Of a stretch of DNA of 64,000 bases, positions 1 through 64,000 are shown piece by piece; positions within the stretch are counted from its first letter, which is position 1, and each line of letters starts with the position of its first letter. Position numbers and translations under genes: made by a program. Source of the DNA: an uncultured Candidatus Sumerlaeota bacterium (GTDB taxonomy: Bacteria; Sumerlaeota; Sumerlaeia; UBA8349); contig OW818685.1 in NCBI GenBank assembly GCA_942493245.1, positions 4,770,973-4,834,972 of the forward strand. Direction: 5' to 3'. Under the pieces are notes generated by a model, which worked only from the letters and a program-made list of their open reading frames with translations, had not been told where the DNA came from and did not search any database.

Positions 1-1730
1 GGCTCGGGGTCCGGTTCCTGTTTCTGAAAGGCCGCCACCACTTCCTCGAGATACGCTGCCGCGTCGAACATTACATCGAACACCTCGTCGCGCAGTTCGA
101 GGGCGCGGCGGCGCGCGCGCTCCAGAAGCGACTCGACCTTGTGGGTGATCCCCGCCGGGCGTTCGGCGCCGTACATCGTCAGGTTGCCCTTGATCGAGTG
201 CATCAGGCGGAAAACCGAGTCGGCGGTTTCGGTGTCGCGTTTCTCGTCGAGCGCCAGCAGTTCGCGATTCAAGCGGCCCAACATGGATTCGAGTTCCTGC
301 AGGAAGACCGAGTCGGGCAGCGCGCCTTCTCCCGCGTCCTCTTCCCCCGCCGCGCGGCGTTCGAGCGGCATGTGGCACGGCTCATCCGCACCTGCCTGGG
401 ACATCTCGCGCTTCGGTTTTTCGACGGCGCCGGACGGGGATACACCTCCCTTGAAACGCCCCACGGCGCTCCGGGCGTCCACCTCGACCTCGCGGCCCAG
501 AGTCAAGGTGAACAGTTCCGGCAAGTCAATCACCATGCCCAGCTGCCGCCCGCTCAGGGTCGCGGTACCCAGAAGCCCCTCGACCTTCAGCCCTTCATCA
601 AATTCCGAAATCACAATTTTCTGCGGGCTAAGGAAGTCGGAAACGCAGTAGGCAAGCCGTTCTTTCTTGTGCTCGATGATAATCACGCGCAACAGGTCGT
701 CCTGTACCTCGAGGGGCGCCTCGCCAAACACCGCCATCAAATCGAAAAGAGGCAGAATGTTCCCCAGATACATGATCGAACGGGCCCGACCCGTCGTGGT
801 CGTCACCTCCTTCACATTCACCGAAAGCGACGCCACAACCGCCGAAATCGGGAAAACAAACGTGTTGTTGCGCGCCCGCACCAGCAGCGAGTCGGAAATG
901 TTGACCGCCGTCACCAACGGCATCACCAGTGAAAAGGTCGAACCGCGTCCCGGCACACTCTGGACCCGCGTCTCGCCTCCGATGGCGGCCATCGCGTCGC
1001 GCACAACGTCCAGCCCCACGCCCCGACCCGACGTTCCAGTCGTTTCGCGAGCGGTCGAAAAACCCGGCTGGAATAGAAATTCGAACAAGGTATCCTCGGC
1101 CAAGCCTTCGGCTGTGGCTTCATCCACCAACCCCATCTCGACCGCCTTGCGCCGAATGGCGTCGAGTTGAAGCCCCCGGCCGTCGTCCACCACCTCAATG
1201 ATCGTGAAATTGTCCACGTTGCGCACCCGGACTGTAACCTCGCCCACCGGATCTTTTCCCACCGCCTGACGCGTTTCGCGATCCTCAATGCCGTGGTCTA
1301 TCGCATTGCGGATCTGGTGAGCCACCGGGTCGTAGATGCGCTCGGAGATTTTCTTGTCTATGCAGATCTCCTCGCCCTCCAGTTTGAAACGGATCGGCTT
1401 GCCCAGCCGCCGCGAGGTATCGCGCGCCAGCCGCCGGAACCGCGCAAACAGGTCCGACATGTCCACCGTCCGGACATCCGTCACCAGGTTATGGAGATCG
1501 GACGAGATGCGTGAGGAGGTGATCGCCAGATCCTTGGCGTCCTCGGACAGCATCCGGGACACGGACATGCCTTCGTGCAACTGGTGACTCAGGGCGTTCA
1601 GGTTCGCGCTGACAATAATGACCTCGCCCGCCAGTTCGAGCATCTTGTCCAACCGGCTCAGCCGCACCACCATGCTTTCTTCCCCCACGCCCACCAGGGA
1701 CGCGCGAACAGGTTCTCTGCTTTCAGACAT
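1..1730 (-). CDS. cheA: CheA-like chemosensory histidine kinase, C-terminus beyond window start. Domain order in the visible part is P3 dimerization, HATPase_c (P4), CheW-like (P5), then Hpt.
   Basis: My own translation of the minus strand from ATG at 1730..1728 runs with no stop to position 1. N-terminus MSESREPVRASLVGVGEESMVVRLSRLDKMLELAGEVIIV is the CheA P3/P4 junction. HATPase_c motifs are present (DDGRGL; GRGVGLDVVRDAMAAIGGETRVQSVPGRGSTFSLVMPL). A CheW-like block follows (LLVRARNNTFVFPISAVV...GRQLGMVIDLPELF). Near window positions 60-330 there is an Hpt domain (FLQELESMLGRLNRELLALDE...FRLMHSIKGNLTMYGAERPAGITHKVESLLERAR). The six-frame track does not list this ORF because it has no in-window stop. 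Confidence 0.8.
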   Translation of the reverse strand, partial: MSESREPVRASLVGVGEESMVVRLSRLDKMLELAGEVIIVSANLNALSHQLHEGMSVSRMLSEDAKDLAITSSRISSDLHNLVTDVRTVDMSDLFARFRRLARDTSRRLGKPIRFKLEGEEICIDKKISERIYDPVAHQIRNAIDHGIEDRETRQAVGKDPVGEVTVRVRNVDNFTIIEVVDDGRGLQLDAIRRKAVEMGLVDEATAEGLAEDTLFEFLFQPGFSTARETTGTSGRGVGLDVVRDAMAAIGGETRVQSVPGRGSTFSLVMPLVTAVNISDSLLVRARNNTFVFPISAVVASLSVNVKEVTTTTGRARSIMYLGNILPLFDLMAVFGEAPLEVQDDLLRVIIIEHKKERLAYCVSDFLSPQKIVISEFDEGLKVEGLLGTATLSGRQLGMVIDLPELFTLTLGREVEVDARSAVGRFKGGVSPSGAVEKPKREMSQAGADEPCHMPLERRAAGEEDAGEGALPDSVFLQELESMLGRLNRELLALDEKRDTETADSVFRLMHSIKGNLTMYGAERPAGITHKVESLLERARRRALELRDEVFDVMFDAAAYLEEVVAAFQKQEPDPE

Positions 1731-2160
1731 GGCTCATGGCCCTTTCGACGACCCGCTCGGCCAGCGGCGCCGTGAACGGCTTCGTCAGGTAATCGTCGGC
1801 GCCCATGCGCAACGCGCGCACCACATACTGGGCGTCCCGATGAGTCGAAATGACAATAACCGGCAGATGCCGCAGGGCCGGGCGGCGGCGGATTTCCTCG
1901 CACAGTTCGAACCCGTCCATCTCGGGCATCACCAGGTCGGTGAAAACCACATCCACCGGTTCCCGCTCCAGCACTTCGAGCGCTTCAAGCCCATTACCCG
2001 CCTCGAGGATTGTCATGTGGAGCGTTTTCAACACTTGAATTACGGCCTTGCGGATGGTCGCGTAATCCTCGACCACTAAGACGCGCAATTCCCGTTCCAT
2101 CCCGGGCCTGACAGCCTGACCCGTGGCAGAATCCCTCATATCATCTGGTGGCGTTTCCAT
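1723..2160 (-). CDS. CheY-like single-domain response regulator (receiver)
   Basis: ORF 1723..2217(-). REC motifs VLVVEDYA, VVFTDLVMPEMDG, VIVIST and TKPF. I prefer ATG at 2160 (METPPDD...), preceded by GGAGG 7 nt upstream. Alternative starts are 2100 and 2217. The stop TGA at 1725..1723 overlaps the CheA ATG (ATGTCTGA). Confidence 0.85.
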   Translation of the reverse strand: METPPDDMRDSATGQAVRPGMERELRVLVVEDYATIRKAVIQVLKTLHMTILEAGNGLEALEVLEREPVDVVFTDLVMPEMDGFELCEEIRRRPALRHLPVIVISTHRDAQYVVRALRMGADDYLTKPFTAPLAERVVERAMSHV

Positions 2161-2325
2161 CTCACCGCCTCCCCTCTCCCCCGATTCGTCCCTGAAGAAA
2201 CAAACAGTCCCGGGCACGCGCCTCCCTGTCGGCGCGGCGCTCCCGAAACAAGTAATACTTCCCCTCTTCTATCCTATCGGCCACCCAAGCGGAGACCTTG
2301 AGCGTTTTCCCCATAAAAGATACCA

Positions 2326-2577
2326 GGAACTCCTCATTGTCTAGTTTGCCTTTTCTGTTCGGGGAAAACAGAAACCATTTCTCCGTCATCCCCGCGAACG
2401 CGGGGACCCAGAGAAGCGCGAACCCGAGACAAGGAAGTCGTTCACGGCTCGGAAAAATCCAAACAGGGGGTTCCGGATCTGGGTTCCCGCTTCCGCGGGA
2501 ATGACGAATGAGGGAAAACCCCGAATAACCCATATAACCGGTAACATCATCGCTCGCCTATACAACGAGGAGTTCCT
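2326..2577. mobile_element. MITE-like non-autonomous element A, about 250 bp, with 15-bp terminal inverted repeats GGAACTCCTCATTGTC / ACAACGAGGAGTTCC
   Basis: Left TIR at 2326-2341 and right TIR at 2563-2577 are reverse complements with one mismatch. The same TIR bounds element B at 54647-54924. A TAAAAGAT motif is present in both flanks. The internal cargo is the 121-bp double-hairpin repeat at 2385-2505. Confidence 0.5.
2385..2505. repeat. Family-1 121-bp double-hairpin repeat, copy 1
   Basis: GTCATCCCCGCGAACGCGGGGACCCAGAG ... CTGGGTTCCCGCTTCCGCGGGAATGAC. The two ends are imperfect inverted repeats and each end is itself a GC hairpin. A second copy lies at 36273-36392. It generates the spurious ORF peptides VIPANAGTQ and WVPAFAGMT on both strands. 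Confidence 0.75.
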
Positions 2578-2643
2578 GTAAAAGATCCGGGCCACGCGAA
2601 ACGGTTTTCGAGTGGCCCGTACCTTCTGCGATTCTTTTCAAGT

Positions 2644-4110
2644 TCAAACCAGAAGATGTTCCAGACTGCGCAGGACGATTTCCGCGCCCGCCTTCGGGGT
2701 CAGACGGTCCATGTTCAGGATCAGGTCGTAGTTTTCGGCGGTATTGATATCGGCCTTGAAGAACTGACGGATGAATTCGGCGCGTTCGGCGTCGCCCTTG
2801 GCCAGGCGGGTTTCCGCCTCCTTGCCAGACAGGCCGTAGAATTCTTCCAGATTTCTCAGCCGCTTCTCTTTCGACGCAACCAAACGCACTCGCACCCCCT
2901 CGTGTTCCTCGAGGAGGAAGGGCGCCCCGCGACCCAGCAACGTCACCCCGCCCTGAACGATGAACGCACGGGTCACCCGCACCAGCGAACGGAAATAGTC
3001 ATCGCGGCTGATGTGCTGACCCTCGGTCAACACGTCGAGGAGGGCTTGAATGGCCCCCTGGGCGCGCTGGTCCAACCGGTCAATGATCCGCGGGCTGAGT
3101 TGCATGTCTTCGGCCACATGGTCTATCAGCTTGTAGCCGATGGTTTCGTACCCCAGCCGCTCGTGCAGAACCTCGCTGACCAGCCGCGATCCCGAACAGA
3201 ACTCGGGCATGAAGGCAATGCTGGGCAAGCGGTGGTGACCGCCTCCTTCCCCTTCCCCCATTTCGTCTTCATGCCAGAATTCCTTGAGCGACTCCTGCTG
3301 GCGGTACTCCCACTTGTCAATCTGGCGGCTGATGATGTCATGCGCGGATTCCTGGCGGCCCGTGCGCCAGATCGTGTCGCTGACACACTTCTGGTGCATG
3401 ACATCGAGAGCGCGCAGGATGATGTGCGCCGTCGTTTCCGGATTCAGACGGTCCAGGTTGATGACCAGATCGTAGTTGCACGGATCGTCAATGTCGAGTT
3501 TGTAATACTTCAGACTGGCGGCGGCGCGCTCCTCGTCGCTCTGGCGCATGCGCTCTTCCGCTTCCCGCGCCCCGATGTTGTAGAACTGCATCAGGTTGGC
3601 CACCCGTTTGTCTTCCGAAGCCGTCAAGCGGACCCGGATGCCCGCGCCCGGCCCCACCAGGAAGGGCGCGCCCCGCCCCACCAGAATGCAGCCCCCCTCG
3701 TGGATGAACACGTTGAGAACATGCACCAGATGGCGGAAATAGTCCTCCTGCTCGACATAACGTCCCTGCAGCAGTCCATCCACCATCGTCCGCACATAGG
3801 ACCGCAGCCGCTGGTCCATCCGGTCTATCATCTGGCGGCGCACGTTCATGTCCTCGGCCACTTTGTCAATGAGCGAGAACCCGAAAAGCCCATACCCGGT
3901 CCGCCGGCTCAAGACCCGGCTGACAATTCGCGAGGCGCACCCAAACTTGGGCGCCAGGGTGATGGCCGGCTTGAACGGACCCTTTCGGCCCGAGGTTTCC
4001 ACCCACGGCTGCGGACGCCACCCGACCGCCTCCTCGCGCCGTTCCTCCTGATCGCGTTCCAGTTCCCACTTCTCGATTTGATGATTAATGAAATGATCCA
4101 CACTGCGCAT
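2644..4110 (-). CDS. Tandem-duplicated cytidylate kinase-like family protein (two Cytidylate_kin2-like modules, P-loops degenerate)
   Basis: 488 aa with two homologous halves. Each has ...GRGAPFL..., VRVRL(V/T)AS(K/E)(E/D)KR..., and a (R/K)QFFKADI..ENYDLILNMDRL-type C-terminus, which matches the PF13189 family pattern. The P-loop GSGG is replaced by GCAS / CSGS. ATG at 4110 is preceded by AGGGGGT. Confidence 0.8.
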   Translation of the reverse strand: MRSVDHFINHQIEKWELERDQEERREEAVGWRPQPWVETSGRKGPFKPAITLAPKFGCASRIVSRVLSRRTGYGLFGFSLIDKVAEDMNVRRQMIDRMDQRLRSYVRTMVDGLLQGRYVEQEDYFRHLVHVLNVFIHEGGCILVGRGAPFLVGPGAGIRVRLTASEDKRVANLMQFYNIGAREAEERMRQSDEERAAASLKYYKLDIDDPCNYDLVINLDRLNPETTAHIILRALDVMHQKCVSDTIWRTGRQESAHDIISRQIDKWEYRQQESLKEFWHEDEMGEGEGGGHHRLPSIAFMPEFCSGSRLVSEVLHERLGYETIGYKLIDHVAEDMQLSPRIIDRLDQRAQGAIQALLDVLTEGQHISRDDYFRSLVRVTRAFIVQGGVTLLGRGAPFLLEEHEGVRVRLVASKEKRLRNLEEFYGLSGKEAETRLAKGDAERAEFIRQFFKADINTAENYDLILNMDRLTPKAGAEIVLRSLEHLLV

Positions 4111-4527
4111 AATCCCGTTACCCCCTGCAAGGATTTCTACCGAGACTCATTCCTCGACCGCGGCACCCCCGCGATATTTCCGGCGCTTCCCCGAGTCCCG
4201 GGGGATATGCCCGCGGACCGCCTCTCCAACAGACCCGTTTCCTCATCGGAGAAAACCGTCTGTTTCCGACCTTTTTCAACGTCTGCGGCTGTGTGCCCTC
4301 CATCCGGCTCCTGCCGAAATTCGCTTCGTTCTTTAGATTCAGTATCGCGCCGTGGGTCCGGGCCTGTCAAGGAGGGAAAACATTCATTTTTACCTGCTCC
4401 GCGCCCGGAAACAAAATCCTGTCCCCACATCTTTACCCCCCAAAAAGATGAAAACCGCCTTTATTCAGCCCATAAACTTGAAAATTTATTTTAGAGCAAT
4501 TGTCAGAAAGAACCTTCATTATTCCGG

Positions 4528-4611
4528 CTGTCGGTCCTGACGATCAGCCGTTCCGTCCCGGAGGGACGGCTGAAAAACCAGGGGTAACCGACAGCCGTCC
4601 CTCCGGGACGG
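4528..4611. other. Structured palindromic element: inverted duplication of a CCGTCCC-N3-GGGACGG hairpin enclosed by an 8-bp long-range stem
   Basis: CTGTCGGT (4528-4535) pairs with ACCGACAG (4587-4594). Hairpin CCGTCCCGGAGGGACGG is at 4553-4569 and its reverse-complement copy CCGTCCCTCCGGGACGG is at 4595-4611. It is intergenic, downstream of the giant gene and upstream of the CMP-kinase-like gene. Confidence 0.45.
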
Positions 4612-4817
4612 GGAAGACGGGTGTTCCGGAACCCAGCGCTGAAGCGCTCGGCTATTGTCAAAAGTCCCTGACGGGACTTGGGTCAGGAACACCTGACTCC
4701 GTGTCATAATGAAGATTCTTTTTGGCAAAGGCTATATCTCCAGAAAGTGGCTCTTCGATGGACGCCAGACAGACGCCTGGCGGTCCCGGGGAGTGGTATA
4801 TCCCCCTCAGGAAAAAA

Positions 4818-4862
4818 CCGGTTTCTGGGCAGGCGAGTGTCCCGCTTACCTGAGAGAAAACC
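4818..4862 (-). repeat. Family-3 short repeat (GGTTTTCTYTCAGG - GC hairpin - CCCAGAAA), diverged copy in reverse orientation
   Basis: The reverse complement reads GGTTTTCTCTCAGGTAAGCGGGACACTCGCCTGCCCAGAAACCGG. This aligns with the copies at 46731-46772 and 59203-59242. Confidence 0.55.
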
Positions 4863-5002
4863 TTGCGAAAAGGGGGCAACAACGGTTTCCATGTTCATAA
4901 AAAGAAAAGGAGGGAGAAGGCCTCCGATCCGGATTCCTCTCCCTCCTGAACCTCTTGCTTCAACTCGTCAGACCCGTCCGCTCAGAAACCGGCCTCACGG
5001 GT

Positions 5003-8000
5003 TCATTCCACGATACCTGCCGCGCTCGTGTGGATGATAAACTGCGTGACAGGCGGTTGAGCCGGTTTGAACTTCGGCCTGGCTTTCGGATCGGTCGAAA
5101 TGAAAGCCTCACCCTCGATCCGGCCCGTTTTCGACGTGGTGATGCTCTTGATCCCGCCGGTGTAGACGGCCGTGCCGTCCTCCTGGAAGCCCGCGTAGAA
5201 CTGGCCCGACACCCCGTTCAGACCCGACAGAGTCGTGATACAGGAAATCGTTCCGGTCTTCGGCTGCGCCAGCACTCGCATGCGGCTCGGTTCCCACGGG
5301 AAGCCCAGGTAGCCGCCCAGATAGACGGTCCCCACCTTGACGGTCTTCGCCGACAGAAGCGCGATCGGTCCCGCGCTCTTCAACTCCGACGTCCTCAGGT
5401 TGCCCTGCAGGATCCGGGTGCCCACCGTTGTGGTGGCATAGGCGCCCCCGCTCACCATCACCTTTGCGACCGGCCCCTGCGTACCCTGCAGTAAGCCGAG
5501 CGCCACCGGTCCACCGGTGGATTGCACCAGCGCGAAACTCGGCGCGGAGAGCCAGGTGTCCTGAACCGACAGGAGCGTTCCGCCCTTGACATCCTTATCC
5601 ACGTCGCCCAGGGCGCCGATACCCGCCTGGCTGAAGCGCTTTTCCTTCGTGGCCGAGTCTTTGAACTTGCGCGTGGCCACCTTGACGTACTTCACCGGCT
5701 GCGAGGTCAAAAGGCCCTCGAGCACTGCGCCGTTGATCGCCACCGACAGGGGAATACTTCCCACCGTCTGAATGGAGGTGACGCCAAACTCGGTAAAGTT
5801 CGTCCGCGACGAATTGTATGACGCCGTGATCTTCAACGTCCCGACGTCCCCGCCCTTGTAATCTTCCAAGCCGTTGGCCGCTGTCACCGACTTGACCGAA
5901 GAGGCCTGCATCCGGTAGATCGGCGCATCCGAGGCGAACGTGCCAAAGAGGCCCGGAATCACAACCGACGGAATCTCGCGCGTTTCGAGGTATGCGGTCC
6001 CCGGTTTCGCCACCGTGCCACTCGCCGTTCCGGCAGGCAGTCCCTTGGGCAGCCACTTGATCTTGATCGCGCTCTTGTCCGTGGTGCCGTTCAGGGTCAG
6101 GCCACCCGTGGTCGGAGTATCGAATGCCAGCGTGATGTCCTTGCTGTACGTGATCTTATACGCGCGCAGTGGCAATGTCGGGAGGAAGAGCCACCCCTGA
6201 GCCGGACCGCCCAGAGCGCCGGCGTTTTCACCCGCCGCGCCGTTGGCCGCCTGCACCCAGTAGTAGTACGTCTGACGCCGCTTCGCGGTCACATCCTCGA
6301 AACTTGCGGAGGACTGCCACAAACTGATCGCCTGCGGCGTGTCGGTCGGCGATTCGGCGCGATAGACCCGGTAGTAATACCCGTAACCCGCCAGGGGTTG
6401 CCACGAAACGTTGACCCTGCTGCCCCATTCGCCCTGACTGGCCGCCAGACCGCCCGGCGTCGGGATCGGCGCCACATAGAGCGTCGTGAACGTCCAGACC
6501 GGTCCACTGGTACTGCCAATGGCGTTCTTCGCCACCACCTTCCAGTTGTAAACCGTGTTCGATTCCAGTGAACCCGACGGCGTGAACTGCGTTCCACCCA
6601 GATCGCTCGCCATCGGCGTGGACGGCGTCGGATCGGCCGGTTTCCACAGATAGAAGTCGTGGCTCAGAGCGTTCGAGCCGCCACTCCAGTAGAACGTGGG
6701 AGTCAGCGACACATCCACCGCCCCATTCGACGGGTTGGGCCAGCTGGGCGCGCCCGGCGCCCCGACAACCCGCGTGACAAACGTGAAAATGTCACTCGAC
6801 GTCTGTCCCGCCCAGTTCACCGCCGTGACCTGCCAGGTGTACGTGGTCCCTCCCTGGAAAGTCGGACTGTTCCACCAGTAATAACTCCAGGTCGCCGATA
6901 CCGTCGTGGGGGTGGCGTCGCCCTGTTTCCAGACCGACAGAATGTAACTGTCGGCGTTGGCCGCGTCGTTCCAGTCGAAGGTGGGATCTTCCAGCACGCC
7001 TTCGGCGTTGTTCTCCGGCGAAATCAACTGCGGTTTCTCCGGGGTCACAATCGCCCGCGTCGTGAAACTCCACTCCGGACCCGGCGTTTGCCCCACCATG
7101 TTGCGAGCCACCACCTGCCACTTGTACGTTGTGGCGCCCTCGAGCATCGCGGACGGCGTGTAGTGACTCGCGGTCAGATCGGTCACGGTCGGTTGCGCCG
7201 GTTTGGCGTCCGTGGACTTCCAGAGGTACAGATCGTACTTCGAAGCCGCCGACGAGTCGGCCCAGTCCAGCGCGGTCGTCGGGAGAACCGCCGTGGCCCC
7301 ATCCGACGGAGTCGGTCCGCCCGGCTCACCGGGCAGCGCCGGCGTCTCGGTCGTGAACGACCACAACGCCCCGAGCGTTTCACCCTTGGCGTTCCCGGCA
7401 GTCACGAACCAGTAGTACTTCGTATTGCCCTCGAGCGCTCCCGCCGGTTTGAACGAACTGGCGGTCAGCCCCGACGTGGTCGGAACCGTCGGACGAGGTT
7501 GCGCGGACGGCCACAGGTACACGTTGTACCAGAGCGCATCGGTCGCATCGGACCAGTCGAGCGTCTTATCCACCGACACGTTCGTTTCACCCACATAGGG
7601 GGATGGACTGTCGGGAATCACCGGCTCGGGCGAACCCACACGCTGGGTACGGAACGTCCAGACCGGCCCGACCGTATCGCCCGTCGCGTTGCGCGCCACC
7701 ACCTGCCACTTGTACACCGTGTTGTACGCCAGATCGCCCGGATCGTACTCGGTCGAGTAGGCATAGTTGGGCCAGCCGGGTTTTCCATCCACCTCGCGCC
7801 AGACATAAATCAGGTAGTAACTGCCGGCCCGCGCGGACGCTTCCCAGGCCAGATTGATCGCCACCGAAACGCCGGTGGAATTATCGGGTGGGTTGAGCAG
7901 CTTCGGTACGCTCGGCGCGCCCTCGATATGGGTCCGGAAACTCCACTCCGGTCCGGCCTTCTGGTTGGTCTTGCCATTGACCACCACCTGCCACTGGTAC

Positions 8001-11000
8001 TCGGTGTCGAAGTCGAGATCCGCCGTCGGCTTCCACGCCGGGTCAGTCAAACCTGTTATTGTCGGCGCGACCGGCTTCGCCTGAGTCTTCTTCCACAGGT
8101 AGAGATCCCAGGAAAGCGCTCCGGCCGAACGGCCCCACGTCATCGTCGCATCCACCGGAATGGAAAGCGAAGCGTCTTCCGGGTAGGGCGAGAAGGGCGC
8201 CTGAATGTCCGTGCGGAACGTCCAGACCGGTCCTTCCGTCGAATCCACCCGGTTTTTCGCCACCACCTGCCACGAATACGTCGTCAGGTAGTCGAGGGCG
8301 GCGGGCAGCGGATACTGACTGACCGACAGCGCCTCGGCGGTGAACGTGGTGGGCACAGGTTTGTCGGCCCGCCAGAACTTCAGGTCGTAAGATGTCGCCA
8401 TCGGCGTGTCGGCCCAGTCCAGTTGCAACGCGACCGATGCGGTCGTTGCGCCGTCCGCCGGAGCGGGTTGCGCCGGGGTCTCGGGTTTCAGCAGGATCGT
8501 CGTGAAGGTCCAGGTCGGCCCCTCGGTCCCCCCCGCCGTGTTGCGCGCCACGACTTTCCACTTGTAACTGGCGTCGTAGGGCAACGTCTGCGGCGGCGAG
8601 TACTGACTCACCGTCAAACCCGACGTGGTGGGCGACCAGGGTTGCCCTTCCGTCGCTTTCCAGAGATAGACGTCGTAGGTCGCCACGCGCTTCGAGTCCG
8701 CCCAGTCCAGCGTCAAGGTGACGGGCGCAGTGGTTGAATTGTCCTCGGGGTTGGGCGTCGTGGGCGCTTCCGGCGCAGTCAGATAGATCGTCCGGAACGC
8801 GGATTCCGTACTCGCCACCGTTCCCTGTGCGTTGCGCGCCACCACCTGCCAGCGGTAATCCGTCCAGTAGGCCAGACCGCCCGGTACCTGGAAGGTCTTG
8901 CCCATCAGCCCCGCCTGAGTCGGAACAACCGGTTTGGCCTCATTCGACTTCCACAGATAGAAGTCATACGAATCGGTCAAGCCGCCGCCGCTCCAGTTGA
9001 AGGTCACATCCGACTCGACGTTGGTGGCGTTGTTGGCCGGGGTCAGCAGAATCGGGCGTTCGGGCCAGATGGACGGCGCAAACGTCACCTGATCGACCCA
9101 CCCGGCGTTACTGCCCGCCGTCCACCACCCACGCGTATAGACCCACTTGAGCGAGTGCGATCCGGCGGGCACCTCGACGGTCTGTGAGGTCCAGCCCACT
9201 TCGCCGTTGATCGAGACCTGTTGCGCATCGTCAATGTAGAACCGCAGCGTGGTGTCGGTGTGCGCCGAGAGTTTCCACCAGAACGTCAACGTGCGATGCT
9301 CGGTCGTCGAGATGTCGGCGCGCAACGTGCTCGGCACGTTATAGCCCGTGTTGCCGCTCTGCGCCGCATCAACGCCGTCGTGCGTCACCTCGGTCTGATA
9401 GAACCACGTTGCGTCCCCTTCGGTGGACCATGTCATGGGCAGCAGGTTCGCATCCACCGAGTTAGCCAGATTCTTCGGATAGACGCTCAACAGCCACGAT
9501 TCTTCGTCCGAACCCAGTTCGTTCGTGGCGCGAATGGTCACCGTGGTGACCCCCTCGGTCGCCGAAGCCCACGAGACCACGCCGGTGCCGGCGTCAATCG
9601 TCATGCCCTGCGGACCGGCCACCAGCGACCAGGCGATCGGCTGCGCGCCCTGAACCATCTCCGGTGTCGGACCGGTATAAGATTCACCGACCGAGACCGA
9701 AGCGTCGGGAATTTCAACAATGACCGGCGCCTGCGGATCAATGATATTCAGAGTCACCTGCGTCTGCATCGCGGTGCCAAGCTCCACATACCGCGCGGTC
9801 AATGTGACCTGGGATGGGGTCGGAGCATCCGGATCAATCGTGATCTCGACTCCGTTAATCTCAACATAATCCGCCGGAGCCGCCTCGAACTCGATCGTCG
9901 AGGTCACGTTCAGACGCGTACCGTTCACATAGTTGACAAACGCGCGTCCGTTGATCACATTGCCCGGACTGACGTTGATCTCAGTCCCTTCGGCCATCGC
10001 CTTCGACACCACCCGACCCACTCCGTCTTCCACCTGCGCGGAAAGCGCCTTGAGGGTCGAGGACGTCTCGGGGAAGTCCAGATAGACTTCGAGGTTGCCC
10101 GCCAGGACGCGGTGATAGAGCGACACGTAGCCCTCGCGCCAGCCGATCATCAGCGTCTGGTCGTTGTTGCTGAATCCCACCGACGCTGCGCCGATGTTCT
10201 CCTCACCCATACCCGAAGCCGGCAGGAACTCGCGGATCGTCGAGCCGTCGTTCATGTTGATGAGCCGCACCGGGCGCGCCGATTGCCCCGGCTTGCTGCC
10301 GCCCGAAACACCCACCAGCGCCAGCGTCCCATCCTCGGAAATGGCCACGGTGAAGGACGCGTCCACCGACTCGCCCATCAGCGCATCCACCGTCACACTC
10401 ATGATGAAAATATCATTGACCAGAGAGGGACCGGCGACCAGGTCCGAAATGTCGTAGGTCTCCAGATAGTACATGTGGGTCTGTTCAATATCGTCTCCCG
10501 AGACCTCCTCGGTCACGGCCACACACCGTGTGCCCAGTTCGTTCACAAACAACTGCAAGGGCGAGTGGCGCGTCTTCATGCCGTTGAACAACAGACCCGC
10601 GCTGTTCCAGATCCCGATAAACCGTTCATTGTACATGCCGCCCAGGAAGTGGTTCTCGAGGCGGAAGTCAAGAGCGCCCGCCACACGGGATTCCTCGCGA
10701 ATCTGGCTCAGGTTCGCCAGATCCCACAGCCGCACCTTCGAGTCCGCCGTCACCATCCGCGTTCCCTGCGGCGAGATGGCAAACGCAGACGCCGGGGTAT
10801 GCAGCGTTTTCCAGAGCAGATCGTTGGCCGTATCGTACATGAAGATCGAAACGCCCACGCGCGTGGCCAGTTTCGAACTGTCGTTGGTAAAGTCCATGCC
10901 CTCGAACTTCGGGTCAATGAAGTACCCGGTTTCCATCAGGCGCGTCGCGGTCATATCCACCCGGTTTGTCCCCGGTGTCCACTTCATGGTCCGCTTCGGA

Positions 11001-14000
11001 TCCTGCGTGAAGACCGTCTTGCCGTCTCCGGAGATATGCGCGCCGCTCATCGGGAAACTGTGCGCCAGCGACCCTCGGAAGATCCCGCGTCCGACTTCCC
11101 AGAACTGGAACGACGAAAATTCGCTGATCTTTTCTTCCTCGCCGATGTCCATCCCCATGAACGACACACCCACCGTCTTGCGGCCCGTCGTGCGGCCCGT
11201 CACCACATACTGACCCGACGGATCCACCAGGTAGTGGACAATCTTGCCTTCTGCCGGCGGGTGGTCCAGCCACCGCAACAACAGCCCGTCCTTGTTATAG
11301 ATCCAGGTCGAAACCGGGTCGTTCGTGGCCACATACAACTGTTCGCCGATCACCTTGGCCGCCGTCACAGCCGCCGGGTACTCGTAACGGTCTATCACCT
11401 CGAGGTCCGACTTGCGCCAGCGCGTCAGGGTCTGGTCTTCACCCGTCGAATAAAACCCGTCCGTCCCGAGGTAACCCACCGCCGTGACCGGCTTGGTGTG
11501 AACCAGCAGACCGCTCGGGCGCACCCGGGAACCATCCGTCCGGTTGAACACCATGACGACGTTATCCGCGCCACCGCTCAGCACCTGCGTGCTGTCGAGC
11601 GCCACACTCTGCGTCTTGCCCGTGTGGGCCGGCTTGAGCCATGTGAAGACATTCGTCGAGAGGTCGAACAAACCCACGCGTCCGATCTCATCGCCCACCG
11701 CCAGCATCGCCGTAGCGCCCGAACCCGAGAGCGCCGCACAAACAATTCCCGCATCGTGCGTGAACACGGTCAACGGTGTCGAGGTCGGCACATCCACAGC
11801 CCAGGTCTTGATCGTACCTTCGCCGCCCACCGTCACAATACGCGCCGCGTCCAGATACGCCACGAAGGATATCTGTCCTTCGTGCGCCATGATCACCTGT
11901 TTGATCTGGTACTGCGACGGCGTCACCCCCACCTCGTAGAGGTTGATCGCGCCCGAGCTGCTTCCCAGGGCCAGATTTTTCCCATCCGCGCTGTAGGCGC
12001 CGGACAGACCGTACCCGCCACCCGTCACCTGATAGCGTTCCCACTCGGTCTTCGGGCCGTACAGCGTCACCACCGTGTCGGTCGTGATCGTCTCGCCCGA
12101 CAGCGCCGTGTAGGAACCCGTCACGAGGTAATTGCCCGGACGGGCCGTGTAGTTCACCTTGACGTTCTGCCCCAGAATCTCCATATCCTCGGGCTTGTCC
12201 GCCGTGAGCGTCACATCGGCCGAGACGTCGGCGCTGTAGCCGTCGTCCCACCACGCCGTGTACCGGATGTTACGGAACACGCCGGGGTTCAGGGACAGGT
12301 GATTCGGATCGGCCACCAGCGACACGACCCGGGCGCCGTCCTCATTCACCAGCACCCGCGCTTCGCCGGTCAGGTTCCGGCCACTCTCGCGGTACTGGGC
12401 GCGCAGGACAAACTCACCTTCGGCGCCCGGAGCCACTGTTACGACATTCCCCTCGAGGGTGGCCATCGAGGCCGGTTCGACCTCGATCGTCACCGACGTG
12501 GCTTCCACGCCGCTGCGCGGCGTGATATCGCGCCGGGTGCTGTCGTCATAGACCAGTTCGACCGTGTAGTCCTGGCTCTCGCCCGGTTTCAACACACGCA
12601 GGCTCGGGGTGATTTCGATGCGATCGGCCTGCGAGCGCTCGTACGTTTCCACGTAGTTGTAACTCCAGGCGATCATGATCAACGAGTCGTTGCGCGCGAA
12701 TTGGACCGACCGCACCCGCACGTCCATCAGGCTCGAGTGCATCGGGTAGAAGTAGCGCAGAATGCGGCCCGTCTTGACGTCGTAGAGCCGCACGGTGTTG
12801 TCGCCGCCGATCAACAACAGCGACCCATCCTGCGAAAGCGCCGCATCGTAGTTTGTCCCCTCGAACCGGTACAACCCCACCGGCAGCTGTTTCGGCATGT
12901 CGTACATCTGGACGCCGGTGTGCGCATCCACCATCCCCACTCGTTTGCCGTCGGGGTGGTAAAGCATCTTGTAGGGCGTGTAGGGATTCGTGTTGGTCAT
13001 GTTGTACAGCACGGCGTTCGGGTCATTGGTGCGCAGGGTGATGAGCGACTTGTTGTTGGCGATCGCAAAACCCCACTTCGATCCGTCGCCGCTGAACGCG
13101 CTCTGGTAGTTGCCGTCCGGGCTGGCGTAGTTCGCGAACAGGTCACCCGTCTTGGCCGAATAGAGACGGTCGCCCAGCGCCGCCAGATTGCCATCGGGCG
13201 ACAGGCTGATGTTCGTGTAGTAATAGGTTCCCAGCGTGCGGTCGAGCACCTTCGAGAAGCCTTCGTCACTGACCGCTTCGATCTGGAAACGCCCACTCCA
13301 TTCGTTCGTGATCCACGCCACTTTCGAGCCGTCGTTCGATACATCGAAACCGTAAATTCCATTCAACCCGTCCGAGCGCCGGATCGTCTTGCCCGATTCG
13401 CGCTGCAACAGGTTCATGCCCCAGTTGGTCTCATAGAACAGCCGCGCGCCGTCCTGCGAAAGTCGCGGACGAGCGCTGTTCCAATCCGAAAAGTATCCCT
13501 GCGGACCATACTGCCCGACAAAGGAACCGTCGGAAACCAGGAACACCGCCGACGGCGCCCAGCCGTTCCCGTTCGAATTCACCATCACCCGCTGACCCGC
13601 GTCGTCGAACGTCACGTTGTCGAGGCTGCCGCCCCAGTTCCCACCCGACACGGTATTCAGGTTGATCTGATAAAGTTCCAGTCCCAATTCGTCGTACATC
13701 CGCAACATGGCCTGGTTACCCGTTCCGGTAATCATGCAAATGCGCTTGCCGTCGAACGAAACCGCGGCGCCCTGCGCATTCTGGCCCGTCAGAGAGATCG
13801 TACGCACCGGCATGTGGGTGGAGATTCTCCAAAGTTGGACCGTGGCGTCAGTCGAAGCCGTCATGAGGTGGCTGCCGTCACCCGTGAAACCCACCGCCGT
13901 CACCGCCTGGCTGTGGCCCAGGAACGCCTGCCCCACCTGTACGCCCGTTTCCGAGTTCACCAGGTACGCAAAATTGTCGCTCGTTCCCACCGCAATGGTC

Positions 14001-17000
14001 TGCCCATCCGGCGAGTACGCAATCGCGTTGACGGTCGCATTGCCCGGCACAAACTCCCAGAGTCGCCGCTGCGTGTCAATGTCAAGCAGCATTCCCTTGC
14101 CCTCGGTGATGACCATCAACTTGCTGAAGTCGGGGGACGGCACCGCATAGGTCACCAGCAGGTCGGCGAACATCGCCGAACGCAGCGAACCGGACGTGTT
14201 CAAGTCCCAGATATAGACCGCGCCATCGCGGCTCACCGTCACCGCCGCCGAGTCGTCGCTCGAGAAACCCGCGTACCGCACCTTGTCGTAGTGGTCCTTG
14301 AGCATGATCAACGGCGTATTCGACTCGGAATCGAACACCCAGGCCGAGCCCGTGTCGTAGCCCAGAATCACCCGGTTGCCCGCGTGGTTGAAGCGCCCGC
14401 TCACCCGTGTGCCACCCGGGCTGCGGTAGGTCAGCGTCCACTTCATGTTCTGGTTGGGGTTGTCGCCCAGCCCGCTGCCGACCACAAGCCGCGCCTCGGG
14501 CGCCGTGCCCGAAACCATCTGACCCGCGCCCACCCCGATTCCCTCCGACCGGATCGAGAACGTGATCTCGTCGCCGTTCTTCAGGTTCGCGAAGTTAGCC
14601 ACGGCGATCATGTCGCCGCGCGAGACAAAGGACGCGTCGAACAGGAGCGTTCCCGCGCCCGTCTCCGTGATCTGCAACTGGCCGTCACCCACCACCAGTT
14701 CGTCGCCTGCATCCACAACTCCGTCGCTGTTCTTATCCCAGTACACCCGCGCACCGCTGATGTCCGCGATCTCGATCCCCGTCATGTTGGACATATCGAG
14801 TTGGAGCGACTGCGCCTCGATGCCGGCGGGAGCCAGTTGGAACCCGAGAATCGGCACGTCGTCCTGAGACGCGCTCGCGCCGAAATTCGTCGGCGCCTGC
14901 CAGGCCGCGCTCTTCGAGAGCTGTAATGGATACTTCACAATATGCGTCACCGCGTCCGCGGCGCCGCTCACCGTAGCGGTCCCCACCAGTTTGATATCCG
15001 CGGTCGAGAGTCCGATCTTGAAACGGTTGCCACCCGACAGGTACGCAAAATCCGCCACCACCAGGTAAGCGCTTTCGGTCGCGAACGTCTGGCGGCTGAA
15101 CTCGATCGTACCGCTGCCACCCGAAACACTCACCTCCGGCGCACCGCCCACAGTCCCCTCGCCCGCATCCACCACGCCATTGCCATTGGCGTCAGCGATC
15201 AGGCTCACGCTGCGAATCTTCTGCGCGGTCAGGCCCTCAACGTTCGACAGACGCACGGTCAGGCGCTCGACCTGTTTCGTCGCATCGCCCTTCAACTGGA
15301 AGCCCAGCAACCGCACATCCTGCTGCGCGGCATAGGCGTTCAACTGGTCGGACAACTGTCCGTCCACCGGATTCGACAGAATCACCGCCGGACCCGCCAC
15401 GTGCCGCGCCGAATCCGCTTCCGTCTCGATACCCGTCCCCGCCGGAACCCGGCAGAACCGGTCGTTCAGTGACACTGTAAATCCCTGCCCCGCAACCACA
15501 TCGCGCGCGTCGGCCAGCAGAATGTACGCGCCCGACGGAGAATTCTCCGACACGAACGGGTCGGAGAAAACCACCGACTGGTTCGAGCCTTCCGTCAACA
15601 ACAACCCCGCTCCGCCCACAGTCGTCTGTTCCGAACCGCTGATGCGCCCGTCGCCATTGGTGTCCACCGCCAGGCGGAAGTTCGCCATCTGGCTCCACTG
15701 GAAGTTCCCGGCAGCCTCGCTCAAACGGAACCCGACCTCACGCACCTGCGACGCCTGGGGCGTCACCCGGAACGCCAGCAGTTCCACCGCCGAGAGCGCC
15801 GAACCCACTTCCAGATTGGTGCGTTCCTGACCCGTCACCGGGTTCACGAACCGCACCATCGGGAAAGACGGCTCCAGACTCAAGCCCGTGTAATTCACAT
15901 AATCGGTCACCGGATCACCCAGACCCGCCGCGTTGCCCACATGCCGCGGTCCGGTCGCAGAACCCCACCAGTTGTCCGGCGCGTCGAAGGCCGTCTGCGT
16001 GTTGTTGTACACCGCATAGTTCGAACTGTTCTCGAAGAAGTTCCCCGTCAGGGTCGGCGCAGTCGCCATCGCACCGGTGACCCCGTACGTGTTCCCCGTC
16101 CAGATCGTGTAGGCGTTGCCCACGAACCCACTGCGGGTCACTTCCCAGTTTCGATCCGTCTGGAACAGCAACGCCATCGGCGTTATCGTGCTCTCACAAT
16201 TCACCGACGTGAAGAAACAGCCGTCCGCGTACAACTGACCGCCCACGAGACTGTTCGCCGTATCCGGCGGCGCGACCCACACATGCGCCGCCCACCAGTT
16301 TATGTCGGTTGTTACATTGGCTTCATGCACGTAGAAGCTGCATGTTTTCAGGTTCGCCGTCCCACCGGCGTACACTTCCAGCGGACTCACTCGCGAGGAG
16401 GCGTAATACAATCGGGCCGCGCGCCCCAGGAACGCCGTCCCGGTGGCCTGCATCGTCCCATAGACCCGGATCGACGCCACCGAATCCACTTCGACGTCCG
16501 TCAGGTTCAGCGTACCGCCCGCCTCCACCACCAGCAACCGGTTCGGATGGTCCGTGACCAACGTACTGCTTGTTTCGAACGTCAGCGTCCCACCGGCCTT
16601 GACCACCACCGTTCCATTGCTGGAATACTGATCCGCATTGGTGTTGTCGAACAGGATCTGTGTGCCTTTGTTGCGTACCACCGCCGTGCCTGTCACATCC
16701 CCCCAGATCCGCACGTTCGACTGGCAGTCCTGGAACTGGCACACTCCCACGTTCTGAACACCCGTGCCGAACTTCCACCCGATGCCGTAGCTGAACCCTC
16801 TGAAGGAACAGGGAATGGGCGTCGCCTGCGTGGTGTCGTCCCCGATGCTCGCATTCGGCAGCAACCGCATCTGGACGCCAAACGATGTCCGGTTGCCGCT
16901 GAGCGTGTTGAGCGACTCGAACGAGCATCCCTTCACCTGAATCGAACTCGTGTCCGACGACGTCACAATCGCCGACCATCGCCAGTTATCCGTATAATTG

Positions 17001-20000
17001 CGCTCGATGGATCGCAGTGAACAGCGGTTCAACTCCACATTGCCGCCGTTCAGAACTTCGACCCCGTTGAACCGCCAGCTGTCGTAATACTCCGCGCGTG
17101 TGTAGAACTGGAAGTCCGCGTCAGACGCCACCAGCGTCCCACTCACCTTGATGGCCGTGAAATCCAAAGACCCGCCGTGTCGCACACGGACTCCCGGCCC
17201 GATCGTCAAAGTGACTCCAGCCGGAACCACCAGCTGCGACGTGATCAGATAATCCTTGGTCGTATCATTCCAATTCGTATTCGCCGCCAGAGTCCCTCCG
17301 ACGACGTTCTGGGCATCGTCGTCCATCTCGACCACCTGGACCTGTTTCGACACGACCCCAACCGTTGAACCGGACTCCGCGATCTGGAACTGGGTGGTTC
17401 CATTCGCCGAGTCTCCATCCGCCGCTGCCGCCAGCGTTACGGCCACCGGTGTGTTCCACGCAGACGGTTGAATCTGGAACGTCGCGCCACTCGAAACCGT
17501 CAGATCGGCGTCGCCCCCGGCCACCGCCGTCACCGCCAGCGACACCGGCGCCGAAGGCATCGCGCTGAGCCACACGTGGAAAACCGTCGTGCCCGCTTCA
17601 GCCACCGGCATCTCATCCAAATCGGTCATGACCTCAACCACAGCCGCCACGGCGGGCGAGGCATCCGCCACCCCCATCACTTCGGCGGTCAACAGGTCGT
17701 TGTCGCGGTTCACATCCTCAACCACGCTCGCATCATCGCTCCGCACGTCAAACTTCGCCGGCGTTTCCGGCGACACACTGCCCGCAGGCAGATCCACCGG
17801 CACCTCGGCGCTCGTACCCGCCGCCAGCGCCGGGATCGAGGCCGTTGCCAAAGCCGCGCCACTCGCGCCTGCCGGGCGCACGCCCAGCGTCGCCACCGGC
17901 GACTCCGGTCCACCCGCGTTGCGCACCCGCACCACCAGCCGCGCCGAACCATCCGCCTGCGCCACAGACGAAACCACTTCCATCGGACTGAGGTCCGTGC
18001 CACCCAGCGTCACCCACTGCTGGTTGTTGTATTCGTTGAATTCCGTCACGGTCGAATCCGCGTCCACCACGGCGTACAGCGTGTGCGCGCCCACCGGTTC
18101 GGGGATCGTCCAACTCAACGCGACCGTCACCGACGTGCCGCCCTCGAACCAATCGCCCAGTACCCGCCGCGCCACTTCCACGCCGCCCGCCGCCGGGTTG
18201 CCGTCGTACACCACCACCGAGGCGCCCTGCACGGGCAGGTCGCCCGTGTTGCGCACCAGAATCTCGAAATCCACCACTTCGCCCGAGAGCAACGGGCCGG
18301 CGGAATAGGTCAGGTCGCCCGGCAGAATCGCCAGATCCTTCACCAGCGCCCGCTTCACCACCGCCAGATCCGCCTGGCCGCGCGTCGGCACGCCACCGAT
18401 GGTCACCGACCCGCCGCCATCCAGCGCGATCGTTTCGGTTGTCAACGAAACCGCCTGGCGGTTGTACGCCACGGTCAGGTTCCCCAGATCGTCCCACGCC
18501 GGGGCGTACGCATACTCGATCGCCGCGTCCTGGAACAGCCGCCGATCCTGGCTCCAGACACCGGAGGCCGGATCATAGACCGTGTACATCGCGTTCGTCC
18601 CCTCGGCCGTCTGCGCCTGCCAGATCAACCCAAGGTTCCCGTCGGGATTCGGAGCCAATGCAAAGTCCATGAAGCCCATCGAGTTCGAGTTCGCCCGCAC
18701 GAGCGAGGTCGTCGTCTCGAAATTCTGGTTCATCACCAGGTCGCTGCCCATCTGCCACACCAGATACGTCTGGCCCGTAGCCGTCACGGCGGCCCGGATC
18801 GAATCGTCCAGAACCGCGTTGTTCGTCAACCGAGCCGGCGCGCTCCACGATGAGCCGTTGTATTTCGTGTAATACACTTCCGTGTCTTGCGTCGAGCTGG
18901 TCGCCAGATCGAGTTCGCGCGTATAGGCGTACACGGCCAGATTCCCCGCGCCCGCCAGCGTCTCCGCGCGCTCGCCGGTCAGGTTCGCCACGAGCGCAGC
19001 CGGGGCCGACCAGGTATTCGCATTCGCGTCGAACCGCGCCCAATGCGCCGTCGTCGGAGCCGCGTCGCTCCCGACGAAATAATTTTGCGCGTTCGACTTC
19101 CACGTCAGCAACACGCTGCCGTCCGCCATCGGCCCGCACAACTGCGGACACTGGTCCAGGTACGCGTTGTCCGTCAACGCCACCGGTGTTGACCACGTGT
19201 GGGCCGAGTGGTCCCACCGCGCCCAGACGATCTCATACAGCGGCATGATGACGTCCAGGTTCGCGGTCGTCAGGTTCGGATCCTTCACCCGTTCCCACAC
19301 GGCCACCGCGTCGCCATCGCCGTCGAACGCCACCTGGGGCGCGAACTCACCCTGAGTGTTCGTCTGGATCGGCGCCGGGGCCGACCAGGTTGTCCCGTTG
19401 TAATACGTCCAGTGAATATCCGCGAACTGCAAGTCCGCCCCACCATTGTCCGCCGAATAAAGCAACATCAACGTCGAGCCGTGCGAGGCCAGCGCCGGAG
19501 AGGAATCCGGGTACACATTCGTCACCAGCGTCAGGTCCGCCTGCTCCAGACCCGACGTCACACTCTCTCCGTCCGCCTTGACCAATCCCTCCGCCGCAGC
19601 CCGCACCGGCTGCGCACCCGACGTTCCCAGCATCCGGAAACGATCCAGCGGCGTCTCGCCCGATTCGGCAGACTGAATACCGACCGATGCGCCCGAGGCC
19701 ACAAACTGGCTCGGACCGTTGGCCAGGTAGGCCCGCGACACGGGCCGCTGCCCCGTTACAGAAACGCCATCGGCCAGGAGCGAATTGGGACTGAAGAGCG
19801 CGACGATCCCTTCGCCTCCCTCTGACGGGTAGGTCAGGAACGGATACTCGCCCTTGACCACTTCCATGTCTTTCCACTTGAAGATCGCCCGGACCAGCGC
19901 CTTGAACTCGATCCCCTTGAATTCCGGAATCTGCAAGATGCGCGTTTTCAGCGCCCCCTCGCCACCCACCGACAGCTCCGCCGTCAGCGCCTTATAGAGG

Positions 20001-23000
20001 CGTGGGTTGTAAACCGCGCTGAGCGACGCGCCGAGCTCCGTATCCAGGTTCTCGATCCGCACCGGGGACACGCACAACTGCGCCTCGCCCTTGCCACTCA
20101 AGCCCCCCACAATGTCGAGCCGCTGGATCGAATTGATGTCGAATTTCCACTTCTTCAGATAATCCAGGAACCGGGCAATCTGACCACCCGGGAAGAGGTC
20201 CGTCAGGAGAAACGAAATGATCGTGTCCTTGAACGCGACCTCCAACCCCACCACCGCCTTCTCGAACGACACCCCGGCCAGCGGTGTCGCCTTGCCGCTC
20301 ATCGTGAACGACGGCTTGATCTCCACCTCTTTTTCTCCGTAACGGAACAGCACCTTGCGGTGGTTGTTCCGGTCGCGCTCATTGCCCCGGTAATACTTCT
20401 TCCCTTCGGACAACTTCTTCGCATCGTCGTCCATCGAGCCATTGATCCCCACCGACCACTCGCCGTTGGTCAGTTTATAGATCAAGCCCAGGACCACTTC
20501 GACTTCCGGCCCGAGATAGCCGAGGAAGGGCAGGTTCTTTGTGTTTTTCAGTTTGACCAGCGTCACCTCGCCGCTCAGGAACAGATCCAGGTCCGTCGGC
20601 GTCGTAGGAATCATAGACAGAATCAGACGGAACAGTTCGGGCAACGCCACCACGTTGATTGGCTCGACCCGCTCGGCCTTGCGGCCTTCCTGGTCCTCGG
20701 CCACCACCGTGATCGCGTAACGCCCCAGATTCGTCACGCCCGAGAACCACTGGCTCACGTCGAACTCGAGTTCGAAGAAGTCCGGCGCAGGAGTCCCCAC
20801 TTCAATTTCTTTTGTCTCTTTCGTATCGTTCGACGAGAACGTGACCTTCTTCGGGGTGCCCCCGTTCCAGTTCACGTTCACCACATACTTGTCCCTGAAA
20901 TTGCTCAACCCGGCCAGCAACACGCTCTCGCCGCTGCCGTAGCTCAGTTTGCCCGCCGCGATGGACGGTCCCACCGTCTGCTCCGGCAATGTCAGGTCTA
21001 TCACCACCTGTGCCCCGTTCGACGGAGGCTCGATCGGAAGGGCGTTCTCCCCGTAGCCGTTCTTCGACACCGTCACCACCCGGGCGTCGCTCTCGACCAG
21101 GTCTGCCAACTGGTACTTGCCGTCTGCGCCGCTCAACACCTCGCGCGACGGCGGCTGATTCTTGCGAATCCGCGCCGCCACCGTAGCACCCGCCACCGGC
21201 TTGCCGTCTTTGTCGGTAATCGTTCCCACCACGGTGAACGGTTTGGCCACGGTCAGGACCGACAGGCTCTCGCCCGTCAGTTTCTGTCCCCCGCGCGTGT
21301 TGGCCGAAATGCTGTACCGGATCGGGTACGACCCCGGCTCGAGCGTCTTCCCCTCGGGCAGGGTATAGGTTGCCACCCACTCACCCGCGCCGTCGGACCA
21401 TTGCAGTTTCCCTTCGCCCCGCGCCGTGCCCGAGTTGTCCGTCAGTTTCCACGTAAATTCGTCCGCGTTCTGGTTCGTGATCGGCTGCTGGATCAGATCC
21501 GTCGCTCGTGCCCGGACGTCTAGCGTCCGCGTCAGACGGTTGTAGTTCTCCGACGATTCGATCGTTACACCCGACGAAAGGGAACGGTAATAGACCCCCG
21601 CTCCTTCCTTCCAGACGTAATCCGCGGCGCTCGCGCTGCGCGCCGCCATGCGCTCGAACGCCGGCGACCCTTCACTGTCCGAAACACTCTTGGCCGCCTT
21701 CAGGTCGCTCGCGTTGCACGAATAGATCTGAGCCGGTTCGCCCGCCACACCTTCGTACATCCAGGCAAAGAATTCCTTGCCAAAGCCCCCCGCCACCTCG
21801 GGATACCGCGCCGCATACGAAAGCAGCGTCGGCTCCCTGACCCCGGTTCCCCCCAGGTTCACCGGGTCGCCATTCGACTCGATCCGCTGCCAGTACATCG
21901 CGTTTGAGGTCGAACACCACACAATATCCATCTGACGCGCGCCGCTCGAAGCGATCTGCGGACCGCCGTAGGTCACCAACACATTCCGATCGGGAGAAAT
22001 CTCATGGTAGAGTTTCCCCTTCCACTTCAACCCCTTGCGCGCATGGACCACCGACCAGGTTGTCCACGCCGGGTCAGGAGCCGCCCCCTTGGCGTCTTCC
22101 TTGTGCCGCCATACCACGTGCAGGTTGCCCGTCGAGTCGTATGCCAGGTCCGGACGCCCGTAGCCATCGAACGAATAACTCCCGAACGCCACACCAAACT
22201 TGCGCGAGAACGGCGCCCACCGCGTTTCGGTAATCGGATTCCCATCGGTCCCCAGTTCGACCGTCGCGATGAAATTGATGCCGTTGGGCGCCGGGGTCGC
22301 GTCATCGTACACCCGCCCCTCGCACACCACGATCGGCTGTCCCGCCGGGGTCAAGGCAATCGCCGGCCAATTGTATTCCTGGTTTTTGTATGTCGAGGAC
22401 GGATAGATCTGGAACGCGCGCGACATCTTGTACACGCCGTCTTCGATCCGGATGTAGTTCAAAATGCTGCGGCTCGTCGTCGCGTGGACCACATGCACGA
22501 CGCCCGCCTTGTCCACCGCAATGCGCGGCACCAGCACCGCCGAACTCGACGAGCGGTAGATTTCCTTGGCCGGCACCACCACCTGGTAATCCTTGTCTAT
22601 CTTCGTGTACCACAGGTTGTTGTTGGCCTTCCAGATGATGTGCGCATTCCCCGCGCCGTCAATCGCCATATCCGGCACCGACGCGTTCTGTCCCTCGGGG
22701 CTGACCAGTTTCGCCGGATACTGGTCGTTATCCAGGATCGTCAGCGTGTGGACGTTGTTCACCCCGATGTCCACATTGCCCGGCGAACCGGTCACCGTTG
22801 CCACAATTGTCTCTTTCTTTTCCTTCTCCTGATCGTCCACAATCGCGAAGTTCAGGAAACTCGAACTGGTCCCCTTATAAATCGTCACCGTCATCTGAGA
22901 CGGGGGGTAGTAATCCTTGTCCGCCTGCGCCGTACCACTCAGCGCGTACTGAATCGCGATGTCTTCCGGAGCGACCTCCGACAACGTCACCGTCGCCGTA

Positions 23001-24241
23001 AACGACCCGATACTCTCGAGCGCCGACGCCTCGGTGGCCTGAAACTCCACCCGCGCCTTCTCGTTGTCCACAATCGTCATCGTGTGGGTCGCGATTTCGC
23101 CCAACCCCGCGTTGCCCGGCTTGGCCAGAGTCAACCCGACCGTTTCCAACCCCTCGAACTCGGTGTCTTCTACGATCTTGATCGGAATGTCAACCTGAGC
23201 CGTTCCCGGCTGGAAGGTCACGCTCGACACCTCGGGCGCCTGGTAGTCCTGCCCGTTGCCACTCGGCAACGCCGTCCCGCTCAACCCATATTGAACGACG
23301 ATTGTCTCGGTCGAGGCGCGCGACAGCTGCGCCACCACCGTCACATCGCCCGCAGACTCCAGCACCCGCGAATCCGCCTTGAAGAAACTGACCGTGGGCG
23401 GCTCATTGTCCTTAATCAACAACGTGAAATCCGGCGCACCGCCGACCTGATAGGGCGGCACACCGCCCGACGCATCCGCCGGCAGCAGTTCCAGCACGAC
23501 ACTCTCCGTCTGGATTTCCTCTTCTGTGTCATTGGTCACCTGAATCGGAATCGTCACCGACTCCGCGCCCGTCGGAACCGCCAGCGTTCCCGTCAACGTC
23601 CCATAGTCCACACCCTGCGACGCCGTTCCCGTCACGCGGTACGCCACGTTGATCGGACCGTCCGGCGCGGGCGAGAGCGCCACCTGAACGGCCACCAGTC
23701 CGGCATCCTCCTTCACCGTCCGCGCCGAAGTCACAAACGACACGCTTGGCGTGTCGTCGTCGCGAATCTTGAGCGCAAACCGTCCGCTGTTGCCCGGCGC
23801 TCCGGCCTCAGCCTGAACCGCGTCGGCCAACTCCAACTCGACCGTCTCGGTGTTTTCCGGCTCAGCGTCGTTGGTCAACGCCACCGCAATCTCAGCCACC
23901 GCCGCCGCGCCGCCGTTGGCCACGACCGCGACGGAACCGCTCAGGGCCGTATAATCGGCGCCTGGCGTCGCAGTCCCCCCGACAGTGTAGTCAATCGTCA
24001 GCGGTTGGGGCAACGGATCTCCGGTCAACGATTCCACCAGCACGTTCACCTTGACCGTGCCCGCGCTTTCGTTGTACGTGGCCTCGGGCGCCAGGAAACG
24101 CGCCGAGATCTCGGCGGCCGCCTGGCACTGTCCCGCCAGACTCCACCCCAGAAGCAGACACAGCGCCCCGGCGCCGATGCCCCGGCTCCAAGACCCCGCG
24201 CGCCCCAAGAATCCCGCTTTGGATGTGAACTGAGAAAACAT
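5003..24241 (-). CDS. Giant (about 6,412 aa) secreted multidomain surface/adhesin-like protein
   Basis: Single uninterrupted frame (ORF 5003..24472). The likely start is ATG 24241 (MFSQFTSKAGFLGRAGSWSRGIGAGALCLLLGWSLAGQCQA, a signal peptide) with AGGAAAGG about 10 nt upstream. Domains recognised, N- to C-terminus:
- about 4 Calx-beta repeats
- BNR/sialidase-like propeller
- Ig-like plus CarboxypepD_reg-like (TVVGTITDKDGKPVAGATVAARI)
- a Lys-rich lower-GC module
- a second BNR-like propeller (YYNGTTWSAP, SAHTWSTP, NANTWSAP, NGSSWSAP)
- CARDB
- right-handed beta-helix (NxxS/T-rich)
- dockerin/VCBS-like Ca loops (DANGNGVVDAGEG, DKNSDGVVDAGDE)
- WD40/TolB-like propellers flanking a Big_2 domain
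- about 10 Fn3 repeats (TYxWQVVA(R/K)N)
- an about 400-aa C-terminal region of unknown type. Confidence 0.9.
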   Translation of the reverse strand: MFSQFTSKAGFLGRAGSWSRGIGAGALCLLLGWSLAGQCQAAAEISARFLAPEATYNESAGTVKVNVLVESLTGDPLPQPLTIDYTVGGTATPGADYTALSGSVAVVANGGAAAVAEIAVALTNDAEPENTETVELELADAVQAEAGAPGNSGRFALKIRDDDTPSVSFVTSARTVKEDAGLVAVQVALSPAPDGPINVAYRVTGTASQGVDYGTLTGTLAVPTGAESVTIPIQVTNDTEEEIQTESVVLELLPADASGGVPPYQVGGAPDFTLLIKDNEPPTVSFFKADSRVLESAGDVTVVAQLSRASTETIVVQYGLSGTALPSGNGQDYQAPEVSSVTFQPGTAQVDIPIKIVEDTEFEGLETVGLTLAKPGNAGLGEIATHTMTIVDNEKARVEFQATEASALESIGSFTATVTLSEVAPEDIAIQYALSGTAQADKDYYPPSQMTVTIYKGTSSSFLNFAIVDDQEKEKKETIVATVTGSPGNVDIGVNNVHTLTILDNDQYPAKLVSPEGQNASVPDMAIDGAGNAHIIWKANNNLWYTKIDKDYQVVVPAKEIYRSSSSAVLVPRIAVDKAGVVHVVHATTSRSILNYIRIEDGVYKMSRAFQIYPSSTYKNQEYNWPAIALTPAGQPIVVCEGRVYDDATPAPNGINFIATVELGTDGNPITETRWAPFSRKFGVAFGSYSFDGYGRPDLAYDSTGNLHVVWRHKEDAKGAAPDPAWTTWSVVHARKGLKWKGKLYHEISPDRNVLVTYGGPQIASSGARQMDIVWCSTSNAMYWQRIESNGDPVNLGGTGVREPTLLSYAARYPEVAGGFGKEFFAWMYEGVAGEPAQIYSCNASDLKAAKSVSDSEGSPAFERMAARSASAADYVWKEGAGVYYRSLSSGVTIESSENYNRLTRTLDVRARATDLIQQPITNQNADEFTWKLTDNSGTARGEGKLQWSDGAGEWVATYTLPEGKTLEPGSYPIRYSISANTRGGQKLTGESLSVLTVAKPFTVVGTITDKDGKPVAGATVAARIRKNQPPSREVLSGADGKYQLADLVESDARVVTVSKNGYGENALPIEPPSNGAQVVIDLTLPEQTVGPSIAAGKLSYGSGESVLLAGLSNFRDKYVVNVNWNGGTPKKVTFSSNDTKETKEIEVGTPAPDFFELEFDVSQWFSGVTNLGRYAITVVAEDQEGRKAERVEPINVVALPELFRLILSMIPTTPTDLDLFLSGEVTLVKLKNTKNLPFLGYLGPEVEVVLGLIYKLTNGEWSVGINGSMDDDAKKLSEGKKYYRGNERDRNNHRKVLFRYGEKEVEIKPSFTMSGKATPLAGVSFEKAVVGLEVAFKDTIISFLLTDLFPGGQIARFLDYLKKWKFDINSIQRLDIVGGLSGKGEAQLCVSPVRIENLDTELGASLSAVYNPRLYKALTAELSVGGEGALKTRILQIPEFKGIEFKALVRAIFKWKDMEVVKGEYPFLTYPSEGGEGIVALFSPNSLLADGVSVTGQRPVSRAYLANGPSQFVASGASVGIQSAESGETPLDRFRMLGTSGAQPVRAAAEGLVKADGESVTSGLEQADLTLVTNVYPDSSPALASHGSTLMLLYSADNGGADLQFADIHWTYYNGTTWSAPAPIQTNTQGEFAPQVAFDGDGDAVAVWERVKDPNLTTANLDVIMPLYEIVWARWDHSAHTWSTPVALTDNAYLDQCPQLCGPMADGSVLLTWKSNAQNYFVGSDAAPTTAHWARFDANANTWSAPAALVANLTGERAETLAGAGNLAVYAYTRELDLATSSTQDTEVYYTKYNGSSWSAPARLTNNAVLDDSIRAAVTATGQTYLVWQMGSDLVMNQNFETTTSLVRANSNSMGFMDFALAPNPDGNLGLIWQAQTAEGTNAMYTVYDPASGVWSQDRRLFQDAAIEYAYAPAWDDLGNLTVAYNRQAVSLTTETIALDGGGSVTIGGVPTRGQADLAVVKRALVKDLAILPGDLTYSAGPLLSGEVVDFEILVRNTGDLPVQGASVVVYDGNPAAGGVEVARRVLGDWFEGGTSVTVALSWTIPEPVGAHTLYAVVDADSTVTEFNEYNNQQWVTLGGTDLSPMEVVSSVAQADGSARLVVRVRNAGGPESPVATLGVRPAGASGAALATASIPALAAGTSAEVPVDLPAGSVSPETPAKFDVRSDDASVVEDVNRDNDLLTAEVMGVADASPAVAAVVEVMTDLDEMPVAEAGTTVFHVWLSAMPSAPVSLAVTAVAGGDADLTVSSGATFQIQPSAWNTPVAVTLAAAADGDSANGTTQFQIAESGSTVGVVSKQVQVVEMDDDAQNVVGGTLAANTNWNDTTKDYLITSQLVVPAGVTLTIGPGVRVRHGGSLDFTAIKVSGTLVASDADFQFYTRAEYYDSWRFNGVEVLNGGNVELNRCSLRSIERNYTDNWRWSAIVTSSDTSSIQVKGCSFESLNTLSGNRTSFGVQMRLLPNASIGDDTTQATPIPCSFRGFSYGIGWKFGTGVQNVGVCQFQDCQSNVRIWGDVTGTAVVRNKGTQILFDNTNADQYSSNGTVVVKAGGTLTFETSSTLVTDHPNRLLVVEAGGTLNLTDVEVDSVASIRVYGTMQATGTAFLGRAARLYYASSRVSPLEVYAGGTANLKTCSFYVHEANVTTDINWWAAHVWVAPPDTANSLVGGQLYADGCFFTSVNCESTITPMALLFQTDRNWEVTRSGFVGNAYTIWTGNTYGVTGAMATAPTLTGNFFENSSNYAVYNNTQTAFDAPDNWWGSATGPRHVGNAAGLGDPVTDYVNYTGLSLEPSFPMVRFVNPVTGQERTNLEVGSALSAVELLAFRVTPQASQVREVGFRLSEAAGNFQWSQMANFRLAVDTNGDGRISGSEQTTVGGAGLLLTEGSNQSVVFSDPFVSENSPSGAYILLADARDVVAGQGFTVSLNDRFCRVPAGTGIETEADSARHVAGPAVILSNPVDGQLSDQLNAYAAQQDVRLLGFQLKGDATKQVERLTVRLSNVEGLTAQKIRSVSLIADANGNGVVDAGEGTVGGAPEVSVSGGSGTIEFSRQTFATESAYLVVADFAYLSGGNRFKIGLSTADIKLVGTATVSGAADAVTHIVKYPLQLSKSAAWQAPTNFGASASQDDVPILGFQLAPAGIEAQSLQLDMSNMTGIEIADISGARVYWDKNSDGVVDAGDELVVGDGQLQITETGAGTLLFDASFVSRGDMIAVANFANLKNGDEITFSIRSEGIGVGAGQMVSGTAPEARLVVGSGLGDNPNQNMKWTLTYRSPGGTRVSGRFNHAGNRVILGYDTGSAWVFDSESNTPLIMLKDHYDKVRYAGFSSDDSAAVTVSRDGAVYIWDLNTSGSLRSAMFADLLVTYAVPSPDFSKLMVITEGKGMLLDIDTQRRLWEFVPGNATVNAIAYSPDGQTIAVGTSDNFAYLVNSETGVQVGQAFLGHSQAVTAVGFTGDGSHLMTASTDATVQLWRISTHMPVRTISLTGQNAQGAAVSFDGKRICMITGTGNQAMLRMYDELGLELYQINLNTVSGGNWGGSLDNVTFDDAGQRVMVNSNGNGWAPSAVFLVSDGSFVGQYGPQGYFSDWNSARPRLSQDGARLFYETNWGMNLLQRESGKTIRRSDGLNGIYGFDVSNDGSKVAWITNEWSGRFQIEAVSDEGFSKVLDRTLGTYYYTNISLSPDGNLAALGDRLYSAKTGDLFANYASPDGNYQSAFSGDGSKWGFAIANNKSLITLRTNDPNAVLYNMTNTNPYTPYKMLYHPDGKRVGMVDAHTGVQMYDMPKQLPVGLYRFEGTNYDAALSQDGSLLLIGGDNTVRLYDVKTGRILRYFYPMHSSLMDVRVRSVQFARNDSLIMIAWSYNYVETYERSQADRIEITPSLRVLKPGESQDYTVELVYDDSTRRDITPRSGVEATSVTIEVEPASMATLEGNVVTVAPGAEGEFVLRAQYRESGRNLTGEARVLVNEDGARVVSLVADPNHLSLNPGVFRNIRYTAWWDDGYSADVSADVTLTADKPEDMEILGQNVKVNYTARPGNYLVTGSYTALSGETITTDTVVTLYGPKTEWERYQVTGGGYGLSGAYSADGKNLALGSSSGAINLYEVGVTPSQYQIKQVIMAHEGQISFVAYLDAARIVTVGGEGTIKTWAVDVPTSTPLTVFTHDAGIVCAALSGSGATAMLAVGDEIGRVGLFDLSTNVFTWLKPAHTGKTQSVALDSTQVLSGGADNVVMVFNRTDGSRVRPSGLLVHTKPVTAVGYLGTDGFYSTGEDQTLTRWRKSDLEVIDRYEYPAAVTAAKVIGEQLYVATNDPVSTWIYNKDGLLLRWLDHPPAEGKIVHYLVDPSGQYVVTGRTTGRKTVGVSFMGMDIGEEEKISEFSSFQFWEVGRGIFRGSLAHSFPMSGAHISGDGKTVFTQDPKRTMKWTPGTNRVDMTATRLMETGYFIDPKFEGMDFTNDSSKLATRVGVSIFMYDTANDLLWKTLHTPASAFAISPQGTRMVTADSKVRLWDLANLSQIREESRVAGALDFRLENHFLGGMYNERFIGIWNSAGLLFNGMKTRHSPLQLFVNELGTRCVAVTEEVSGDDIEQTHMYYLETYDISDLVAGPSLVNDIFIMSVTVDALMGESVDASFTVAISEDGTLALVGVSGGSKPGQSARPVRLINMNDGSTIREFLPASGMGEENIGAASVGFSNNDQTLMIGWREGYVSLYHRVLAGNLEVYLDFPETSSTLKALSAQVEDGVGRVVSKAMAEGTEINVSPGNVINGRAFVNYVNGTRLNVTSTIEFEAAPADYVEINGVEITIDPDAPTPSQVTLTARYVELGTAMQTQVTLNIIDPQAPVIVEIPDASVSVGESYTGPTPEMVQGAQPIAWSLVAGPQGMTIDAGTGVVSWASATEGVTTVTIRATNELGSDEESWLLSVYPKNLANSVDANLLPMTWSTEGDATWFYQTEVTHDGVDAAQSGNTGYNVPSTLRADISTTEHRTLTFWWKLSAHTDTTLRFYIDDAQQVSINGEVGWTSQTVEVPAGSHSLKWVYTRGWWTAGSNAGWVDQVTFAPSIWPERPILLTPANNATNVESDVTFNWSGGGLTDSYDFYLWKSNEAKPVVPTQAGLMGKTFQVPGGLAYWTDYRWQVVARNAQGTVASTESAFRTIYLTAPEAPTTPNPEDNSTTAPVTLTLDWADSKRVATYDVYLWKATEGQPWSPTTSGLTVSQYSPPQTLPYDASYKWKVVARNTAGGTEGPTWTFTTILLKPETPAQPAPADGATTASVALQLDWADTPMATSYDLKFWRADKPVPTTFTAEALSVSQYPLPAALDYLTTYSWQVVAKNRVDSTEGPVWTFRTDIQAPFSPYPEDASLSIPVDATMTWGRSAGALSWDLYLWKKTQAKPVAPTITGLTDPAWKPTADLDFDTEYQWQVVVNGKTNQKAGPEWSFRTHIEGAPSVPKLLNPPDNSTGVSVAINLAWEASARAGSYYLIYVWREVDGKPGWPNYAYSTEYDPGDLAYNTVYKWQVVARNATGDTVGPVWTFRTQRVGSPEPVIPDSPSPYVGETNVSVDKTLDWSDATDALWYNVYLWPSAQPRPTVPTTSGLTASSFKPAGALEGNTKYYWFVTAGNAKGETLGALWSFTTETPALPGEPGGPTPSDGATAVLPTTALDWADSSAASKYDLYLWKSTDAKPAQPTVTDLTASHYTPSAMLEGATTYKWQVVARNMVGQTPGPEWSFTTRAIVTPEKPQLISPENNAEGVLEDPTFDWNDAANADSYILSVWKQGDATPTTVSATWSYYWWNSPTFQGGTTYTWQVTAVNWAGQTSSDIFTFVTRVVGAPGAPSWPNPSNGAVDVSLTPTFYWSGGSNALSHDFYLWKPADPTPSTPMASDLGGTQFTPSGSLESNTVYNWKVVAKNAIGSTSGPVWTFTTLYVAPIPTPGGLAASQGEWGSRVNVSWQPLAGYGYYYRVYRAESPTDTPQAISLWQSSASFEDVTAKRRQTYYYWVQAANGAAGENAGALGGPAQGWLFLPTLPLRAYKITYSKDITLAFDTPTTGGLTLNGTTDKSAIKIKWLPKGLPAGTASGTVAKPGTAYLETREIPSVVIPGLFGTFASDAPIYRMQASSVKSVTAANGLEDYKGGDVGTLKITASYNSSRTNFTEFGVTSIQTVGSIPLSVAINGAVLEGLLTSQPVKYVKVATRKFKDSATKEKRFSQAGIGALGDVDKDVKGGTLLSVQDTWLSAPSFALVQSTGGPVALGLLQGTQGPVAKVMVSGGAYATTTVGTRILQGNLRTSELKSAGPIALLSAKTVKVGTVYLGGYLGFPWEPSRMRVLAQPKTGTISCITTLSGLNGVSGQFYAGFQEDGTAVYTGGIKSITTSKTGRIEGEAFISTDPKARPKFKPAQPPVTQFIIHTSAAGIVE
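6250..9100 (-). repeat. Tandem array of about 10 fibronectin type III-like repeats inside the giant CDS
   Basis: Repeated about 95-aa units ending ...Y(K/R)WQVVA(R/K)N..G.T.GP.W(T/S)F(T/R)T. Confidence 0.7.
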
Positions 24242-24680
24242 GGTGGACCACCTTTCCTGACCCGGCGACCGTCTTGAACGGCCCTCCCGGGTTCTTTGAA
24301 AAAAATACCCTCTGCGCCTCGATAGATCTTCCGTTCGGAAACGCAAAGACGATGAGTCGGGCAGGCGCACTTCGCCCGCCGGTTGAAAAAGCGCCCGGTC
24401 ATTCCACAACCAGACGCCAAAACCCGTCTGCAAAAGACGGGGGAAAACCAGACACACAGGGTGTTGACGCAACTGCGGGGAACCGGCCCGGGGAACACCC
24501 TCATCCGAGACTCGTTCGCGGGGGACAAAAGCATTCCCCCATCTCGCCCCGGAAAACCATTCCGACTTTTGATGACTGTGTACAGACCTCTAACGGTTCT
24601 TCTGTCACAAAAAAACCGCCCCATCCCCACGCACAAGAAATTTGGAAAACCCGCGCAAAACCACACTCTTCCACATATAT

Positions 24681-24709
24681 AGGATACAGCCACCCCTTGA
24701 GCCTGTCAA
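24681..24709 (-). promoter_or_regulatory. Candidate sigma70-type promoter for the giant gene (TTGACA-17-TATCCT)
   Basis: On the minus strand, CTTGACAggctcaaggggtggctgTATCCTatatatg. The -35 is at 24709..24704 and the -10 at 24686..24681. This would give an about 430-nt 5' UTR. Confidence 0.35.
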
Positions 24710-24799
24710 GCGGAACCCGGGAAACGCCGGTCAGCCCGGAGGGGAAACGAGTCGTCCTGGCGCTCGCGATCTGGATCGTTTCAGGAGGCCCCCTCCCCG

Positions 24800-24839
24800 A
24801 AAAAAACCACCCCCTGTGGGTTGAAACCACAGGGGGTGG
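24800..24839 (-). terminator. Rho-independent terminator downstream of nrdJ
   Basis: On the minus strand there is a 13-bp perfect stem (CCACCCCCTGTGG / CCACAGGGGGTGG) with loop TTTCAAC, followed by TTTTTTT. Confidence 0.7.
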
Positions 24840-25107
24840 GACCAATTGCCGGGGAGGTGGGAGATTTAGAGAGGTTCCACAGGAGGGGGAACCATCATAA
24901 GAGTAATCACTTGGAGGGAGAGAGAAAGGAAAGTGATTGGGAACGCGAGCCGGAATCAGAGGGAGGCGTCGCGCGCTTTTTCCCCGGCAAACTTTGACGT
25001 GAAGGACCGACTCGGGGCAAATACACCCCTTCTGCCAGCCCGTCCCCGTCTAAACTATCAAAGAACCCGGCGCGCGGCCCGGAGGCTGCGCCCGCGCAGA
25101 CTGTCCG

Positions 25108-28100
25108 TCAGGAGCACCCCATGGACTGCCCGCAGTTCAAACACTTGTAACACGATCCGTTACGCACGGTGATGTGCCCGCACATGTCGCACAGGGGGGC
25201 ATCGCCCGCCGCGGCCAGCTGGTAATCCACCGGCGAAGCCATCCGCTGCGCCTCCTGTTCGAGAAGGATCTCAACATACGGATCGGAGTCCGGCTTTTCC
25301 ATCTCCTCGAACGCGGGCGCATAAACAGCGTCCTGAGCCGTAGCGCCCCCATTCGACCCACTCGAACCGTTGCGCGGCGCGCCCGTCTTCAGTTCCTGCA
25401 AATCTGGCCGCGACGCGAATCCGGGATCTTCCTGGGCCAGTTTCGCGGGCTCCTTCACCACGGGTCCGCGAATCACCTTGGCGCGCGGCCACACGGGCGT
25501 TCCCAACCCCGCCGTCACGCCCACACGCTCGCGGTCCTTCTCCCAGTCGGGCTTGACCTGGCAGAACTCCGTGCGGCCCAGATACTCGAGACCCAGCACG
25601 CGGAACACATAATCAATTACCGACGTGGCCATCTTGATGTTCGGGTGGTCGCACACCCCGCGCGGTTCGAAGTTCGTATAGGTGAACGTGTCCACGAATT
25701 CGCGCAGCGGCACGCCGTACTGAAGCCCCTTCGAGACGGCGATGGACAAGCACATGATAAGCGAACGGAAGGTCGAGCCTTCTTTGTGCATATCCACAAA
25801 AATCTCGCCCAGGCGTCCGTCTTCATACTCGCCCGTGCGCAGATAAACCTTGTGGCCGGCCACACGCGCCTCGACGGTGATGCCCCCGCGGCGCTGTGGC
25901 AGGAAACGGCGGCGCGGCTCGCCCTCGACCAGTTCCGGGAACATCTCGAGCTGGCCCGTCTCGCTGCGCACCGGCGTCAGGTCGCTCTTCTTTTTCTCGT
26001 CTTTCTTCTTCGACGAGAGCGGTTGGCTGCTCTTGCTTCCGTCGCGGTAAATGGCCACCGCTTTCAGGCCCAGTTCCCACGACTGGCGATACACCTGTCC
26101 GATCTGGTCGGCCGTGGTCGAGTGGGGCAGGTTGACCGTCTTGCTGATCGCGCCGCTGATGAACGGCTGCACCGCCGACATCATCAACAGGTGCCCCTGC
26201 GGCAGAATCGCCCGCACCCCGAGCGCCCCGCACCGGTTCGCGCAATCGAACACCGGATAATGCCGCGTCTCGAGGTAAGGCGCACCCTCGATGGTCATGC
26301 TCCCGCACACCACCCGATTCGCCTCTTCCACTTCGTAGGAAGTGAACCCGAGCGCCTCGAGCAGGTTGAACTGGGGCTTCTTTTCGTAATCCTCGTTCTT
26401 GAACCCGAGCCGACGCATCCCGTCCGGCCCCAGATTGTGCGGCGAGAACGCGTGTTCGAGCCGCACCACGCCATGCAGCGCCTTTTCAATCCTGCGAATG
26501 TCCGTCAACTCGAGACCCTTGTCCAGCAGGGTCTTGACGTTGATCACCGGCGCGTTTTCCAGTTCCTGCGTTCCGAGCACATACTGCAGAATCGCCTGAA
26601 CATGATCCTGCGCATAACCCAACGCGCGCAATGCGCGATTCACTGAACGATTGACAATCTTGAAGTAACCGCCCCCGGCCAGTTTCTTGAACTTCACAAG
26701 CCCGTAGTCCGGTTCGATGCCCGTTGTGTCGCAATCCATCAACAGGCCGATCGTGCCCGTGGGCGCCAGCACACTGACCTGCGCGTTGCGGAAACCCCAC
26801 TTCAATCCGCCCTCGATCGCCGCCTCCCACTGCTGGCGCGCGCTCTCGATCAGCGTATCGGGGCAATACTTTTCGTTGATCTTCTCGACCGCATGGCGAT
26901 GCTTCCGAATCACCTTCAGCATCGGCTCGCGGTTCTCTTCGAACGCATCGAAGGCCCCCTTGCTCCCGGCAATCTCGGCCGACACCCGGTAGGCGTAGCC
27001 GGTCATGATCGCCGTGAGCGCCGCCGCCCAGGCCCGGCCGCCGTCGCTGTCGTAGGGCAGCCCCTGCACCATCAGGAGCGACCCCAGGTTGGCGTATCCC
27101 AACCCGAGCGGACGGAACCGATGGCTGTTGGCCGCGATCTCGCGAGAGGGATAGGACGAGAAATCCACCAGAATTTCCTGCGCCAGGGTGAACACCCGGA
27201 TCGTCTGGAGGTATCCCTCGATGTCGAAAACGTCATCCTCGCCCATGTACTTCAACAGGTTGATGGACGCCAGGTTGCACGCCGTGTCGTCCACAAACAT
27301 GAACTCCGAACACGGATTGCTCGCCCGGATCGGCCCGCTGTTGGGGCACGTGTGCCACTCGTTGATCGTCGTATCGAACTGCAATCCCGGGTCTGCGCAC
27401 TCGTACGCCGACTCACAGATCTCGCTCATGAGGTCCGCCGCCGGAAACGTCTCACAGACCTCGCCCGTCGTGCGGAAACGCGTCTTCCAGTCGCCCCCGT
27501 CCTGGCAGGCCCGCATGAACTCGTCGCTGACGCGCACGGAATTGTTGCTGTTCTGACCCGAAACCGTGTGGTACGCTTCGCCGTTGAAATCGGACGGATA
27601 GCCCGCCTCGATCAGCGCCCGCACCTTCTTCTCTTCTTTGCTTTTCCACGCCACAAAGTCCCGGATCTCGGGATGGTCCGCGTCCAGACACACCATCTTG
27701 GCCGCGCGCCGCGTCGTCCCGCCGCTCTTCGTCGCGCCCGCCGCCCGGTCGTACACTTCGAGGAAACTCATCACCCCCGACGACGTGCCGCCGCCCGACA
27801 GATGCTCCTGCCGCCCGCGCAGGCTCGAAAAGTTCGTGCCCGTGCCGGAACCGTACTTGAAGATCCGCGCCTCTTTCTTCATCAGATCGAAGATGGACAT
27901 CAGATCGTCATTGACCGACTGAATGAAACACGCCGAGCACTGCGGACGCTCGTAATTGTGCGCCAGTTCAACCGCCTGACCGCTCGCCTCGTCCCACGCC
28001 CAGTTGCCCCCACTGCCCTGAATGCCATATTCATCGAACAACCCGCAATTGAACCACACAGGCGAGTTGAACGCCGCAAACTGGTGCAGCAACAACCAGA

Positions 28101-28443
28101 TCATCTCCTGCTCGAACACCGTTGCGTCCTCGGGCGAGTCGAAATACCCCCCCATGCGCTCCCCCGCCGCGCGAATGGCCCGCGCGATACGACCCACCAC
28201 CTGCTGGACGCTTGCCTCATGATCCAGCACCCCCTCGCGTCCGCCCGAAACTCCGGCCTTGCGAATGTATTTCGAAATCAGAATGTCACTCGCCAGCTGC
28301 GACCACTTGGAAGGCACCTCAATGTCATGCATCTCGAAAACAGGTGAACCATCCGCATTCCGAATGACGCAGCTGCGCTTCTCGTACTCGACGGTCTCGA
28401 ACGGATGGACATCCGGGGTTGTGAAACGGCGCTTCAGATTCAA
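25108..28443 (-). CDS. nrdJ: Adenosylcobalamin-dependent ribonucleoside-diphosphate reductase (class II RNR) with C-terminal Zn-ribbon
   Basis: 1111 aa with class II RNR motifs and a C-terminal CDMCGHITVRNGSCYKCLNCGQSMGCS. The start is TTG at 28443..28441, preceded by GAGGAAAGG. Confidence 0.9.
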   Translation of the reverse strand: MNLKRRFTTPDVHPFETVEYEKRSCVIRNADGSPVFEMHDIEVPSKWSQLASDILISKYIRKAGVSGGREGVLDHEASVQQVVGRIARAIRAAGERMGGYFDSPEDATVFEQEMIWLLLHQFAAFNSPVWFNCGLFDEYGIQGSGGNWAWDEASGQAVELAHNYERPQCSACFIQSVNDDLMSIFDLMKKEARIFKYGSGTGTNFSSLRGRQEHLSGGGTSSGVMSFLEVYDRAAGATKSGGTTRRAAKMVCLDADHPEIRDFVAWKSKEEKKVRALIEAGYPSDFNGEAYHTVSGQNSNNSVRVSDEFMRACQDGGDWKTRFRTTGEVCETFPAADLMSEICESAYECADPGLQFDTTINEWHTCPNSGPIRASNPCSEFMFVDDTACNLASINLLKYMGEDDVFDIEGYLQTIRVFTLAQEILVDFSSYPSREIAANSHRFRPLGLGYANLGSLLMVQGLPYDSDGGRAWAAALTAIMTGYAYRVSAEIAGSKGAFDAFEENREPMLKVIRKHRHAVEKINEKYCPDTLIESARQQWEAAIEGGLKWGFRNAQVSVLAPTGTIGLLMDCDTTGIEPDYGLVKFKKLAGGGYFKIVNRSVNRALRALGYAQDHVQAILQYVLGTQELENAPVINVKTLLDKGLELTDIRRIEKALHGVVRLEHAFSPHNLGPDGMRRLGFKNEDYEKKPQFNLLEALGFTSYEVEEANRVVCGSMTIEGAPYLETRHYPVFDCANRCGALGVRAILPQGHLLMMSAVQPFISGAISKTVNLPHSTTADQIGQVYRQSWELGLKAVAIYRDGSKSSQPLSSKKKDEKKKSDLTPVRSETGQLEMFPELVEGEPRRRFLPQRRGGITVEARVAGHKVYLRTGEYEDGRLGEIFVDMHKEGSTFRSLIMCLSIAVSKGLQYGVPLREFVDTFTYTNFEPRGVCDHPNIKMATSVIDYVFRVLGLEYLGRTEFCQVKPDWEKDRERVGVTAGLGTPVWPRAKVIRGPVVKEPAKLAQEDPGFASRPDLQELKTGAPRNGSSGSNGGATAQDAVYAPAFEEMEKPDSDPYVEILLEQEAQRMASPVDYQLAAAGDAPLCDMCGHITVRNGSCYKCLNCGQSMGCS

Positions 28444-28602
28444 GAGACAAACCTTTCCTCACGTCCACATAGGGACATTGCCCCGCAGACGACAGCACTT
28501 CAAACGGCACCGACCCTCGCGTCAGATTCCCTCCGGCGTCCTCCGGCCCCTTCTCTGAAGACCACCGAAAAGACCCGGTATGCCCGTCCTGACTCGATCC
28601 CC

Positions 28603-28655
28603 CCACACGCGGCGATGTGTTCGAGTATTCATTGGAATCGCCACTACATGTGTGG
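28603..28655 (-). promoter_or_regulatory. Two NrdR-box-like palindromes in the nrdJ leader
   Basis: On the minus strand the boxes are CCACACATGTAGTGG and ACACATCGCCGCGTGTGG, about 35 nt apart, just downstream of the candidate promoter. Confidence 0.35.
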
Positions 28656-28668
28656 CTTGAAGGCTAAA

Positions 28669-28697
28669 TAGATACTACTCCTTGTATCGTTTGTCAA
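28669..28697 (-). promoter_or_regulatory. Candidate sigma70 promoter for nrdJ (TTGACA-17-TATCTA)
   Basis: The -35 TTGACA is at 28697..28692 and the -10 TATCTA at 28674..28669, in an AT-rich patch. This would give an about 220-nt leader. Confidence 0.4.
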
Positions 28698-28946
28698 GAG
28701 GGGAGTTATATCTTGTATTTCTCCGCAGGCGCTTACCAGCACCCGACTTAGAAACAGGGGGCGAAAAAAGGCAAAAAAAAATCTCCGAAAGAAGGGGAAA
28801 ATTTGCGTTTCCTCCTTCCCGCGGAGATTCGTCCGTTAAACGGGAACTCTGACAATTAAGATTGGAGCGAATGATAAACCCGACAGGACTTATTTGGGCG
28901 ATTCTGAATGGCGAATCCCGAACAAAAAGGGAGTCTCTCCATCTCC

Positions 28947-29828
28947 TCATCGCCACCGCAACCGGCGCATTTCGCCGTCGCGCTCGCGTTCGCCCCCCAC
29001 GACGCGCAGGGTGAAGACCCCCTCCTCTTCTCCCAACGCCGCTTCGACCCACCCCACCGGTTCCTTCCGGGCAAAGCTGTACCCCATCGCGGGTAGATTC
29101 ACCAGATGCAGGCCGTCCTGTTCGGCGTAACCGTAAACGTGTGAATGTCCGAACACAATCGCCTTGACCTGCGCGGCGGGCCGCGCGATCTCCAGCAGGT
29201 CGGGCAAATCCTTGGGCGTGTGGTGGACAAACAGCAAAACAGGCTTCCGACTCGTATGCTCTTTCAGAAAGTCGCCCAACCACACCTTTTGCGCCTCACC
29301 CAGTTCGCCCGCGTCCACATTGACCCCCTTGTTGGAATCCAGAACAACCAGTGTGCAATCCTTCCCTTCCTCAACCAGGATCCGTCTCCCGTCCACCGGT
29401 TGAAGTCTTTTGTGTTTTTCCGGGAAGGTTTTCGCGCAATTATCCCGGCTGTCGTGATTGCCAAGTGCCAGCAGAACCGGCCCGCGTTTTTTCAAAGGCT
29501 CGAGTATTTTCCGAATCAGGACATAATCGTTAGCCTGACCGGTCAGGCGCGCCAAGTCGCCGGTAACGACAGATCCCCCGATCTCGGGCCGGGCGACAAT
29601 CTGCCGGACCGCCTGCTCCAGATTTTCCGCCGGACCGAAGTGAAACAAACTCGACGACGGGCTGGGTGGCGTTCCCTCGCCCGGAATATGGACATCGCTC
29701 AGAAACGCCCAGACTCGCGCCTGCGACGAATGACGGGAAAACGAGGAACACCCAGTCAAACCCCATACCGCTCCCGCGGAACAAAGTCCCCCGAATAAAA
29801 ACGCGCGTCTTGTGATTCGATTCCGCAT
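28947..29828 (-). CDS. Calcineurin-like metallophosphoesterase (CpdA-like) with Tat signal peptide
   Basis: MRNRITRRAFLFGGLCSAGA is a twin-arginine signal. Metallophosphoesterase motifs are present: LSDVHIP, GNHD, VLLFVHH, GHSH. AAGGAG lies 7 nt upstream of the ATG. Confidence 0.85.
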   Translation of the reverse strand: MRNRITRRAFLFGGLCSAGAVWGLTGCSSFSRHSSQARVWAFLSDVHIPGEGTPPSPSSSLFHFGPAENLEQAVRQIVARPEIGGSVVTGDLARLTGQANDYVLIRKILEPLKKRGPVLLALGNHDSRDNCAKTFPEKHKRLQPVDGRRILVEEGKDCTLVVLDSNKGVNVDAGELGEAQKVWLGDFLKEHTSRKPVLLFVHHTPKDLPDLLEIARPAAQVKAIVFGHSHVYGYAEQDGLHLVNLPAMGYSFARKEPVGWVEAALGEEEGVFTLRVVGGERERDGEMRRLRWR

Positions 29829-29888
29829 CGCTCTCTCCTTACTTTTTCAGATGAAGTGGGAACGGATTGTTTGAAAGGCCGGAACGGT

Positions 29889-31688
29889 TCACTGGTCCAG
29901 ACACCGCGCCACCGCCGCCGCCAGATCGGCTTTCGCCACCGGCTTGACCAGATACTCGCGAATCCCCAGGTCGGCAGCCTTCTGGGCGTCGAACGTCTCA
30001 CTGAACCCGGAACAGAGCAGAATGGGCAGATCGGGCCGGACCGACAAAATCCGCTGCGCCAGATCGGCCCCCGACATCTTTGGCATGGACATATCGGTAA
30101 TCACCAGGTCGCAAAGTGAAGGATCCTTCAGAAACATCGCCCAGGCGTCCACGGGGGACGTCAACGTCTGGACCTGATAGCCCAGGCTTTCCAGGACCCG
30201 TTGTCCCAACCGAGTCAGCGTCTCCTCATCATCCACAAAAAGAATCCGTCCGGTTCCGTGGCGAGGCGATGCCGAATCGTCCGAAACAGGCGGCGGTTGC
30301 GTTTCCTCTTCCGCACGGCAACAGGGGAAATACAGACTGAACGAAGTCCCCGAGCCGACCCGGCTTTTCATCGAAATATAGCCTCCCACACTCTTGACAA
30401 TCCCCAGAACCACGGACAACCCCATACCCGTCCCTTCTCCCCGGCCCTTCGTGGTGAAATAGGGATCGAAAATTCGCTCCAGATGCGACTCCTCGATACC
30501 GCAACCCGTATCGCTGACGATAAGCCGCACATAATCGCCCGCGGGTACCTCGCCCTCGACACAAACGACCTCGCGATCCCGCAGCGAGACAGGGGACAAC
30601 GACACGCGCAGGATGCCGCTTCCCTGTTCGCGCATCGCGTGGTAGGCGTTGGTGCATAGATTCATAACAACCTGATGGACCTGTGTCGCATCGCACCGGA
30701 TAACGCCACACCGCCGATCGAGAGATTCCTCGATCTCAATCGTCGAGGGGATCGTGGCGCGAATGAACCGCACCGCTTCCTGCACGACCGGTCGGATATC
30801 GGCGGGGAGAAACTTTTCCTCTTCATGCCGGGAAAATCCGAGGATCTGCCGCACGATTTCCTTCGCCCGGTGTCCGGCCTTGATAATCTCGTCGTAGTTG
30901 CTCACATCGAGATTCGCCGCCAGCAGATCCTCTCGCCCCAGATCGGCATATCCGATAATCGCCGTCAGAATGTTGTTGAAGTCGTGCGCGACCCCGCCCG
31001 CCAGCGCCCCCATCGCCTCCATTTTCTGGGCTTGCCGCAACCGCTTTTCCTCTTCCTCGCGCATTTGTTCTATTCTTTTCCGTTCGCTGATGTCGCGTAC
31101 CACCGCGATCACCCGCAGTTCGTCTCCCACTTCAAAGCGGCTCAGGGCCACCTCGACCCAGAAAACCTCTCCATTTTTGCGCCGACACTGCCATTCAAAA
31201 AGTTGGGGACCTTCCTGGGACGCCTGGCGAATCCGCCCGCAGGCCGTTTCCTGATCGTAGGACGACTGCCCTGAACTCAAGTCTCCCACCGACAGGTTCA
31301 ACGCTTCCTCCCGCGTGTATCCAAACGTGTTCAACATCGCCTGGTTCACATCCAGGATTTTCCCCTTTTGTGCGTCATGGATAAAAATGGCTTCCTGCGT
31401 TGAATTGAAAACCATCCGATAATTCGCTTCCGCCTGTCGCAACGTCTCCTGCGTTTGGGCCTCTTTCTTCAACTCTCTTAAAAAAAGCATATAGAGAATC
31501 CACGCCAGAACCGCCGTGTACACCCACCCCTTCACCATGGAAGCAATGGAAGCCCAGTCGCGATCCGGAATCAGCCACGCCACCAACTGATCGGAACACA
31601 GAATCCACAAGGCGGACAAAACCGCGTAGATCCCCGCAATACGCAAGGCGCTCTTCGCCGGAGAAGAGGGGGGTACGAGAGGCGTCAT
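29889..31688 (-). CDS. Membrane-anchored PAS sensor hybrid histidine kinase with C-terminal receiver domain
   Basis: Two N-terminal TM segments, then PAS, HisKA (HDFNN), HATPase_c, and a canonical REC (ILFVDDEE, DLVITDMSMP, KP). I prefer ATG 31688 (GGAGGGGGAC upstream) over the ORF-track start 31805. Confidence 0.85.
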   Translation of the reverse strand: MTPLVPPSSPAKSALRIAGIYAVLSALWILCSDQLVAWLIPDRDWASIASMVKGWVYTAVLAWILYMLFLRELKKEAQTQETLRQAEANYRMVFNSTQEAIFIHDAQKGKILDVNQAMLNTFGYTREEALNLSVGDLSSGQSSYDQETACGRIRQASQEGPQLFEWQCRRKNGEVFWVEVALSRFEVGDELRVIAVVRDISERKRIEQMREEEEKRLRQAQKMEAMGALAGGVAHDFNNILTAIIGYADLGREDLLAANLDVSNYDEIIKAGHRAKEIVRQILGFSRHEEEKFLPADIRPVVQEAVRFIRATIPSTIEIEESLDRRCGVIRCDATQVHQVVMNLCTNAYHAMREQGSGILRVSLSPVSLRDREVVCVEGEVPAGDYVRLIVSDTGCGIEESHLERIFDPYFTTKGRGEGTGMGLSVVLGIVKSVGGYISMKSRVGSGTSFSLYFPCCRAEEETQPPPVSDDSASPRHGTGRILFVDDEETLTRLGQRVLESLGYQVQTLTSPVDAWAMFLKDPSLCDLVITDMSMPKMSGADLAQRILSVRPDLPILLCSGFSETFDAQKAADLGIREYLVKPVAKADLAAAVARCLDQ

Positions 31689-31974
31689 GAAACCGTCCCC
31701 CTCCCCAGTGGGGTCCACATTCTCCTCATACTCCCCTTCCAGAAACCCACCGCGTAGAGAATCATCGAGAAGGCGCTCCCAAGGATATTCAAAGACAAAA
31801 ATCAAAAAACTCTTCCTGTACCAGGGAGAAGCCTACCCTTTTCGTCCACCTGCCTCAAGCAAAATCATAACACGCAAAAAGGCCGCGTCCGAAATTACGG
31901 GGACATGATCTCTCCCCTTCCGGACCGGCCTCGTTGCAAAGATGGAAACCTTTTCCATCCGCCGCGCCGCACAC

Positions 31975-34479
31975 TCAAATAAACAGGTTCACCTGCCCTG
32001 CCGAAGCGGCGCCCAGGTACATGGCCACGCCTCCTTCCTCGATTCCTTCGATCAATTCCTCACGCTTGATCCCCATCAAATCCATGGACATGGAACAGAC
32101 CACCAGCCGCGCGCCGCCCTGACGGGCCGACTGAATCAATTCGCCCAGCGCGGGCACCTTCTTCTGGCGCATGATCCCCTTGATCATAGCCAGTCCCATT
32201 CCGGCCATCTGCATTTTCGACAACGCCAGTTTTTCCGGCCCGCGCGGCATCATCCACCCGAACATCTTCTCGACCAGATTCTTCTGTACCGGTGGCGGGT
32301 TGTCGCGCCGCAGGATATTGATTCCCCAGAACGTGAAGAACAGCGTCGGTTTCAGCCCCATCGCCACCGCGCCATTGGCAATGATAAACGCCGCCACCGC
32401 CCGGTCGAAATCGTTGCTGAACACCACAATCGTCATCCCCTGCTGGCCCGGCGTCTGAGGCGCCGGACAAACCGCCGGAACAGCCGAGGCGCCCGCCACC
32501 GCCTTTTTCACGATCGCCCGGTTTTCTCCAGCGCCCGGCGTCACCTCGACCAGCGTGTGGCCCGTCGTCCGGCACCACGCGGGCAAATCGTTGCAGAATG
32601 CCGAGTCGGATGTCAGAATCTCGACCGCATCTCCCACATTCACCCCATCCACCGCTTCCTTGAGCAGCAGAATGGGACCCGGACATTGCAGCCCCCGCGC
32701 ATCCACCCGTTTGGTCACTGTCGGAGCCGATGCGCCACCACGGGAGTTTCCACTCGGTGCCGACGTGAAGGATGCCCCCGATTTTGATCCCGTATCGTCG
32801 CGCAGCGGCCCGCGCGGCTGTTTCGCCGTCTGGTTCTTCGCCATCAGGTACGTCTTATATCCCCCCGTCAAATTCCGGCAGGCAAATCCCTTTTGCGCCA
32901 GAATCCGGCACGCCAGATACCCGCGCAACCCCACCTGGCAATACACCAGAACTTCCTTGTCACGCGGAATCTCGTCCAGCCGCCCGCGCAATTCGTCCAC
33001 CGGGATGTTGTTCGCTCCGGGAATCGCCCCAGCCGCCACCTCGGCGCCCGTGCGCACATCGAGCAACCATTCGTGTGGCTGCGGGTCAACCACATCCTCG
33101 ACATGACACACCCGCATGTCGCCTCGCAACACGTTAGCCGCCACGAAGGCCGCGAAATTGACCGGATCCTTCGCCGACCCGTAGGGCGGCGCATAGGACA
33201 ATTCCGTCTCCTCCAGATCGAAAACCGTCATCCCCGCCTGAATGGCGGTGGCGAATACATCAATCCGTTTGTCTATTCCCCTCGGTCCTACCGCTTGCGC
33301 CCCCAGCACCCGACCGTCCGACGGATCGAACAACAACTTCAGACTGATCTGCGTCGCACCGGGATAGTATCCGGCGTGGTGAGCCGGGTGAACATAAATC
33401 TTCTCATAGCACCGGCCCAGCCGCTTCAACACCTTTTCGCTCGACCCGGTCATGCCGATGGCCAGCCCGAACACCTTGCAGATCGCCGTGCCCTGGGTCC
33501 CCCGCCACGGGCGCGGACGCCCGAACAGGTGATCCGCCACCAGTCGCCCTTGCCGGTTCGCCGGACCCGCCAGCGGCAGCAGCGCCATCCCACCGCTCAT
33601 AAAGTCCCGCGTCTCGATCGCATCGCCCACCGCATAGATAGCCGGGTCGGACGTGCGCAGATACTCGTCCACCGCGATCCCGCCCAGCGCGCCAATCGTC
33701 AGCCCCGCCTCGCGCGCCAGTCGCACCTCGGGCTTGACCCCAATGGCGAGAACCGCCAGTCCGCAGGTCAGTGTGTCGCCCGTGCTGAGGTGAACTTCCA
33801 GGCCCGTCTCGGTTTCCTGAAACGCGGTCACCGAAGTCTCCAACCGCAGATCCACCCCGTGGCGTTGCAATTCATCATGGAGAGGCGCCACCATCTCGGC
33901 ATCCGCCGGTCCCATCACCTGAGCCGCCAGTTCGACCAAAGTCACCTTCAACCCCCGCTCGCAGAGCGCCTCAGCCATCTCCAGACCGATATACCCACCC
34001 CCGACCACCACGGCGGACCGTGTGGCCGATTCCCCCAGGATGGACAGAATCCCATCCATGTCCTCCATGTTGCGCAAGGTGCGCACGGAACCGCTTTCCA
34101 CGCCCGGAATCGGAGGACGCACGGGTTCCGCGCCCGGACTCAGCGCCAGCGCGTCATACGCCTCGGTGTACTCGCGCCCGGTCTCCCGGTCGCGCACCAC
34201 CACCTGACGGTTTTCACGATCAATTCGCAATACCTCGTGGCGCACCCGCACATCCAGGCAAAACACCTGCTTCAGCCGCTCGGGTGTCTGGACCAGCAAC
34301 CGATCACGCTGCTCAATCACCCCCCCGATGTGGTAGGGCAACCCACAGTTGGCGAATGAGACATACGGCCCGCGTTCGAGCAGCACAATCTCCGCCTCTT
34401 CGTTCAACCGCCGCGCCCGCGCGGCGCAAGACGCCCCGCCCGCCACTCCACCCACCACCACCAGCTTGCGTACAGACAT
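31975..34479 (-). CDS. CoA-disulfide reductase / NADH oxidase-family flavoprotein fused to rhodanese, TusA-like and DsrE-like domains
   Basis: FAD/NAD(P) Rossmann motifs (VVVGGVAGG, VVVGGGYIGLE). Redox Cys in SFANCGLPY. Rhodanese active-site YCQVGLRG. TusA CPGP motif (LQCPGPILLLKEAV). The C-terminal DsrE/DsrF-like domain begins MTIVVFSNDFDRAVAAFIIANGA. Confidence 0.88.
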   Translation of the reverse strand: MSVRKLVVVGGVAGGASCAARARRLNEEAEIVLLERGPYVSFANCGLPYHIGGVIEQRDRLLVQTPERLKQVFCLDVRVRHEVLRIDRENRQVVVRDRETGREYTEAYDALALSPGAEPVRPPIPGVESGSVRTLRNMEDMDGILSILGESATRSAVVVGGGYIGLEMAEALCERGLKVTLVELAAQVMGPADAEMVAPLHDELQRHGVDLRLETSVTAFQETETGLEVHLSTGDTLTCGLAVLAIGVKPEVRLAREAGLTIGALGGIAVDEYLRTSDPAIYAVGDAIETRDFMSGGMALLPLAGPANRQGRLVADHLFGRPRPWRGTQGTAICKVFGLAIGMTGSSEKVLKRLGRCYEKIYVHPAHHAGYYPGATQISLKLLFDPSDGRVLGAQAVGPRGIDKRIDVFATAIQAGMTVFDLEETELSYAPPYGSAKDPVNFAAFVAANVLRGDMRVCHVEDVVDPQPHEWLLDVRTGAEVAAGAIPGANNIPVDELRGRLDEIPRDKEVLVYCQVGLRGYLACRILAQKGFACRNLTGGYKTYLMAKNQTAKQPRGPLRDDTGSKSGASFTSAPSGNSRGGASAPTVTKRVDARGLQCPGPILLLKEAVDGVNVGDAVEILTSDSAFCNDLPAWCRTTGHTLVEVTPGAGENRAIVKKAVAGASAVPAVCPAPQTPGQQGMTIVVFSNDFDRAVAAFIIANGAVAMGLKPTLFFTFWGINILRRDNPPPVQKNLVEKMFGWMMPRGPEKLALSKMQMAGMGLAMIKGIMRQKKVPALGELIQSARQGGARLVVCSMSMDLMGIKREELIEGIEEGGVAMYLGAASAGQVNLFI

Positions 34480-34566
34480 ACGAATGATTCCTCCCTCAAT
34501 GTGTTCCGGAATCGGCTTCCCGCGGCCGGGTCATCCGGGATCGAACTTCTCATACGACTCAATGCC

Positions 34567-34893
34567 TCAACCTGCGCCCGCTCGATCTTCCGGTGAGGAC
34601 TCGATTCCACAGGCGAAGCGGATACAATCGAGCATCCGCGGCAACCGGGGATTCACCACCCGGTAATAAACAGCCCGCCCCCGCCGTTCGCTCCCAAGCA
34701 AACCGTGCCCCTGGAGCAATCGCAGATGCCCACACGTCTGATGCTCCGAAAGACCGCACAGCCGCGCCACCTCGCGCACCGGGTATTCCCCACCCAACAG
34801 AATCTCCACCATGCGCAGACGCGCCGGGTGCGCCATGAGGCGAAAACATTCAGCGGCTTTCTCAAGTTGTTCGTACGGAATAGATTCTACCAT
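34567..34893 (-). CDS. ArsR/SmtB-family regulator, BigR/SqrR-like (candidate persulfide-sensing repressor)
   Basis: Winged HTH ...HPARLRMVEILL....VREVARLCGLSEHQTCGHLRLL. Cys residues sit in AECFRL (N-terminal helix) and LDCIRFAC (C-terminal). The gene lies directly upstream of the Cdr-rhodanese-TusA-DsrE gene on the same strand. Confidence 0.8.
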   Translation of the reverse strand: MVESIPYEQLEKAAECFRLMAHPARLRMVEILLGGEYPVREVARLCGLSEHQTCGHLRLLQGHGLLGSERRGRAVYYRVVNPRLPRMLDCIRFACGIESSPEDRAGAG

Positions 34894-34945
34894 ACCCCAC
34901 CCCTCGCCAGGCAAACTGAAAACGGGACATCTACGCCCCGCACAG

Positions 34946-34983
34946 ATATTGATATATCAAGACCTCTCGATATGTCAATATAT
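34946..34983. promoter_or_regulatory. AT-rich palindromes upstream of the ArsR gene (candidate operator)
   Basis: A perfect 12-bp palindrome TTGATATATCAA (34949-34960) and TCGATATGTCAATATAT (34967-34983) lie in the promoter region of the ArsR-Cdr operon. Confidence 0.4.
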
Positions 34984-35286
34984 TTCTCTATGCCTTGACC
35001 CAGACACAGGGAACACAGAAACGACACCCACCCGAAGGGATGCCCCCAAGACGCCCGTGCCACCTCCTGCGCGCGTCTGCGCTCCCTCACAGATCCGGAG
35101 TTTTTCAACCTTGCTTGACACGCCCACCCCGGACGTTTATGATTCCAGATAGACTGAGGGGTGGGGCATTCCGGGCACAACGAGATTGGGGACACACACG
35201 GTGAACTCCCCGTATCGGCCAGGTGCCTCGAAAACAGACCTGATCCCCATCCCCCAATACGTCACACGACAAGGAGATCTGCTTCG

Positions 35287-36084
35287 ATGGTGTTTCATCG
35301 GATTTTGGGCGGCCTGATCCTGGCCGGGTTATTGAGTGTTGTCTGCGGTTGCCGTCACTCCTCCCCCTATCGCTACGCCGATGGGGTCTTCCAGTACTCG
35401 ACCCTGCAGGCCCTGCTCGAGGGAGTGTACGACGGGGAGTTGGAGTGCGGCGAACTGCTCTCTCACGGCGACCTGGGAATTGGAACCTTCAACGCGCTCG
35501 ATGGGGAAATGATCGTTCTGGACGGGCAATGCTATCAGGCGAAAGCGAATGGCTCGATCCAGCGCGTCCCGGGAAACTGGAGCACCCCCTTCGCCACCGT
35601 CACCCCGTTCGACGAAGACGAAATTCTGCACCTGGGACAGGTCTCCTCTCTGGATGTCTTCACCGCCACGATGGATAAGGCCGCAACCAACCGCAATCTG
35701 CCCCTGGCGTTTCGCGTGGACGGAACCTTCACCTATATCAAGACGCGCAGTGTGCCTGCCCAGAAAAAACCCTACCCGCGTCTGGCCGACGCGGCCAAAC
35801 GGCAAAAAGTCACGGAAATCAAGAATGTGACCGGAACCATTGTCGGATTCCGCCTGCCACAGTATCTCAACGGCGTCAACGTGGCGGGGTACCACATGCA
35901 CTTCATTGACTCGAAACACCGCTGGGGCGGGCACGTACTGGATTTCTGGGCGCCTGCGCTGCGCGTGGCGCTCGACCCCTCGACCGATCTGCGCATCGTC
36001 CTGCCCCAGACCGACGAGTTCGCCCGGGCGAAACTGACTGAAAGCAAGGAAGCCGAAGTCCAGGCCGTGGAACGCGGAAAATAA
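35287..36084 (+). CDS. alsD: Alpha-acetolactate decarboxylase with N-terminal signal/lipoprotein-like peptide
   Basis: GVFQYSTLQALLEGVYDGE...GDLGIGTFNALDGEMIVLDGQCYQ is the ALDC signature. ATG 35287 has AAGGAG 11 nt upstream. The N-terminus is MVFHRILGGLILAGLLSVVCGC. Confidence 0.85.
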   Translation: MVFHRILGGLILAGLLSVVCGCRHSSPYRYADGVFQYSTLQALLEGVYDGELECGELLSHGDLGIGTFNALDGEMIVLDGQCYQAKANGSIQRVPGNWSTPFATVTPFDEDEILHLGQVSSLDVFTATMDKAATNRNLPLAFRVDGTFTYIKTRSVPAQKKPYPRLADAAKRQKVTEIKNVTGTIVGFRLPQYLNGVNVAGYHMHFIDSKHRWGGHVLDFWAPALRVALDPSTDLRIVLPQTDEFARAKLTESKEAEVQAVERGK

Positions 36085-36085
36085 G

Positions 36086-36157
36086 AGGGGACACGGGCGT
36101 TCCGCCCGTGAAGCGGTTTGGATCATGGGTGGGACGCCCATGCCCCCTTTTTTTATT
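36086..36157 (+). repeat. Family-2 REP-like palindromic element (a), doubling as an intrinsic terminator after alsD
   Basis: GGACACGGGCGTTCCGCCCGTGAA ... GGTGGGACGCCCATGCCCCC is followed by TTTTTTT. It shares the CAYGGGCG-N3-CGCCCRTG core with the elements at 42976, 54724 and 56578. Confidence 0.6.
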
Positions 36158-36272
36158 GTGTCAATCGATCCTTTTGCAAAAGTCGTTGAATGACTCGATT
36201 TTCAGGTGAGCATTGAGGGTTTATCCTTCTCCGATCTTGCGACTTAAACCTCCCGGCACTCGTCTCCCTTTT

Positions 36273-36392
36273 GTCATCCCCGCGAACGCGGGGACCCAGA
36301 GGAGCGCGAACGGGAAAACAGGGGGGGAACTCAGGGGAAACGCAATCAACCAGAACGTCCCGGATCTGGGTTCCCGCTTTCGCGGGAATGAC
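36273..36392. repeat. Family-1 double-hairpin repeat, copy 2
   Basis: Near-identical ends to copy 1 (GTCATCCCCGCGAACGCGGGGACCCAGAG ... CTGGGTTCCCGCTTTCGCGGGAATGAC). It is flanked at about 100 bp on each side by the perfect 12-bp palindrome CTTTTGCAAAAG (36171-36182 and 36473-36484). Confidence 0.75.
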
Positions 36393-36515
36393 GAAAAGTG
36401 GAATGGCGTTTAGACCCGAATGTAAAAAACATTCAAAACGATCAACCCAACTTTGTCGCCGTTTACTCCATACTTTTGCAAAAGGCTCAATCACCTCGAA
36501 AAGGAGACCGGAAAG

Positions 36516-37085
36516 ATGCCAACGCTTCACGAAGTCGCCCAGAAACACCGCACGGTGGAACAGGGAATTCTGCCCGAACTGGTCTTGCGGTGGTCGCCGC
36601 GTTCGATGACCGGCGAAGCGCTCACCCGCGCGGATCTGCTCCCTCTCTTTGAAGCAGCCCGCTGGGCGCCGTCGAGTTACAACAACCAGCCTTGGCGCTT
36701 CCACTACGCCTTGCGCGGCACGCCCGGTTTCCAAAAACTCTTCGCGCTCCTGATGGAGGCCAACCAGGCGTGGTGCAAGAATGCCGGCTGTCTGATGGTG
36801 GCCGTGTCCAAGAACACCTTCGATTTCAACGGCCAGCCAATGGTCACGCATTCGCACGATACGGGCGCAGCCTGGCATGCGATGGCCATCGAGGGCGTGC
36901 GGCGCAACCTGCTGGTCCACGGCATGTCGGGTTTCGACTACGAAGCGGCGGCCCGGGCGCTGGCGCTCCCCGAGGGGTTTTCGGTCGAGTGCATGATCGC
37001 GGCTGGGTACCCTGCCGAAGGGATCGAGCAGGAGACGGTCAACGACCGTAAAACGGTGGATGAAATCGCCATTGAAGTTTCCTGA
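36516..37085 (+). CDS. Nitroreductase-family oxidoreductase
   Basis: Family-like motifs include RWSPRSMTGE, RWAPSSYNNQPWRF and HDTGAAWHAMAIEGV. ATG 36516 has AAGGAGA 8 nt upstream. Confidence 0.85.
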   Translation: MPTLHEVAQKHRTVEQGILPELVLRWSPRSMTGEALTRADLLPLFEAARWAPSSYNNQPWRFHYALRGTPGFQKLFALLMEANQAWCKNAGCLMVAVSKNTFDFNGQPMVTHSHDTGAAWHAMAIEGVRRNLLVHGMSGFDYEAAARALALPEGFSVECMIAAGYPAEGIEQETVNDRKTVDEIAIEVS

Positions 37086-37218
37086 TATTCCGGGTAAAGA
37101 GAACGGGTGATTTCTGGCATTCAGGCGTTGAAAAGCGCCGGGTGATCCAGAAAATCCGCATCCGGCCTGGTCCGAATGCACCCGCGTTCGATTTTTCTGT
37201 CAATGGAGCGACTCCTCG

Positions 37219-38898
37219 ATGGCTCAGCAATATGTATTTACGATGTACCGCATGACGAAACGCTATGGCACGCGTCAGATTCTTCAGGACATCAATCTCT
37301 GTTTCTACCCGGGCGCCAAGATCGGCGTGGTCGGCAACAATGGTTCCGGTAAGTCCACCCTGCTGCGCATCATGGCCGGAATTGACACCGAGTTCGACGG
37401 CCAGGCGGCTCCCGAGAAAGGGGTGCGGGTGGGGATGGTCGCCCAGGAACCCTATCTCGATCCGGAGAAGACCGTCCGCGACATCGTCGAAATGGCTTTC
37501 TCGAAGACCAAGGATCTCCTGACCGAGTACGACGACCTGACCGCGAAGATGTGCGAGGACCTCTCGGACGACGAAATGCAGAAGGTCATGGACCGCATGG
37601 CCCGGGTCCAGGACGCCATTGACGCTGCGGACGGGTGGGAACTCGACCGCCAGATCAGCGGCGCCGCCGACGCGCTCGTCCTGCCGCCCGACGACTCCTC
37701 CGTCAATGTCCTCTCGGGCGGCGAGCGCCGCCGCGTGGCCCTCTGCCGCGCCCTGCTCGAAAAACCCGACATCCTCCTGCTCGACGAGCCGACCAACCAT
37801 CTGGACGCCGAAACGGTCGAATGGCTCGAAGAACAGCTGCGCGAATACCCCGGTACGGTTATCGTGGTCACGCACGACCGCTACTTCCTCGACAACATCA
37901 CCAAATGGATTCTCGAACTCGACAACGGACGCGGAATTCCCTTCGAGGGGAACTACTCCTCGTGGCTCGAACAGAAACTGGCCCTGCTGGTGGCCGATGA
38001 AAAGAAAGACTCCGAGCGCCGTAAATCGCTCGAACGCGAACTCAAGTGGATCCGCATGAGCACATCGGACCGCTTGGAACTTTCGCGCGCCCGCGTGTCG
38101 GAGTACGAGCAGTTGGTGGCCCGCGAAGCCGCCGCCAGCGCCGAGGGGGAACGCGGCGTGATCGAGATTCCGCCGGGGCCGCGTCTGGGCGACAACGTCC
38201 TCGAATTCAAGAACGTCACGAAGGCCTACGGCGGCAACGTGCTGATCCAGGATCTGTCGTTCATCGTCCCCAAGGGCGCCATCATCGGAGTGGTCGGCCC
38301 CAACGGCGCGGGCAAGACCACCATGTTCCGCATGGCGCTGGGACTGGAAGCCCCGGACTCGGGAACCGTCTCGATGGGCGAGACGGTGGAATCGGCCTAC
38401 GTGGACCAGATGCGCGACGACCTGAACCCGGAGAATGCCGTGTGGGAAGAAATCACCGGGGGCCAGGAAGAATTTCTGCTCGGGAACCGTTCGGTCAATT
38501 CGCGCGGGTACGTTTCGCGTTTCAATTTCCGGGGACAGGACCAGCAGAAGATGGTCGGCAATCTCTCGGGAGGTGAGCGCAACCGGGTCCACCTGGCCAA
38601 ATTGATCCGGCGCGGCGGAAATTTTCTCTTCCTCGACGAACCGACCAACGACCTCGACGTGGGCGCGTTGCGCATGCTCGAAGACGCCATCCAGAACTAC
38701 TCGGGCTGCGCCATGATCATCAGTCACGACCGCTTTTTCCTCGACCGCATCTGTACGCACCTGCTGGTGTTTGAGGGCGAAGGCGTCGTGCGCTGGTTCC
38801 AGGGCAATTTCCAGGACTACGAACACTACCGCCGCGAGCAACTGGGGGGCGATCTCTTCAAGAACCGTCGGAAACGCTACCGCAAACTGGCGCTCTGA
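37219..38898 (+). CDS. ettA: ABC-F ATPase, energy-dependent translational throttle EttA
   Basis: 559 aa and close to collinear with E. coli EttA/YjjK (GAKIGVVGNNGSGKSTLLRIMAGID..., LSGGERRRVALCRALLEKPDILLLDEPTNHLDAE, HDRYFLDN, EGNYSSWLEQK). Confidence 0.95.
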   Translation: MAQQYVFTMYRMTKRYGTRQILQDINLCFYPGAKIGVVGNNGSGKSTLLRIMAGIDTEFDGQAAPEKGVRVGMVAQEPYLDPEKTVRDIVEMAFSKTKDLLTEYDDLTAKMCEDLSDDEMQKVMDRMARVQDAIDAADGWELDRQISGAADALVLPPDDSSVNVLSGGERRRVALCRALLEKPDILLLDEPTNHLDAETVEWLEEQLREYPGTVIVVTHDRYFLDNITKWILELDNGRGIPFEGNYSSWLEQKLALLVADEKKDSERRKSLERELKWIRMSTSDRLELSRARVSEYEQLVAREAAASAEGERGVIEIPPGPRLGDNVLEFKNVTKAYGGNVLIQDLSFIVPKGAIIGVVGPNGAGKTTMFRMALGLEAPDSGTVSMGETVESAYVDQMRDDLNPENAVWEEITGGQEEFLLGNRSVNSRGYVSRFNFRGQDQQKMVGNLSGGERNRVHLAKLIRRGGNFLFLDEPTNDLDVGALRMLEDAIQNYSGCAMIISHDRFFLDRICTHLLVFEGEGVVRWFQGNFQDYEHYRREQLGGDLFKNRRKRYRKLAL

Positions 38899-39062
38899 CC
38901 GATTGACCCCTTCCATAGTCCGGGCTTTCAGTGCTTGTAAATAAAGGGACATCCATCCTGGTGCGACGCTTCGTTTGCCCCAGGCGAAAATTTATCCGCG
39001 CCGTTGGCGCGCTTCAACTGCGGTAAATGGGAAAACATTCTCCCCGGACGGGGTTCGCAACC

Positions 39063-40265
39063 ATGCAACGCCAGATTCTGCACATGGACATGGACACGTT
39101 TTTTATCTCGGTCGAGCGGTTGCGCGACCCCTCTCTGTGCGGAGCGCCGGTGGTGGTGGGATCGGACAATCCGATGGCGCGGGGAGTGGTGGCCAGCGCC
39201 AGTTACGAGGCGCGGCGGTTTGGCATTCGGTCGGCCATGCCGCTGCGCGAGGCGTATTACCTCTGCCCTCAGGCCCGTTTCGTGAACTGCACGCCGGGGG
39301 CTTACTCGGAGGCGTCGCGCGCGATTCGCTCCCTGTGCGAGGAGGTGGCGCCCGTGGTCGAGATGGCCTCGGTGGACGAAGCGTACCTGGACCTGACGGG
39401 AACCGACCGGCTCTACGGCCTGGCCGGGTGTGTGGCCGACCGGTTGCAGCAGCGGATTGCCACGGAGCTGCGCCTGCCGGTTTCGTTCGGCTGGGGCGAG
39501 AACAAACTGCTGGCCAAGGTGGCCTCGGCGTACTCGAAACCCCGCGGGCTTTTCCGCGTTTTTCCAGGACAGGGGCGGGCCTTTCTGGCGCCGCTCGAAC
39601 TGCGCCGCCTGCCGGGAATTGGCCCGAAAAGCGCCGCGCTGCTCGGGCGGTACGGCCTGAAGCGGATCGGCGATCTGGACCGGATCGGCGAGCGGTGGCT
39701 GGGCGAAACGCTGGGCGAAGGCGGGCGTTCCCTCTACCACCACGCCCGGGGCGAGGACTCCTCGCCGGTCGTTCCCTGGCGCGCCGCGCAGTCCGTCAGT
39801 CGCGAACATACCTACGATAGCGACACGCCGTGCCGTTCCGAGCACCTGGCCACGCTTTCTTTCCTGAGCGAGCGTGTGGCGGCAGGCCTGCGGCGCGAGC
39901 AGAAACAAGCCCGCCGCGTCACACTCAAACTGCGCTACAGCGACTTCCAGACACTCACACGGGCCACCACGCTACCGGCCTCGACGGCGGACGACCGGGT
40001 GATTTACCGCACGGCCGTCGCCGCGCTCGATGCTCTCTGTCAGCGCCCCGTGCCGGTGCGGCTGTTGGGCGTGTGCGCCAGCGAACTGGAGAGCGGCGAC
40101 GGGTGGGAGCAGTTGGATCTTTTCGCCGCGCCGCGCGACGAACGGTTCGAGCAGGTGGCGCACGTGATCGGCCGCATTCGCGATCGGTACGGATTCAGCG
40201 CCATTCTGCGCGCACGCTCCTGGGAGGCGAAATCCCCCCCTGGGCCGGGTCGTCCGGCGAAGTGA
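39063..40265 (+). CDS. dinB: DNA polymerase IV (Y-family)
   Basis: MQRQILHMDMDTFFISVE..., GIRSAMP, SVDEAYLDL. I prefer ATG 39063. Confidence 0.9.
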   Translation: MQRQILHMDMDTFFISVERLRDPSLCGAPVVVGSDNPMARGVVASASYEARRFGIRSAMPLREAYYLCPQARFVNCTPGAYSEASRAIRSLCEEVAPVVEMASVDEAYLDLTGTDRLYGLAGCVADRLQQRIATELRLPVSFGWGENKLLAKVASAYSKPRGLFRVFPGQGRAFLAPLELRRLPGIGPKSAALLGRYGLKRIGDLDRIGERWLGETLGEGGRSLYHHARGEDSSPVVPWRAAQSVSREHTYDSDTPCRSEHLATLSFLSERVAAGLRREQKQARRVTLKLRYSDFQTLTRATTLPASTADDRVIYRTAVAALDALCQRPVPVRLLGVCASELESGDGWEQLDLFAAPRDERFEQVAHVIGRIRDRYGFSAILRARSWEAKSPPGPGRPAK

Positions 40266-40473
40266 AGCGTGAGTGTCGGGACAGTAAAAAAAACCGGAAG
40301 TCTTTGGACTGGGGTGTTCGCTTTCCCTTGCGTTGGGTAGGGGAGCGGGCATAAAATACACGTGGATAGAGATTCGAGAACCGCTCTATGGCCGATTTTC
40401 AGTAAATGTCCGCCAGAAAAGAATCCGAGCGGCAGGGGTTGGTCTTTCTCCAGAGAATGCGAAAGGAGACGTG

Positions 40474-41229
40474 TTGTTGCAAACATTAGCCGTTCAGGGA
40501 CTGGTGAAAAAGTTCAACTCGCGCACAGTAGTCAATCATGTGGACTTGCAGGTCAACGACAACGAGATCGTGGGATTGCTGGGTCCGAATGGAGCGGGAA
40601 AGACGACCACTTTCAGTATGATTGTCGGGATCACGCGACCCAATGAGGGTCAGATCCTGTTCAACGATACCGATATCACCCAATTGCCCATGTACAAGCG
40701 TTCTCGCCTGGGGGTGGGATATCTGGCCCAGGAGGCGTCGGTTTTTCGAAAACTGACCGTAGAGGAAAACGTCCTCGGCATCCTGGAAACCATGAAACTG
40801 AGCCGCGCCGAGTGCCGCGACCGGCTGGAGGTTGCGCTTGAGGAACTCGGGCTGGCGCACCTGCGCAACAGTCCCGCCTACACCCTCTCGGGTGGCGAAC
40901 GCCGCCGGGTCGAGATTGCCCGGGCGCTGGTGACGGAACCGAAATTCATGCTGCTCGACGAGCCGTTTTCCGGCGTGGATCCGCGCGCGGTCGAAGACCT
41001 CCAGGTCATCATCCGCCAGATGCGCGCCAAGGGCCTCGGCGTGCTGATCACCGACCACAACGTGCGCGAGACGCTGACCGTCACGGATCGCGCTTATGTG
41101 ATCCATGAAGGAAAAGTGATGATTTCCGGAAACGCGGAGACGCTGATCAACGACCAGCGCGCCCGTGAGCTTTACTTTGGCGAAGGATTCTACATGCGCC
41201 TCGACAATGAAAACGGGGAGCAGAACTGA
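40474..41229 (+). CDS. lptB: LPS export ABC transporter ATP-binding protein LptB
   Basis: GLLGPNGAGKTTTF, YLAQEASVFRKLTVEEN, LSGGERRRVEIARAL, LLDEPF. The start is probably TTG 40474 or 40477, after GGAG. Confidence 0.9.
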   Translation: MLQTLAVQGLVKKFNSRTVVNHVDLQVNDNEIVGLLGPNGAGKTTTFSMIVGITRPNEGQILFNDTDITQLPMYKRSRLGVGYLAQEASVFRKLTVEENVLGILETMKLSRAECRDRLEVALEELGLAHLRNSPAYTLSGGERRRVEIARALVTEPKFMLLDEPFSGVDPRAVEDLQVIIRQMRAKGLGVLITDHNVRETLTVTDRAYVIHEGKVMISGNAETLINDQRARELYFGEGFYMRLDNENGEQN

Positions 41230-41373
41230 GAGAAAGGAGGCGGTTATTTTATAAGCGGAGCAAAGCGGCATCAAGGAACCCGGTGTTTCGCGGCTTCAGC
41301 CCTCAGCCCGGAATCCGGGGGGCATCCAGCCCCAGGTTGGGGCGTTCCACATCGCATAGAAGGAGACGTTTCC

Positions 41374-41973
41374 ATGTCCCCACGTATCATGTGTCACCAT
41401 CATGAATTGAGCGATCTGGATCGCGACATGATTACCCACAAGATAGGGAGCCTGAAGAAGTTTTTCGACCGGATCCGCGAGATCAGCGTGATTCTGGACG
41501 AAGTACGGCACGAGTGCCATGCCGAGCTGTTGATTTTCGGACCGCAGCTGAGCCTGCGCGTCAAGGAAACAGCCGAAGACATGCGCACGGCGTTCGAGGG
41601 GGCGTTGAACAAAGCCGAACGCATTCTGGCCAAAACAAAAGACAAGAAGTGGGGAGGAAAGAAGCACGTCGGAAACATGACCATCCGGCGATTCGAGCCG
41701 ATCACGGGCGAACCCGTCCCGGCCACTGCCGTCGTTGCGGAAGCGGAACTGGCAGTGGAACATCTCGAGCCGGAACTTCTGACGCTCGATCAGGCTCGCG
41801 ACGAGGTACACCGCCGTAAAAACGGCATGCTGGTGTTCGTCAACCAGAAAACGGACGAAGTCAATATCCTCCACCGGAACAGCAGCGGCCAACTGGAATT
41901 GATCGAGTTGACGGGAACCGTCCTCTTTCAGCCCACCGCACTGGACCTGGCCGAAGCGGTCGAAGGAGTTTGA
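41374..41973 (+). CDS. hpf: Ribosome hibernation-promoting factor, long form
   Basis: 199 aa with an N-terminal RaiA/HPF fold and the C-terminal dimerisation domain of long HPF. AGGAGA lies 7 nt upstream. Confidence 0.88.
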   Translation: MSPRIMCHHHELSDLDRDMITHKIGSLKKFFDRIREISVILDEVRHECHAELLIFGPQLSLRVKETAEDMRTAFEGALNKAERILAKTKDKKWGGKKHVGNMTIRRFEPITGEPVPATAVVAEAELAVEHLEPELLTLDQARDEVHRRKNGMLVFVNQKTDEVNILHRNSSGQLELIELTGTVLFQPTALDLAEAVEGV

Positions 41974-42116
41974 AATACCCTCCGAACCGGACGTCGCGCA
42001 AAGGCTCCGGTTCGGGAGTTCCATCCGGAATGAACGCATCTTTCTCTTCCGGTTTTCAGCGGATTTCATAACAGCACGGGTTTGAGGATCGGGTTGGATT
42101 CATGAATACCGCTTCT

Positions 42117-42164
42117 TGCCGCATCCCGCCCCCTTCGGAGAGCGGGGTGCGGCAATCTCTTGTT
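42117..42164 (+). terminator. Candidate intrinsic terminator after hpf
   Basis: A GC-rich imperfect hairpin (CCGCATCCCGCCCCC TTCG GAGAGCGGGGTGCGG) is followed by AATCTCTTGTTT. A 10-bp stem CCGAACCGGA/TCCGGTTCGG also lies at 41986-42022. Confidence 0.4.
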
Positions 42165-42185
42165 TAACGCAAAGGTGGTACGCAC

Positions 42186-42953
42186 ATGGAATGGATTCAG
42201 GAACTCCTCAAAAGAGTGAGTCCGGAAACGCTGCTGTTTCTGATTCTCATCGCACTTTCCCTGCTCTCCCGCCTCGTGCAATACGTCGGGGTTTTTCTGC
42301 GAAAGGTCTCGAATGGAGCAAAACCGACGCCACAGCAGGAAGTGCATGGATCCCTTCGCGAACCGCGGGCGCGGTCTGCCGAACCGGGCCAGTCGGAACC
42401 GGCCCGCGCCTCAACGGTCCCCGAGAATCCCGTCCCGGAAGCCTCGACGCGTCCGAACAAGCCTCTGTCCGGGCGTCCATCCCTGGAAACGCTGGCCGAG
42501 AAAATGATCCGGGAAATCGAATGGGCGATGAAAGAGCCCTCCTCCAGCGAGACCCCGCGCAATGCTCCGCCCCCCACCCCTCCGGAGGAGGCCCCACCCA
42601 AGTCGGCCCCGGCCCCCGTTCCCAAACCCGTTGCCGCCCCGCAGCCCTCCGCTGTCCTGAGCCGTTCCGCCTTACCGCCGCGCAGATCGAAAGGCTTGTC
42701 CGTCCGGCCTGTGGCGGTTCCGCCTCCCCCGGCGATGACCTCGCGTGCCATACAGACAGCCGCCGATGGGCGCCGCCTGACCGATTCCGGCATTGAAATC
42801 CAGGAAGCCGCCGTGATTCAGGAGGCCCGCTTCGAGCACCTCGCCGTGCTGCGCTCCCCCGAGGACATCCAGAAGGCCATCCTGTTGCACGAAATCCTCT
42901 CGCCCCCCGTCTCGATGCGCCCCCGCCGGTTTGTGCATTCGCGCGCGTCCTGA
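42186..42953 (+). CDS. Hypothetical single-pass membrane protein with a Pro-rich low-complexity linker
   Basis: An N-terminal TM helix (LLFLILIALSLLSRLV) is followed by a Pro/Ala/Ser-rich region and a structured C-terminal segment. AAGGTGG lies 8 nt upstream. The overlapping minus-strand ORF 42247..43587 is an Arg-rich antisense artefact. Confidence 0.55.
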   Translation: MEWIQELLKRVSPETLLFLILIALSLLSRLVQYVGVFLRKVSNGAKPTPQQEVHGSLREPRARSAEPGQSEPARASTVPENPVPEASTRPNKPLSGRPSLETLAEKMIREIEWAMKEPSSSETPRNAPPPTPPEEAPPKSAPAPVPKPVAAPQPSAVLSRSALPPRRSKGLSVRPVAVPPPPAMTSRAIQTAADGRRLTDSGIEIQEAAVIQEARFEHLAVLRSPEDIQKAILLHEILSPPVSMRPRRFVHSRAS

Positions 42954-42975
42954 CGCATCGAGAGTGTTTCAAGAA

Positions 42976-43137
42976 GAGGCACGGTTGTCTTGCCCGTGAA
43001 GCAAGAGGAGGCACGGGCGTTCCGCCCGTGAGTCGGTTTGTCCCGCCGGCGCGGTTCCGATGGAAACTCGGGGGAAGGTTCCAGATTTCGGAGGCCCTTA
43101 TAATATGGACAACATGGTCGGGACGCCCATGCCACCT
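42976..43137. repeat. Family-2 REP-like element (b)
   Basis: The left end has a tandem of GAGGCACGG...GCCCGTGAAG and GAGGAGGCACGGGCGTTCCGCCCGTGA. The right inverted partner is GGTCGGGACGCCCATGCCACCTC at 43118-43137. Confidence 0.6.
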
Positions 43138-43300
43138 CATACGTGCCCCCGTCTTTTCAAGACCCGGAGTCTCTTGACAGAACCATTTCAAAGAAAAACA
43201 CCCACTGATACAAATATCAAAATCCCCCGATGCGAAAGATAACGAGACCCACCCCATCATGACTTTTTTCCCCCACGCCTGCCCGACCGAATCCATCGCG

Positions 43301-44278
43301 ATGGACCGCATCCGACTCGACGACGCCACGTTTGCCCTGCGCGTCGAGCGTCCCGACGAAGCGGCCGACCTGCGCGCCTCACTCGAACGGGTGGGACTGT
43401 TGCACCCGCCTCTCGTGCGCGCGACCAGCCAGGGGGATTTCCAGATCGTCTGCGGGTTTGCGCGCCTGCGTGTCTGGCGCGCCATGGGGCAGCCGAATGT
43501 TCTGGTCCGGATAGCCCCTGAGACGGCCTCCCCCGCCGACCTGCTGCGGGTCTCAATCGAAGAGAACCGCGCCTCGCGCGGGCTCAACCCGGCGGAGGAA
43601 GCGCTGGCGCTCGATAAACTGTCCGTTCACCTGCCGCGTAAGGTTCTGGTCACCGAGGTTCTGCCGCAGCTGGGCCGCAAGCCCGCCGAGGTTATCCTCG
43701 ACCGCCTGCTCGGCTGGCGCCGTCTGCCCGATGCGGTGTGGCGCGCGCTGGCCCTGGGTGAGATTGCCGAAAGCGCCCTCGACCACCTCAAACCGTTCTC
43801 CCCCGACGATCAGGTCATGGCTATCCGGTGCGTGGCGGCGCTGCGTCTGAGTTCGGGCGCGACGCGCGACTTCTGCCGCCAGGCCTTCGACGTGACGCAA
43901 CGCGACGGCGTGACGCTGGACCAACTGACGCGCGAACTGGGGTTGAACCTGGAGGTAGAACCGGAATTGTCCGATCTGCCGACTTTGCGTACGCGCTTTC
44001 TCGACGCATTGCGCCGCCGCCGCTGGCCGGTCCTGACGCGGCTCGAGGCGACCTACGCCGAACAGCACCGAGCGTTGCAACTGCCAGGCACGATCCGGTT
44101 GCGTCCACCGAAAGATTTCGAAGGTTCCGACTGGCGGCTCGAAGCGACGCTCACCAGTCCCACCGACCTGCGCCAGGCGATCGAACTGCTCCTCAACCGT
44201 CTCGACACGCGCACCGAAGAAGTTCAGGGGCTTTTCGACCTGCCGGTGGAAAAGCCGGGGGGGGGTGATCATTCCTGA
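43301..44278 (+). CDS. ParB/Srx-like N-terminal domain protein with uncharacterised C-terminal region
   Basis: RIRLDDATFALRVERPDE...LRASLERVGLLHPPLVRATSQGDFQIVCGFARLRVWRAMG matches the ParB-like nuclease/CTPase N-domain pattern. An alternative start is 43259. Confidence 0.65.
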   Translation: MDRIRLDDATFALRVERPDEAADLRASLERVGLLHPPLVRATSQGDFQIVCGFARLRVWRAMGQPNVLVRIAPETASPADLLRVSIEENRASRGLNPAEEALALDKLSVHLPRKVLVTEVLPQLGRKPAEVILDRLLGWRRLPDAVWRALALGEIAESALDHLKPFSPDDQVMAIRCVAALRLSSGATRDFCRQAFDVTQRDGVTLDQLTRELGLNLEVEPELSDLPTLRTRFLDALRRRRWPVLTRLEATYAEQHRALQLPGTIRLRPPKDFEGSDWRLEATLTSPTDLRQAIELLLNRLDTRTEEVQGLFDLPVEKPGGGDHS

Positions 44279-45162
44279 TTTCGCAGGCGTCCGAGCAATT
44301 TTTCCAGTTCGAGCGACAGGACCATCTCGCATTCGCCCGGCTGCGGGAAAGTGACGGCGACGATTTTCGCCTCGCGCACGGCTTTCTCGACCGTCGCCCG
44401 AGCGTCCGGATCGGTGGCCATGCGCATGCGCACGGTGTAGTTGGGTGTCAGCATTTCCTCGCCCACCTGTTGCAGCAGGACCGCGCGGGCGTCCTTCTGC
44501 GCCACGCGGTAGGCTTCGCGATCCTCGGCGGTCTGCGCTTTCTGAATCCGGGCTTCCTTGCGCGGCTGGGCGGGTTTGGTGGCGGCGCTTTCGCCCGCCA
44601 CCAGATCGGCGAGGGGCGCCAGATCCAATTCCGCCTGCAGGCGGTAGGTGTCGGCATTCTCGGTGGTTGAGATGTCCTTGAACCGCGTTTTGGTCCGGAT
44701 GGTTTCCTCGATTTTCCGCTGGAGATCCGGACGCGTCTGCATCAGGTGGGCCAGGGGCTGTTCCGCCGTGGCGGGCAGCTGGAGCACCCGCGCGGCCAGC
44801 CGCCGCAGCGCGGCGTCGCTCGCCTGACGCCGCGCGGTCAGCATTGCCTCGACGGGGGTTTGCGCCCCTTGCGGCAGCCGGGCTTCTCCCGGCTCCTCCA
44901 GGGTTTCCCGCGCCCAGTTGGGCAACACCCCCGGGGCTTTGGCGGTTTTGGCCTCCGGCGCGCTCAGCGTTTTCGCGTTGCCAAAGGAACCGTGGCCGGT
45001 GGCGAAGAGCGGTTCCGTTTCCGGGGTCTTAAACCGGGAACACGCCGTCATCAGGCTCAAGGCCCACCCCAGCGCGGCAGCGCACATGAGTATGCGCCCC
45101 ACGCTTACGCCCCTGCGGGATCCGAAACGCGCGATTCTGCTGGCGATGCGGGAAATATCCAT
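44269..45162 (-). CDS. Hypothetical lipoprotein
   Basis: Signal peptide with lipobox (ALSLMTAC). A strong RBS AGGAGG lies 7 nt upstream of ATG 45162. Its 3' end overlaps the 3' end of the convergent ParB-like gene by 10 bp. Confidence 0.7.
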   Translation of the reverse strand: MDISRIASRIARFGSRRGVSVGRILMCAAALGWALSLMTACSRFKTPETEPLFATGHGSFGNAKTLSAPEAKTAKAPGVLPNWARETLEEPGEARLPQGAQTPVEAMLTARRQASDAALRRLAARVLQLPATAEQPLAHLMQTRPDLQRKIEETIRTKTRFKDISTTENADTYRLQAELDLAPLADLVAGESAATKPAQPRKEARIQKAQTAEDREAYRVAQKDARAVLLQQVGEEMLTPNYTVRMRMATDPDARATVEKAVREAKIVAVTFPQPGECEMVLSLELEKLLGRLRNQE

Positions 45163-45438
45163 ACCCTTCCTCCTGGCCGATTCCCTCTATATTTGCGGGG
45201 AGAATCTCCGAAACATTCCCTTGGAACTTGCGCCCTCGACAGTCTCCTGTCCCCTGATCGGCACGCGGATAAACTCGCCCCAATCCGCCGTCATTATAGG
45301 AAGGCCCTCCTTCGGGCGATAGTTTTTTTTCCGGTCCGTGACACGCGTTCTGAACGGTGAGCCGGCTGAAGAACGGCGCGCCCACGGATTTTCCGGAGCG
45401 CGCCGTTTCAACCTGGCTTTCGAGGCTAAAAGCCGTCG

Positions 45439-46017
45439 TCAGAACTGGACCTTGGGCGCCTCGCGTTCGGCGGCGTCCTCGACCTCGAAGAACTCGGCGA
45501 TCTGGAAGTTGAACATCCCGGCGATGAGGTTGGACGGGAACATCTGGATCTTGTTGTTAAAAAGCATGACCTGATCGTTGTAGAACTGACGGGCGAAGCC
45601 GATTTTGTTTTCCGTGGAGGTCAGTTCCTCCTGCAGCGCCAGAAAGTTCTGATTCGCCTTCAGTTCCGGGTAGTTTTCCACCACCAGGAAGAAACTGCCC
45701 ACCGCCCGGCTCAACGCCGCTTCGGCCTTGGCCTGTTCGCCCACGCCGGAGGCCTGCGCCGCCAGGTTGCGCGCCTGCGTGACACTTTCGAGCGTCCCGC
45801 GCTCGTGCTTCACATACCCCTTGGCCGTCTCGATCAGATTCGGGATCAGATCGTGGCGGCGCTTGAGCTGGACGTCAATCTGCGCCCAGGCGTTCTTGAC
45901 CTGATTGCGCAAGCCGACCAGCGCGTTGTACAGCACCACAACCACCAGCGCCAGCAACCCGACCAGCAAAACCAGACCGCCCACCCCCACCATTGCCAGA
46001 AACGCCAGTCCTTTCAT
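45439..46017 (-). CDS. lemA: LemA-family protein
   Basis: MKGLAFLAMVGVGGLVLLV..YNALVGLRNQVKNAWAQIDVQLKRRHDLIPNL...ENYPELKAN... The start at 46017 follows GGAG. Confidence 0.88.
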   Translation of the reverse strand: MKGLAFLAMVGVGGLVLLVGLLALVVVVLYNALVGLRNQVKNAWAQIDVQLKRRHDLIPNLIETAKGYVKHERGTLESVTQARNLAAQASGVGEQAKAEAALSRAVGSFFLVVENYPELKANQNFLALQEELTSTENKIGFARQFYNDQVMLFNNKIQMFPSNLIAGMFNFQIAEFFEVEDAAEREAPKVQF

Positions 46018-46068
46018 TCTGTTCTCCTGCCCCCGCGGATGCGCCATGTCTCGGGCACCCCGCTGCTC

Positions 46069-46527
46069 TTAAGATTGAGAAGATGGAGGGGGGACCAGTC
46101 CCCCGGTTTCCGAGCCAAAAAGATCTTTCAGAAAATCCGAAACCGTCGCGTTGTTCAAAGCGCCTCCCTGGCGCAGAACCGTGGCCAATTCGCCCCGGTC
46201 GAACCACAGGCCGTCGCCCTGCGGGCAATGGTCGAAAAGAACGGGCGTTTCGCCTGCGACCAGTTCCTTGGCCATCTTCTTTCCGCAGATCGGGCACGGG
46301 TGCGGTTTTTCGCCGCCGGAATAAGCCGCTTCCCCCCGGCAGGCCAGAAAATCGCGCCCTTCCTGCTCGTCGCTGAACAGCAGTTCGAGTTCCCCGGCGT
46401 CGAGCCAGACGCCCCCACAGGTCGTGCAATAATCCACCTCGACGGCGTCATATTCCAACACAACCATTTGTTCCCGGCAAACAGGACATTTCACGATCCC
46501 GCCAACCTTTCTCTCAGAAGTTTCCAT
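46069..46527 (-). CDS. Double zf-TFIIB-type zinc-ribbon protein
   Basis: Two copies of CPxC...YCxxCGGVWLDAGEL / CPICGKKM...HCPQGDGLWFDRGEL. Confidence 0.75.
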   Translation of the reverse strand: METSERKVGGIVKCPVCREQMVVLEYDAVEVDYCTTCGGVWLDAGELELLFSDEQEGRDFLACRGEAAYSGGEKPHPCPICGKKMAKELVAGETPVLFDHCPQGDGLWFDRGELATVLRQGGALNNATVSDFLKDLFGSETGGLVPPPSSQS

Positions 46528-46730
46528 AAGACCAAACCGAAAAGACTTTAGTGAAGCGATGGGGATATTGTCAAGCGAGAACCGTATGCCGCAAGTTTAC
46601 CGGATGGGTGGCTCGGTTGACGTTAGCGGGTGTGGCGGTGGAAAAGAGGGCCGCTGAGCAACAGGACAATTTGGGGGTTCAGGAGGATCGGGAACCGGAT
46701 CGTTTAAAAAAACCGCAGGAAACGCCTATA

Positions 46731-46772
46731 GTCCGGTTTTCTTTCAGGCGGGCGTGACGGCCGCCCTCCCAG
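46731..46772 (+). repeat. Family-3 short repeat copy
   Basis: GTCCGGTTTTCTTTCAGGCGGGCGTGACGGCCGCCCTCCCAG. Compare 59203-59242. Confidence 0.6.
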
Positions 46773-47003
46773 GAACTGCGCGCCGCTGTTTGAGGGATGT
46801 TCCAGGGGCGCGCTTTTTATGCGCGAGTGCTCACTATTGAGCATGTTGCTCAGAAACGGCTACCGGCGTGCCTGATTGTGATTAATAACAACCGCTCAAA
46901 TTGGGGGGAGATAAAGTAGTCTGATCTTCACCTGTTCCGGAAATAATTATTCAGAGATCTCATAATAAAGCGATTATGTCACGGATCAGGGTCTTTGTTT
47001 TTC

Positions 47004-47018
47004 TGGCCCGGATCTTGC
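47004..47018 (+). promoter_or_regulatory. Candidate sigma54 (-24/-12) promoter upstream of gspE/pilB
   Basis: TGGCCCGGATCTTGCGC against the consensus TGGCAC-N5-TTGCW. GG is at 47005-47006 and GC at 47017-47018. It sits about 190 nt upstream of ATG 47211 in an AT-rich intergenic region. Confidence 0.4.
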
Positions 47019-47210
47019 GCAAAAATGAGCAGGCGTTTTCACCCTCCGGCGGAGAGGGAACGTAGTGAAAGGCTTTTTGATCAGATGCTGAAATAAAAGA
47101 TACATAAAAACTGAAAATAAGTATAGCAGAAAACAGACTTGTATTATACGCTCTTGAATAGAGAATGGTTCTTTGCGGTTTTATTGAGAACATAAGGTGG
47201 CGCGATAAAA

Positions 47211-48971
47211 ATGAACTTTGAGCCTGTTAACACCAAAAGACCGGGTATGCGGGGTAAGGGGGAGAAACTGGGGGATCTGCTCTTGAAAAAGGGAGCCATT
47301 TCGCCCGAGAATCTCAAAACCGCCTTGAGTTACCAGCGTAGCACCAAGGAAAAGCTGGGACTGATTCTGCTGGAGATGGGTGTGACCAGCGAAGCAGATC
47401 TAGCCGAGGCGCTTGGGGTGCAGTTCGATTTGCCGTTTGTCATGGTTTCACAAGAGGAGATCGAGCCGCAGGCCCTCAGTGTCATTCCCCGGGAAGTGGC
47501 GCTCAAGCACCAGATTCTTCCCATGCGGGTTCAGGGGAATGACTTGACCATTGCCATTTCCGACCCAAGCAATGTCTTTCTGCTCGATGAATTGCGCATG
47601 TTGACGCAGATGCGAATCCATGCGGTCATTTCCTTCAACACCGATATCACACGGGCGCTGTACCGTTATTACGGCGTCCCGGTTGAAACGACCAACAGTG
47701 TGGATGAAATTCTAAGTCAAATGGATGATGGGCAGGTCGAAGTCATTCAACGGTACGAAGATGCCAGCGAGGAAGAAGACACGGATTCGGCATCCCGCGT
47801 GAGTGACGCTCCGATTATCAAGCTTGTCAACGCCATCATTTCCGAAGCGATCCGCGCTCGAGCCTCCGATATTCATATCGAGCCGTTCGACGCGTCGGTG
47901 CGGTTGCGCTACCGGATAGACGGCGTCCTGCAGCAGCGTCCGGATCTGCCCCGCAGCCATCAGAACGCCATCATTTCCCGCATCAAGATTCTCTCGGGGA
48001 TGGATATCGCCGAGAGGCGGTTGCCCCAGGATGGCCGTTTTCGTGTGCGGAGTGGAGGCAGCTCCGTGGACCTGCGGGTCAACACCGTGCCCACGCCCAG
48101 TGGCGAAAAAGTTGTGATGCGGTTGCTCGATCAGTCCAATCTGATGGTGAACCTCGAGTCGCTCGGGTTCATGCCAGACGATATGGCGCGATTCCAGCAG
48201 GAGATCCACAAGCCGTGGGGGATGTGCCTGGTAACCGGGCCGACCGGCAGCGGCAAATCCACGACTTTGTACTCGGCTCTATCGAGTATCAACTCGCCGG
48301 GGAAAAATATCAGTACCGTCGAAGATCCGGTCGAGTACCGCCTGCCGGGGATCATTCAGGTGGCGGCCAACGACAACATCGGCCTGTCGTTCGCCTCAGC
48401 CCTGAGGGCGTTTCTGCGGCAGGATCCGGACATCATCATGGTCGGGGAAATTCGCGATCTGGAAACGGCCCAGGTAGCCGTGAAAGCCGCCCAGACGGGG
48501 CACATGGTGTTCAGCACCCTCCACACCAACGACGCGGCCAGCGCCATCAGCCGGTTGACCAATATGGGAGTGGAACCGTTTCTGATCAGCGGGTCTCTGA
48601 ACATGGTGGTCGCCCAGCGTCTTGTGCGGCGCATCTGCAAAAGTTGCAAAGAGTTTTATGAACCCTCGGAACAGATTTACAAAGACCTGGGGATGAACAC
48701 CGAAAAAATGATGCCGGCCTTGTACCGGGGGTTGGGGTGCGAAGCGTGCAGCATGAATGGCTACAAGGGCCGTGTGGCCCTCTACGAGGTGCTTACCGTT
48801 TCCGACAACCTGCGCGACGCCATCGTCGAGGGAGCCAATGCCACGGCGCTCAAGCGTCTGGCCCTCAAAGAGGGGATGCGCAGTCTGCGCGGATCGGGAA
48901 TTTTGAAAGTCGTCGAAGGAATTACTACGGCCGATGAAGTGCTGGCCAGCACTGTGATGGATCCTCTTTGA
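47211..48971 (+). CDS. gspE: Type II secretion / type IV pilus assembly ATPase (GspE/PilB family)
   Basis: 586 aa with an N-terminal GSPII_E_N domain, Walker A GPTGSGKSTT, Asp/His boxes, and a C-terminal tetracysteine (CKSC...CEAC). AAGGTGG RBS. Confidence 0.93.
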   Translation: MNFEPVNTKRPGMRGKGEKLGDLLLKKGAISPENLKTALSYQRSTKEKLGLILLEMGVTSEADLAEALGVQFDLPFVMVSQEEIEPQALSVIPREVALKHQILPMRVQGNDLTIAISDPSNVFLLDELRMLTQMRIHAVISFNTDITRALYRYYGVPVETTNSVDEILSQMDDGQVEVIQRYEDASEEEDTDSASRVSDAPIIKLVNAIISEAIRARASDIHIEPFDASVRLRYRIDGVLQQRPDLPRSHQNAIISRIKILSGMDIAERRLPQDGRFRVRSGGSSVDLRVNTVPTPSGEKVVMRLLDQSNLMVNLESLGFMPDDMARFQQEIHKPWGMCLVTGPTGSGKSTTLYSALSSINSPGKNISTVEDPVEYRLPGIIQVAANDNIGLSFASALRAFLRQDPDIIMVGEIRDLETAQVAVKAAQTGHMVFSTLHTNDAASAISRLTNMGVEPFLISGSLNMVVAQRLVRRICKSCKEFYEPSEQIYKDLGMNTEKMMPALYRGLGCEACSMNGYKGRVALYEVLTVSDNLRDAIVEGANATALKRLALKEGMRSLRGSGILKVVEGITTADEVLASTVMDPL

Positions 48972-48996
48972 TCCCCCGCTTTCCCCTTGAAAATTC

Positions 48997-49044
48997 CGGG
49001 CGTTCGGTTTTCCCATCGGAGAGCCGGACGCCCGACGGGTTTTA
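48997..49044 (+). terminator. Candidate intrinsic terminator after gspE
   Basis: Stem CCGGGCGTTCGG / CCGGACGCCCG (one mismatch), followed by ACGGGTTTT. Confidence 0.45.
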
Positions 49045-49127
49045 AAACACCCACCGAAACAGCAACATACTTTCTCTTACGCAAATCCATTGCATCCGCC
49101 CCCTCTCTGAGCTTATTCTAATTATGG

Positions 49128-51359
49128 GTGTTCTATTCAGTCGAGTGGGGGAGACACCGGGCCGTGGATGACTCGGAAAAAACACGCGAAGCGTTGCTTG
49201 CGGAAGTACGCGACTTGCGGCTTCGGCTTCAAGCCGCGGAAATCGAAAACCGGCGGGCCGACGCCTCCTGGTATGAAGCGACGCTGCACGCCTGGCAAAA
49301 CAGCGAGGAGCGCTACCGCCGCCTGGTGGAGTATTGCCCGGATGGAATTGCGGTCCACTGCGAAGGCCGGATCGTGTTTGCCAATCCGGCGATGGCGGAA
49401 ATCCTGGGAACGACCCCATCCGAACTTCTGGGAAAAACTCTCTGGGAAATCGTGCATCCGAATTGCTGGAACGTTGTCCGCGAGCGGCTCGATCTGTTGA
49501 TTCAGAAGGGCGAAACGGTTCCCCGGATCGAAGAGAAGATGGTCCGCCTCGACGGTTCAACGGTGGACGTGGATGTGGTGGCGTTGCCCTTTCTTTACGA
49601 AGACCGGCAGGCGGTTCAGATTCTGGTGCGCGATATCTCCCGGAACAAATGGGTCGAGGAGGAACTGCGCGAAAGCGAGAAACGCTTCCGGCGGATCACC
49701 GAGGCGGTGACGGATTACGTCTATAGGGTTTACGTGGATCAGGGCCGGCCGGTCCGGACCATTCACGGCTCGTCCTGCGAAAAAGTGACCGGTTACACTC
49801 CCGAGGAATTCGCGGCGGACCCATTTCTCTGGATCCGGATGGTTCCCCCCGAAGAGCATGAAATTGTCCACGCGCAGATTCGGCATGTTCTGGCGGGTGA
49901 GGAACCGGAGACGATCGAGCACCGGATCATTCGCAAGAACGGCGAGGAACGCTGGATCTGCAATACACAGGTGCCGCACTATGACCCGTCGGGGCAGGTC
50001 TTGTGTATTGACGGTTTGATTCGCGATATTTCCAAGCGCAAACGCGCCGAACGCGAGCGCAACGAGATGCAGGCGCTGGTGCAGTCGGCCCGCAAGCATG
50101 AGAGCCTGAGCGTGCTGGCGCGCGGCATTGCCCACGATTTCAAGAACATCGTGACGGTCATGTCGGGTTTCGCGGCAGTCGCTCTGGGGAAGATTCCGGG
50201 CGAACACCCGGTGACGGAGTGCCTGCGTCATATCCGGGCGGCGGGTGAGCGCGCCGTCGAACTGGTCAACCGGGTTCTGCTTTTCAGTCAGGACCGGGCC
50301 GAGGGAAGCCATCCCATGCGGTTTCAGGATGCGGCGAATGAGACCGTGGCCTTGCTCGACAGCATTCTGCCGCCCAAGGTCCATCTCCGGTCGCGGATTG
50401 CGCCGGATTGCAGCCACATTTGTGCGGACCCGATTCAGATTCACCAGGTGGTTATGAATCTGTGTACCAACGCCCTGCATGCCATGCAGGACGGGCGAGG
50501 GGGAACGCTGACGGTCGAGTTGGAAGAAGTGCGTCTGGATGCTCCGTGGGCGACTCGGCAGGTCACCCTGTTGCCGGGGCGCTATGTGCGCCTGAGCGTG
50601 GCCGACACCGGGTGTGGAATTCCCCCGGAGATTCTGGACCGGATCTTCGAGCCTTATTTCACGACCCGCAACGGGGGAGAGGGAACCGGTCTGGGGTTGG
50701 CGACGGTCCAAGGGATCATCAACAGCTATGGGGGAGCCATCACCGTCCAGAGCGAAGTGGGGCATGGGAGTGTTTTCCGGGTTTACCTGCCCACTTGCGG
50801 CACCCCGCCACTGGAACGGGCGCCCGAAGGCGAAGGCCAGGAACCGGAACTCGTGATGGATGCGGTCTCGGAAGAACGATCCCCGGAGCCGCCTGTCGAG
50901 GAGCCGTTCGAGTCGCTCCCGCCGGTGTCCGGACGCCCCTGGATTCTTCTGACCGATGTGGACTCCGCCATTCTGAATCTGGGGCAAATGGCACTCGAAT
51001 ATATGGGGTACCGGGTGTTGCCTTTCGATTCTTGCGAGGACGCCCTGCAGGCCTACCGCGAGGCGCCGGATCGGTTCGACCTGGTGGCGACGGGTCTGAT
51101 CTTTCCCGATCGCTCGGGATTCGATTTCCTGCGCGAAGTGCGCGAAATCTGTGAAACACAAGTGGTGGTCCTGCTGGCCGGGGAAGATCAGATTCTGGAC
51201 AGCAACGAAGTCTTGGACGTCGGTTTCGACGACTGGCTGGAAAAACCCTTCTCCACAGAGGCCCTCGTGGATTTCGTCAAGAAAACACTGGCCCGTTTCC
51301 CGAAGAAAACGCGGGAAGAGAAAGAGCCGGGAGAACTTCCGGAAGACGCAATCTACTGA
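49128..51359 (+). CDS. Cytoplasmic multi-PAS sensor histidine kinase with C-terminal pseudo-receiver domain
   Basis: PAS/PAC repeats, HisKA (ARGIAHDFKN), HATPase_c, and a REC-like C-terminus in which the phospho-acceptor position reads DLVATGLIFPD (Gly in place of Asp). GTG start at 49128. An alternative start is GTG 49164. Confidence 0.82.
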   Translation: MFYSVEWGRHRAVDDSEKTREALLAEVRDLRLRLQAAEIENRRADASWYEATLHAWQNSEERYRRLVEYCPDGIAVHCEGRIVFANPAMAEILGTTPSELLGKTLWEIVHPNCWNVVRERLDLLIQKGETVPRIEEKMVRLDGSTVDVDVVALPFLYEDRQAVQILVRDISRNKWVEEELRESEKRFRRITEAVTDYVYRVYVDQGRPVRTIHGSSCEKVTGYTPEEFAADPFLWIRMVPPEEHEIVHAQIRHVLAGEEPETIEHRIIRKNGEERWICNTQVPHYDPSGQVLCIDGLIRDISKRKRAERERNEMQALVQSARKHESLSVLARGIAHDFKNIVTVMSGFAAVALGKIPGEHPVTECLRHIRAAGERAVELVNRVLLFSQDRAEGSHPMRFQDAANETVALLDSILPPKVHLRSRIAPDCSHICADPIQIHQVVMNLCTNALHAMQDGRGGTLTVELEEVRLDAPWATRQVTLLPGRYVRLSVADTGCGIPPEILDRIFEPYFTTRNGGEGTGLGLATVQGIINSYGGAITVQSEVGHGSVFRVYLPTCGTPPLERAPEGEGQEPELVMDAVSEERSPEPPVEEPFESLPPVSGRPWILLTDVDSAILNLGQMALEYMGYRVLPFDSCEDALQAYREAPDRFDLVATGLIFPDRSGFDFLREVREICETQVVVLLAGEDQILDSNEVLDVGFDDWLEKPFSTEALVDFVKKTLARFPKKTREEKEPGELPEDAIY

Positions 51360-51488
51360 GCCTTTTACAAAAGTAATTGGGTCTGCGGCGAAAAAGCGGG
51401 GAGATTTTTTGGCGAGAACGCATGTTCATTCACCTTTACCGCTCAGATCGCCTTTTTTCGACTTTTTCAGAGGTTCGATACTATTCAG

Positions 51489-51705
51489 GTGGCCCCGAAG
51501 GGGCCTCCCGATCAGTAGCCGTGGGTGACCGAAGGGAACCCACGGACAGGGAATTGCCTATTTCGCACCCTGAAGGGGTGCCCCAACGAAAGTGAAATCA
51601 ATGATTGGGGAACCCCTTCGGGGTTTGATTTATTATGGGGACATATTCCGTAGGTTCCCTTCGGTCACCTACGGCTACTGAAGGGGAATCCCTTCGGGAT
51701 TCAAC
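51489..51705. repeat. Cluster of six GC hairpins with CGAAGG/CCTTCG loops; two 32-nt units are inverted copies (MITE-like, family 4)
   Basis: U2 AGTAGCCGTGGGTGACCGAAGGGAACCCACGG (51514-51545) and U5 CCGTAGGTTCCCTTCGGTCACCTACGGCTACT (51648-51679) are reverse complements with 2 compensatory changes. Four further hairpins (GGCCCCGAAGGGGCC, GCACCCTGAAGGGGTGC, AACCCCTTCGGGGTT, GAATCCCTTCGGGATTC) lie between and around them. Confidence 0.55.
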
Positions 51706-51847
51706 AACAACATCTTTCCTTTGAGCCTTTAAAAAGTATCCGGTAAACAGCGAAGACTTTTGCAAGAGGCTCTACTGAAGAATCGAGAAAATCCCCGAGT
51801 TTCCGGTAAAGCCGCTCTTCTATTGTGCCGATAACATGTTCGTGGGC

Positions 51848-51876
51848 TTGAGATTTCAGGCGCACAGAGGTAAAAT
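51848..51876 (+). promoter_or_regulatory. Candidate sigma70 promoter for the comEA-like gene (TTGAGA-17-TAAAAT)
   Basis: -35 at 51848-51853 and -10 at 51871-51876, about 65 nt upstream of ATG 51945. Confidence 0.45.
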
Positions 51877-51944
51877 AGCGTTCCGCTGTGGCGCTCAGGT
51901 GAAGCAAGCCGCGCACGAGCGATCCGGAATCCGGGAGAGGTGGC

Positions 51945-53264
51945 ATGGTCAATCGAAACACGGAAAAACGCGGTACAAACGGGTGGCGCCAGTGGGCGCC
52001 GTTTGTGGGAATTCTTGCGTGGGTGGGACTGGGTCTTTTTTTGCCAGACCCGACGGTACGAGCGGTTGACACGCCGTCGGGGAAAGCGCCGGTTTCCGTG
52101 GCGTTGCCTTCGGCAAGCGCGAAGGCTTCCCTGGGAAAATCTGTTCCGGCTCAATCGGCCAACGGGACCCCTGATCGAACGGTAAAACCCAAAACCGCGA
52201 AATCCGAGGCGAAAGCGGCAAAACCGGAGAAAGTCTCCACCCCGGATGCGACCGTTCCCCGCAATGCCGCAACTCCTGCGGCAGCCCCCCTCCAAGGGCC
52301 GAAAGTGTACCCGATCACCAGCGTTTTTGTGAAAGAAGAATTGCCGGAAGAGAAAACATTGCCCCCGCCTCCGCCCCCTGCGCCGCTGGATCTGGGAGTG
52401 GCGCCAGAAGTGCAGCTGTTTCCGGAGTGGGCCAGGTCGGCCACCTCGGCAACCCAGTCTCAACCATTTCCGTCCGGAGCGGTCGCCGATGCGCGTGTCT
52501 CGACCCAGACGGCTGTTGCGAAAACGCCCGAACCGGCTCCTGCTGGTCCTCCGGAGCCTCAAGACCCTGAGGGGGCTGCTCCCGGGCAATCGAGCGGGGT
52601 GAAAGCCGTGTCGGCCCCGGCATCGGTTCCTTCGAAGGCGGATTTCGTTCTGGCCGCCTCGGAAACAACAGGAACACTGAATTCGACTCCGCTTGCGACA
52701 CAACCGGCGCAGATTGCCGCGGCTGCGCCTACCGCAGTCGTTGTTCCTAAGTCTGGTCCTGCAACCGCCAAAGCGCTCACCGCAAAGAACGGCCAAAAGG
52801 GATCTGGGGTCAAAGTTTCTCCGTTCCCAACACCGTCCATCAAGCCTCCGTCGCCCACCGCGCCCACAAAAGAAAATCCGCTCGACTTGAACACGGCCAC
52901 CCGCGCCCAATTGATGGAGTTGCCGGGTGTGGACGGAATTCGGGCCGATTTGATTCTGGCGCATCGCCGCGCCATCGGATCGTTTCGGGCAGCCACCCAG
53001 CTACGCGAAGTGTATGGGATTTCCGACACGATCTGGGAACAGGTGGCGGATCTGGTGATCGCGGTTCCGGGCGCAACAAGTAAACCGGGCAGGGCTGCCT
53101 CGGCTTCGAGGTTGCCGCTGGACAAGGTACTCAAACCCGCGCTCCCCCAATCGCCCGTCCGTCCGAAATTGCCCACCCCCCCTGCGCATCCTGTCGCGCC
53201 AGCCGGGACGGCGTACCCGGATTTGTCCACACGGCCTTCGGCTACTCCCCTTGCCGGGAAATAA
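51945..53264 (+). CDS. ComEA-like helix-hairpin-helix DNA-binding protein with N-terminal TM anchor and long Pro/Ala-rich linker
   Basis: The TM segment is WAPFVGILAWVGLGLFL. The HhH core is LDLNTATRAQLMELPGVDGIRADLILAHRRAIGSFRAATQLREVYGISDTIWEQVADLV. GGAGAGG RBS. Confidence 0.8.
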   Translation: MVNRNTEKRGTNGWRQWAPFVGILAWVGLGLFLPDPTVRAVDTPSGKAPVSVALPSASAKASLGKSVPAQSANGTPDRTVKPKTAKSEAKAAKPEKVSTPDATVPRNAATPAAAPLQGPKVYPITSVFVKEELPEEKTLPPPPPPAPLDLGVAPEVQLFPEWARSATSATQSQPFPSGAVADARVSTQTAVAKTPEPAPAGPPEPQDPEGAAPGQSSGVKAVSAPASVPSKADFVLAASETTGTLNSTPLATQPAQIAAAAPTAVVVPKSGPATAKALTAKNGQKGSGVKVSPFPTPSIKPPSPTAPTKENPLDLNTATRAQLMELPGVDGIRADLILAHRRAIGSFRAATQLREVYGISDTIWEQVADLVIAVPGATSKPGRAASASRLPLDKVLKPALPQSPVRPKLPTPPAHPVAPAGTAYPDLSTRPSATPLAGK

Positions 53265-53335
53265 GGGGCCGGTTTCCGCCCCCCGATACCCCGGTCTGAA
53301 AGCGCCTTTCTGTCCACTCGTTCTCGGAACACGAT

Positions 53336-54586
53336 ATGGAGATCCCCGGTTTGCCGTCTGAAGCATTACCCCGCAAACGTCCGGACAACGGAACGCGGTT
53401 CGGGCTTTATGTGCATGTGCCCTTCTGTCTGTCGAAATGTCCGTATTGCGACTTCGTTTCGTTTCCCCCCGAAATTCTGGATGATGCGGGACGGGACGTG
53501 TTAATGCGCGCTCTGGAGGCCGAACTGGCGCTGGCGTTGCGCTCGTTTCCCGAACTGCGCGGGCAGACGCTCGACACTGTGTATTTTGGCGGCGGAACCC
53601 CGTCGCTCCTCGAACCCGCCACAATCGGCCATCTGTTGGATCTGGCCCGCTCGGCGTTCCAGTGCGGCGATCTCGAAGTGACGATCGAGTGCAACCCTGT
53701 GACCGCGCAGGTGGAACGTCTGGCGGCTTTTCAGGCGGCGGGGGTCAACCGGATCAGTCTGGGAATTCAAAGTTTCGATCCTGAAACCCTGCAACGTCTG
53801 GGCCGCCGCCACTCCGCCGATGAAAGCCACGACGCCTGCCAGCGCGTGCGGGATCTGGGGTTTCGGTCGTGGGGCCTGGATCTGATATTCGGGGTACCGA
53901 CCCCTTCTGAGGATCGCCAGACACCGGGCCATCCGGTGCCGAATAAGGATGAGGAACTGGAGCGTTTCGCCCGCGACCTCGAAACCGCCATCTTGTGGCA
54001 ACCACCGCATCTGTCGGTCTATGGAATGACGCTCCATGAAGGAACGCCGTTTCACGAGCGGCATGCCGCGGGAAATCTGGTTCTGCCGGACGAGGAAACG
54101 CAGCGCGATCTATTTCTTCTGACCCGGCGGCGGTTGACCGAAGCGGGGTGGCGCCATTATGAGATTTCGAATTATGCCTGGCCGGGGCACGAAAGCCGCC
54201 ACAACACGCTTTACTGGACCGGGGGCGAATACCTGGGGCTGGGCGTGAGCGCGCATTCGTATTTCGCGGGTCAACGCCGGGCCAATCCGCCGGAGGTTGC
54301 GGTGTATCTCGGCCGGGTCCACGCGGGGTGTTACCCGGCGGAGGCCGAAGCGCCCCCGTGCGAGCGGTCGTTGCGGGGCGAGCGGATCATGCTGGCCCTG
54401 CGGCAGGTCGAGGGGGCGCTCCTGGCCGAGCTGGACCGTTCCCTGGGGTGCCATTTCCGCAAAACCTACGCGGTCGAACTCGCGCGCCTGTGTGAAAACG
54501 GTTTATTGTGGATGGACGAGAACCGCGTCGCGTTGACCGAAGAGGGGCTGCTGCTGTCCGACAGTGTATTTGAAGAATTCTTTTGA
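53336..54586 (+). CDS. hemW: Radical SAM heme chaperone HemW (HemN-like, oxygen-independent coproporphyrinogen oxidase family)
   Basis: YVHVPFCLSKCPYCDF (CxxxCxxC), GGGTPS, and a HemN C-terminal domain. Confidence 0.9.
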   Translation: MEIPGLPSEALPRKRPDNGTRFGLYVHVPFCLSKCPYCDFVSFPPEILDDAGRDVLMRALEAELALALRSFPELRGQTLDTVYFGGGTPSLLEPATIGHLLDLARSAFQCGDLEVTIECNPVTAQVERLAAFQAAGVNRISLGIQSFDPETLQRLGRRHSADESHDACQRVRDLGFRSWGLDLIFGVPTPSEDRQTPGHPVPNKDEELERFARDLETAILWQPPHLSVYGMTLHEGTPFHERHAAGNLVLPDEETQRDLFLLTRRRLTEAGWRHYEISNYAWPGHESRHNTLYWTGGEYLGLGVSAHSYFAGQRRANPPEVAVYLGRVHAGCYPAEAEAPPCERSLRGERIMLALRQVEGALLAELDRSLGCHFRKTYAVELARLCENGLLWMDENRVALTEEGLLLSDSVFEEFF

Positions 54587-54646
54587 TCCAACACGGAATG
54601 AGACGCGTGTTGATTTTTCAACGGGTTTTCCGGTCCCGGGTCTGCG

Positions 54647-54924
54647 GAACTCCTCATTGTCTATATGACCTAAAACCAAGATCTCCCATCTTCGGGCCTT
54701 CACACAGGGAGAAAGGCGGTTCCGAGGTGGCATGGGCGTCTCGCCCATGAAGGGTCTCCGGAACAAAAGACCCGAAATCCCCGGTCCTGCCGATGAGAAC
54801 GTCGGCAATTCACGGGCGGGACGCCCGTGCCACCTCCGGGCCATCTCCATTTTGCAGGACGAGGGACTTCCCTGTATCCCCCCTCGAACGACAACCTCAC
54901 AATTCGCCGGACAATGAGGAGTTC
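54647..54924. mobile_element. MITE-like element B, 278 bp, with perfect 15-bp TIRs GAACTCCTCATTGTC / GACAATGAGGAGTTC, flanked by a 14-bp direct repeat GTCCCGGGTCTGCG
   Basis: TIRs are at 54647-54661 and 54910-54924. The direct repeat GTCCCGGGTCTGCG lies at 54633-54646 and 54927-54940, a target-site-duplication-like arrangement. The internal cargo is the family-2 REP pair (54724-54836). The same TIR bounds element A at 2326-2577. Confidence 0.6.
54724..54836. repeat. Family-2 REP-like element (c)
   Basis: GAGGTGGCATGGGCGTCTCGCCCATGAA ... TTCACGGGCGGGACGCCCGTGCCACCTC. The terminal 28-bp arms are inverted repeats. Confidence 0.7.
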
Positions 54925-55021
54925 GTGTCCCGGGTCTGCGTATTTTCCAGTTTTCCCTTGCAATTGCCCGGCACGGTTCCCACAATCCCTTCATTATTGG
55001 GTCGGGAGGAAATGACCGAAA

Positions 55022-55786
55022 ATGGCCGGAAAGATTCAACTGCGTAAACGCTTGAGTGAAGACACGGAATACTACGATCAGGATGTGATCGAGAAGTATA
55101 TTGATTTTCTGGAGGAGAAAGGGCGGCTCGAACGAGTCGGAAACCTGCTCCTGGACGCCCAGGCGTTGACGCGCCCCTTCGCCTGCGATACGGCGCAGTG
55201 CGTGACCTGTGGCAAGGGGGGACGCGGACGCAAGAAACTCAGTTCCTGCTGCGAGGTTTATACGCCGCGCCTTTCGACCCGCGAGCGCGAGTGCCTCGAC
55301 GCGATTCTCCCCGCGCTCTACGAGCGATTCCCCCGTCTGGAAAAGGCGATCGAGAAGGCGGGCGGGTATTACGAGTGGGACGAAGGGTACGACCGCATGG
55401 TGAACAAGAACGGCAACGGCCTGTGCGTCTTCATGACGCCGGACACCGACGAGTTCGGGTTCCATGCGTGCAAGATCCACGCCTGGTGTCTTGAGACCGG
55501 TAAATCGCCTTTCGACTACAAACCCTCGGCGTGCGTGATGTTTCCGCTCTTTCTGCTCGAGACGGGCCGCGACGATGGCACCGTCCTGCTTTCGGTTCAC
55601 AGCAAGGAAATCATGACGATGGGCGAAACGGACGACGGGAGCTATCAGGAGGTCGGGTGCCTGAAAACCTCCAGGTTGGATGCTCCGCCCGCCTATATCG
55701 AAATGCGGTCCACCATCGAGAATATGTTCGGCGCCCGGGTGTGGCAACAGATGGATCGGGCTCTGAAAGCGCGTGTCGAGAAATAA
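55022..55786 (+). CDS. YkgJ/UPF0153-family Cys-rich (putative Fe-S or Zn-binding) protein
   Basis: CDTAQCVTCGKGG...SSCC and LCVFMTPDTDEFGFHACKIHAWCLETGKSPFDYKPSACVMFPL match the CxxCxxCC / CPFL...C.IY..RP..CR.FP family pattern. Confidence 0.75.
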   Translation: MAGKIQLRKRLSEDTEYYDQDVIEKYIDFLEEKGRLERVGNLLLDAQALTRPFACDTAQCVTCGKGGRGRKKLSSCCEVYTPRLSTRERECLDAILPALYERFPRLEKAIEKAGGYYEWDEGYDRMVNKNGNGLCVFMTPDTDEFGFHACKIHAWCLETGKSPFDYKPSACVMFPLFLLETGRDDGTVLLSVHSKEIMTMGETDDGSYQEVGCLKTSRLDAPPAYIEMRSTIENMFGARVWQQMDRALKARVEK

Positions 55787-55861
55787 TCGGTGGCTCGATC
55801 GCGCCGTCCCGGCCCGGGAGGCCGGGTTTTCCGTTCGCTCCAGAAATTGAAGGATTTGCCG

Positions 55862-57808
55862 ATGGATAGCATGCCCCCGGAGGCCGTCGCCCCGTGTGTT
55901 GTGACTCGACGCCCCTCGAGCGGCGGAACGGGGCGTTTTTTTCTGCTGATATTCGGGTTGGCGCTTCTGGTGCGGGTGGCTGGGTTGGACGTGTTTCCCC
56001 CGGGGCTGTGGATGGACGAAGGGCTGAAGGGCATGGACGCGTGGCGCACCTGGCACGCAACGCGCTACGGTCCCGCCACCGGTCCCCTCTGGATCTATCC
56101 GGACATTTTTCCCCGCGAGCCGTTGTTTGTCTGGATTCAGAGCGTGGCGGTCACGCTCGGCGGGCCACGGGTGATCGTCCTGCGGTTGACGTCGGTGTTG
56201 ATCGGCTGTCTGGCTTGTCTGGCTTTTTTCGGTCTGGTGCGCTCGCTGGAACGGGAACGCGGCGCGCGGTTCGCGCTTGTGGCGGCGTTTGTGCTCTGTA
56301 CACTGCACTGGCATGCGCATTTCAGCCGATTGATCTTCCGGACCAATCTGGTCCCCCTCGTGGCGTGCTTGCTGGTGTGGGCGCTGTCCGCCGCCCGGCA
56401 TCGAGCGAACGCAGACCGCACAGGCGTGTTGCCATGGATCGCAGCCGGACTGTTCCTGGGTTTGGGATTTTATACGTATCTTTCCTGGTATTTCTTCCTG
56501 CCCGTGGCCGCCGTGTGGTTCTGGGCGCTGGCGGGAGGGGGTTCGCAAGCCCAGGAAGGTGACATGGGTGTTCCCCGAGGTGGCACGGGCGTCCCGCCCA
56601 TGAACGCAGTTGAAAATCATTCTCAGTCCCAGGAGGAACCCCTCACGGGCGAGACGCCCGTGCCACCTCAAACGGTCCCTCCTCTGGTTGTACAACCTCC
56701 GTTCGTACCTCCTCGGAAGAGGACAACTTTCTGGACCGCGCTGGCCGGAGTGTTGATCGGGGCGGTTCTGATCGTCTCGCCCCTGGTGGCGCATTATCTG
56801 TCCTCGCCCGGCGATCTGGTGGGGCGTCCGCAGGCGGTTTCGCCCCTTCAGAAGGGGTGGAAGGCCGGGTTGCAGCTCATGGGGCGCAATGCGCTGGATG
56901 TGGCCCTGATGTTCTCCTTCCGGGGCGACCATGTGGGGAAACACAACATTCCGGTCGAGACCGCCGAGGGGGAACGCCCCTATGGCAAGCCGGTTTTCGA
57001 TCTTGTGTGGTCCTTGTTCTTCTACGCGGGGTTACTCCGGGCGGGGTGGGAGGTCGTGCGCCGGGGCAAACAGTGCCGGCAATCTCTTGCCTGGTTCGCC
57101 TGGTTGGGGTGCATGTCGTTGCCGTCGGTGGTCACGCAGACCGATTCGGTCAACATGCTGCGCAATCTGGGAGTGACGCCTGCCGTGGCGTATTTTGTCG
57201 CGCTTGGCTGGTGGTGGGGGTATGAATCGGTTCAGCGCCTGGGCGCGGCGGTATCGTCCGAGGCGCTCGCGAGACGGAAACGGCTGCTGGGGGCGCTGCT
57301 GATCGGCCTGCTGGTCTATGGGGCCGGGTATCAGGTCTATAAGCTCTGGTACCTGCACCCGCAGGCGCCGGGGATGCAGGACCAGTTCAATTTCTACCAC
57401 GTGGCGCTGGCGGAGATGTGCGAAATCCCGCAGGACGCCCCTCAGACTCCCTCCGTGACGTTTGTACCCACGGACTACTACGAGCACCGGACTTTCGGGT
57501 TTCTGACGATCGAGCGCGGCGACATCCTGCCGCTCGACCCCGTGGCGCTTCTGTCGCGCCCGCTTGCGGGCAAGGCCCGTGTGGACCACCGGGTGATCTG
57601 TACGGACTACAATCCGCGCAATCTCAAGAGTTTGCGGACGCTTTTTCCCGACGCGTGGGTTGAGTCGAACACAATTCTGGTGCAGCCGCCCGGTGGCGGT
57701 CCCGAACAACCGGTGGCGCTGATGCTCCACATCCCCGCTGACAGTCTGTTGCCGCGCGCCGAGGCCAAACGCCAGGCGGCGCGGTTGCAGTTGAATACGC
57801 GGTACTGA
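55862..57808 (+). CDS. GT-C fold membrane glycosyltransferase, PMT_2/ArnT-like (GT39/GT83-like), carrying an in-frame REP insertion
   Basis: Multi-TM N-terminus with a DE-containing first periplasmic loop (GLWMDEGLKGMDAWRTW) and a soluble C-terminal domain. I prefer ATG 55862 (GAAGGA 7 nt upstream). The repeat at 56578-56669 is translated in frame as ...GDMGVPRGGTGVPPMNAVENHSQSQEEPLTGETPVPPQ... Confidence 0.78.
   Translation: MDSMPPEAVAPCVVTRRPSSGGTGRFFLLIFGLALLVRVAGLDVFPPGLWMDEGLKGMDAWRTWHATRYGPATGPLWIYPDIFPREPLFVWIQSVAVTLGGPRVIVLRLTSVLIGCLACLAFFGLVRSLERERGARFALVAAFVLCTLHWHAHFSRLIFRTNLVPLVACLLVWALSAARHRANADRTGVLPWIAAGLFLGLGFYTYLSWYFFLPVAAVWFWALAGGGSQAQEGDMGVPRGGTGVPPMNAVENHSQSQEEPLTGETPVPPQTVPPLVVQPPFVPPRKRTTFWTALAGVLIGAVLIVSPLVAHYLSSPGDLVGRPQAVSPLQKGWKAGLQLMGRNALDVALMFSFRGDHVGKHNIPVETAEGERPYGKPVFDLVWSLFFYAGLLRAGWEVVRRGKQCRQSLAWFAWLGCMSLPSVVTQTDSVNMLRNLGVTPAVAYFVALGWWWGYESVQRLGAAVSSEALARRKRLLGALLIGLLVYGAGYQVYKLWYLHPQAPGMQDQFNFYHVALAEMCEIPQDAPQTPSVTFVPTDYYEHRTFGFLTIERGDILPLDPVALLSRPLAGKARVDHRVICTDYNPRNLKSLRTLFPDAWVESNTILVQPPGGGPEQPVALMLHIPADSLLPRAEAKRQAARLQLNTRY
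56578..56669. repeat. Family-2 REP-like element (d), intragenic and in frame within the GT39-like gene
   Basis: GAGGTGGCACGGGCGTCCCGCCCATGAA ... TCACGGGCGAGACGCCCGTGCCACCTC. The arms are 25/27 inverted repeats. The length is 92 bp, which is not a multiple of 3, so either the local frame is preserved only together with adjacent sequence, or the predicted protein skips the element. Confidence 0.65.
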
Positions 57809-57899
57809 GCCTTCCGGCTCGAAACCCGCGCGATAAGGCCATCTCGCGGCACTCGCGGGGCCTGTTCCATCTTCTCCGCTGAAGGAAGGTCTTTCACCC

Positions 57900-59003
57900 A
57901 TGTATCATCCCGCGCCGAAATGCGCCTTTTTCCGCTCTTCTCTTTCTTTTCTGTTGAGCGCAATTCTGCTCTCGATATGCGCCTGTGCGTCGCCGAAAAG
58001 CGCTCCCGCCTCCCCGATAGTCGTTCAGGACGAGCGCGTCCCGCAGGACCGCAGCGTACTCTATGAACAGGTCACCCAGGCCTGTGTCGAGATTCTGTCA
58101 GAGGGGCATCTGGCCGGAAGCGGATGGTTCTGCTCACCCGACGGGCTGGTGATGACGGCGGGGCACGTCATGGAAAAGCCGGATATGGACCTGGAAGTGA
58201 TTGCGGCGCCGGACAAGCGGTACAAGGCGCATCTGGTGGCGCTGGACCGGGGACACGATCTGGCGTTGCTCCAGGTGGAGGACGCGAAAGGGCCGTTCTC
58301 CACCCTGCCGCTGGCCCAAAGCATGCCCGCCGTGGGCGAGGACGCGTTTGTCTTTGGCATGCCGATCTACCGCCATGCGGTCCTGTTGACCGGGCAACCG
58401 GCGCGTCAGGGAACCACGTTCGAGTGGCTCGGGCCGGAAACGTCCTACGCCGAGATCGTCCACTTTCACGGGGCTTCGCCGCAAGGCACGTCGGGCGGAC
58501 CGTGGATCAATCCTCAAGGAGAAGTGATCGGGCTGCAATCTTCGATGATGTCGCTCAACGACGCCCCGATGGGGATCGCCTTCGTCGCGCCGCTGGGAGC
58601 CATCCGGCGCCTGATCGAAACCCGTCGGCACGCCGAGACGCCCCATCTGGGGTGCGCGTTCGATGAACTCTGGGAGCACGACCCCGGTTTCATCCGCTCG
58701 TTCCCGGCAGGCACCGAGGGGTTGGTGGTGCGCATGCCCGCGAAGGACAGTCCAGCGGCCAGGGCGGACCTGCGAGAACTCGACTGCATCACCGCCGTGG
58801 ATGGCAAAGCGGTGCGCTACCGGGATCAGGTGGTGGGCGCCATGCGGGCCAAAAAACCGGGCGAGACGATCCGGTTCTCCGTTCTGCGCAAAGGGGAGGC
58901 CGCCCGAACGGTCGAAGTCGTCCTGAGTTGCCTGGAAAAAGACTGGCAGGCGGGGAAGACACAGAGGACGGAACCGGAAGCCAAGGAAGAAGCGGAAAAG
59001 TAA
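57900..59003 (+). CDS. Trypsin-like serine protease (S1C/HtrA-like) lipoprotein with C-terminal PDZ domain
   Basis: Lipobox LLSICAC. Catalytic triad context MTAGHV, DLALLQV, GTSGGP. A C-terminal PDZ-like region. GAAGGAAGG RBS. Confidence 0.85.
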   Translation: MYHPAPKCAFFRSSLSFLLSAILLSICACASPKSAPASPIVVQDERVPQDRSVLYEQVTQACVEILSEGHLAGSGWFCSPDGLVMTAGHVMEKPDMDLEVIAAPDKRYKAHLVALDRGHDLALLQVEDAKGPFSTLPLAQSMPAVGEDAFVFGMPIYRHAVLLTGQPARQGTTFEWLGPETSYAEIVHFHGASPQGTSGGPWINPQGEVIGLQSSMMSLNDAPMGIAFVAPLGAIRRLIETRRHAETPHLGCAFDELWEHDPGFIRSFPAGTEGLVVRMPAKDSPAARADLRELDCITAVDGKAVRYRDQVVGAMRAKKPGETIRFSVLRKGEAARTVEVVLSCLEKDWQAGKTQRTEPEAKEEAEK

Positions 59004-59202
59004 ACCAAGCCCAGAAAAGAAGAACAGGGAGAACCGCAGCCCTCTCCCCCGTCAAACCGGTCGAGCGGATTTCCCGCATCTGGCCTTTCTTCTGACTCTC
59101 GCCCCAAGGCATGCGGATTGACCAGAGCGCCTCATACTGATTGCTTGTCCATAAACCTGAGAACCGCGGTTGAACCTGAATACCGCAGTTGAACGCCTGT
59201 CG

Positions 59203-59242
59203 TCCGGTTTTCTTTCAGGCGGGCGGGACGCCCGCCCTCCCA
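59203..59242 (+). repeat. Family-3 short repeat copy
   Basis: TCCGGTTTTCTTTCAGGCGGGCGGGACGCCCGCCCTCCCAG, with a perfect GGGCGGG-ACG-CCCGCCC hairpin. Confidence 0.6.
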
Positions 59243-59476
59243 GAAAGCCCACCCAAAGGGAGAACGGATTGCCCTCTTTTTTCCCCTCTTTACATGGCGT
59301 CAAGACCCGTTTCTTCGTTTCAACTGCTGTCTTTGAGATAAATAGTTATCACTTTTCTCAAAACGATCATCGTGGCAGCCAGCACCGCCAACCTCGGATA
59401 AGAGCGGGTTTTTGACCGGTCTCCTGCCGCAAGAGATGTTGAAGAGACCCTGCCCCATCCCTTGTGAGCGATTCCC

Positions 59477-60220
59477 TTACGCCTTCTCGATCTCGCTGCG
59501 CCAGGCGGCGACTTCGGCCCGGATAGCGCGCAGCACGGCGAGCGACTCGTTGCCCAGAAGGGGGTGCGCTCCGGCGACGGGAGAAACATCGCTGAGTCCC
59601 CGATCGTCATGGTCGCCCAGGCCCGATGTCCCGAGATGGCGCAGGTAGGTCATAATCAGGTCGCGCAGTTCGGTGGGACGTCCGATGCCGCGAAACACGG
59701 CCTGATTCAGCGCGCCGCTTTCGTAGGGATTCTCCGGGTTGGGGGCCGAGCCCCGCCCCGCCGTGTCCACCACCAGGTCGTACAGTCCGAAATACCGCTG
59801 GACCGGTCCCTGCTCGATGCGCATGTTCTGGATGTTCTCGAACGTCAGGGTCACCTCCCGCACTTCGATCACCCCCTCGCGGATGCGCAAGCTGCGGTCG
59901 GTGATGAGGTAGAAACGCATCTCGTAATCCAGGCGCGTTACGACGTAGAAAAACACGGTCTTCCCCACCGCAAAAAACAGAATGGCCACCGCGGCCAGGA
60001 GACCGAGCCAGGGATTCGCCACCAACAAGACCAGCGCAACAACCGCTTCGGCAATCAGGACGGGTACCAACCCCATCCACATCATCAGCATCCGGTAGCG
60101 CAGATAGGCGGGCGCGGCGCGGAACACCTGCACGGAATCGTGCGACCCGGCGGGTGGGTCCGGCGGCTCGTGCGGAGAACGCAGCAGGTCGAGAACAATG
60201 CCTTTCAACTGTTCATACAT
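59477..60220 (-). CDS. Membrane-flanked bacterial PH-domain protein (bPH_2 / YdbS-like)
   Basis: Two TM helices, then YLITDRSLRIREGVIEVREVTLTFENIQNMRIEQGPVQRYFGLYDLVVDTAG. I prefer ATG 60220 (MYEQLKG...) with GGGGAG upstream. Confidence 0.78.
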   Translation of the reverse strand: MYEQLKGIVLDLLRSPHEPPDPPAGSHDSVQVFRAAPAYLRYRMLMMWMGLVPVLIAEAVVALVLLVANPWLGLLAAVAILFFAVGKTVFFYVVTRLDYEMRFYLITDRSLRIREGVIEVREVTLTFENIQNMRIEQGPVQRYFGLYDLVVDTAGRGSAPNPENPYESGALNQAVFRGIGRPTELRDLIMTYLRHLGTSGLGDHDDRGLSDVSPVAGAHPLLGNESLAVLRAIRAEVAAWRSEIEKA

Positions 60221-60242
60221 GGGTTCCGACTCCCCACTTTCA

Positions 60243-61754
60243 TCAAGGTTGCGTTCGAGGCACAAAGATCGTCTTGGGGCGCGTCTTTCCCCCGCTGACG
60301 GGCCAGAACACATCGGGCCGGGGAAAAACCGGCCCGGCTTCCTCATAATACTGATCCCATCCATGCGGAAGAGAATGTCCATCAAACAGAATTTCGGCAA
60401 AACGTTGTTCTCGAACGGCCTGATTCAAACTTTCCCAGACACAGACCGGAACCTGTTCTTTCCCGCCGGCAAGAACGCGAAATGGAGAATAGTAGGTAGC
60501 CCGAATCGGTTTCCCTGCCATGGGACCAAGATGGCCGTGGAAGGCGACCCAAACATCGCCTTCCACGTGTTTCAGACGTTCAACCAAGGCCTCCCCCGCC
60601 TCACGATCCGCCCGGGACGGTACTCGGATGCGCGGGTCGTAGGCAACCAGGGCAAATTGGACAAGAAGCAAAAAATAAAACGCCATCTGGATTTTGGGGG
60701 ACTGGAACCTTTGGGCCGCTTTCTGGAACAGGATTCCCACTAAAAGCGCAAACAGGGCACAGTCGGGCATGAGGGAATTTTCAGCGCCCCCTTCCGACCA
60801 TTGGCCAATCCAGGACGCAATAAGAAATCCGCCTCCCAGAGTCGGCAGGAAGAGTTGCTCCCGCCAGGTTTTCCAGTTCCGTATCCCCAGATACAATCCC
60901 CCGAGCGCGGCAATGGAAACAATCGGCATCTTGATTGCGACATGACGTGTCCAGAAATCAAGCCCGTGGCCGATGCGTAACGAATGCTCAAACAGATAAC
61001 CCCACATATACGGACAGAACCACCCCTCTTGCCAGACATCCATCGCGAAGGACCCTCCGACCACGAGTAAGCCAAAGGGGAGCAAGAGCCATCCGGCACG
61101 ACGGGGATGGAGGACGGAGACGATGCACAAAACAGGAAGAGAGGCGGGTAACGCCGTTTGTTTCGTGAAGACCGCCAGAGCCAGAAGAATTCCTGTCGAT
61201 ACGTCCGCCAGGGGAGTCTTTCCGAAACGAAGCAGGTACATCGCCGACAAAAGAAGAAAAAGTAGCAACGAGTCCACCCGCGCCACATCGAACCACCCGC
61301 CGCAAACTCCGTAGGAGGCCGCATAGAAGCCCGCGGAAAGAAACGCGAAATAACGGGAGTCCGTTTCCCGTCGGACATAGGCAAAAAGTATCCCGAGACA
61401 CCCCACGGACGCAACCACGGAAGCCAGGCGCAGCACCCACAGATTAAACCCCAGGCACTGGGCAAGACCAGCCGAAAGATAGTAATACAGGGGAGGATAA
61501 ATACTCGGAGAATAATCCAGAGACGGTTTTGCGTAGAGGGGCAATCCTTGCAGGATTCGAGAAACGTGATCCGCCAGAACCCCCTCGAAAATCTCCAGTT
61601 CGAACGGGTACCCGATCCGCAACAGAACCAGCCCGAAATAGAGAAGAAGCGAACCTGTCGACGCAACCAGGAGCGCCCCGCGCATCAGGCGAACGCCCGG
61701 GGTGGGGAGGGTGGGCTTGTGTCCCGGCAGGACCGCCGAAGTTTTGGAATGCAT
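60243..61754 (-). CDS. Polytopic membrane protein with C-terminal periplasmic domain (putative GT-C-like glycosyltransferase), paralog B
   Basis: 503 aa with about 11 hydrophobic segments. Paralogous to the upstream gene: shared LLRIGYPFELE(I/T)FEG..ADHVSRILQG, YPPL(Y/F)YYLSAGLA, WFDVARVDSL, and GAENSLMPDCALFALL(V/M)G. Its ATG overlaps the upstream stop (TGATG). Confidence 0.75.
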   Translation of the reverse strand: MHSKTSAVLPGHKPTLPTPGVRLMRGALLVASTGSLLLYFGLVLLRIGYPFELEIFEGVLADHVSRILQGLPLYAKPSLDYSPSIYPPLYYYLSAGLAQCLGFNLWVLRLASVVASVGCLGILFAYVRRETDSRYFAFLSAGFYAASYGVCGGWFDVARVDSLLLFLLLSAMYLLRFGKTPLADVSTGILLALAVFTKQTALPASLPVLCIVSVLHPRRAGWLLLPFGLLVVGGSFAMDVWQEGWFCPYMWGYLFEHSLRIGHGLDFWTRHVAIKMPIVSIAALGGLYLGIRNWKTWREQLFLPTLGGGFLIASWIGQWSEGGAENSLMPDCALFALLVGILFQKAAQRFQSPKIQMAFYFLLLVQFALVAYDPRIRVPSRADREAGEALVERLKHVEGDVWVAFHGHLGPMAGKPIRATYYSPFRVLAGGKEQVPVCVWESLNQAVREQRFAEILFDGHSLPHGWDQYYEEAGPVFPRPDVFWPVSGGKTRPKTIFVPRTQP

Positions 61755-63328
61755 CAGGCTTGTCCCCCCGATTCCGTCTGGGCCGCCGGTTGCGGCAGGG
61801 ATGGCTCGGTTTCGTTGCGGGGCCGGGGGACAAAGATTGCCTTGGGCCGCGTTTTGTAACCGGTCACCGGCCAGAATACGTCGCGCCGTTCAAAGACCGG
61901 CCCGGCGTCCTGATAGTAGGCGTCCCATCCCTCGGGCAGGGAGTGCGCGTCGAACAGAATTGCGGCGAAGCGTTGCTCGCGGACGGCGCGATCCAGACTT
62001 CCCGGAAACGATGCCGGTTTGGGTTCTCCCAGGGAAGACATCGAAATCAGAGGTTGATAATAGATCGCCCGAATCGGTTTCCCGGCCATCGGTCCGAGAT
62101 GACCGTGAAAGGCAACCCACACGTCGCCCTCGATTCCCTTCAACCGCTCGATCAGCGCTTCACCCGCCTCGCGGTCCGCCCGCGAAGGAACCAGTGGACG
62201 CGGATCATAGACCACCAGACCGAATTGAATCAGAACCAGGGCGTACAGGAACGTCTGCTTCCGGGGCGAGGTTGTCTGTTCCAATCCTTTCTGGAGCAAA
62301 ACCCCCATCAGAAGCGCGAAGAGCGCGCAACTGGGCAGGAGAGCGTTTTCGGCGCCCCCGACTGACCAGCGACCGATCCAGGCCGTTGCCAGAAGCCCCA
62401 GCGCCAGCGCGGGCAGAAAGAGCCGATCGCGCCAGTTTGTCTGGCCAGAAAAACCTCTCCAAAGCCCCAGCAGCGCGGCAATAGAAATGAGAGGCATCTG
62501 CCGGAAAACATGCCGGACCCAGAAATCCGCTCCCTGCCCCGGCCGCAAAGCGTGTTGAGCCAGATGTTCCAGAACATACGTCCGATACCACCCGCCCTCA
62601 TGCAAACGGTCCAGGAGAAAGGAACCTCCCCCCAGAAGCAGTAAAAAGGGAACCAGACACCAGACCGCCCGGCGGGGCCGGGCTAACGTGACGGCGCACA
62701 GGGCGGGTAGAACCGCTGAAAACGCAGTCTGTTTGGTAAACGCCGCCAGAACCAGTAAGGCTCCCGCCAGGAGACCACCCCCTGGCGTTTTCTGGAAACG
62801 AAGCCCATATACACCGGCCAACAGAAAAAACAGGTACAGAGAATCCACACGCGCAACATCGAACCACCCCACGCAAATTCCATAGGTGGCCGCGTAGAAA
62901 CCCGCGGAGAGAAACCCACAAAAGCGAGAACCGGTCTCGCGCCGGACATACCCATAGAGAATCCCCAGACAGCCCACCGAGGCGAAGACGGAAACCAACC
63001 GCAAGACCCACAAGTTCACCCCAAAGACCCACGCCAACCCCGCCGAGAGATAATAGAAAAGGGGCGGGTAGATGTTCGAGACAAAATCCACCGACGGGGC
63101 CACATAGATGGATTTTCCCTGGAGAATCCGGGACACATGATCCGCCGTCAACCCCTCGAACGTTTCCAGTTCGAACGGGTAGCCGATCCGCAACAGGACG
63201 AGAATTGCATACAGCAGAATCGAGCCGCCCGCCGCCACCCCCACTGCTTTACGCAGCAGACCGGACATTGCCGACGACGACCACCCGGAGCGCCACGGCG
63301 CGAGGGATGGGGTTTGTTCCGGATTCAT
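61754..63328 (-). CDS. Polytopic membrane protein with C-terminal periplasmic domain (putative GT-C-like glycosyltransferase), paralog A
   Basis: 524 aa and collinear with paralog B, including the C-terminal EGDVWVAFHGHLGPMAGKPIRA(I/T)YY...FDxHSLPxGWDxYYxxAGPVF motif. GGAAGGG RBS upstream of ATG 63328. Confidence 0.75.
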   Translation of the reverse strand: MNPEQTPSLAPWRSGWSSSAMSGLLRKAVGVAAGGSILLYAILVLLRIGYPFELETFEGLTADHVSRILQGKSIYVAPSVDFVSNIYPPLFYYLSAGLAWVFGVNLWVLRLVSVFASVGCLGILYGYVRRETGSRFCGFLSAGFYAATYGICVGWFDVARVDSLYLFFLLAGVYGLRFQKTPGGGLLAGALLVLAAFTKQTAFSAVLPALCAVTLARPRRAVWCLVPFLLLLGGGSFLLDRLHEGGWYRTYVLEHLAQHALRPGQGADFWVRHVFRQMPLISIAALLGLWRGFSGQTNWRDRLFLPALALGLLATAWIGRWSVGGAENALLPSCALFALLMGVLLQKGLEQTTSPRKQTFLYALVLIQFGLVVYDPRPLVPSRADREAGEALIERLKGIEGDVWVAFHGHLGPMAGKPIRAIYYQPLISMSSLGEPKPASFPGSLDRAVREQRFAAILFDAHSLPEGWDAYYQDAGPVFERRDVFWPVTGYKTRPKAIFVPRPRNETEPSLPQPAAQTESGGQA

Positions 63329-63367
63329 CGAACGCGCCCTTCCGCTTTTTTCGGGAAGTTGCCCATT

Positions 63368-63967
63368 TCAGACCTCGCTTTTTTCAACCGAATCGGTCTG
63401 TGGGGCCGGTTGGGAATTCCGGGAGGCGGACTGAAGGCGGCGCAGAGCGGCCAGGTCGGTGTGGATGGCGCGCAGGAGTTCCAGCGCTTCTCCGTCCGAT
63501 TGCGCGACGGACGGGGCGGCCGTGCCGGAGACCGCCGTCTCGGACGCATCGAGACGCCGTCCCCGCATTTTTCCATAGAAGAAATCGCGCAGGGCCTCGT
63601 ACTCCTCGATCCCCTGGATACTCATTTCGGCTCCGGCGGCGCCCGAGGCGGTCTGCACCTGGAGCGTGGCCAGTCCGAACCAGCGTTCCAGAATGCCCCG
63701 TGTGAGGTGGATATCCTGAATCCGCTTGTAGGTCAGGTTGATTTCCTTGCGGAACAGGATGCCCCAGCTCATGCTCACCCCTTCGGCATCGAAGCGGTAG
63801 CGCAGGGTGTGGTACTTGAAAAACATGGGAGGGAAAACCAGAGGAAATAACACATTGGCCAGGAGACTGCGGATGAAATAATAGTACAACAGTTTCTGTG
63901 AAGGCCGTGTGATCGAAAAAATACGCGCCTCGGAGGGAGCGTGGCGGGTCGTGGCGGGATTCAACAT
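63368..63967 (-). CDS. Membrane-flanked bacterial PH-domain protein (bPH_2 / YdbS-like), second copy
   Basis: YRFDAEGVSMSWGILFRKEINLTYKRIQDIHLTRGILERWFGLATLQVQTASG. ATG 63967 has GGAGAGGTGG upstream. Confidence 0.72.
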   Translation of the reverse strand: MLNPATTRHAPSEARIFSITRPSQKLLYYYFIRSLLANVLFPLVFPPMFFKYHTLRYRFDAEGVSMSWGILFRKEINLTYKRIQDIHLTRGILERWFGLATLQVQTASGAAGAEMSIQGIEEYEALRDFFYGKMRGRRLDASETAVSGTAAPSVAQSDGEALELLRAIHTDLAALRRLQSASRNSQPAPQTDSVEKSEV

Positions 63968-64000
63968 GGGAACCACCTCTCCAATGGATAATGGACAATT

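Follow-up and report, generated by a model that had tools for sequence, protein, structure and literature searches.

Within the window, the 64,000-nt stretch of DNA from an uncultured Candidatus Sumerlaeota bacterium that was analysed here, two adjacent genes lie on the minus strand: an arsR-like repressor gene (34567..34893; 108 aa from an ATG at 34893, supported by the ORF call and the NCBIfam ArsR/SmtB model) directly upstream of a gene for an 834-aa CoADR/Npsr-rhodanese-TusA-DsrE fusion enzyme (31975..34479 including the stop codon; ORF call, Pfam, NCBIfam and PDB matches). The gap between them is 87 nt, in which a terminator scan found no terminator, and a terminator-like hairpin with a T-run (31872..31888, minus strand), 87 nt past the enzyme stop codon, is the probable end of the operon. 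The window holds a single ArsR gene and a single sulfur enzyme gene, and, seen as part of it, the two genes make up an ordinary, well-conserved module for sulfur stress. Domains and gene order as given in a preliminary description of this DNA agree with the ORFs and the Pfam scan.

The enzyme opens with an FAD/NAD(P)H disulfide-reductase module (aa 1-450; 33130..34479; Pfam Pyr_redox_2, Pyr_redox and Pyr_redox_dim), in which Pyr_redox_2 matched residues 5-295 (9e-62) and Pyr_redox_dim residues 332-433. It continues with a rhodanese domain (aa about 455-552; 32824..33117; PF00581 at 469-544, 1.6e-12), a TusA domain (aa about 588-661; 32497..32718; PF01206 at 590-659, 1.6e-19) and a DsrE-like (DrsE_2) domain (aa about 680-834; 31978..32442; PF13686 at 681-833, 3e-54), all on the minus strand, so that each of the families for which the preliminary description had proposed a Pfam scan (Pyr_redox_2, Rhodanese, TusA and DsrE) was matched. 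The redox Cys45 lies within SFANCGLPYH, which aligns with the Npsr active-site motif, and the catalytic Cys514 of the rhodanese domain lies in VYCQVGLRG, aligned with the Npsr motif FCQVGLRG. The TusA domain has Cys599 in a CPGP motif and a second cysteine, Cys636, and the DsrE-like domain has Cys795; C45, C514, C599, C636 and C795 are each present in 121/121 sequences of the homologue alignment. The C-terminal domain also matches PDB 3PNX, a 'putative sulfurtransferase DsrE' (3e-28). The score against the NCBIfam CoA-disulfide reductase equivalog (TIGR03385) was 475.8 bits, under the cut-off of 578.8, which on sequence places the enzyme as a relative of bona fide CoADR and not an equivalog, and the DsrE2 sulfur carrier model (NF047629) scored 69.6 bits, under its cut-off of 210.

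Residues 4-547 match Shewanella loihica Npsr (PDB 3NTA) end to end (657 bits, about 60% identity), and the enzyme also strongly matches B. anthracis CoADR-RHD (3ICR/3ICS) and E. faecalis CoAPR (8A56), with which it shares the redox cysteine of SFANCGLPYH and the rhodanese cysteine of CQVGLRG. Both cysteine motifs align with 3NTA, placing the protein in the class of CoADR-type flavoproteins with a C-terminal rhodanese, although relative to Npsr it has about 290 further C-terminal residues made up of a low-complexity linker, TusA and the DsrE-like domain. The regulator of CoAPR is the CsoR-family sensor CstR, not an ArsR protein. CstR also controls S. aureus CstA, the Rhd-TusA-DsrE multidomain sulfurtransferase of the cst operon, in which each domain has its own cysteine and a flavoprotein reductase module is lacking. 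In domain order, which is the whole of this comparison, CstA corresponds to the C-terminal three domains of the 834-aa enzyme, which carries Rhd-TusA-DsrE on one chain (469-544, 590-659, 681-833) with C514, C599 and C795 invariant.

The four-domain architecture was found in 120/120 best database matches (59-86% identity) and has been reported before, in B. fragilis BF638R_0572, in Pelobacter carbinolicus Pcar_0429 and as a 'DsrE-Npsr-TusA fusion' in Nealsonbacteria and Phycisphaeraceae MAGs, all with a Pfam architecture identical to that of the present enzyme and a similar length (about 820-830 aa). The statement in the preliminary description that the four domains usually sit on separate proteins was therefore overstated: the fusion is widespread among the best 120 matches and already published. 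Our literature search found no biochemical characterisation of four-domain orthologues. BF638R_0572 is tightly (50-fold) repressed by a dedicated MarR-type regulator, BmoR, whereas an ArsR-type regulator accompanies the enzyme at this locus and in many Planctomycetota and Sumerlaeota. The fusion enzyme is thus not rare, and the novelty lies in the regulator clade rather than in the enzyme.

The mechanical ORF of the regulator runs from a TTG (34567..34914); the ATG start at 34893 is preceded by GAGGGG and is common to two relatives (L001 and L011). The regulator scored 66.9 bits against the NCBIfam ArsR/SmtB model (NF033788), above the cut-off of 55, with Pfam HTH_5 and HTH_20 under their gathering thresholds. 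An AF2 model (pLDDT 90.5; helices at 7-20, 23-33, 39-46, 50-62 and 83-94) shows the secondary-structure elements expected for the alpha1-alpha2-alpha3-alpha4-beta-beta-alpha5 fold of ArsR/SmtB proteins. The top Foldseek matches (NolR, SmtB, AntR, BigR and YgaV, all at probability 1.00) reflect a generic ArsR/SmtB fold. The protein is a member of the ArsR/SmtB winged-helix repressors and, judged from its sequence, belongs to an uncharacterised clade of that family.

Upstream of the repressor gene, the only good match in the window to the predicted operator of this clade is a 20-bp palindrome at 34954..34973, ATATCG AGAGGTCT TGATAT on the minus strand, with 11/12 half-site positions and the conserved inner A(+8) and T(+11). 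Across 80 species, ATATCG-N8-CGATAT upstream of arsR was complete (12/12) in 41 and kept at least 11/12 positions in 61; by our estimate, chance alone would give about 0.001 perfect matches over the 80 x 260 nt covered. The surrounding consensus reads ATTGAC ATATCG nnAnnTnn CGATAT ATTGAT, the inner A/T being invariant. Two loci (L008 and L072) have ACTTCG-N8-CGAAGT, the same change in both half-sites, and so keep the palindrome; the closest relative (L001, regulator 90% identical) has lost the left half-site. The preliminary description had proposed an AT-rich palindromic operator upstream, TTGATATATCAA, which occurs exactly at 34949..34960, with a 2-mismatch copy, TCGATATGTCAA, on the plus strand at 34967..34978 (allowing up to 2 mismatches, the window has 4 matches to TTGATATATCAA, with 0.42 expected). 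An AT-rich operator is indeed present, but TTGATATATCAA alone is not the operator: it is the right half of the 20-bp unit, made up of the right half-site with the final base of the spacer and 5 bases of flank, and the ATATCG-N8-yGATAT conserved in the 80-species comparison spans the inner halves of the two palindromes.

The predicted operator occupies the spacer of a putative sigma-70-type promoter (34951..34978, minus strand; -35 TTGACA at 34978..34973, 16-nt spacer, -10-like TATATC at 34956..34951) and overlaps both hexamers. TTGA[ACT] stands immediately 5' of the left half-site in 51/71 loci, and a TAYNNT -10-like hexamer was found in 54/71. A strict promoter scan of the window did not call this promoter because its -10 is without the final T. 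Palindromic operators overlapping the promoter are also a feature of the sulfur-sensing ArsR proteins BigR, SqrR, YgaV, HlyU, PigS, SoxR and sHdrR (ArsR SSN cluster 4), and the N8 spacing is that of the SqrR operator (ATTC-N8-GAAT). The half-sites themselves differ, ATATCG in the present clade against the ATTC described for SqrR. The arsR 5' leader contains a GC-rich hairpin followed by UUUUCAGUUUG (34922..34941, minus strand), a terminator-like match; the fold of the 61-nt leader (34890..34950) has an energy of -22.6 kcal/mol (z = -2.1), and the hairpin is kept in L001 and L011.

The regulator clade occurs in at least 361 species-level genomes, mostly of Planctomycetota and Sumerlaeota, and it tracks sulfur genes. 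A CoADR-type or rhodanese-type gene adjoins the regulator or lies within about 1.1 kb of it in 66/80 loci from 80 species genomes (41/43 loci with a sulfur-gene neighbour in subclade A, 24/34 in subclade B). Metagenomic ArsR homologues, on unrelated contigs with differing flanks, were in every case followed immediately by sulfur genes: the four-domain enzyme (L001, L003, L004 and L005), a rhodanese plus a CoADR-Rhd (L008/9), a CoADR-Rhd alone (L010), or a YgaP-like Rhd / TauE / PDO-Rhd / CDO series (L007). The sole member without C90 (L049) is also without an operator and a sulfur neighbour. These gene neighbourhoods, together with the Npsr match and the invariant cysteines of the enzyme, bear out the reactive-sulfur role that had been assigned to the module.

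We asked which residues of the regulator could sense such sulfur. The protein has C16 in alpha1, H22, E30 (at the position of BigR C42), C46 in alpha3, C54 and H56 in alpha4, H63, C90 in alpha5 and C95. C16 and H22 are invariant in the 80 clade species and C90 is present in 79/80. C46 lies buried in the HTH core, gives way to Ser or Ala in 3/80 members and may be structural, and C54 is at a DNA-contact position that is Ser in other ArsR proteins. Further cysteines are specific to subclades (C54/C95 in subclade A, C63 in subclade B). The wider representatives frequently lack C16 but retain C90, which means that a plain C16-C90 pair does not hold for all.

The preliminary description had placed the regulator's cysteines like the sensing pair of BigR/SqrR, which would make it a canonical cluster-4 sensor that closes an intraprotomer polysulfide bridge between alpha2 and alpha5 cysteines. 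An ArsR fold, an AHP motif in common and a neighbourhood like those of the BigR, SqrR and YgaV operons fit such an assignment; small ArsR repressors beside rhodanese, PDO, TauE and persulfide-reductase genes are typical of cluster 4, and by co-location with sulfurtransferase and persulfide-metabolising genes (66/80 species loci plus 7 metagenomic contexts) the regulator would be counted with BigR/SqrR. Cluster 4 is, however, defined by an alpha2 Cys and an alpha5 Cys at +19, in place of which the regulator has C16 (alpha1), C90 (mid alpha5) and C54/C95 or C63 according to subclade. BigR C42, SqrR C41 and the matching HlyU cysteine align with Glu30, at +4 from an invariant Arg-Leu with no gap possible; the position is E, D, N or Q in the 80 clade species, with Cys in 0/80, and is Cys in 2/149 wider representatives. 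The alpha5 cysteine of BigR (C108), SqrR (C107) and HlyU, at +19 from a conserved beta2 Tyr, falls on Gly96 in a sequence register that could shift by one residue. C95, found in subclade A only, misses this position by one residue (+18), where subclade B carries Phe or Tyr, an aromatic as in cluster 4; the nearness of C95 and the aromatic both count in favour of the canonical assignment. The BigR equivalog model (NF040642) gave 30 bits, under a cut-off of 155, and in sequence and fold the regulator is no nearer BigR or SqrR than SmtB, NmtR or Rv0081. The proposed alignment with SqrR/BigR thus returned an equivalent for neither Cys41 nor Cys107, and the claimed placement of the cysteines fails, the result that the preliminary description itself had named as refuting. 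Because the alpha2 Cys is absent, the canonical alpha2-alpha5 pair is unusable by this regulator; an alpha2-Cys sensor is refuted at sequence level, and we regard the canonical reading as scarcely credible.

ArsR/SmtB proteins are classically metal sensors, and the conserved residues (C16, C46 and C90, with C54/C95/H63 or C63) might instead be ligands to a metal or metalloid or to an Fe-S cluster, with metal, redox state or cluster integrity as the signal and not sulfane sulfur directly. At least 4 cysteines are conserved per protomer, a number beyond what a dithiol switch requires. Residue 63, a His in subclade A and a Cys in subclade B, presumably corresponds, in a manual register, to the Cd/Pb ligand Cys61 of CmtR, and the CmtR and Rv2640c models match weakly (36 bits). 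Alignment to the SmtB alpha5 ligands puts C90 within about one residue of the dimer two-fold axis with C16 nearby, where a 4-Cys site could form, and the C90-x4-C95 spacing in alpha5 recalls the atypical As(III)/Sb(III) ArsR sensors, whose ligands lie in alpha5. Set against this, the scanned neighbours of 90 loci showed neither metal transporter genes nor ars genes, with the exception of an unrelated opposite-strand zinc ABC cluster at L010; the neighbours found were rhodaneses, persulfide reductases, PDO-Rhd, TauE and CDO, and every metal-specific NCBIfam model was far under its cut-off. Direct sensing of metal or cluster state is, on this balance, unlikely.

A tentative proposal is that ArsR reactive-sulfur sensors evolved independently a second time and that the regulator stands for this further class, spread over Planctomycetota, Sumerlaeota, Armatimonadota and Victivallales. 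In place of the intraprotomer alpha2-alpha5 dithiol of SqrR and BigR, its sensing site would be a group of cysteines in the alpha1/alpha5 four-helix dimer interface. Sulfane sulfur would then form an inter-protomer C90-Sn-C90' or a C16-Sn-C90 bridge; alternatively, four cysteines might hold an Fe-S cluster or a metal whose sulfuration state is sensed.

For the module as a whole, we consider it probable that the two genes form a persulfide/polysulfide reductase module that is autoregulated, inducible by sulfane sulfur and equipped with a non-canonical thiol sensor. The regulator dimer is predicted most likely to bind ATATCG-nnAnnTnn-yGATAT at 34954..34973 and, from anatomy and conservation, would repress its own gene and the co-transcribed enzyme gene, because the promoter of the regulator gene has the palindrome between its -35 TTGACA and its -10. 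Derepression would most likely come about through sulfane sulfur or thiol oxidation, the inducers suggested by the gene neighbourhood, acting on clade-specific cysteines, for which C90 (alpha5) and C16 (alpha1), and in this subclade C54 and C95, are candidates. The enzyme is a predicted Npsr/CoAPR-type NAD(P)H- and FAD-dependent persulfide/polysulfide reductase whose rhodanese is extended by TusA and DsrE-like carriers. By analogy with mechanisms published for Npsr, CoADR-RHD and CoAPR and with TusA/DsrE relays, sulfane sulfur would be taken up as cysteine persulfide on DsrE (C795), TusA (C599) and rhodanese (C514), passed to the CoA/Cys45 redox centre and reduced there to H2S using NAD(P)H.

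The TusA and DsrE domains might carry thiosulfonate rather than persulfide and serve thiosulfate/tetrathionate processing, as in Metallosphaera DsrE3A/TusA; in the B. fragilis study, BF638R_0572 is connected with doxDA/trxP and DsrE/TusA thiosulfate transfer is cited. No Dox, Tth or Sox genes adjoin the enzyme gene in the window or the sampled loci, the closest solved relatives are persulfide reductases, and the DsrE2 equivalog shortfall noted above also speaks against this route, which we hold to be improbable.

Persulfide reduction by the module would most plausibly serve detoxification or buffering of persulfides and polysulfides, possibly also as an NADH-oxidising electron sink in anaerobes. 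It is conceivable, if somewhat doubtful, that the enzyme is mainly a catabolic elemental-sulfur/polysulfide reductase serving as such a sink in fermentative or anaerobic Planctomycetota and Sumerlaeota, with the operon induced by its substrate. In sulfur-reducing Shewanella, Npsr was reportedly described by Lee et al. in 2014 as an NADH-dependent persulfide/polysulfide reductase. Pcar_0429, which shares the four-domain architecture, has been proposed as a terminal S0 reductase, and the MAG study of the fusion proposed intracellular S0 reduction. Many carriers of the clade are anaerobes (Sedimentisphaerales, Anaerohalosphaeraceae and anammox Brocadiia), and one metagenomic locus (L005) lies beside a sulfhydrogenase-like NiFe hydrogenase cluster. 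The enzyme is, however, cytoplasmic and soluble, without a membrane or quinone module, and in aerobic Pirellulales the genes predicted to be under the control of this regulator clade are detoxification genes of the PDO-Rhd, TauE and YgaP types. A catabolic role is compatible with the inducible reductase module preferred here and differs from it in physiology only.

To our knowledge, every characterised ArsR reactive-sulfur sensor (SqrR, BigR, YgaV, HlyU, PigS, SoxR and sHdrR) uses the alpha2-alpha5 Cys pair. Structural work on SqrR ties persulfide specificity to this dithiol site. In at least 361 species-level genomes the present clade accompanies genes of the same kinds, although the pair is unusable for it; if the clade senses persulfides, it would represent an independent solution to discriminating persulfides from oxidants. 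Its predictable, clean operator (ATATCG-nnAnnTnn-CGATAT) could serve for regulon mapping in poorly studied phyla or for biosensors, and the four-domain enzyme lends itself to studies of the way in which a TusA/DsrE relay supplies a flavoprotein persulfide reductase.

The enzyme gene of this locus (31975..34479, minus strand, co-oriented with arsR) encodes an 834-aa protein in which a Pfam scan recovered all four domains proposed in the preliminary description, each scoring well over threshold: Pyr_redox_2/Pyr_redox/Pyr_redox_dim (residues 5-433), Rhodanese (469-544), TusA (590-659), and the DsrE-type domain DrsE_2 (681-833). Shewanella loihica Npsr (PDB 3NTA) matched residues 4-547 end to end (657 bits), B. 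anthracis CoADR-RHD and E. faecalis CoAPR gave further strong alignments, and both the redox-cysteine motif (SFANCGLPYH) and the rhodanese motif (CQVGLRG) fell inside the aligned region. The C-terminal domain matched 3PNX, solved as a 'putative sulfurtransferase DsrE'. Alignment with 120 homologues revealed invariant cysteines in the flavoprotein (C45), rhodanese (C514), TusA (C599 and C636), and DsrE-like (C795) domains; C334, C534, and C458 were nearly invariant, and most remaining cysteines were variable. Based on these alignments and the invariant cysteines, the enzyme is a persulfide reductase of the Npsr/CoAPR type, by predicted activity, extended by a TusA-DsrE relay. Scores fell under the NCBIfam cut-offs for bona fide CoA-disulfide reductases (476 versus 579 bits) and for DsrE2 (70 versus 210 bits). 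Staphylococcus aureus CstA presumably shares the order of the three C-terminal domains.

A sub-threshold match to the Rfam family V_AS7 (Vibrio antisense RNA AS7; 48 bits versus a gathering score of 90, E = 2.7e-7, whole model covered) lies on the antisense strand within the 5' part of the enzyme gene (34283..34451, plus strand). It most likely reflects the conserved FAD-binding coding sequence of a Vibrio homologue, not an RNA gene in the window, and was the only Rfam match in the region, with nothing found in the arsR leader.

The four domains had been described as usually residing on separate proteins. However, the full four-domain architecture was present in 120/120 best matches (59-86% identity) from a search of 5.8 billion proteins, which derived from Sumerlaeota, Armatimonadota, Planctomycetota, Kiritimatiellales, and others. 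It has also been published, in three papers: among its examples, Bacteroides fragilis BF638R_0572 is 50-fold upregulated in a mutant without the MarR-type regulator BmoR, and Pelobacter Pcar_0429 was proposed to be an S0 reductase. Our literature search turned up no biochemical work on the four-domain protein. A rare or novel fusion was ruled out by these matches and papers, and the enzyme part of the locus is already known and common.

The mechanically predicted arsR ORF begins at TTG 34914 on the minus strand. As a Shine-Dalgarno-like run (GAGGGG) precedes ATG 34893, and the closest relatives conserve the sequence from that ATG on, we adopted the latter start, and hence a 108-aa protein and its numbering; the gene lies 87 nt upstream of the enzyme gene. 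The protein passed the NCBIfam ArsR/SmtB model (66.9 bits, cut-off 55), and its predicted fold is alpha1-alpha2-alpha3-alpha4-beta-beta-alpha5 (pLDDT 90.5). No second ArsR or sulfur-relay gene was found within the window.

The regulator had been likened to BigR and SqrR by virtue of a pair of sensing cysteines. When the PDB sequences of BigR, SqrR, and HlyU were aligned with the regulator family, the site of the alpha2 sensing cysteine (BigR C42, SqrR C41), four residues past the invariant alpha2 Arg-Leu, was occupied by Glu30, and that of the alpha5 cysteine of all three proteins, 19 residues past the conserved beta2 Tyr, by Gly96. The alpha2 position held E, D, N, or Q, and Cys in none of 80 species-level genomes and only 2 of 149 wider representatives. 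The regulator scored 30 bits against the BigR equivalog HMM (cut-off 155), and was approximately equidistant from SmtB, NmtR, Rv0081, YgaV, BigR, and SqrR, both by sequence and by fold. The mismatch at both cysteine sites and the low BigR score argue against the earlier assignment; a canonical BigR/SqrR sensor was ruled out by the alignment, and, judged on sequence, the 'BigR/SqrR-like' label fails on the very feature that defines it. Instead, the regulator is a member of an uncharacterised, well-delimited ArsR clade, by context a putative BigR-type repressor but one in which sensing must differ. Sensors listed in a 2026 review comprise only SqrR, BigR, YgaV, HlyU, PigS, sHdrR, and SoxR.

The clade comprises 53 clusters at 90% identity and was detected in at least 361 GTDB species genomes, mostly Planctomycetota (Phycisphaerae, Sedimentisphaerales, Pirellulales, and Brocadiia) but also Sumerlaeota, Armatimonadota, and Victivallales. 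Cultured carriers include Rhodopirellula baltica (L057), Rhodopirellula sp. SM50 (L071), Rubripirellula obstinata (L074), and Planctomycetaceae SH139 (L062). A Candidatus Sumerlaeota MAG was the top genome match (88% identity), so the window probably comes from this phylum. Among the best 80 loci from these (at least 361) species genomes, C16 (alpha1) and H22 were present in 80/80, C90 (mid alpha5) and H56 (recognition helix) each in 79, and C46 (end of alpha3) in 77. The sole member without C90, in which it is Tyr (L049, 1671-1982), is followed by a HIT-family gene, with no sulfur gene and no operator. In wider representatives (50% identity), C90 was the most persistent cysteine, followed by C16, and C46 was often Leu, Val, or Met. 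Two subclades have reciprocal cysteine patterns that track the neighbouring gene across the 80 loci: C54, C95, and mostly H63 in subclade A (43 loci, one of them in the window), associated with CoADR-type enzymes, and S54, F/Y95, and C63 in subclade B (34 loci), associated with YgaP-like rhodanese and PDO-rhodanese.

Some wider representatives carry two tandem ArsR-clade domains in one chain of ~196-234 aa (P0234, P0236, P0256, P0271, P0277, P0281, P0295, P0299, P0306, P0313, and P0316) and, with two domains per chain, are predicted covalent pseudo-dimers. Another protein (P0262, 356 aa) contains three matched stretches. C16 is absent from many of these multi-domain proteins.

Pairing of the regulator with sulfur genes is conserved. 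It was directly upstream of them in 7/7 metagenomic contexts, where the flanking genes were unrelated, and in 41/43 subclade A loci the next gene encodes either the four-domain enzyme (27) or CoADR(-Rhd) (14). Subclade B regulators preceded a YgaP-like rhodanese, alone or together with PDO-rhodanese (20), or CoADR-Rhd (4); in the rest, occasional DSP-phosphatase-like, thioredoxin, or methyltransferase-DsrE genes followed. One metagenomic locus (L007) encodes YgaP-Rhd, TauE, PDO-Rhd, and a cysteine-dioxygenase-like protein, the same set of genes as in a BigR-type operon. Comparative evidence is thus strong for a role of the clade in regulating reactive-sulfur metabolism, while the identity of the inducer is our inference.

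On one Phycisphaerae-type contig (L005:1-4601), the module adjoins genes for a NiFe hydrogenase large subunit, Oxidored_q6, a FAD/NAD-binding subunit, and a Fer4_22 subunit, a four-gene cluster that resembles a sulfhydrogenase and fits a sulfur-reduction role. A PAS-HisKA-HATPase-REC hybrid histidine kinase gene immediately follows the operon both in the window (29889..31805, minus strand) and in its closest relative (L001:3281-5176), but is probably just local synteny because it was absent from the remaining loci examined. The divergent neighbour (35161..36084, plus strand), near an 11/12 sigma-70-like promoter (35115..35143), encodes an alpha-acetolactate decarboxylase (Pfam 1e-81). In this protein, a lipoprotein-signal-like hydrophobic segment ending in LLSVVCGC precedes the enzyme domain, which begins at residue 76. 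This enzyme is normally cytoplasmic, making such a signal unusual.

Upstream of arsR, the promoter contains a conserved palindrome, ATATCG-N8-CGATAT, with 12/12 matching positions in 41 of 80 species genomes and at least 11/12 in 61. The consensus of 71 sites is ATTGAC ATATCG nnAnnTnn CGATAT ATTGAT, with the inner A(+8) found in 71/71 and T(+11) in 69/71. The left flank supplies a -35 element (TTGACA), and, after a 16-nt spacer, the right half-site merges into a -10-like TATATT; given this position between the two elements, a regulator dimer bound to the predicted operator would occlude RNA polymerase. Two loci (L008 and L072) have ACTTCG-N8-CGAAGT, a symmetric change of both half-sites. SqrR differs in its ATTC half-site but has the same half-site spacing, its operator arrangement being ATTC-N8-GAAT.

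The predicted window copy, ATATCG AGAGGTCT TGATAT (34954..34973), matches at 11/12 positions with A8 and T11 intact, and no other good copy occurs in the window. No further operators indicative of a regulon were found there, the sole other 2-mismatch match (47628) being at chance level. The fusion ORF, the upstream ArsR ORF, and the palindrome TTGATATATCAA (34949..34960) are all present as previously described. An upstream palindromic operator is upheld, in the form of the 20-bp palindrome, which replaced TTGATATATCAA as the candidate following the 80-species comparison; TTGATATATCAA alone covers the right half-site together with the final base of the spacer and 5 bases of flank, and a second near-palindrome is the -35 element plus the left half-site. 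In the closest relative (L001, regulator 90% identical), a 10-bp deletion removes the left half-site (L001:100-150 versus window 34950..34985), yet the right flank and leader hairpin are retained; this may be a derepressed variant.

Between operator and start codon, the arsR 5' leader contains a GC-rich hairpin followed by UUUUCAGUUUG (34922..34941, minus strand), which is kept in the two closest relatives (L001 and L011) and looks like an intrinsic terminator/attenuator placed inside the leader. No terminator-like structure was found between arsR and the enzyme gene, and a hairpin with a T-run (31888..31872) follows the latter, before the hybrid histidine kinase gene.

We propose that the regulator dimer represses its own operon from the 20-bp palindrome, and that sulfane sulfur or thiol oxidation would modify the clade-specific cysteines, leading to its release. 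Persulfide sulfur could then be relayed from DsrE via TusA and Rhd to the CoA/Cys45 centre, where the enzyme would use NAD(P)H to reduce it to H2S. In SmtB, the alpha5 ligands are D104/H106 and H117'/E120', and this register would place C90 no more than about one residue from the dimer two-fold axis. As C16 is mid-alpha1 in the same four-helix interface, C16, C90, and C90' may lie near each other, making an inter-protomer or alpha1-alpha5 switch plausible; a metal or Fe-S site in the regulator is also plausible. The locus is best used as a starting point for exploring a possible second way in which ArsR proteins sense reactive sulfur.

Follow-up and report, generated by a model that had tools for sequence, protein, structure and literature searches.

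Results

Genes and hairpins at the locus

In the window, by which we mean the whole 64-kb stretch of DNA that was analysed, a histidine kinase gene and a ComEA-like gene lie one after the other on the + strand and are separated by a 585-bp spacer (Table 1). The first-pass annotation of this DNA had reported a dense group of six GC-rich hairpins at 51489–51705, between a histidine kinase gene and a comEA-like gene, and all six were located exactly where it had placed them. The kinase protein has an 86% match named Ca. Sumerlaeota, and its start probably lies ~12 codons downstream of the one listed in Table 1, as the protein in the database (P0001) has 731 aa. The ComEA-like gene is preceded by a block (~51797–51880) that is conserved in relatives and untouched by the insertion that carries the hairpins. 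The 411-aa ORF on the opposite strand is spurious.

Table 1. Genes, hairpins and boundaries of the insertion between the kinase gene and the ComEA-like gene (positions are those of the window)
Feature	Position	Strand	Remarks
Hybrid PAS/HisKA/HATPase/REC histidine kinase gene	49128–51359	+	
Left TACT, 4-bp target-site duplication	51354–51357		
Composite insertion (“beta” MITE shell and hairpin core)	51358–51772		415 bp
Left terminal inverted repeat (TIR)	51358–51374	+	GAGCCTTTTACAAAAGT; 17 nt
Left shell of the composite	51375–51488		~80% conserved between composite copies
REPIN-like core, inverted doublet of three-hairpin REP arrays (H1-H2-H3 / H4-H5-H6)	51491–51702		
H1, accessory hairpin	51491–51505	+	GGCCCC-GAA-GGGGCC
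GTAG head of the left REP unit	51515–51518	+	Unpaired, directly 5′ of the stem
H2, core REP hairpin (U2)	51519–51545	+	CCGTGGGT-GA-CC-GAA-GG-GA-ACCCACGG
H3, accessory hairpin	51565–51581	+	GCACCCT-GAA-GGGGTGC
Central spacer	51582–51610		CCCAA...TTGGG; varies between copies
H4, accessory hairpin	51611–51625	+	AACCCC-TTC-GGGGTT, then a T-rich run; terminator-like on +
H5, inverted core REP hairpin (U5)	51648–51674	-	Compensatory A-T pair in its stem
GTAG head of the right REP unit	51675–51678	-	Reads CTAC on +
H6, accessory hairpin	51686–51702	+	GAATCCC-TTC-GGGATTC
Degenerate internal copy of the terminal 17-mer	51722–51738	+	GAGCCTTT-AAAAAGTAT
Right terminal inverted repeat	51756–51772	-	GAGCCTCTTGCAAAAGT on the - strand
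Right TACT duplication	51773–51776		Ancestral stop TGA at 51776–51778
Promoter-like site of the ComEA-like gene	51848–51876	+	TTGAGA-17-TAAAAT
ComEA-like (HHH_3) gene	51945–53264	+	

The two most similar parts of the cluster are the units U2 (51514–51545) and U5 (51648–51679), whose GTAG heads both face outward. H2, the hairpin of U2, is built from an 8-bp stem, followed by tandem G.A/G.A and then by an inner CC-GAA-GG, and the 27-nt pattern of this hairpin has two matches in the window against 0.02 expected. When U2 is compared with the reverse complement of U5, 2 of the 32 positions differ, namely stem position 5 (G to A) and its partner (C to T). This exchange of a G-C for an A-T pair is compensatory inside each local hairpin and breaks the long-range pair, which bears out what had been said of the two units at first sight.

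The other hairpins are arranged in the same mirrored manner, H1 being the partner of H6, H2 of H5 and H3 of H4. Since three hairpins are thus followed by their mirror images, the ~212 nt from 51491 to 51702 form one imperfect nested palindrome, within which an inverted repeat of 46 nt at 87% (I1) was detected. The earlier description had overlooked this overall palindrome. The minimum free energy of the cluster is -139.8 kcal/mol on the + strand and -134.9 kcal/mol on the - strand (z = -12.7 and -11.6, respectively), with 0 of 200 shuffles as good. With DNA parameters each arm folds into three ssDNA hairpins, and each core unit is stable on the strand that bears its head (left unit, 51513–51548, +: -10.6 kcal/mol, z = -4.7; right unit, 51645–51680, -: -9.2 kcal/mol, z = -5.1). 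On the strand that bears the GTAG head, the loops all read C-GAA-G. The description of the loops as UUCG-type tetraloops was partly right, yet the symmetric stems give 3-nt GAA/TTC loops and the C(UUCG)G register costs pairs. An nhmmer profile of the core finds a single copy in the window (51487–51707, E=1.5e-72).

The cluster lies in a TIR-bounded insertion

The window copy belongs to a discrete insertion with terminal inverted repeats. Orthologous kinase/ComEA-like spacers without the cluster measure 167 bp (L002 and L004) and 302 bp (L001), the empty site in L002 reading ATCAAC-TGA-AGAAAATG, and it is for the whole 415-bp composite that presence and absence are seen between relatives. The two 17-nt TIRs of the shell agree at 15 of 17 positions. 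At the left border, T51357 and the GA of the TIR re-form the stop codon of the kinase gene, TGA (51357–51359), and the C-terminus of the kinase is intact; because the stop was rebuilt from the T of the duplication and the GA of the TIR, the kinase protein is unchanged.

Allowing at most one mismatch, the 17-mer has four hits in the window compared to 0.09 expected. The other pair bounds a sister element of 322 bp (36167–36488), which is flanked by the duplication AATC and carries a different central hairpin doublet. Two TIR-bounded subfamilies could be recognised: “alpha”, with the window copy at 36167, three copies in L006 and two in L007, and “beta”, with the composite in the window and copies in L025 (477–936), L064/L081, L063/L075 and L027. 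Copies of both subfamilies have unrelated flanks and no coding capacity. A clean target-site duplication accompanies two of the four complete TIR-bounded elements (TACT in the window and AATC at 36167–36488) and is missing from the other two (L025 and L043), and neither the window nor ~0.7 Mb of fetched loci contained a transposase gene bounded by the 17-mer, as expected of a parent IS with 17-nt TIRs. For these two reasons the case for a MITE shell is well supported but not complete.

Two further readings of these sequences were considered and rejected. The palindromic core of the 17-mer, CTTTTGCAAAAG, might be taken for the binding site of a regulator, yet the outward GAGCC gives it polarity; moreover, the 17-mer marks the ends of two conserved multi-copy families, and its position agrees with indel boundaries and duplications. 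Short alpha copies (L006, 3735–3953; L007, 11170–11386) were rejected as empty shells that would prove nesting, as they retain half a hairpin; they look like internal deletions.

The hairpin core is a dispersed, mostly extragenic repeat

Copies of the core were searched for with the 23-mer common to U2 and U5, GTRGGTGACCGAAGGGAACCYAC, in which the variable stem pair was left free as R/Y. It matched 63 metagenome contigs and, in a 596-Gb collection of species-representative genomes, 29 stretches, where ~0.07 were estimated by chance. By their MAG assignments, in which the binning may be wrong, the matches in the genome collection fall on 20 contigs of one Ca. Sumerlaeota MAG, two of a Sumerlaeia MAG, two of a Verrucomicrobiales MAG and four of a Chlamydiae MAG, with one more contig labelled Waddlia. 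Thus at least 20 contigs of a single related Sumerlaeota MAG hold the exact core, and the 64-kb window holds one element. The viral collection gave no match to the 23-mer, so a phage origin of the repeat is not supported. The sequence of the unit was not found in the searchable literature, where the sole match was an unrelated primer.

The repeat is multi-copy and mostly extragenic, for stop-free stretches of at least 200 codons contain only 15 of the 68 units, against a background of 86%; the window copy is intergenic as well. Its copies occur in both orientations and beside unrelated genes. Inverted doublets of the unit, 100–130 bp apart, were found repeatedly, and full 212-nt copies with unrelated flanks, as in L013, L029, L049, L059 and L033, begin exactly at H1 and finish at H6; 11 distinct full doublets could be aligned (alignment A3). 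No target duplication was found around the 212-nt core in the window, L089, L079, L078 or L071. Besides doublets, there are singlets of three hairpins (H1-unit-H3) and arrays that are particular to a lineage and have different accessory hairpins, and among the retrieved loci, a biased sample from fragmented assemblies, singlets are apparently at least as frequent as doublets. Most copies of the hairpin core stand without the 17-nt TIR. Of the hexamers that head the unit in 75 copies, GTAGCC (23) and ATAGCC (22) are the most frequent, followed by CCAGCC (13), CTAGCC (7) and TTAGCC (5).

Local stems, not the long palindrome, are under selection

The stem pair left free in the query was G..C in 62 and A..T in 13 of the 75 non-redundant exact copies, and mixed in none. 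On alignment A3, with its 11 doublets, the six local hairpins have 95.8% of cells paired and six double-sided pair changes, a result matched by 0 of 500 shuffles. For the long-range pairing of arm to arm, the corresponding values are 90.6% and five double-sided pair changes, matched by 129 of 500 shuffles. Covariation therefore supports the local hairpins and not the long-range pairing, and the local stems of the repeat are under selection. In addition, the accessory stems of the two arms stay consistently different across copies (H1 vs H6 and H3 vs H4), which indicates that the doublet is not a recent inverted duplication. No G.T was seen at the variable pair, and a constraint at the DNA level or on both strands fits this better than a one-strand RNA does.

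Y1 transposase genes stand between inverted arrays

The repeat is associated with genes for Y1/HUH transposases. In four metagenomic loci (L056/L039, L058 and L100), PF01797 (Y1_Tnp) genes lie between inverted arrays. In L056 and L039 a 163-aa Y1 gene has a mirrored array on either side, each with the exact unit and its head outward. In L058 and L100 the gene has 150 aa, is 40% identical to the L056/L039 enzyme and lies within arrays of the same architecture; these read H1, GTAGCC, a hairpin with an 8-bp stem and H3, with the unit on one side and a loop variant on the other. The units at the flanks of the transposase genes stand 600 bp apart. As the arms bracket Y1 genes in inverted orientation with their heads outward, the doublet looks like a transposon from which the gene was deleted, and gene-less doublets such as L077 resemble these transposons with the gene replaced by ~12 nt.

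The HUH motif and the catalytic Tyr of the flanked enzymes align to those of the TnpAs of ISDra2 and IS608. Their homologues carry the JGI label RayT, which is a COG-level name, and their PDB matches are IS200/IS605 TnpAs only, the structure of the E. coli RAYT not being recovered at E<=0.01. Against the IS200 equivalog of NCBIfam they score 54.8, the cut-off being 55. Since the sequence does not separate RAYTs from IS200-like enzymes, it is only the inverted flanking arrangement that assigns them. Searches with tblastn and tblastx found no Y1 transposase in the 64-kb window or in the fetched loci of Sumerlaeota MAGs, nor was there one on any contig attributable to Sumerlaeota; neither cluster names nor shared repeats nor tblastx gave a host taxon for the transposase-bearing contigs.

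An alternative suited to these enzymes is that the repeat is an IS200/IS605-derived palindrome-associated element (PATE) and that the flanked Y1 genes are those of ordinary multi-copy IS200-type insertion sequences. ISDra2 and IS608 TnpA are indeed the best PDB matches, the NCBIfam IS200 score is borderline, and two 82%-identical Y1 paralogues are present in one metagenome assembly. The end hairpins of IS200/IS605 elements, LE and RE, stand on the same strand. The hairpins around the Y1 genes described here are inverted with the GTAG heads outward, which is the layout of a REPtron and not that of LE and RE, and gene-less copies far exceed gene-bearing ones, the latter making up four of ~100 loci and the rest being gene-less hairpin copies. 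We hold the PATE reading to be unlikely.

Discussion

A compound REP doublet, probably carried by a MITE

Most probably, the cluster belongs to the GTAG-tagged REP superfamily as a non-autonomous element of the REPIN/BIME type and travels as a passenger in a MITE. The element is made up of two “compound REP” arms in inverted orientation, and in each arm two C-GAA-G accessory hairpins flank a GTAG-headed 27-nt hairpin. An unpaired GTAG characterises the superfamily (PMC3733652), and in E. coli both the GTAG and the hairpin are needed for binding and cleavage by TnpA-REP (PMC3479197). By analogy, a Y1 transposase would bind the hairpin and its GTAG head on single-stranded DNA, cut and rejoin it, and in this way the family would spread; the bare 212-nt doublet would then be mobile as well.

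The window copy, on the other hand, probably did not arrive by the HUH route, as it lies within a shell that is bordered by TIRs and a 4-bp duplication. Since the composite is found again at other loci, the window copy is most likely the passenger of a cut-and-paste MITE. The beta MITE would have been transposed by a further enzyme, the one making the 4-bp duplication, and would have hit the stop codon of the kinase gene, where the GA of the TIR could restore TGA. Effects on the host, such as a more stable 3′ end or a kinase transcript that terminates at H4, would probably be a by-product.

A possible role of the hairpins for the host

It could be argued that the cluster is instead a multi-hairpin terminator or mRNA-stabiliser that the host has selected between the two genes. 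A terminator block was also among the first suggestions for this cluster, and H4 may have a terminator-like effect, although we judge it to be incidental. H4 with its T-run is the sole terminator-like site in the spacer, and it is known of REPs in enterobacteria that they make upstream mRNA more stable and attenuate transcription (reviewed in PMC3479197 and PMC3733652). Yet one such site is no more than shuffling gives (1.4 expected), the relatives do without the cluster, and downstream of the insertion all four sequences have kept a conserved hairpin-like motif, GTTTYCNGTAAAGCC. For the mirrored half of the cluster, moreover, there is no gene to terminate. Selection by the host for such a function is improbable, and more so than the PATE reading.

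Even less credible is a structured RNA, non-coding or acting in cis as a regulator, that would lie in the 3′UTR of the kinase gene or the 5′UTR of the ComEA-like gene and whose hairpins would function as RNA. Such an RNA would agree with the very stable fold on both strands, with hairpins that are backed by covariation and with the co-transcription expected with the + strand genes, and Di Nocera et al. (PMC3733652) have argued that many REPs may act as RNA. However, Rfam gave no hit in the window at gathering thresholds, and the best match below them, seen at permissive thresholds, was RAGATH-32 with 18.4 vs 41.8 bits. The orthologous spacers lack the region, yet the block upstream of the ComEA-like gene, downstream of the cluster, is conserved. 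Copies in both orientations beside unrelated genes, the units that flank transposase genes and the lack of any G.U at the free stem position in 75 copies, as expected for a constraint on DNA or on both strands, all speak against an RNA, and the earlier suggestion of a structured ncRNA is not supported.

As for a MITE with hairpin TIRs, the mobile element held good, being dispersed and absent from orthologous spacers, but a classical cut-and-paste MITE with U2 and U5 as its TIRs can practically be dismissed: the units are inverted and ~130 bp apart in a dispersed family, yet homology between copies runs outward to H1 and H6, the 212-nt core has no target duplication, U2 and U5 are GTAG-headed REP-type hairpins that occur as singlets, in doublets and at Y1-gene flanks 600 bp apart, the associated enzyme is of the Y1/HUH type and not a DDE transposase, and the real TIRs of the composite, like its target duplication, lie outside the range first described (Table 1).

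Comparison with known REP systems

Read as a REPIN/BIME-type element, the cluster has close counterparts. As in the REPINs of Pseudomonas fluorescens SBW25 (Bertels & Rainey 2011, PMC3116915), an inverted REP doublet with a spacer can be folded into one long hairpin, the elements are extragenic and multi-copy with compensatory changes, singlets occur alongside doublets, and a Y1 transposase gene lies between inverted copies of the repeat. In contrast to the SBW25 REPINs, an arm here is ~95 nt long with three hairpins rather than one short REP, and the doublet measures ~212 nt compared to ~70–110. The accessory stems of the two arms differ consistently and covariation favours the local over the long hairpin, the host is Sumerlaeota/PVC-related, and neither the window nor the fetched Sumerlaeota loci yielded a cognate RAYT.

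The REP, BIME and REPtron of E. coli (Messing et al. 2012, PMC3479197) share the unpaired GTAG 5′ of an imperfect hairpin, the mosaic clusters in which REPs of alternating orientation are combined with other motifs, and an HUH/Tyr enzyme flanked by REPs. The REP sequence itself differs, the head being followed here by the CC of the stem, and, as far as can be detected, the enzymes associated with our repeat resemble the E. coli RAYT no more than they do IS200/IS605 TnpA. Further counterparts are the GTAG-tagged REPs, especially GTAG-3 (Di Nocera et al. 2013, PMC3733652), which have the tag, a 6–9-bp stem, non-complementary dinucleotides and a GC-closed inner loop, form clusters and tail-to-tail dimers with 20–100-bp spacers, and belong to a superfamily present in PVC bacteria. 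In that superfamily, GTAG-tagged REP units are fused to unrelated stem-loops, with TIRs made of a degenerate GTAG unit and stem-loops (PMC3733652), and the joining of a REP unit to unrelated stem-loops into larger repeats is what we see in the compound arms. Unlike the families described so, the one reported here has an identical core in MAGs of three phyla with accessory hairpins that differ.

With IS200/IS605 elements and PATEs the repeat has in common the PF01797 fold family, subterminal ssDNA hairpins and a 5′ guide tetranucleotide as the recognised features, and a 212-nt core without target duplication; unlike in IS200/IS605, its end hairpins are inverted and its doublet is palindromic. 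The 415-bp shell resembles bacterial MITEs in its 17-nt TIRs, 4-bp TSD, lack of an ORF, multiple copies and presence or absence between relatives, and differs from them in that its core is a hairpin element of the HUH type, to which it is unrelated.

What we describe is a new family within a known kind of mobile DNA and not a new RNA or regulator; it departs from the closest systems in its long arms of three hairpins, in its host phylum and in being nested in a MITE. What could have passed for a novel structured RNA is replaced by a concrete and testable account in terms of mobile DNA, and compound three-hairpin REP arms are documented. GTAG-type REP/REPIN elements are extended to Sumerlaeota, a little-studied phylum. 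The locus is also a clear case of one non-autonomous element carried inside another, with a neutral landing on a stop codon.

An identical core in three phyla

In general, vertical inheritance and lineage-specific REPs are ascribed to REPIN-RAYT systems. Here, an identical GTAG-headed hairpin of 27–31 nt is common to MAGs of Sumerlaeota, Verrucomicrobiales and Chlamydiae, whose GC contents range from 42 to 66%. Around this core each lineage has its own accessory hairpins, and identity between the flanked Y1 transposases is only ~40%. Perhaps a REPtron moves horizontally between phyla, or the recognition hairpin is conserved far above its enzyme; we put this forward tentatively. If so, the conserved three-hairpin C-GAA-G architecture would be a functional ssDNA module, and the nesting in TIR-bounded MITEs would offer a second route of spread, on which an HUH element is carried along by a DDE element. 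A core common to three phyla bears on whether the inheritance of REPIN-RAYT systems is strictly vertical.

Many of the repeat matches lie at contig ends. For annotation, it is worth noting that such elements account for assembly breaks and for long spurious intergenic palindromes in these MAGs.

Insertion at the kinase stop codon

The stop codon of the hybrid PAS histidine kinase gene was the target of the 415-bp insertion, the MITE-like beta shell that encloses hairpins H1-H6. The present TGA is composed of the duplicated T and a GA supplied by the terminal repeat; the ancestral TGA persists 419 bp downstream of it, and the kinase C-terminus as encoded is unaltered by the insertion. Upstream of the ComEA-like gene, a block (GTTTYCNGTAAAGCC ... 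ATTGTGCCGATA ... GGGCTTGAGATYTC) is kept in all relatives and contains the only sigma-70-like site of the kinase/ComEA-like spacer; this block is probably the native promoter/leader of the ComEA-like gene. A 411-aa ORF antisense to the same gene had no match in Pfam and showed an arginine-rich, nonsensical composition; this is a spurious, GC-driven ORF that could misguide annotation.

Coordinates of the features described, in the window or on contig loci retrieved from genome and metagenome collections
Feature	Sequence	Position	Strand
Present kinase TGA	window	51357-51359	+
Ancestral kinase TGA	window	51776-51778	+
Conserved block	window	51797-51880	
411-aa antisense ORF	window	51729-52964	-
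Alpha element	window	36167-36488	
ATG downstream of alpha element	window	36517	+
Alpha doublet in another shell	window	2324-2578	
TIR of that shell	L024	~890-912	
Mini-element	L043	7949-8070	
REP-like family	window	36092-36110, 43012-43030, 56577-56669	
Its inverted pair	window	56577-56603 / 56643-56669	
20-nt inverted pair	window	4553-4611	
Array broken in H4	L063	~1-90	reverse
Array broken in H4	L010	~2465-2536	
Array broken in H4	one further contig		
DDE transposase	L039	226-973	
DDE transposase	L056	82-841	
Heptamer array	L099	1-80	

Related elements and neighboring insertion sequences

A second MITE-like element of 322 bp (alpha) ends in the same 17-mers as the beta shell, and is flanked by a 4-bp duplication (AATC), but the paired inverted hairpins inside it (GTCATCCCCGCGAACGCGGGGACCCAG and CTGGGTTCCCGCTTTCGCGGGAATGAC) are not those of the beta element. 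An ATG on the + strand lies ~30 bp downstream, and further copies were found in L006 and L007. The alpha doublet recurs in the window within another shell, with (AC)CAGGAACTCCTCATTGTCTAG / CTATACAACGAGGAGTTCCTG as TIRs and an apparent 8-bp duplication (TAAAAGAT), and in L024 the same TIR adjoins a hairpin array that is truncated. The combination of doublet cores with TIR shells is therefore modular. A 122-bp mini-element in L043 is hardly more than two 17-nt TIRs; its flanks, where GCGGAG-type repeats are abundant, are mutually inverted at the insertion site (gcggagaaggaattc ... gaattctttctccgc).

Another REP-like family, GGCACGGGCG-TYC-CGCCCGTGA, lacks the GTAG head and is common to the window, where one inverted pair of it occurs, and to contigs L022, L023, L032, L074, L095 and L096 of the Sumerlaeota MAG. 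A perfect 20-nt inverted pair (CCGTCCCGGAGGGACGGCTG / CAGCCGTCCCTCCGGGACGG), each arm of which is itself a hairpin, is another small REPIN-like doublet.

Insertion sequences that target REPs are known. The same sequence (...CCCCTACCTTCTTGACATATGTCACCCAGGTCGC...) breaks three hairpin arrays at an identical point in H4, and this shared interruption suggests an insertion sequence that may target this hairpin. In both L039 and L056, an IS5/IS427-like DDE transposase (PF01609), in two overlapping ORFs, immediately adjoins the hairpin-flanked Y1 transposase. Finally, in L099, from a Verrucomicrobiales MAG, a tandem array of CTTCGGA/CTTCGGG heptamers directly adjoins a hairpin array.

Follow-up and report, generated by a model that had tools for sequence, protein, structure and literature searches.

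Head-out dimers of a GTGG-tagged, REP-like hairpin at four loci of Sumerlaeota DNA, one in frame in a glycosyltransferase gene and one within a MITE-like element

Tagged-hairpin elements are generally considered to be mobilized by RAYT, a tyrosine transposase of the HUH/Y1 type. In the criteria of Quentin et al. 2018 (PMC6006769), a REP has a fully paired, G+C-rich stem of 7-20 bp, closed by a loop of 2-5 nt, and carries the tag GTAG or GTGG on its 5′ side at a distance of 0-2 nt; copies in a genome are numerous and for the most part extragenic, and the genome also has a RAYT gene with the REP on its flanks (a REPtron). One such type, GTAG-19 of Opitutus terrae, also occurs within genes, where according to Additional file 3 of its description the repeats encode the peptides GTGVPPV, TGGTPVP, HGRDARAT, WHGRPAR, VARASRP and SRAGRPCH (PMC3733652). 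In the parts of that study that deal with intragenic repeats, GTAG-19 units are already documented in frame as both singles and dimers (Di Nocera, De Gregorio and Rocco 2013, BMC Genomics 14:522; PMC3733652). Here we analyze a 64-kb stretch of Sumerlaeota DNA (the window), for which a preliminary description had reported a family of REP-like hairpins at four loci, referred to as copies (a) to (d). These loci are very probably head-out (HH) dimers of a GTGG-tagged REP of the GTAG-19 type, with copy (d) an old in-frame insert and copy (c) a dimer captured by a MITE.

The repeat unit and its family

Searching the window for the hairpin CAYGGGCG-N3-CGCCCRTG (pattern CAYGGGCGNNNCGCCCRTG, at most 2 mismatches) returned nine matches, whereas 100 dinucleotide-preserving shuffles averaged 0.24 and never exceeded 2. 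The matches include all four of the loci reported earlier. Eight of the nine matches form four head-out pairs. The ninth, at 18230, has an atypical loop and is not counted as a member of the family because it lacks both a head and a partner. In total, four loci (9 units) were counted in 64 kb, where 0.24 would be expected, and three of the four loci are intergenic (Table 1). The unit can be written as 5′-(GAG)GTGG-CAYGGGCG-TCY-CGCCCRTG-A, comprising a GTGG tag, an 8-bp stem and a TCY loop in about 24 nt (the top-strand tagged hairpin with its GTGG head is GTGGCACGGGCGTCCCGCCCGTGA). Its tag, its 8-bp G+C-rich stem and its 3-nt loop all fall within the REP criteria which, together with the head-out dimers and the RAYT genes that units flank elsewhere, bears out the label REP-like and refines it.

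Table 1. Positions of the repeat copies and associated features in the window
Feature	Position	Strand	Composition or evidence
Sibling TIR element	2324..2578	.	Same TIRs, CAGGAACTCCTCATTGTC ... GACAACGAGGAGTTCCTG
Copy (a), head-out REP dimer	36085..36149	.	Left hairpin 36092-36110, preceded by head GAGGGGA; right hairpin 36124-36142, reverse-complement head 36143-36149; hairpin search, fold
7-T run behind copy (a)	36148..36154	+	With the dimer hairpin, terminator-like site of the acetolactate decarboxylase gene
Copy (b)	42973..43138	.	Degenerate unit, forward unit (head GAGGAGG, hairpin 43012-43030) and reverse unit (hairpin 43113-43131, CCACCTC 43132-43138)
Left 10-bp direct repeat	54634..54643	.	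TCCCGGGTCT (target-site duplication)
MITE-like TIR element, 284 bp	54644..54927	.	Copy (c) at centre; TIRs, alignments
Left TIR	54644-54661		(GCG)GAACTCCTCATTGTC
Copy (c), head-out REP dimer	54724..54836	.	GAGGTGG 54724-54730, hairpin 54731-54749; hairpin 54811-54829, CCACCTC 54830-54836; dG -42.7 kcal/mol
Right TIR	54910-54927		GACAATGAGGAGTTC(GTG)
Right 10-bp direct repeat	54928..54937	.	TCCCGGGTCT
GT-C fold membrane glycosyltransferase gene, host of copy (d)	55862..57808	+	Pfam PMT_2
Copy (d), head-out REP dimer inside the glycosyltransferase gene	56577..56669	.	GAGGTGG 56577-56583, hairpin 56584-56602 with one C.A mismatch; hairpin 56644-56662, CCACCTC 56663-56669; alignments, fold, AlphaFold2

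Two details of the preliminary description hold in part. The head GAGGTGG is shared by all units of (c) and (d) but is found in (b) only on the right arm, with GAGGGGA and GGGGG in (a) and GAGGAGG in the main left unit of (b); the tag GTGG thus directly adjoins the stem in five of the eight paired units ((b) right, (c) both, (d) both), and GGGA, GGGG and GAGG stand where it is expected in the remaining three. The spacing between the arms, given as 40-80 bp, does not apply throughout: the gaps measure 13 nt (a), 82 nt (b), 61 nt (c) and 41 nt (d). Folded as single-stranded DNA, every pair was much more stable than its shuffles, with z = -4.3 (a), -2.8 (b) and -7.1 (c), and for (d) -7.7 on the + strand and -8.1 on the - strand.

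Unit statistics were compiled from 253 oriented units, taken from 120 genome loci, the loci of relatives and the window. Head counts are G240 T222 G235 G223, of which the GG had been specified in the search pattern, and units were oriented by their heads; the loop is TCC or TCT in 213 units, a count that is independent of the orientation procedure. The stem covaries at position 3 (C-G 162, T-A 58, T.G 23, C.A 6) and at position 8 (G-C 223, A-T 26), with Watson-Crick pairs in 222-251 of the 253 units at each stem position. Neighbouring units are arranged head-out in 74 of 99 pairs, and a fully canonical unit is present in 83 of the 120 genome loci, compared to approximately 0.2 expected from the search pattern alone. 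Pattern matches in Bradyrhizobium, Sutterella, an actinomycete, an alphaproteobacterium, Pseudomonadales and Armatimonadia are without the GTGG head and the TCY loop and were set aside as chance. An Rfam search of the whole window at gathering threshold gave no match, and a plant miRNA precursor that appeared in a permissive Rfam search of 54600-54960 (26 bits, with a gathering score of 100) merely reflects the long hairpin.

Five of the six reading frames through the unit are open, and the residues encoded by two of them (GGTGVPPV and TGGTPVPP) are small and flexible. Translated in six frames, the window unit yields all six of the GTAG-19 peptides that Additional file 3 lists for Opitutus terrae. 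Judged by these encoded peptides, the window unit is a REP of the GTAG-19 type, with GAGGTGG as the head of this lineage-specific form.

Units of the same kind accompany RAYT genes. L084 and L110 each have a RAYT open reading frame with flanking units, while in L070 the RAYT beside a unit is partial; scores with the NCBIfam model REP_Tyr_transpos are 85.7 and 78.9 bits (cutoff 80), and Pfam Y1_Tnp also matches. Among at least 7,193 RAYT homologues, the best 120 include 58 with REP peptides at their ends. No RAYT was detected in the 64-kb window by tblastn with two RAYT queries, and none of the best 120 of at least 7,193 RAYT homologues was assigned to the host contig. We infer both that the mobility of the family would be driven by a RAYT and that this genome would carry one. 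As a separate observation, a RAYT domain that looks catalytically intact appears to lie in frame inside leucyl-tRNA synthetase (leuS) in many Verrucomicrobiota, with 67 fused proteins, and this LeuRS insert is present or absent between alleles that are 99% identical (filled and empty alleles P0163 and P0230).

Copy (c) and the TIR-bounded elements

Copy (c) has a HemN-like radical SAM gene on one side and a DUF3109 gene on the other. Its spacer contains two small hairpins, and the spacer of this doublet type (~60 nt) is conserved in 12 copies from other assemblies. The element around it has 18-bp TIRs and no coding capacity. Five full-length relatives (L059, L135, L137, L177, L182) have the TIRs and, in each case, their own ~10-bp direct repeats, and one of these contigs (L137) holds two dispersed copies. 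Homology to L001, L002 and L003 restarts at 54942-54947, just beyond the element; the upstream context is rearranged in these relatives, among which a clean empty site was not found. The sibling element at 2324-2578 is flanked by an imperfect 10-bp direct repeat (TAAAAGATAC / TAAAAGATCC), and its core (2385-2508) is a different one, namely a head-out dimer of the CGTC-tagged hairpin CGTCATCCCCGCGAACGCGGGGAC. A possible full-length parent of the element in L152 was rejected, as the TIR-like match 3.5 kb away is a chance match inside a prepilin-type gene, with no transposase in between; a partner transposase of the element was not found.

The exactly central position of copy (c) between 18-bp TIRs and a 10-bp direct repeat, the five full-length relatives with target duplications of their own and the second element with the same TIRs could be taken to mean that each of the four loci derives from a conventional MITE mobilized by a DDE transposase, with the hairpins as internal structure and no role for RAYT. 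We consider this improbable. TIRs and a target duplication are present at copy (c) only: no TIR was found at (a), (b) or (d) within 3 mismatches, nor any homology to the arms of the element, so that TIR MITE does not describe the family as a whole. Moreover, the sibling combines the same TIRs with an entirely different hairpin core, which indicates that the core is cargo and not part of the machinery of the TIR element, and the unit is present without TIRs in many phyla, where it flanks RAYT genes. HUH transposases are not known to produce TIRs or target duplications, and since copy (c) has both, at least this copy moved by another mechanism. For a RAYT-associated REP family, copy (c) would then be a dimer taken up by a MITE with TIRs and target duplications of 10 bp, so that in this lineage part of the family would have spread via a second route, probably with a DDE transposase.

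The other intergenic copies and the copy inside a glycosyltransferase gene

Copy (a) starts right behind an acetolactate decarboxylase gene on the + strand (35161-36084; TAA stop at 36082-36084) and forms a long hairpin with a dG of -21 kcal/mol. The T-run that had been reported for it is indeed there, with seven T, and the site is detected as terminator-like; the terminator scan found 1 site in the region with 2.2 expected in shuffles, making the match alone weak. Copy (b) includes a third, degenerate unit at 42973-42998 (hairpin 42980-42998) that had been missed. Copy (b) as a whole has weak similarity to a reversed (c)-type element (68% over 147 nt) and is a diverged relative of the (c)-type doublet.

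A different source of the hairpins could be selection by the host, for which they would serve as terminators, mRNA stabilizers or protein-binding sites and would not be mobile DNA. The hairpin and T-run of copy (a) directly after a stop codon fit this, as does the position of every intergenic copy downstream of a + strand gene. The unit is also nearly invariant across phyla, and on the head-bearing strand T.G (23) is commoner than C.A (6) at position 3 of the stem, suggesting that one particular strand folds. However, a T-run is found at (a) only, with none behind (b), (c) or (d), the symmetric dimers have no fixed orientation relative to genes, and units flank RAYT genes. Copy (d) lies inside an ORF, where a terminator or binding site is not expected, as do units in many O. 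terrae genes in the part of the GTAG-19 study that covers them, and both of its hairpins accumulate mismatches in all three lineages that carry the insert. Host selection as the origin of the family is thus unlikely, while a secondary use by the host is compatible with mobile REP dimers as well.

Copy (d) encodes residues ~263-294 (RGGTGVPPMN...LTGETPVPP) of a 672-aa ORF at 55790-57808. The ORF is open through the repeat, as had been reported, and reads ...GVPRGGTGVPPMN...LTGETPVPPQ; the gene start used here (55862) is that of the identical NCBI protein P0001 (648 aa). The preliminary description offered either a tolerated in-frame insertion or a miscalled gene boundary, to be told apart by means of orthologues, and the orthologues speak for the insertion. 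At this very site two of them, approximately 83% identical (P0002 and P0003), have the same repeat DNA, likewise a decaying pair; in P0004 there is a remnant only, and P0005 and all more distant orthologues are without the insert. In DNA and protein alignments the same dimer occupies the site in L004 and L005, with a remnant in L003 and none in L001, and the loop lengths of the window, L004 and L005 differ by multiples of 3. The in-frame REP insertion is thus real, with a precedent in the same family published in 2013. Comparing the window with L004, the dimer is 91% identical (whole CDS 84%, adjacent loop DNA 74%), and this excess may reflect some constraint or gene conversion and not pure neutrality; with L005 the dimer is 81% identical (CDS 85%, adjacent loop DNA 76%), showing no excess.

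AlphaFold2 predicts a single GT-C fold across both halves of the protein (pTM 0.77), similar to AglB, STT3, ArnT and Pmt4. Residues 252-310, between helices 233-251 and 314-338, have a pLDDT <50 and no secondary structure, and in this model (d) sits in a disordered loop of a continuous GT-C fold. Although spurious long ORFs do arise in high-G+C genomes (e.g. an opposite-strand ORF of 813 aa) and the first 24 codons of the ORF lie upstream of the NCBI start, it is exceedingly improbable that the ORF is an artefact in which the repeat separates two genes or the parts of a frameshifted pseudogene, given that 32 homologues span both halves in one protein, insert-free orthologues are continuous, the frame is open through the repeat in three independent assemblies with differences in multiples of 3, and the model is one GT-C fold. 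The miscalled boundary fails on the same continuity, length differences and fold, and this settles the annotation question: the glycosyltransferase is one intact gene in which ~31 loop codons are repeat-derived.

Proposed origin and comparison with known systems

For the four loci as head-out dimers of a GTAG-19-type REP, a probable course of events is as follows. A RAYT would recognize the tagged hairpin on single-stranded DNA and then cut and rejoin it. Because the open frames encode small, flexible residues, a dimer landing in a tolerant site of a gene can persist. Copy (d) entered the loop between two transmembrane helices of the GT-C glycosyltransferase before the window lineage split from P0002, P0003 and probably P0004, and has since been read as ~31 loop codons, with both hairpins slowly decaying; we infer that this insert is neutral. 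Copy (a) would double as the stem of the terminator-like site. No transposition event was observed. Heads and spacers vary among the four copies and the insertion of (d) dates far back, so that in this genome the family may be a fossil.

A broader hypothesis, which we put forward only tentatively, is that a single REP/RAYT lineage has a unit kept nearly unchanged in part because it is compatible with translation (five of six frames open; Gly/Thr/Pro/Val linkers in the preferred frames) and a HUH transposase that can reside in genes, with (d) a fossil of it and capture by TIRs a second route of spread in Sumerlaeota. Such a lineage may be shared by Verrucomicrobiota, Planctomycetota, Kiritimatiellia, Lentisphaerae, Acidobacteriota, Hydrogenedentota and Sumerlaeota. 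If this is true, REP dimers, and even a whole RAYT gene with flanking REPs, could live in frame in host genes, leuS of many Verrucomicrobiota being an example. The window extends a published REP family and its intragenic habit to a further, little-studied phylum. The cross-phylum hairpin of ~24 nt, the TIR-borne REP dimers and the RAYT domain embedded in LeuRS may bear on how REP/RAYT systems persist and on how repeat DNA turns into protein.

Among described systems, GTAG-19 of O. terrae PB90-1 shares with the window the same six-frame peptides and the head-out dimers, as far as the peptides and repeats presented in its description allow the comparison (PMC3733652). Both have in-frame intragenic units; the O. 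terrae inserts set out there encode 7-50 residues in many housekeeping genes, glycoside hydrolases included. Unlike GTAG-19, which belongs to Verrucomicrobiota, the window family has a host in Sumerlaeota, a head extended to GAGGTGG and one copy nested in a TIR element.

Described REPINs are generally lineage-specific, whereas the window unit is near-identical across several phyla. BIMEs, the REP assemblies of E. coli, are bound by the host factors IHF, gyrase and Pol I. The REPINs of Pseudomonas fluorescens SBW25 (Bertels and Rainey 2011; PMC3116915) resemble the window copies in that two inverted REPs form one long hairpin. REPIN-RAYT systems are associated with a HUH/Y1 RAYT, and like REPINs the (c)-type doublet shares a conserved spacer; the spacers of (a) and (d) (13 and 41 nt) are unique, which makes these two copies unlike a uniform REPIN population. 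With E. coli REP/BIME and its TnpA-REP (RAYT), the family has in common the 5′ tag GT[AG]G, a G+C-rich imperfect palindrome, alternating orientation and sites downstream of genes. The window stem differs in its perfect pairing and its small size, with 8 bp and a loop of 3 nt, which places it in the "short hairpin" class (PMC6006769), and its sequence is unrelated.

The Rickettsia palindromic elements (RPE; Ogata et al. 2000, cited in PMC3733652) are likewise palindromic repeats inserted in frame in genes that are functional. As far as they are covered in that source, the likeness is one of behaviour (in-frame insertion) only, and their host is an obligate intracellular alphaproteobacterium. 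The same source identifies the intragenic CGTC-tagged repeats of R. conorii, whose tag is not that of the window family, as RPE-4 and RPE-6 and, in its part on CGTC repeats, reports no dedicated transposase for them (PMC3733652). Finally, the element at 54644-54927 is similar to bacterial MITEs in its 18-bp TIRs, its 10-bp direct repeat, its size of ~280 bp, its lack of coding capacity and its dispersed copies. Unlike ordinary MITEs, it has a REP dimer as its core, and the core of its sibling is a dimer of a different, CGTC-tagged REP.

Tagged hairpin pairs and the anatomy of their unit

We consider it likely that the four hairpin loci in the window are REP/RAYT-type dimers, one of which, copy (d), is tolerated in an open-frame loop of a glycosyltransferase (RAYT, REP-associated tyrosine transposase). 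All four, as claimed in a preliminary description, were found where it had placed them. With up to two mismatches allowed, CAYGGGCG-N3-CGCCCRTG has nine matches in the window, eight of which make up the four pairs, while in dinucleotide-preserving shuffles the mean was 0.24 and the maximum 2. The remaining match, at 18230, was rejected as a family member, having neither a head (the 5′ tag) nor a partner. A repeat finder picked up the two arm families (D7, D11), together with inverted relations between them (I4, I5, I11-I15, I19 and I24). Folded as single-stranded DNA, each pair forms a single long hairpin (-21 to -43 kcal/mol; z-scores against shuffles -2.8 to -8.1), and the two units are arranged head-out at all four loci. 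Details of the preliminary description needed correction: the gaps between hairpins, put at about 40-80 bp, measure 13, 82, 61 and 41 nt in copies (a) to (d), and the GAGGTGG head deviates in copy (a) and in the main left unit of copy (b). Copy (b) has an extra, degenerate third unit, and the left hairpin of copy (d) has one C.A mismatch. The ORFs upstream of copy (b), where gene calls are uncertain, have no Pfam match.

Unit anatomy was derived from 253 units in the window, the loci of relatives and 120 loci from other genomes, oriented by their tails, with counts that include copies related by descent. The consensus is 5′-GTGG / CAYGGGCG / TCY / CGCCCRTG / A. Of the 253, 213 have a TCC or TCT loop, a bias independent of the orienting procedure, and the unit is therefore truly asymmetric. 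Stem pairs covary at position 3 (C-G 162, T-A 58) and position 8 (G-C 223, A-T 26). The strand that bears the head tolerates T.G (23) more often than C.A (6), which suggests that it is the one to fold. Adjacent units are head-out neighbors in 74 of 99 pairs. Five of the six reading frames are open, the sole closed frame reading ...CCC GTG A and being stopped by TGA. GAGGTGG, an extended form of the head, is shared by the window with its close relatives (L003-L005) and with a Sumerlaeota bin (L059, L083), and marks a lineage-specific subfamily. Selection by the host for a structural element is a weaker explanation of these hairpins than REP/RAYT-type dimers; the two are compatible, since the host may put a dimer to secondary use, as at copy (a).

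Repeats and insertions in the window and in loci (L) and proteins (P) from databases
Feature	Location	Description
Copy (a)	36085-36149	Directly adjoins the TAA stop codon that ends an alpha-acetolactate decarboxylase gene; seven T directly after give a terminator-like site
Copy (b)	42973-43138	Upstream of ORF 43259-44278, whose ParB_N match is weak and sub-threshold
Copy (c)	54724-54836	Flanked by a HemN-like radical SAM gene and a DUF3109 gene
Copy (d)	56577-56669	Within ORF 55790-57808 (product with a Pfam PMT_2 match)
MITE-like family	window 54634-54937 and 2314-2588; L059, L135, L137, L177, L182	~250-300 bp, 18-bp TIRs (CAGGAACTCCTCATTGTC), 10-bp target duplications
CGTC-tagged hairpin family (CGTCATCCCCGCGAACGCGGGGAC)	window 2385-2508, 36273-36395; L001 about 4610-4770	Head-out dimers of ~124 nt
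Two-copy repeat, 55 nt	46721-46775 / 59192-59246	91% identical, G+C-rich hairpin GGCGGGCGGGACGCCCGCC; may be a third REP-like family
Inverted repeat, 46 nt	51501-51546 / 51647-51692	87% complementary, arms 100 nt apart
Diverged repeat	6461-8883	Up to 7 copies (60-78% identical), period ~285-290 nt or multiples; probably reflects domain repetition in the protein of a large - strand gene
Paired stretches	60256-60670 and 61824-62238	~180 nt stretches, 73% identical, 1,568 nt apart; suggest adjacent paralogous genes
Heptanucleotide repeats	L246:304-2454 (P0010)	In-frame tandem repeats filling two loops of a glycosyltransferase
RAYT in LeuRS gene	L084:314-3550 (- strand)	RAYT and two REPs in frame
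RAYT in helicase-like ORF	L110:864-4388 (- strand)	RAYT and flanking REPs in frame in a 1,174-aa ORF; second such case
RAYTs with internal TGGTPVP	P0048, P0054, P0057, P0067, P0072, P0077, P0079, P0086, P0088, P0099, P0106, P0109, P0117, P0136, P0139	

The terminal-inverted-repeat element around copy (c)

The stretch 54684-54927 has 12 matches in other assemblies (77-87% identity), one of them in L003, 5 kb downstream of the glycosyltransferase orthologue, and two on a single contig (L137), and is therefore a dispersed repeat. Elements of the same type in a Sumerlaeota-labelled genome bin are 84-86% identical. Full-length copies span 257-301 bp, are bounded by terminal inverted repeats (TIRs; CAGGAACTCCTCATTGTC and its complement), and are each flanked by their own direct repeat of ~10 bp; in the window this repeat is TCCCGGGTCT, and four relatives have GTAGAAGCGC, GTCCGTTGG, GGACACTCAA and GGTTACACGG. 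Homology of the window to L001, L002 and L003 restarts at 54942-54947, just past the element. HUH transposases are not known to make target duplications; the duplication present here therefore points to another enzyme as the mover of copy (c), probably a DDE transposase. No partner transposase of the TIR element was found.

The window element at 2324-2578 has the TIRs and subterminal arms of that at 54644-54927 but a different core, a head-out dimer of the CGTC-tagged rather than the GTGG-tagged hairpin. The cores of the TIR element are thus interchangeable, and REP dimers from both published superfamilies occur among them. A pure TIR MITE, in whose movement RAYTs would have no part, is consistent with the ends and duplications at copy (c) but fits that copy only, and is a weaker reading than REP/RAYT-type dimers. 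In the window, 120 nt separate copy (a) from a CGTC-tagged dimer on its downstream side, and the dimer of L001 lies in the intergenic region corresponding to the window site of copy (c).

A dimer in frame within a glycosyltransferase gene

An NCBI protein identical to the window glycosyltransferase has 648 aa and starts at 55862. In an alignment of orthologues, the check proposed in the preliminary description, the segment encoded by copy (d) is present in P0002 and P0003 (both 83% identical to the window protein), partial in P0004 (78%) and absent from P0005 (75%). More distant orthologues (39-51%) have other, mostly shorter, sequence in this loop, and homologues at 42-44% (P0016, P0017) bear Sumerlaeota names. 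These names, along with the copy (c)-type elements of the Sumerlaeota-labelled bin, are the basis on which the window is assigned, as probable, to that phylum. At the DNA level, two relatives (L004, L005) hold the same dimer at the same position, with point mutations that disrupt one or two stem pairs, and loop lengths among these and the window differ by 3, 6 and 15 nt, bearing out the proposed in-frame insertion. In L003 the left unit is gone, but the spacer and right unit can still be recognized in part (SPQEEDPIGGQT versus SQSQEEPLTGET); L001 has nothing of the dimer at this site in the DNA alignment. Since orthologues share the dimer or its remnant at one site, the insertion is older than the divergence of these lineages (at least three and probably four), between which the gene now differs by ~16% in DNA, and copy (d) appears to have been translated ever since.

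AlphaFold2, run on the orthologue alignment, gave a single protein (pTM 0.77) in which residues 252-310, between helices 233-251 and 314-338, have no secondary structure and pLDDT <50; the dimer codes for residues about 263-294, in the frames GGTGVPP and TGxTPVPP. Foldseek placed the model among the GT-C enzymes AglB, STT3, ArnT and Pmt4. A split gene with a miscalled boundary, also suggested initially, is rejected because the model is that of one GT-C protein, as well as on the orthologue evidence. Identity between the window and L004 is 91% over the dimer, against 84% over the CDS and 74% over the loop DNA next to it; this excess, absent from the comparison with L005, may be noise, or may reflect weak constraint or gene conversion by other copies. 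In a 42% identical orthologue (P0010), the loop of copy (d) and a second loop are full of heptanucleotides (CAATCCG/CAATCCC and CTCAGTC; translation PQSAIRNPQSPI...). Loops of this glycosyltransferase appear to accept several kinds of repeat DNA.

RAYT association, distribution and published relatives

In other genomes (L084, L110), the GTGG-tagged unit brackets ORFs with HUH and Tyr motifs, which score 85.7 and 78.9 bits against NCBIfam REP_Tyr_transpos (cutoff 80) and also match Pfam Y1_Tnp. A partial RAYT in L070 adjoins a unit, and a fourth RAYT, in L151, lies between GTAG-tagged hairpins with the same TCT loop. REP-encoded peptides occur at the ends of 58 of the best 120 database homologues of these RAYTs. 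In about 15 homologues TGGTPVP stands 14-16 residues past the HUH motif, a REP unit in frame inside the RAYT gene itself; REP insertion within some RAYTs was mentioned by Quentin et al. 2018 (PMC6006769). The helicase-like ORF of L110 reads Helicase_C ... Y1_Tnp ... NOV_C, and an additional REP unit within it, on the downstream side, reads WHGRPARGG.

The RAYT in the leucyl-tRNA synthetase (LeuRS) gene of L084 is inserted past the portion matching the editing-domain profile. Among the best 120 homologues of this 1,079-aa ORF (proteins P0154-P0238 among them), 67 have at least 1,000 aa (1,052-1,289 aa), and for 61 of these Y1_Tnp is among the precomputed Pfam entries; those that are named belong to Verrucomicrobiota, and overall identity to the query extends down to 58%. 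The insert site is the same across the aligned long proteins, its junctions are REP peptides, and every one of the 67 has the HUH motif as PNHVH or PNHIH, most of them also having Y..NP. LeuRS and RAYT divergence are weakly correlated (Spearman 0.21), and the nearest neighbor is an insert-free LeuRS for 15 of 66 insert-bearing proteins. A filled/empty pair (P0163/P0230) is identical at 839 of 847 positions outside the insert, and insert-free P0168 has a lone TGGTPVPP footprint. Judged by titles and abstracts, a literature search combining "leucyl-tRNA synthetase" and RAYT returned nothing on this subject.

As expected from what is established for REP/RAYT and IS200/IS605 systems, a RAYT would bind the top strand, folded and carrying its 5′ tag, in single-stranded DNA, and would cut and join the tagged hairpin, with the dimer as the mobilized form. 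Selection would then remove gene-breaking insertions, and those in tolerant loops with open frames would stay. What the sequences themselves show is tagged head-out pairs, the RAYT link elsewhere, open frames, an old insertion in a disordered loop and decaying hairpins. The weakest links of the whole account are a RAYT in this genome and present-day mobility.

Scanning GGCAYGGGCGNNNCGCCCRTGA against 185,579 species genomes gave at least 120 loci; we estimate that anywhere from tens to a few hundred matches could arise by chance in G+C-rich DNA. A fully canonical unit, including GT at -4/-3 and a TCY loop, both outside the search pattern, is present in 83 of the 120 loci listed (~0.2 expected from the pattern alone). 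Among the matches listed, canonical loci come from Planctomycetota (Tepidisphaeraceae, Phycisphaerae, Pirellula), Verrucomicrobiota, Kiritimatiellia, Lentisphaerae, Hydrogenedentota, Ignavibacteria, Sumerlaeota and Acidobacteriota (Pyrinomonadaceae, Terriglobia, Blastocatellia). Matches in Proteobacteria, an actinomycete and Armatimonadia lack head and loop and look like chance.

The published definition of a REP is GTAG/GTGG 0-2 nt from a fully paired 7-20 nt stem with a 2-5 nt loop (Quentin et al. 2018, PMC6006769). The window unit has this structure and brackets RAYT genes in other genomes, so the initial label "REP-like" was apt. Di Nocera et al. 2013 (PMC3733652) found head-out dimers to be predominant and described dozens of in-frame singles or dimers (7-50 residues) in Opitutus terrae genes, among them uvrA, dnaE2 and those for helicases and glycoside hydrolases. 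Because they reported both, neither the intragenic insertion nor the family is new, and what is new is the host lineage. Beyond routine are the breadth of the family across phyla, its capture by a TIR element and the RAYT inside LeuRS. Judged by encoded peptides, GTAG-19 of O. terrae and the window unit are alike: the six translations of the latter are the GTAG-19 peptides GTGVPPV, TGGTPVP, HGRDARAT, WHGRPAR, VARASRP and SRAGRPCH, of which the GTGVPPV type is the commonest in O. terrae GTAG-19 entries (PMC3733652).
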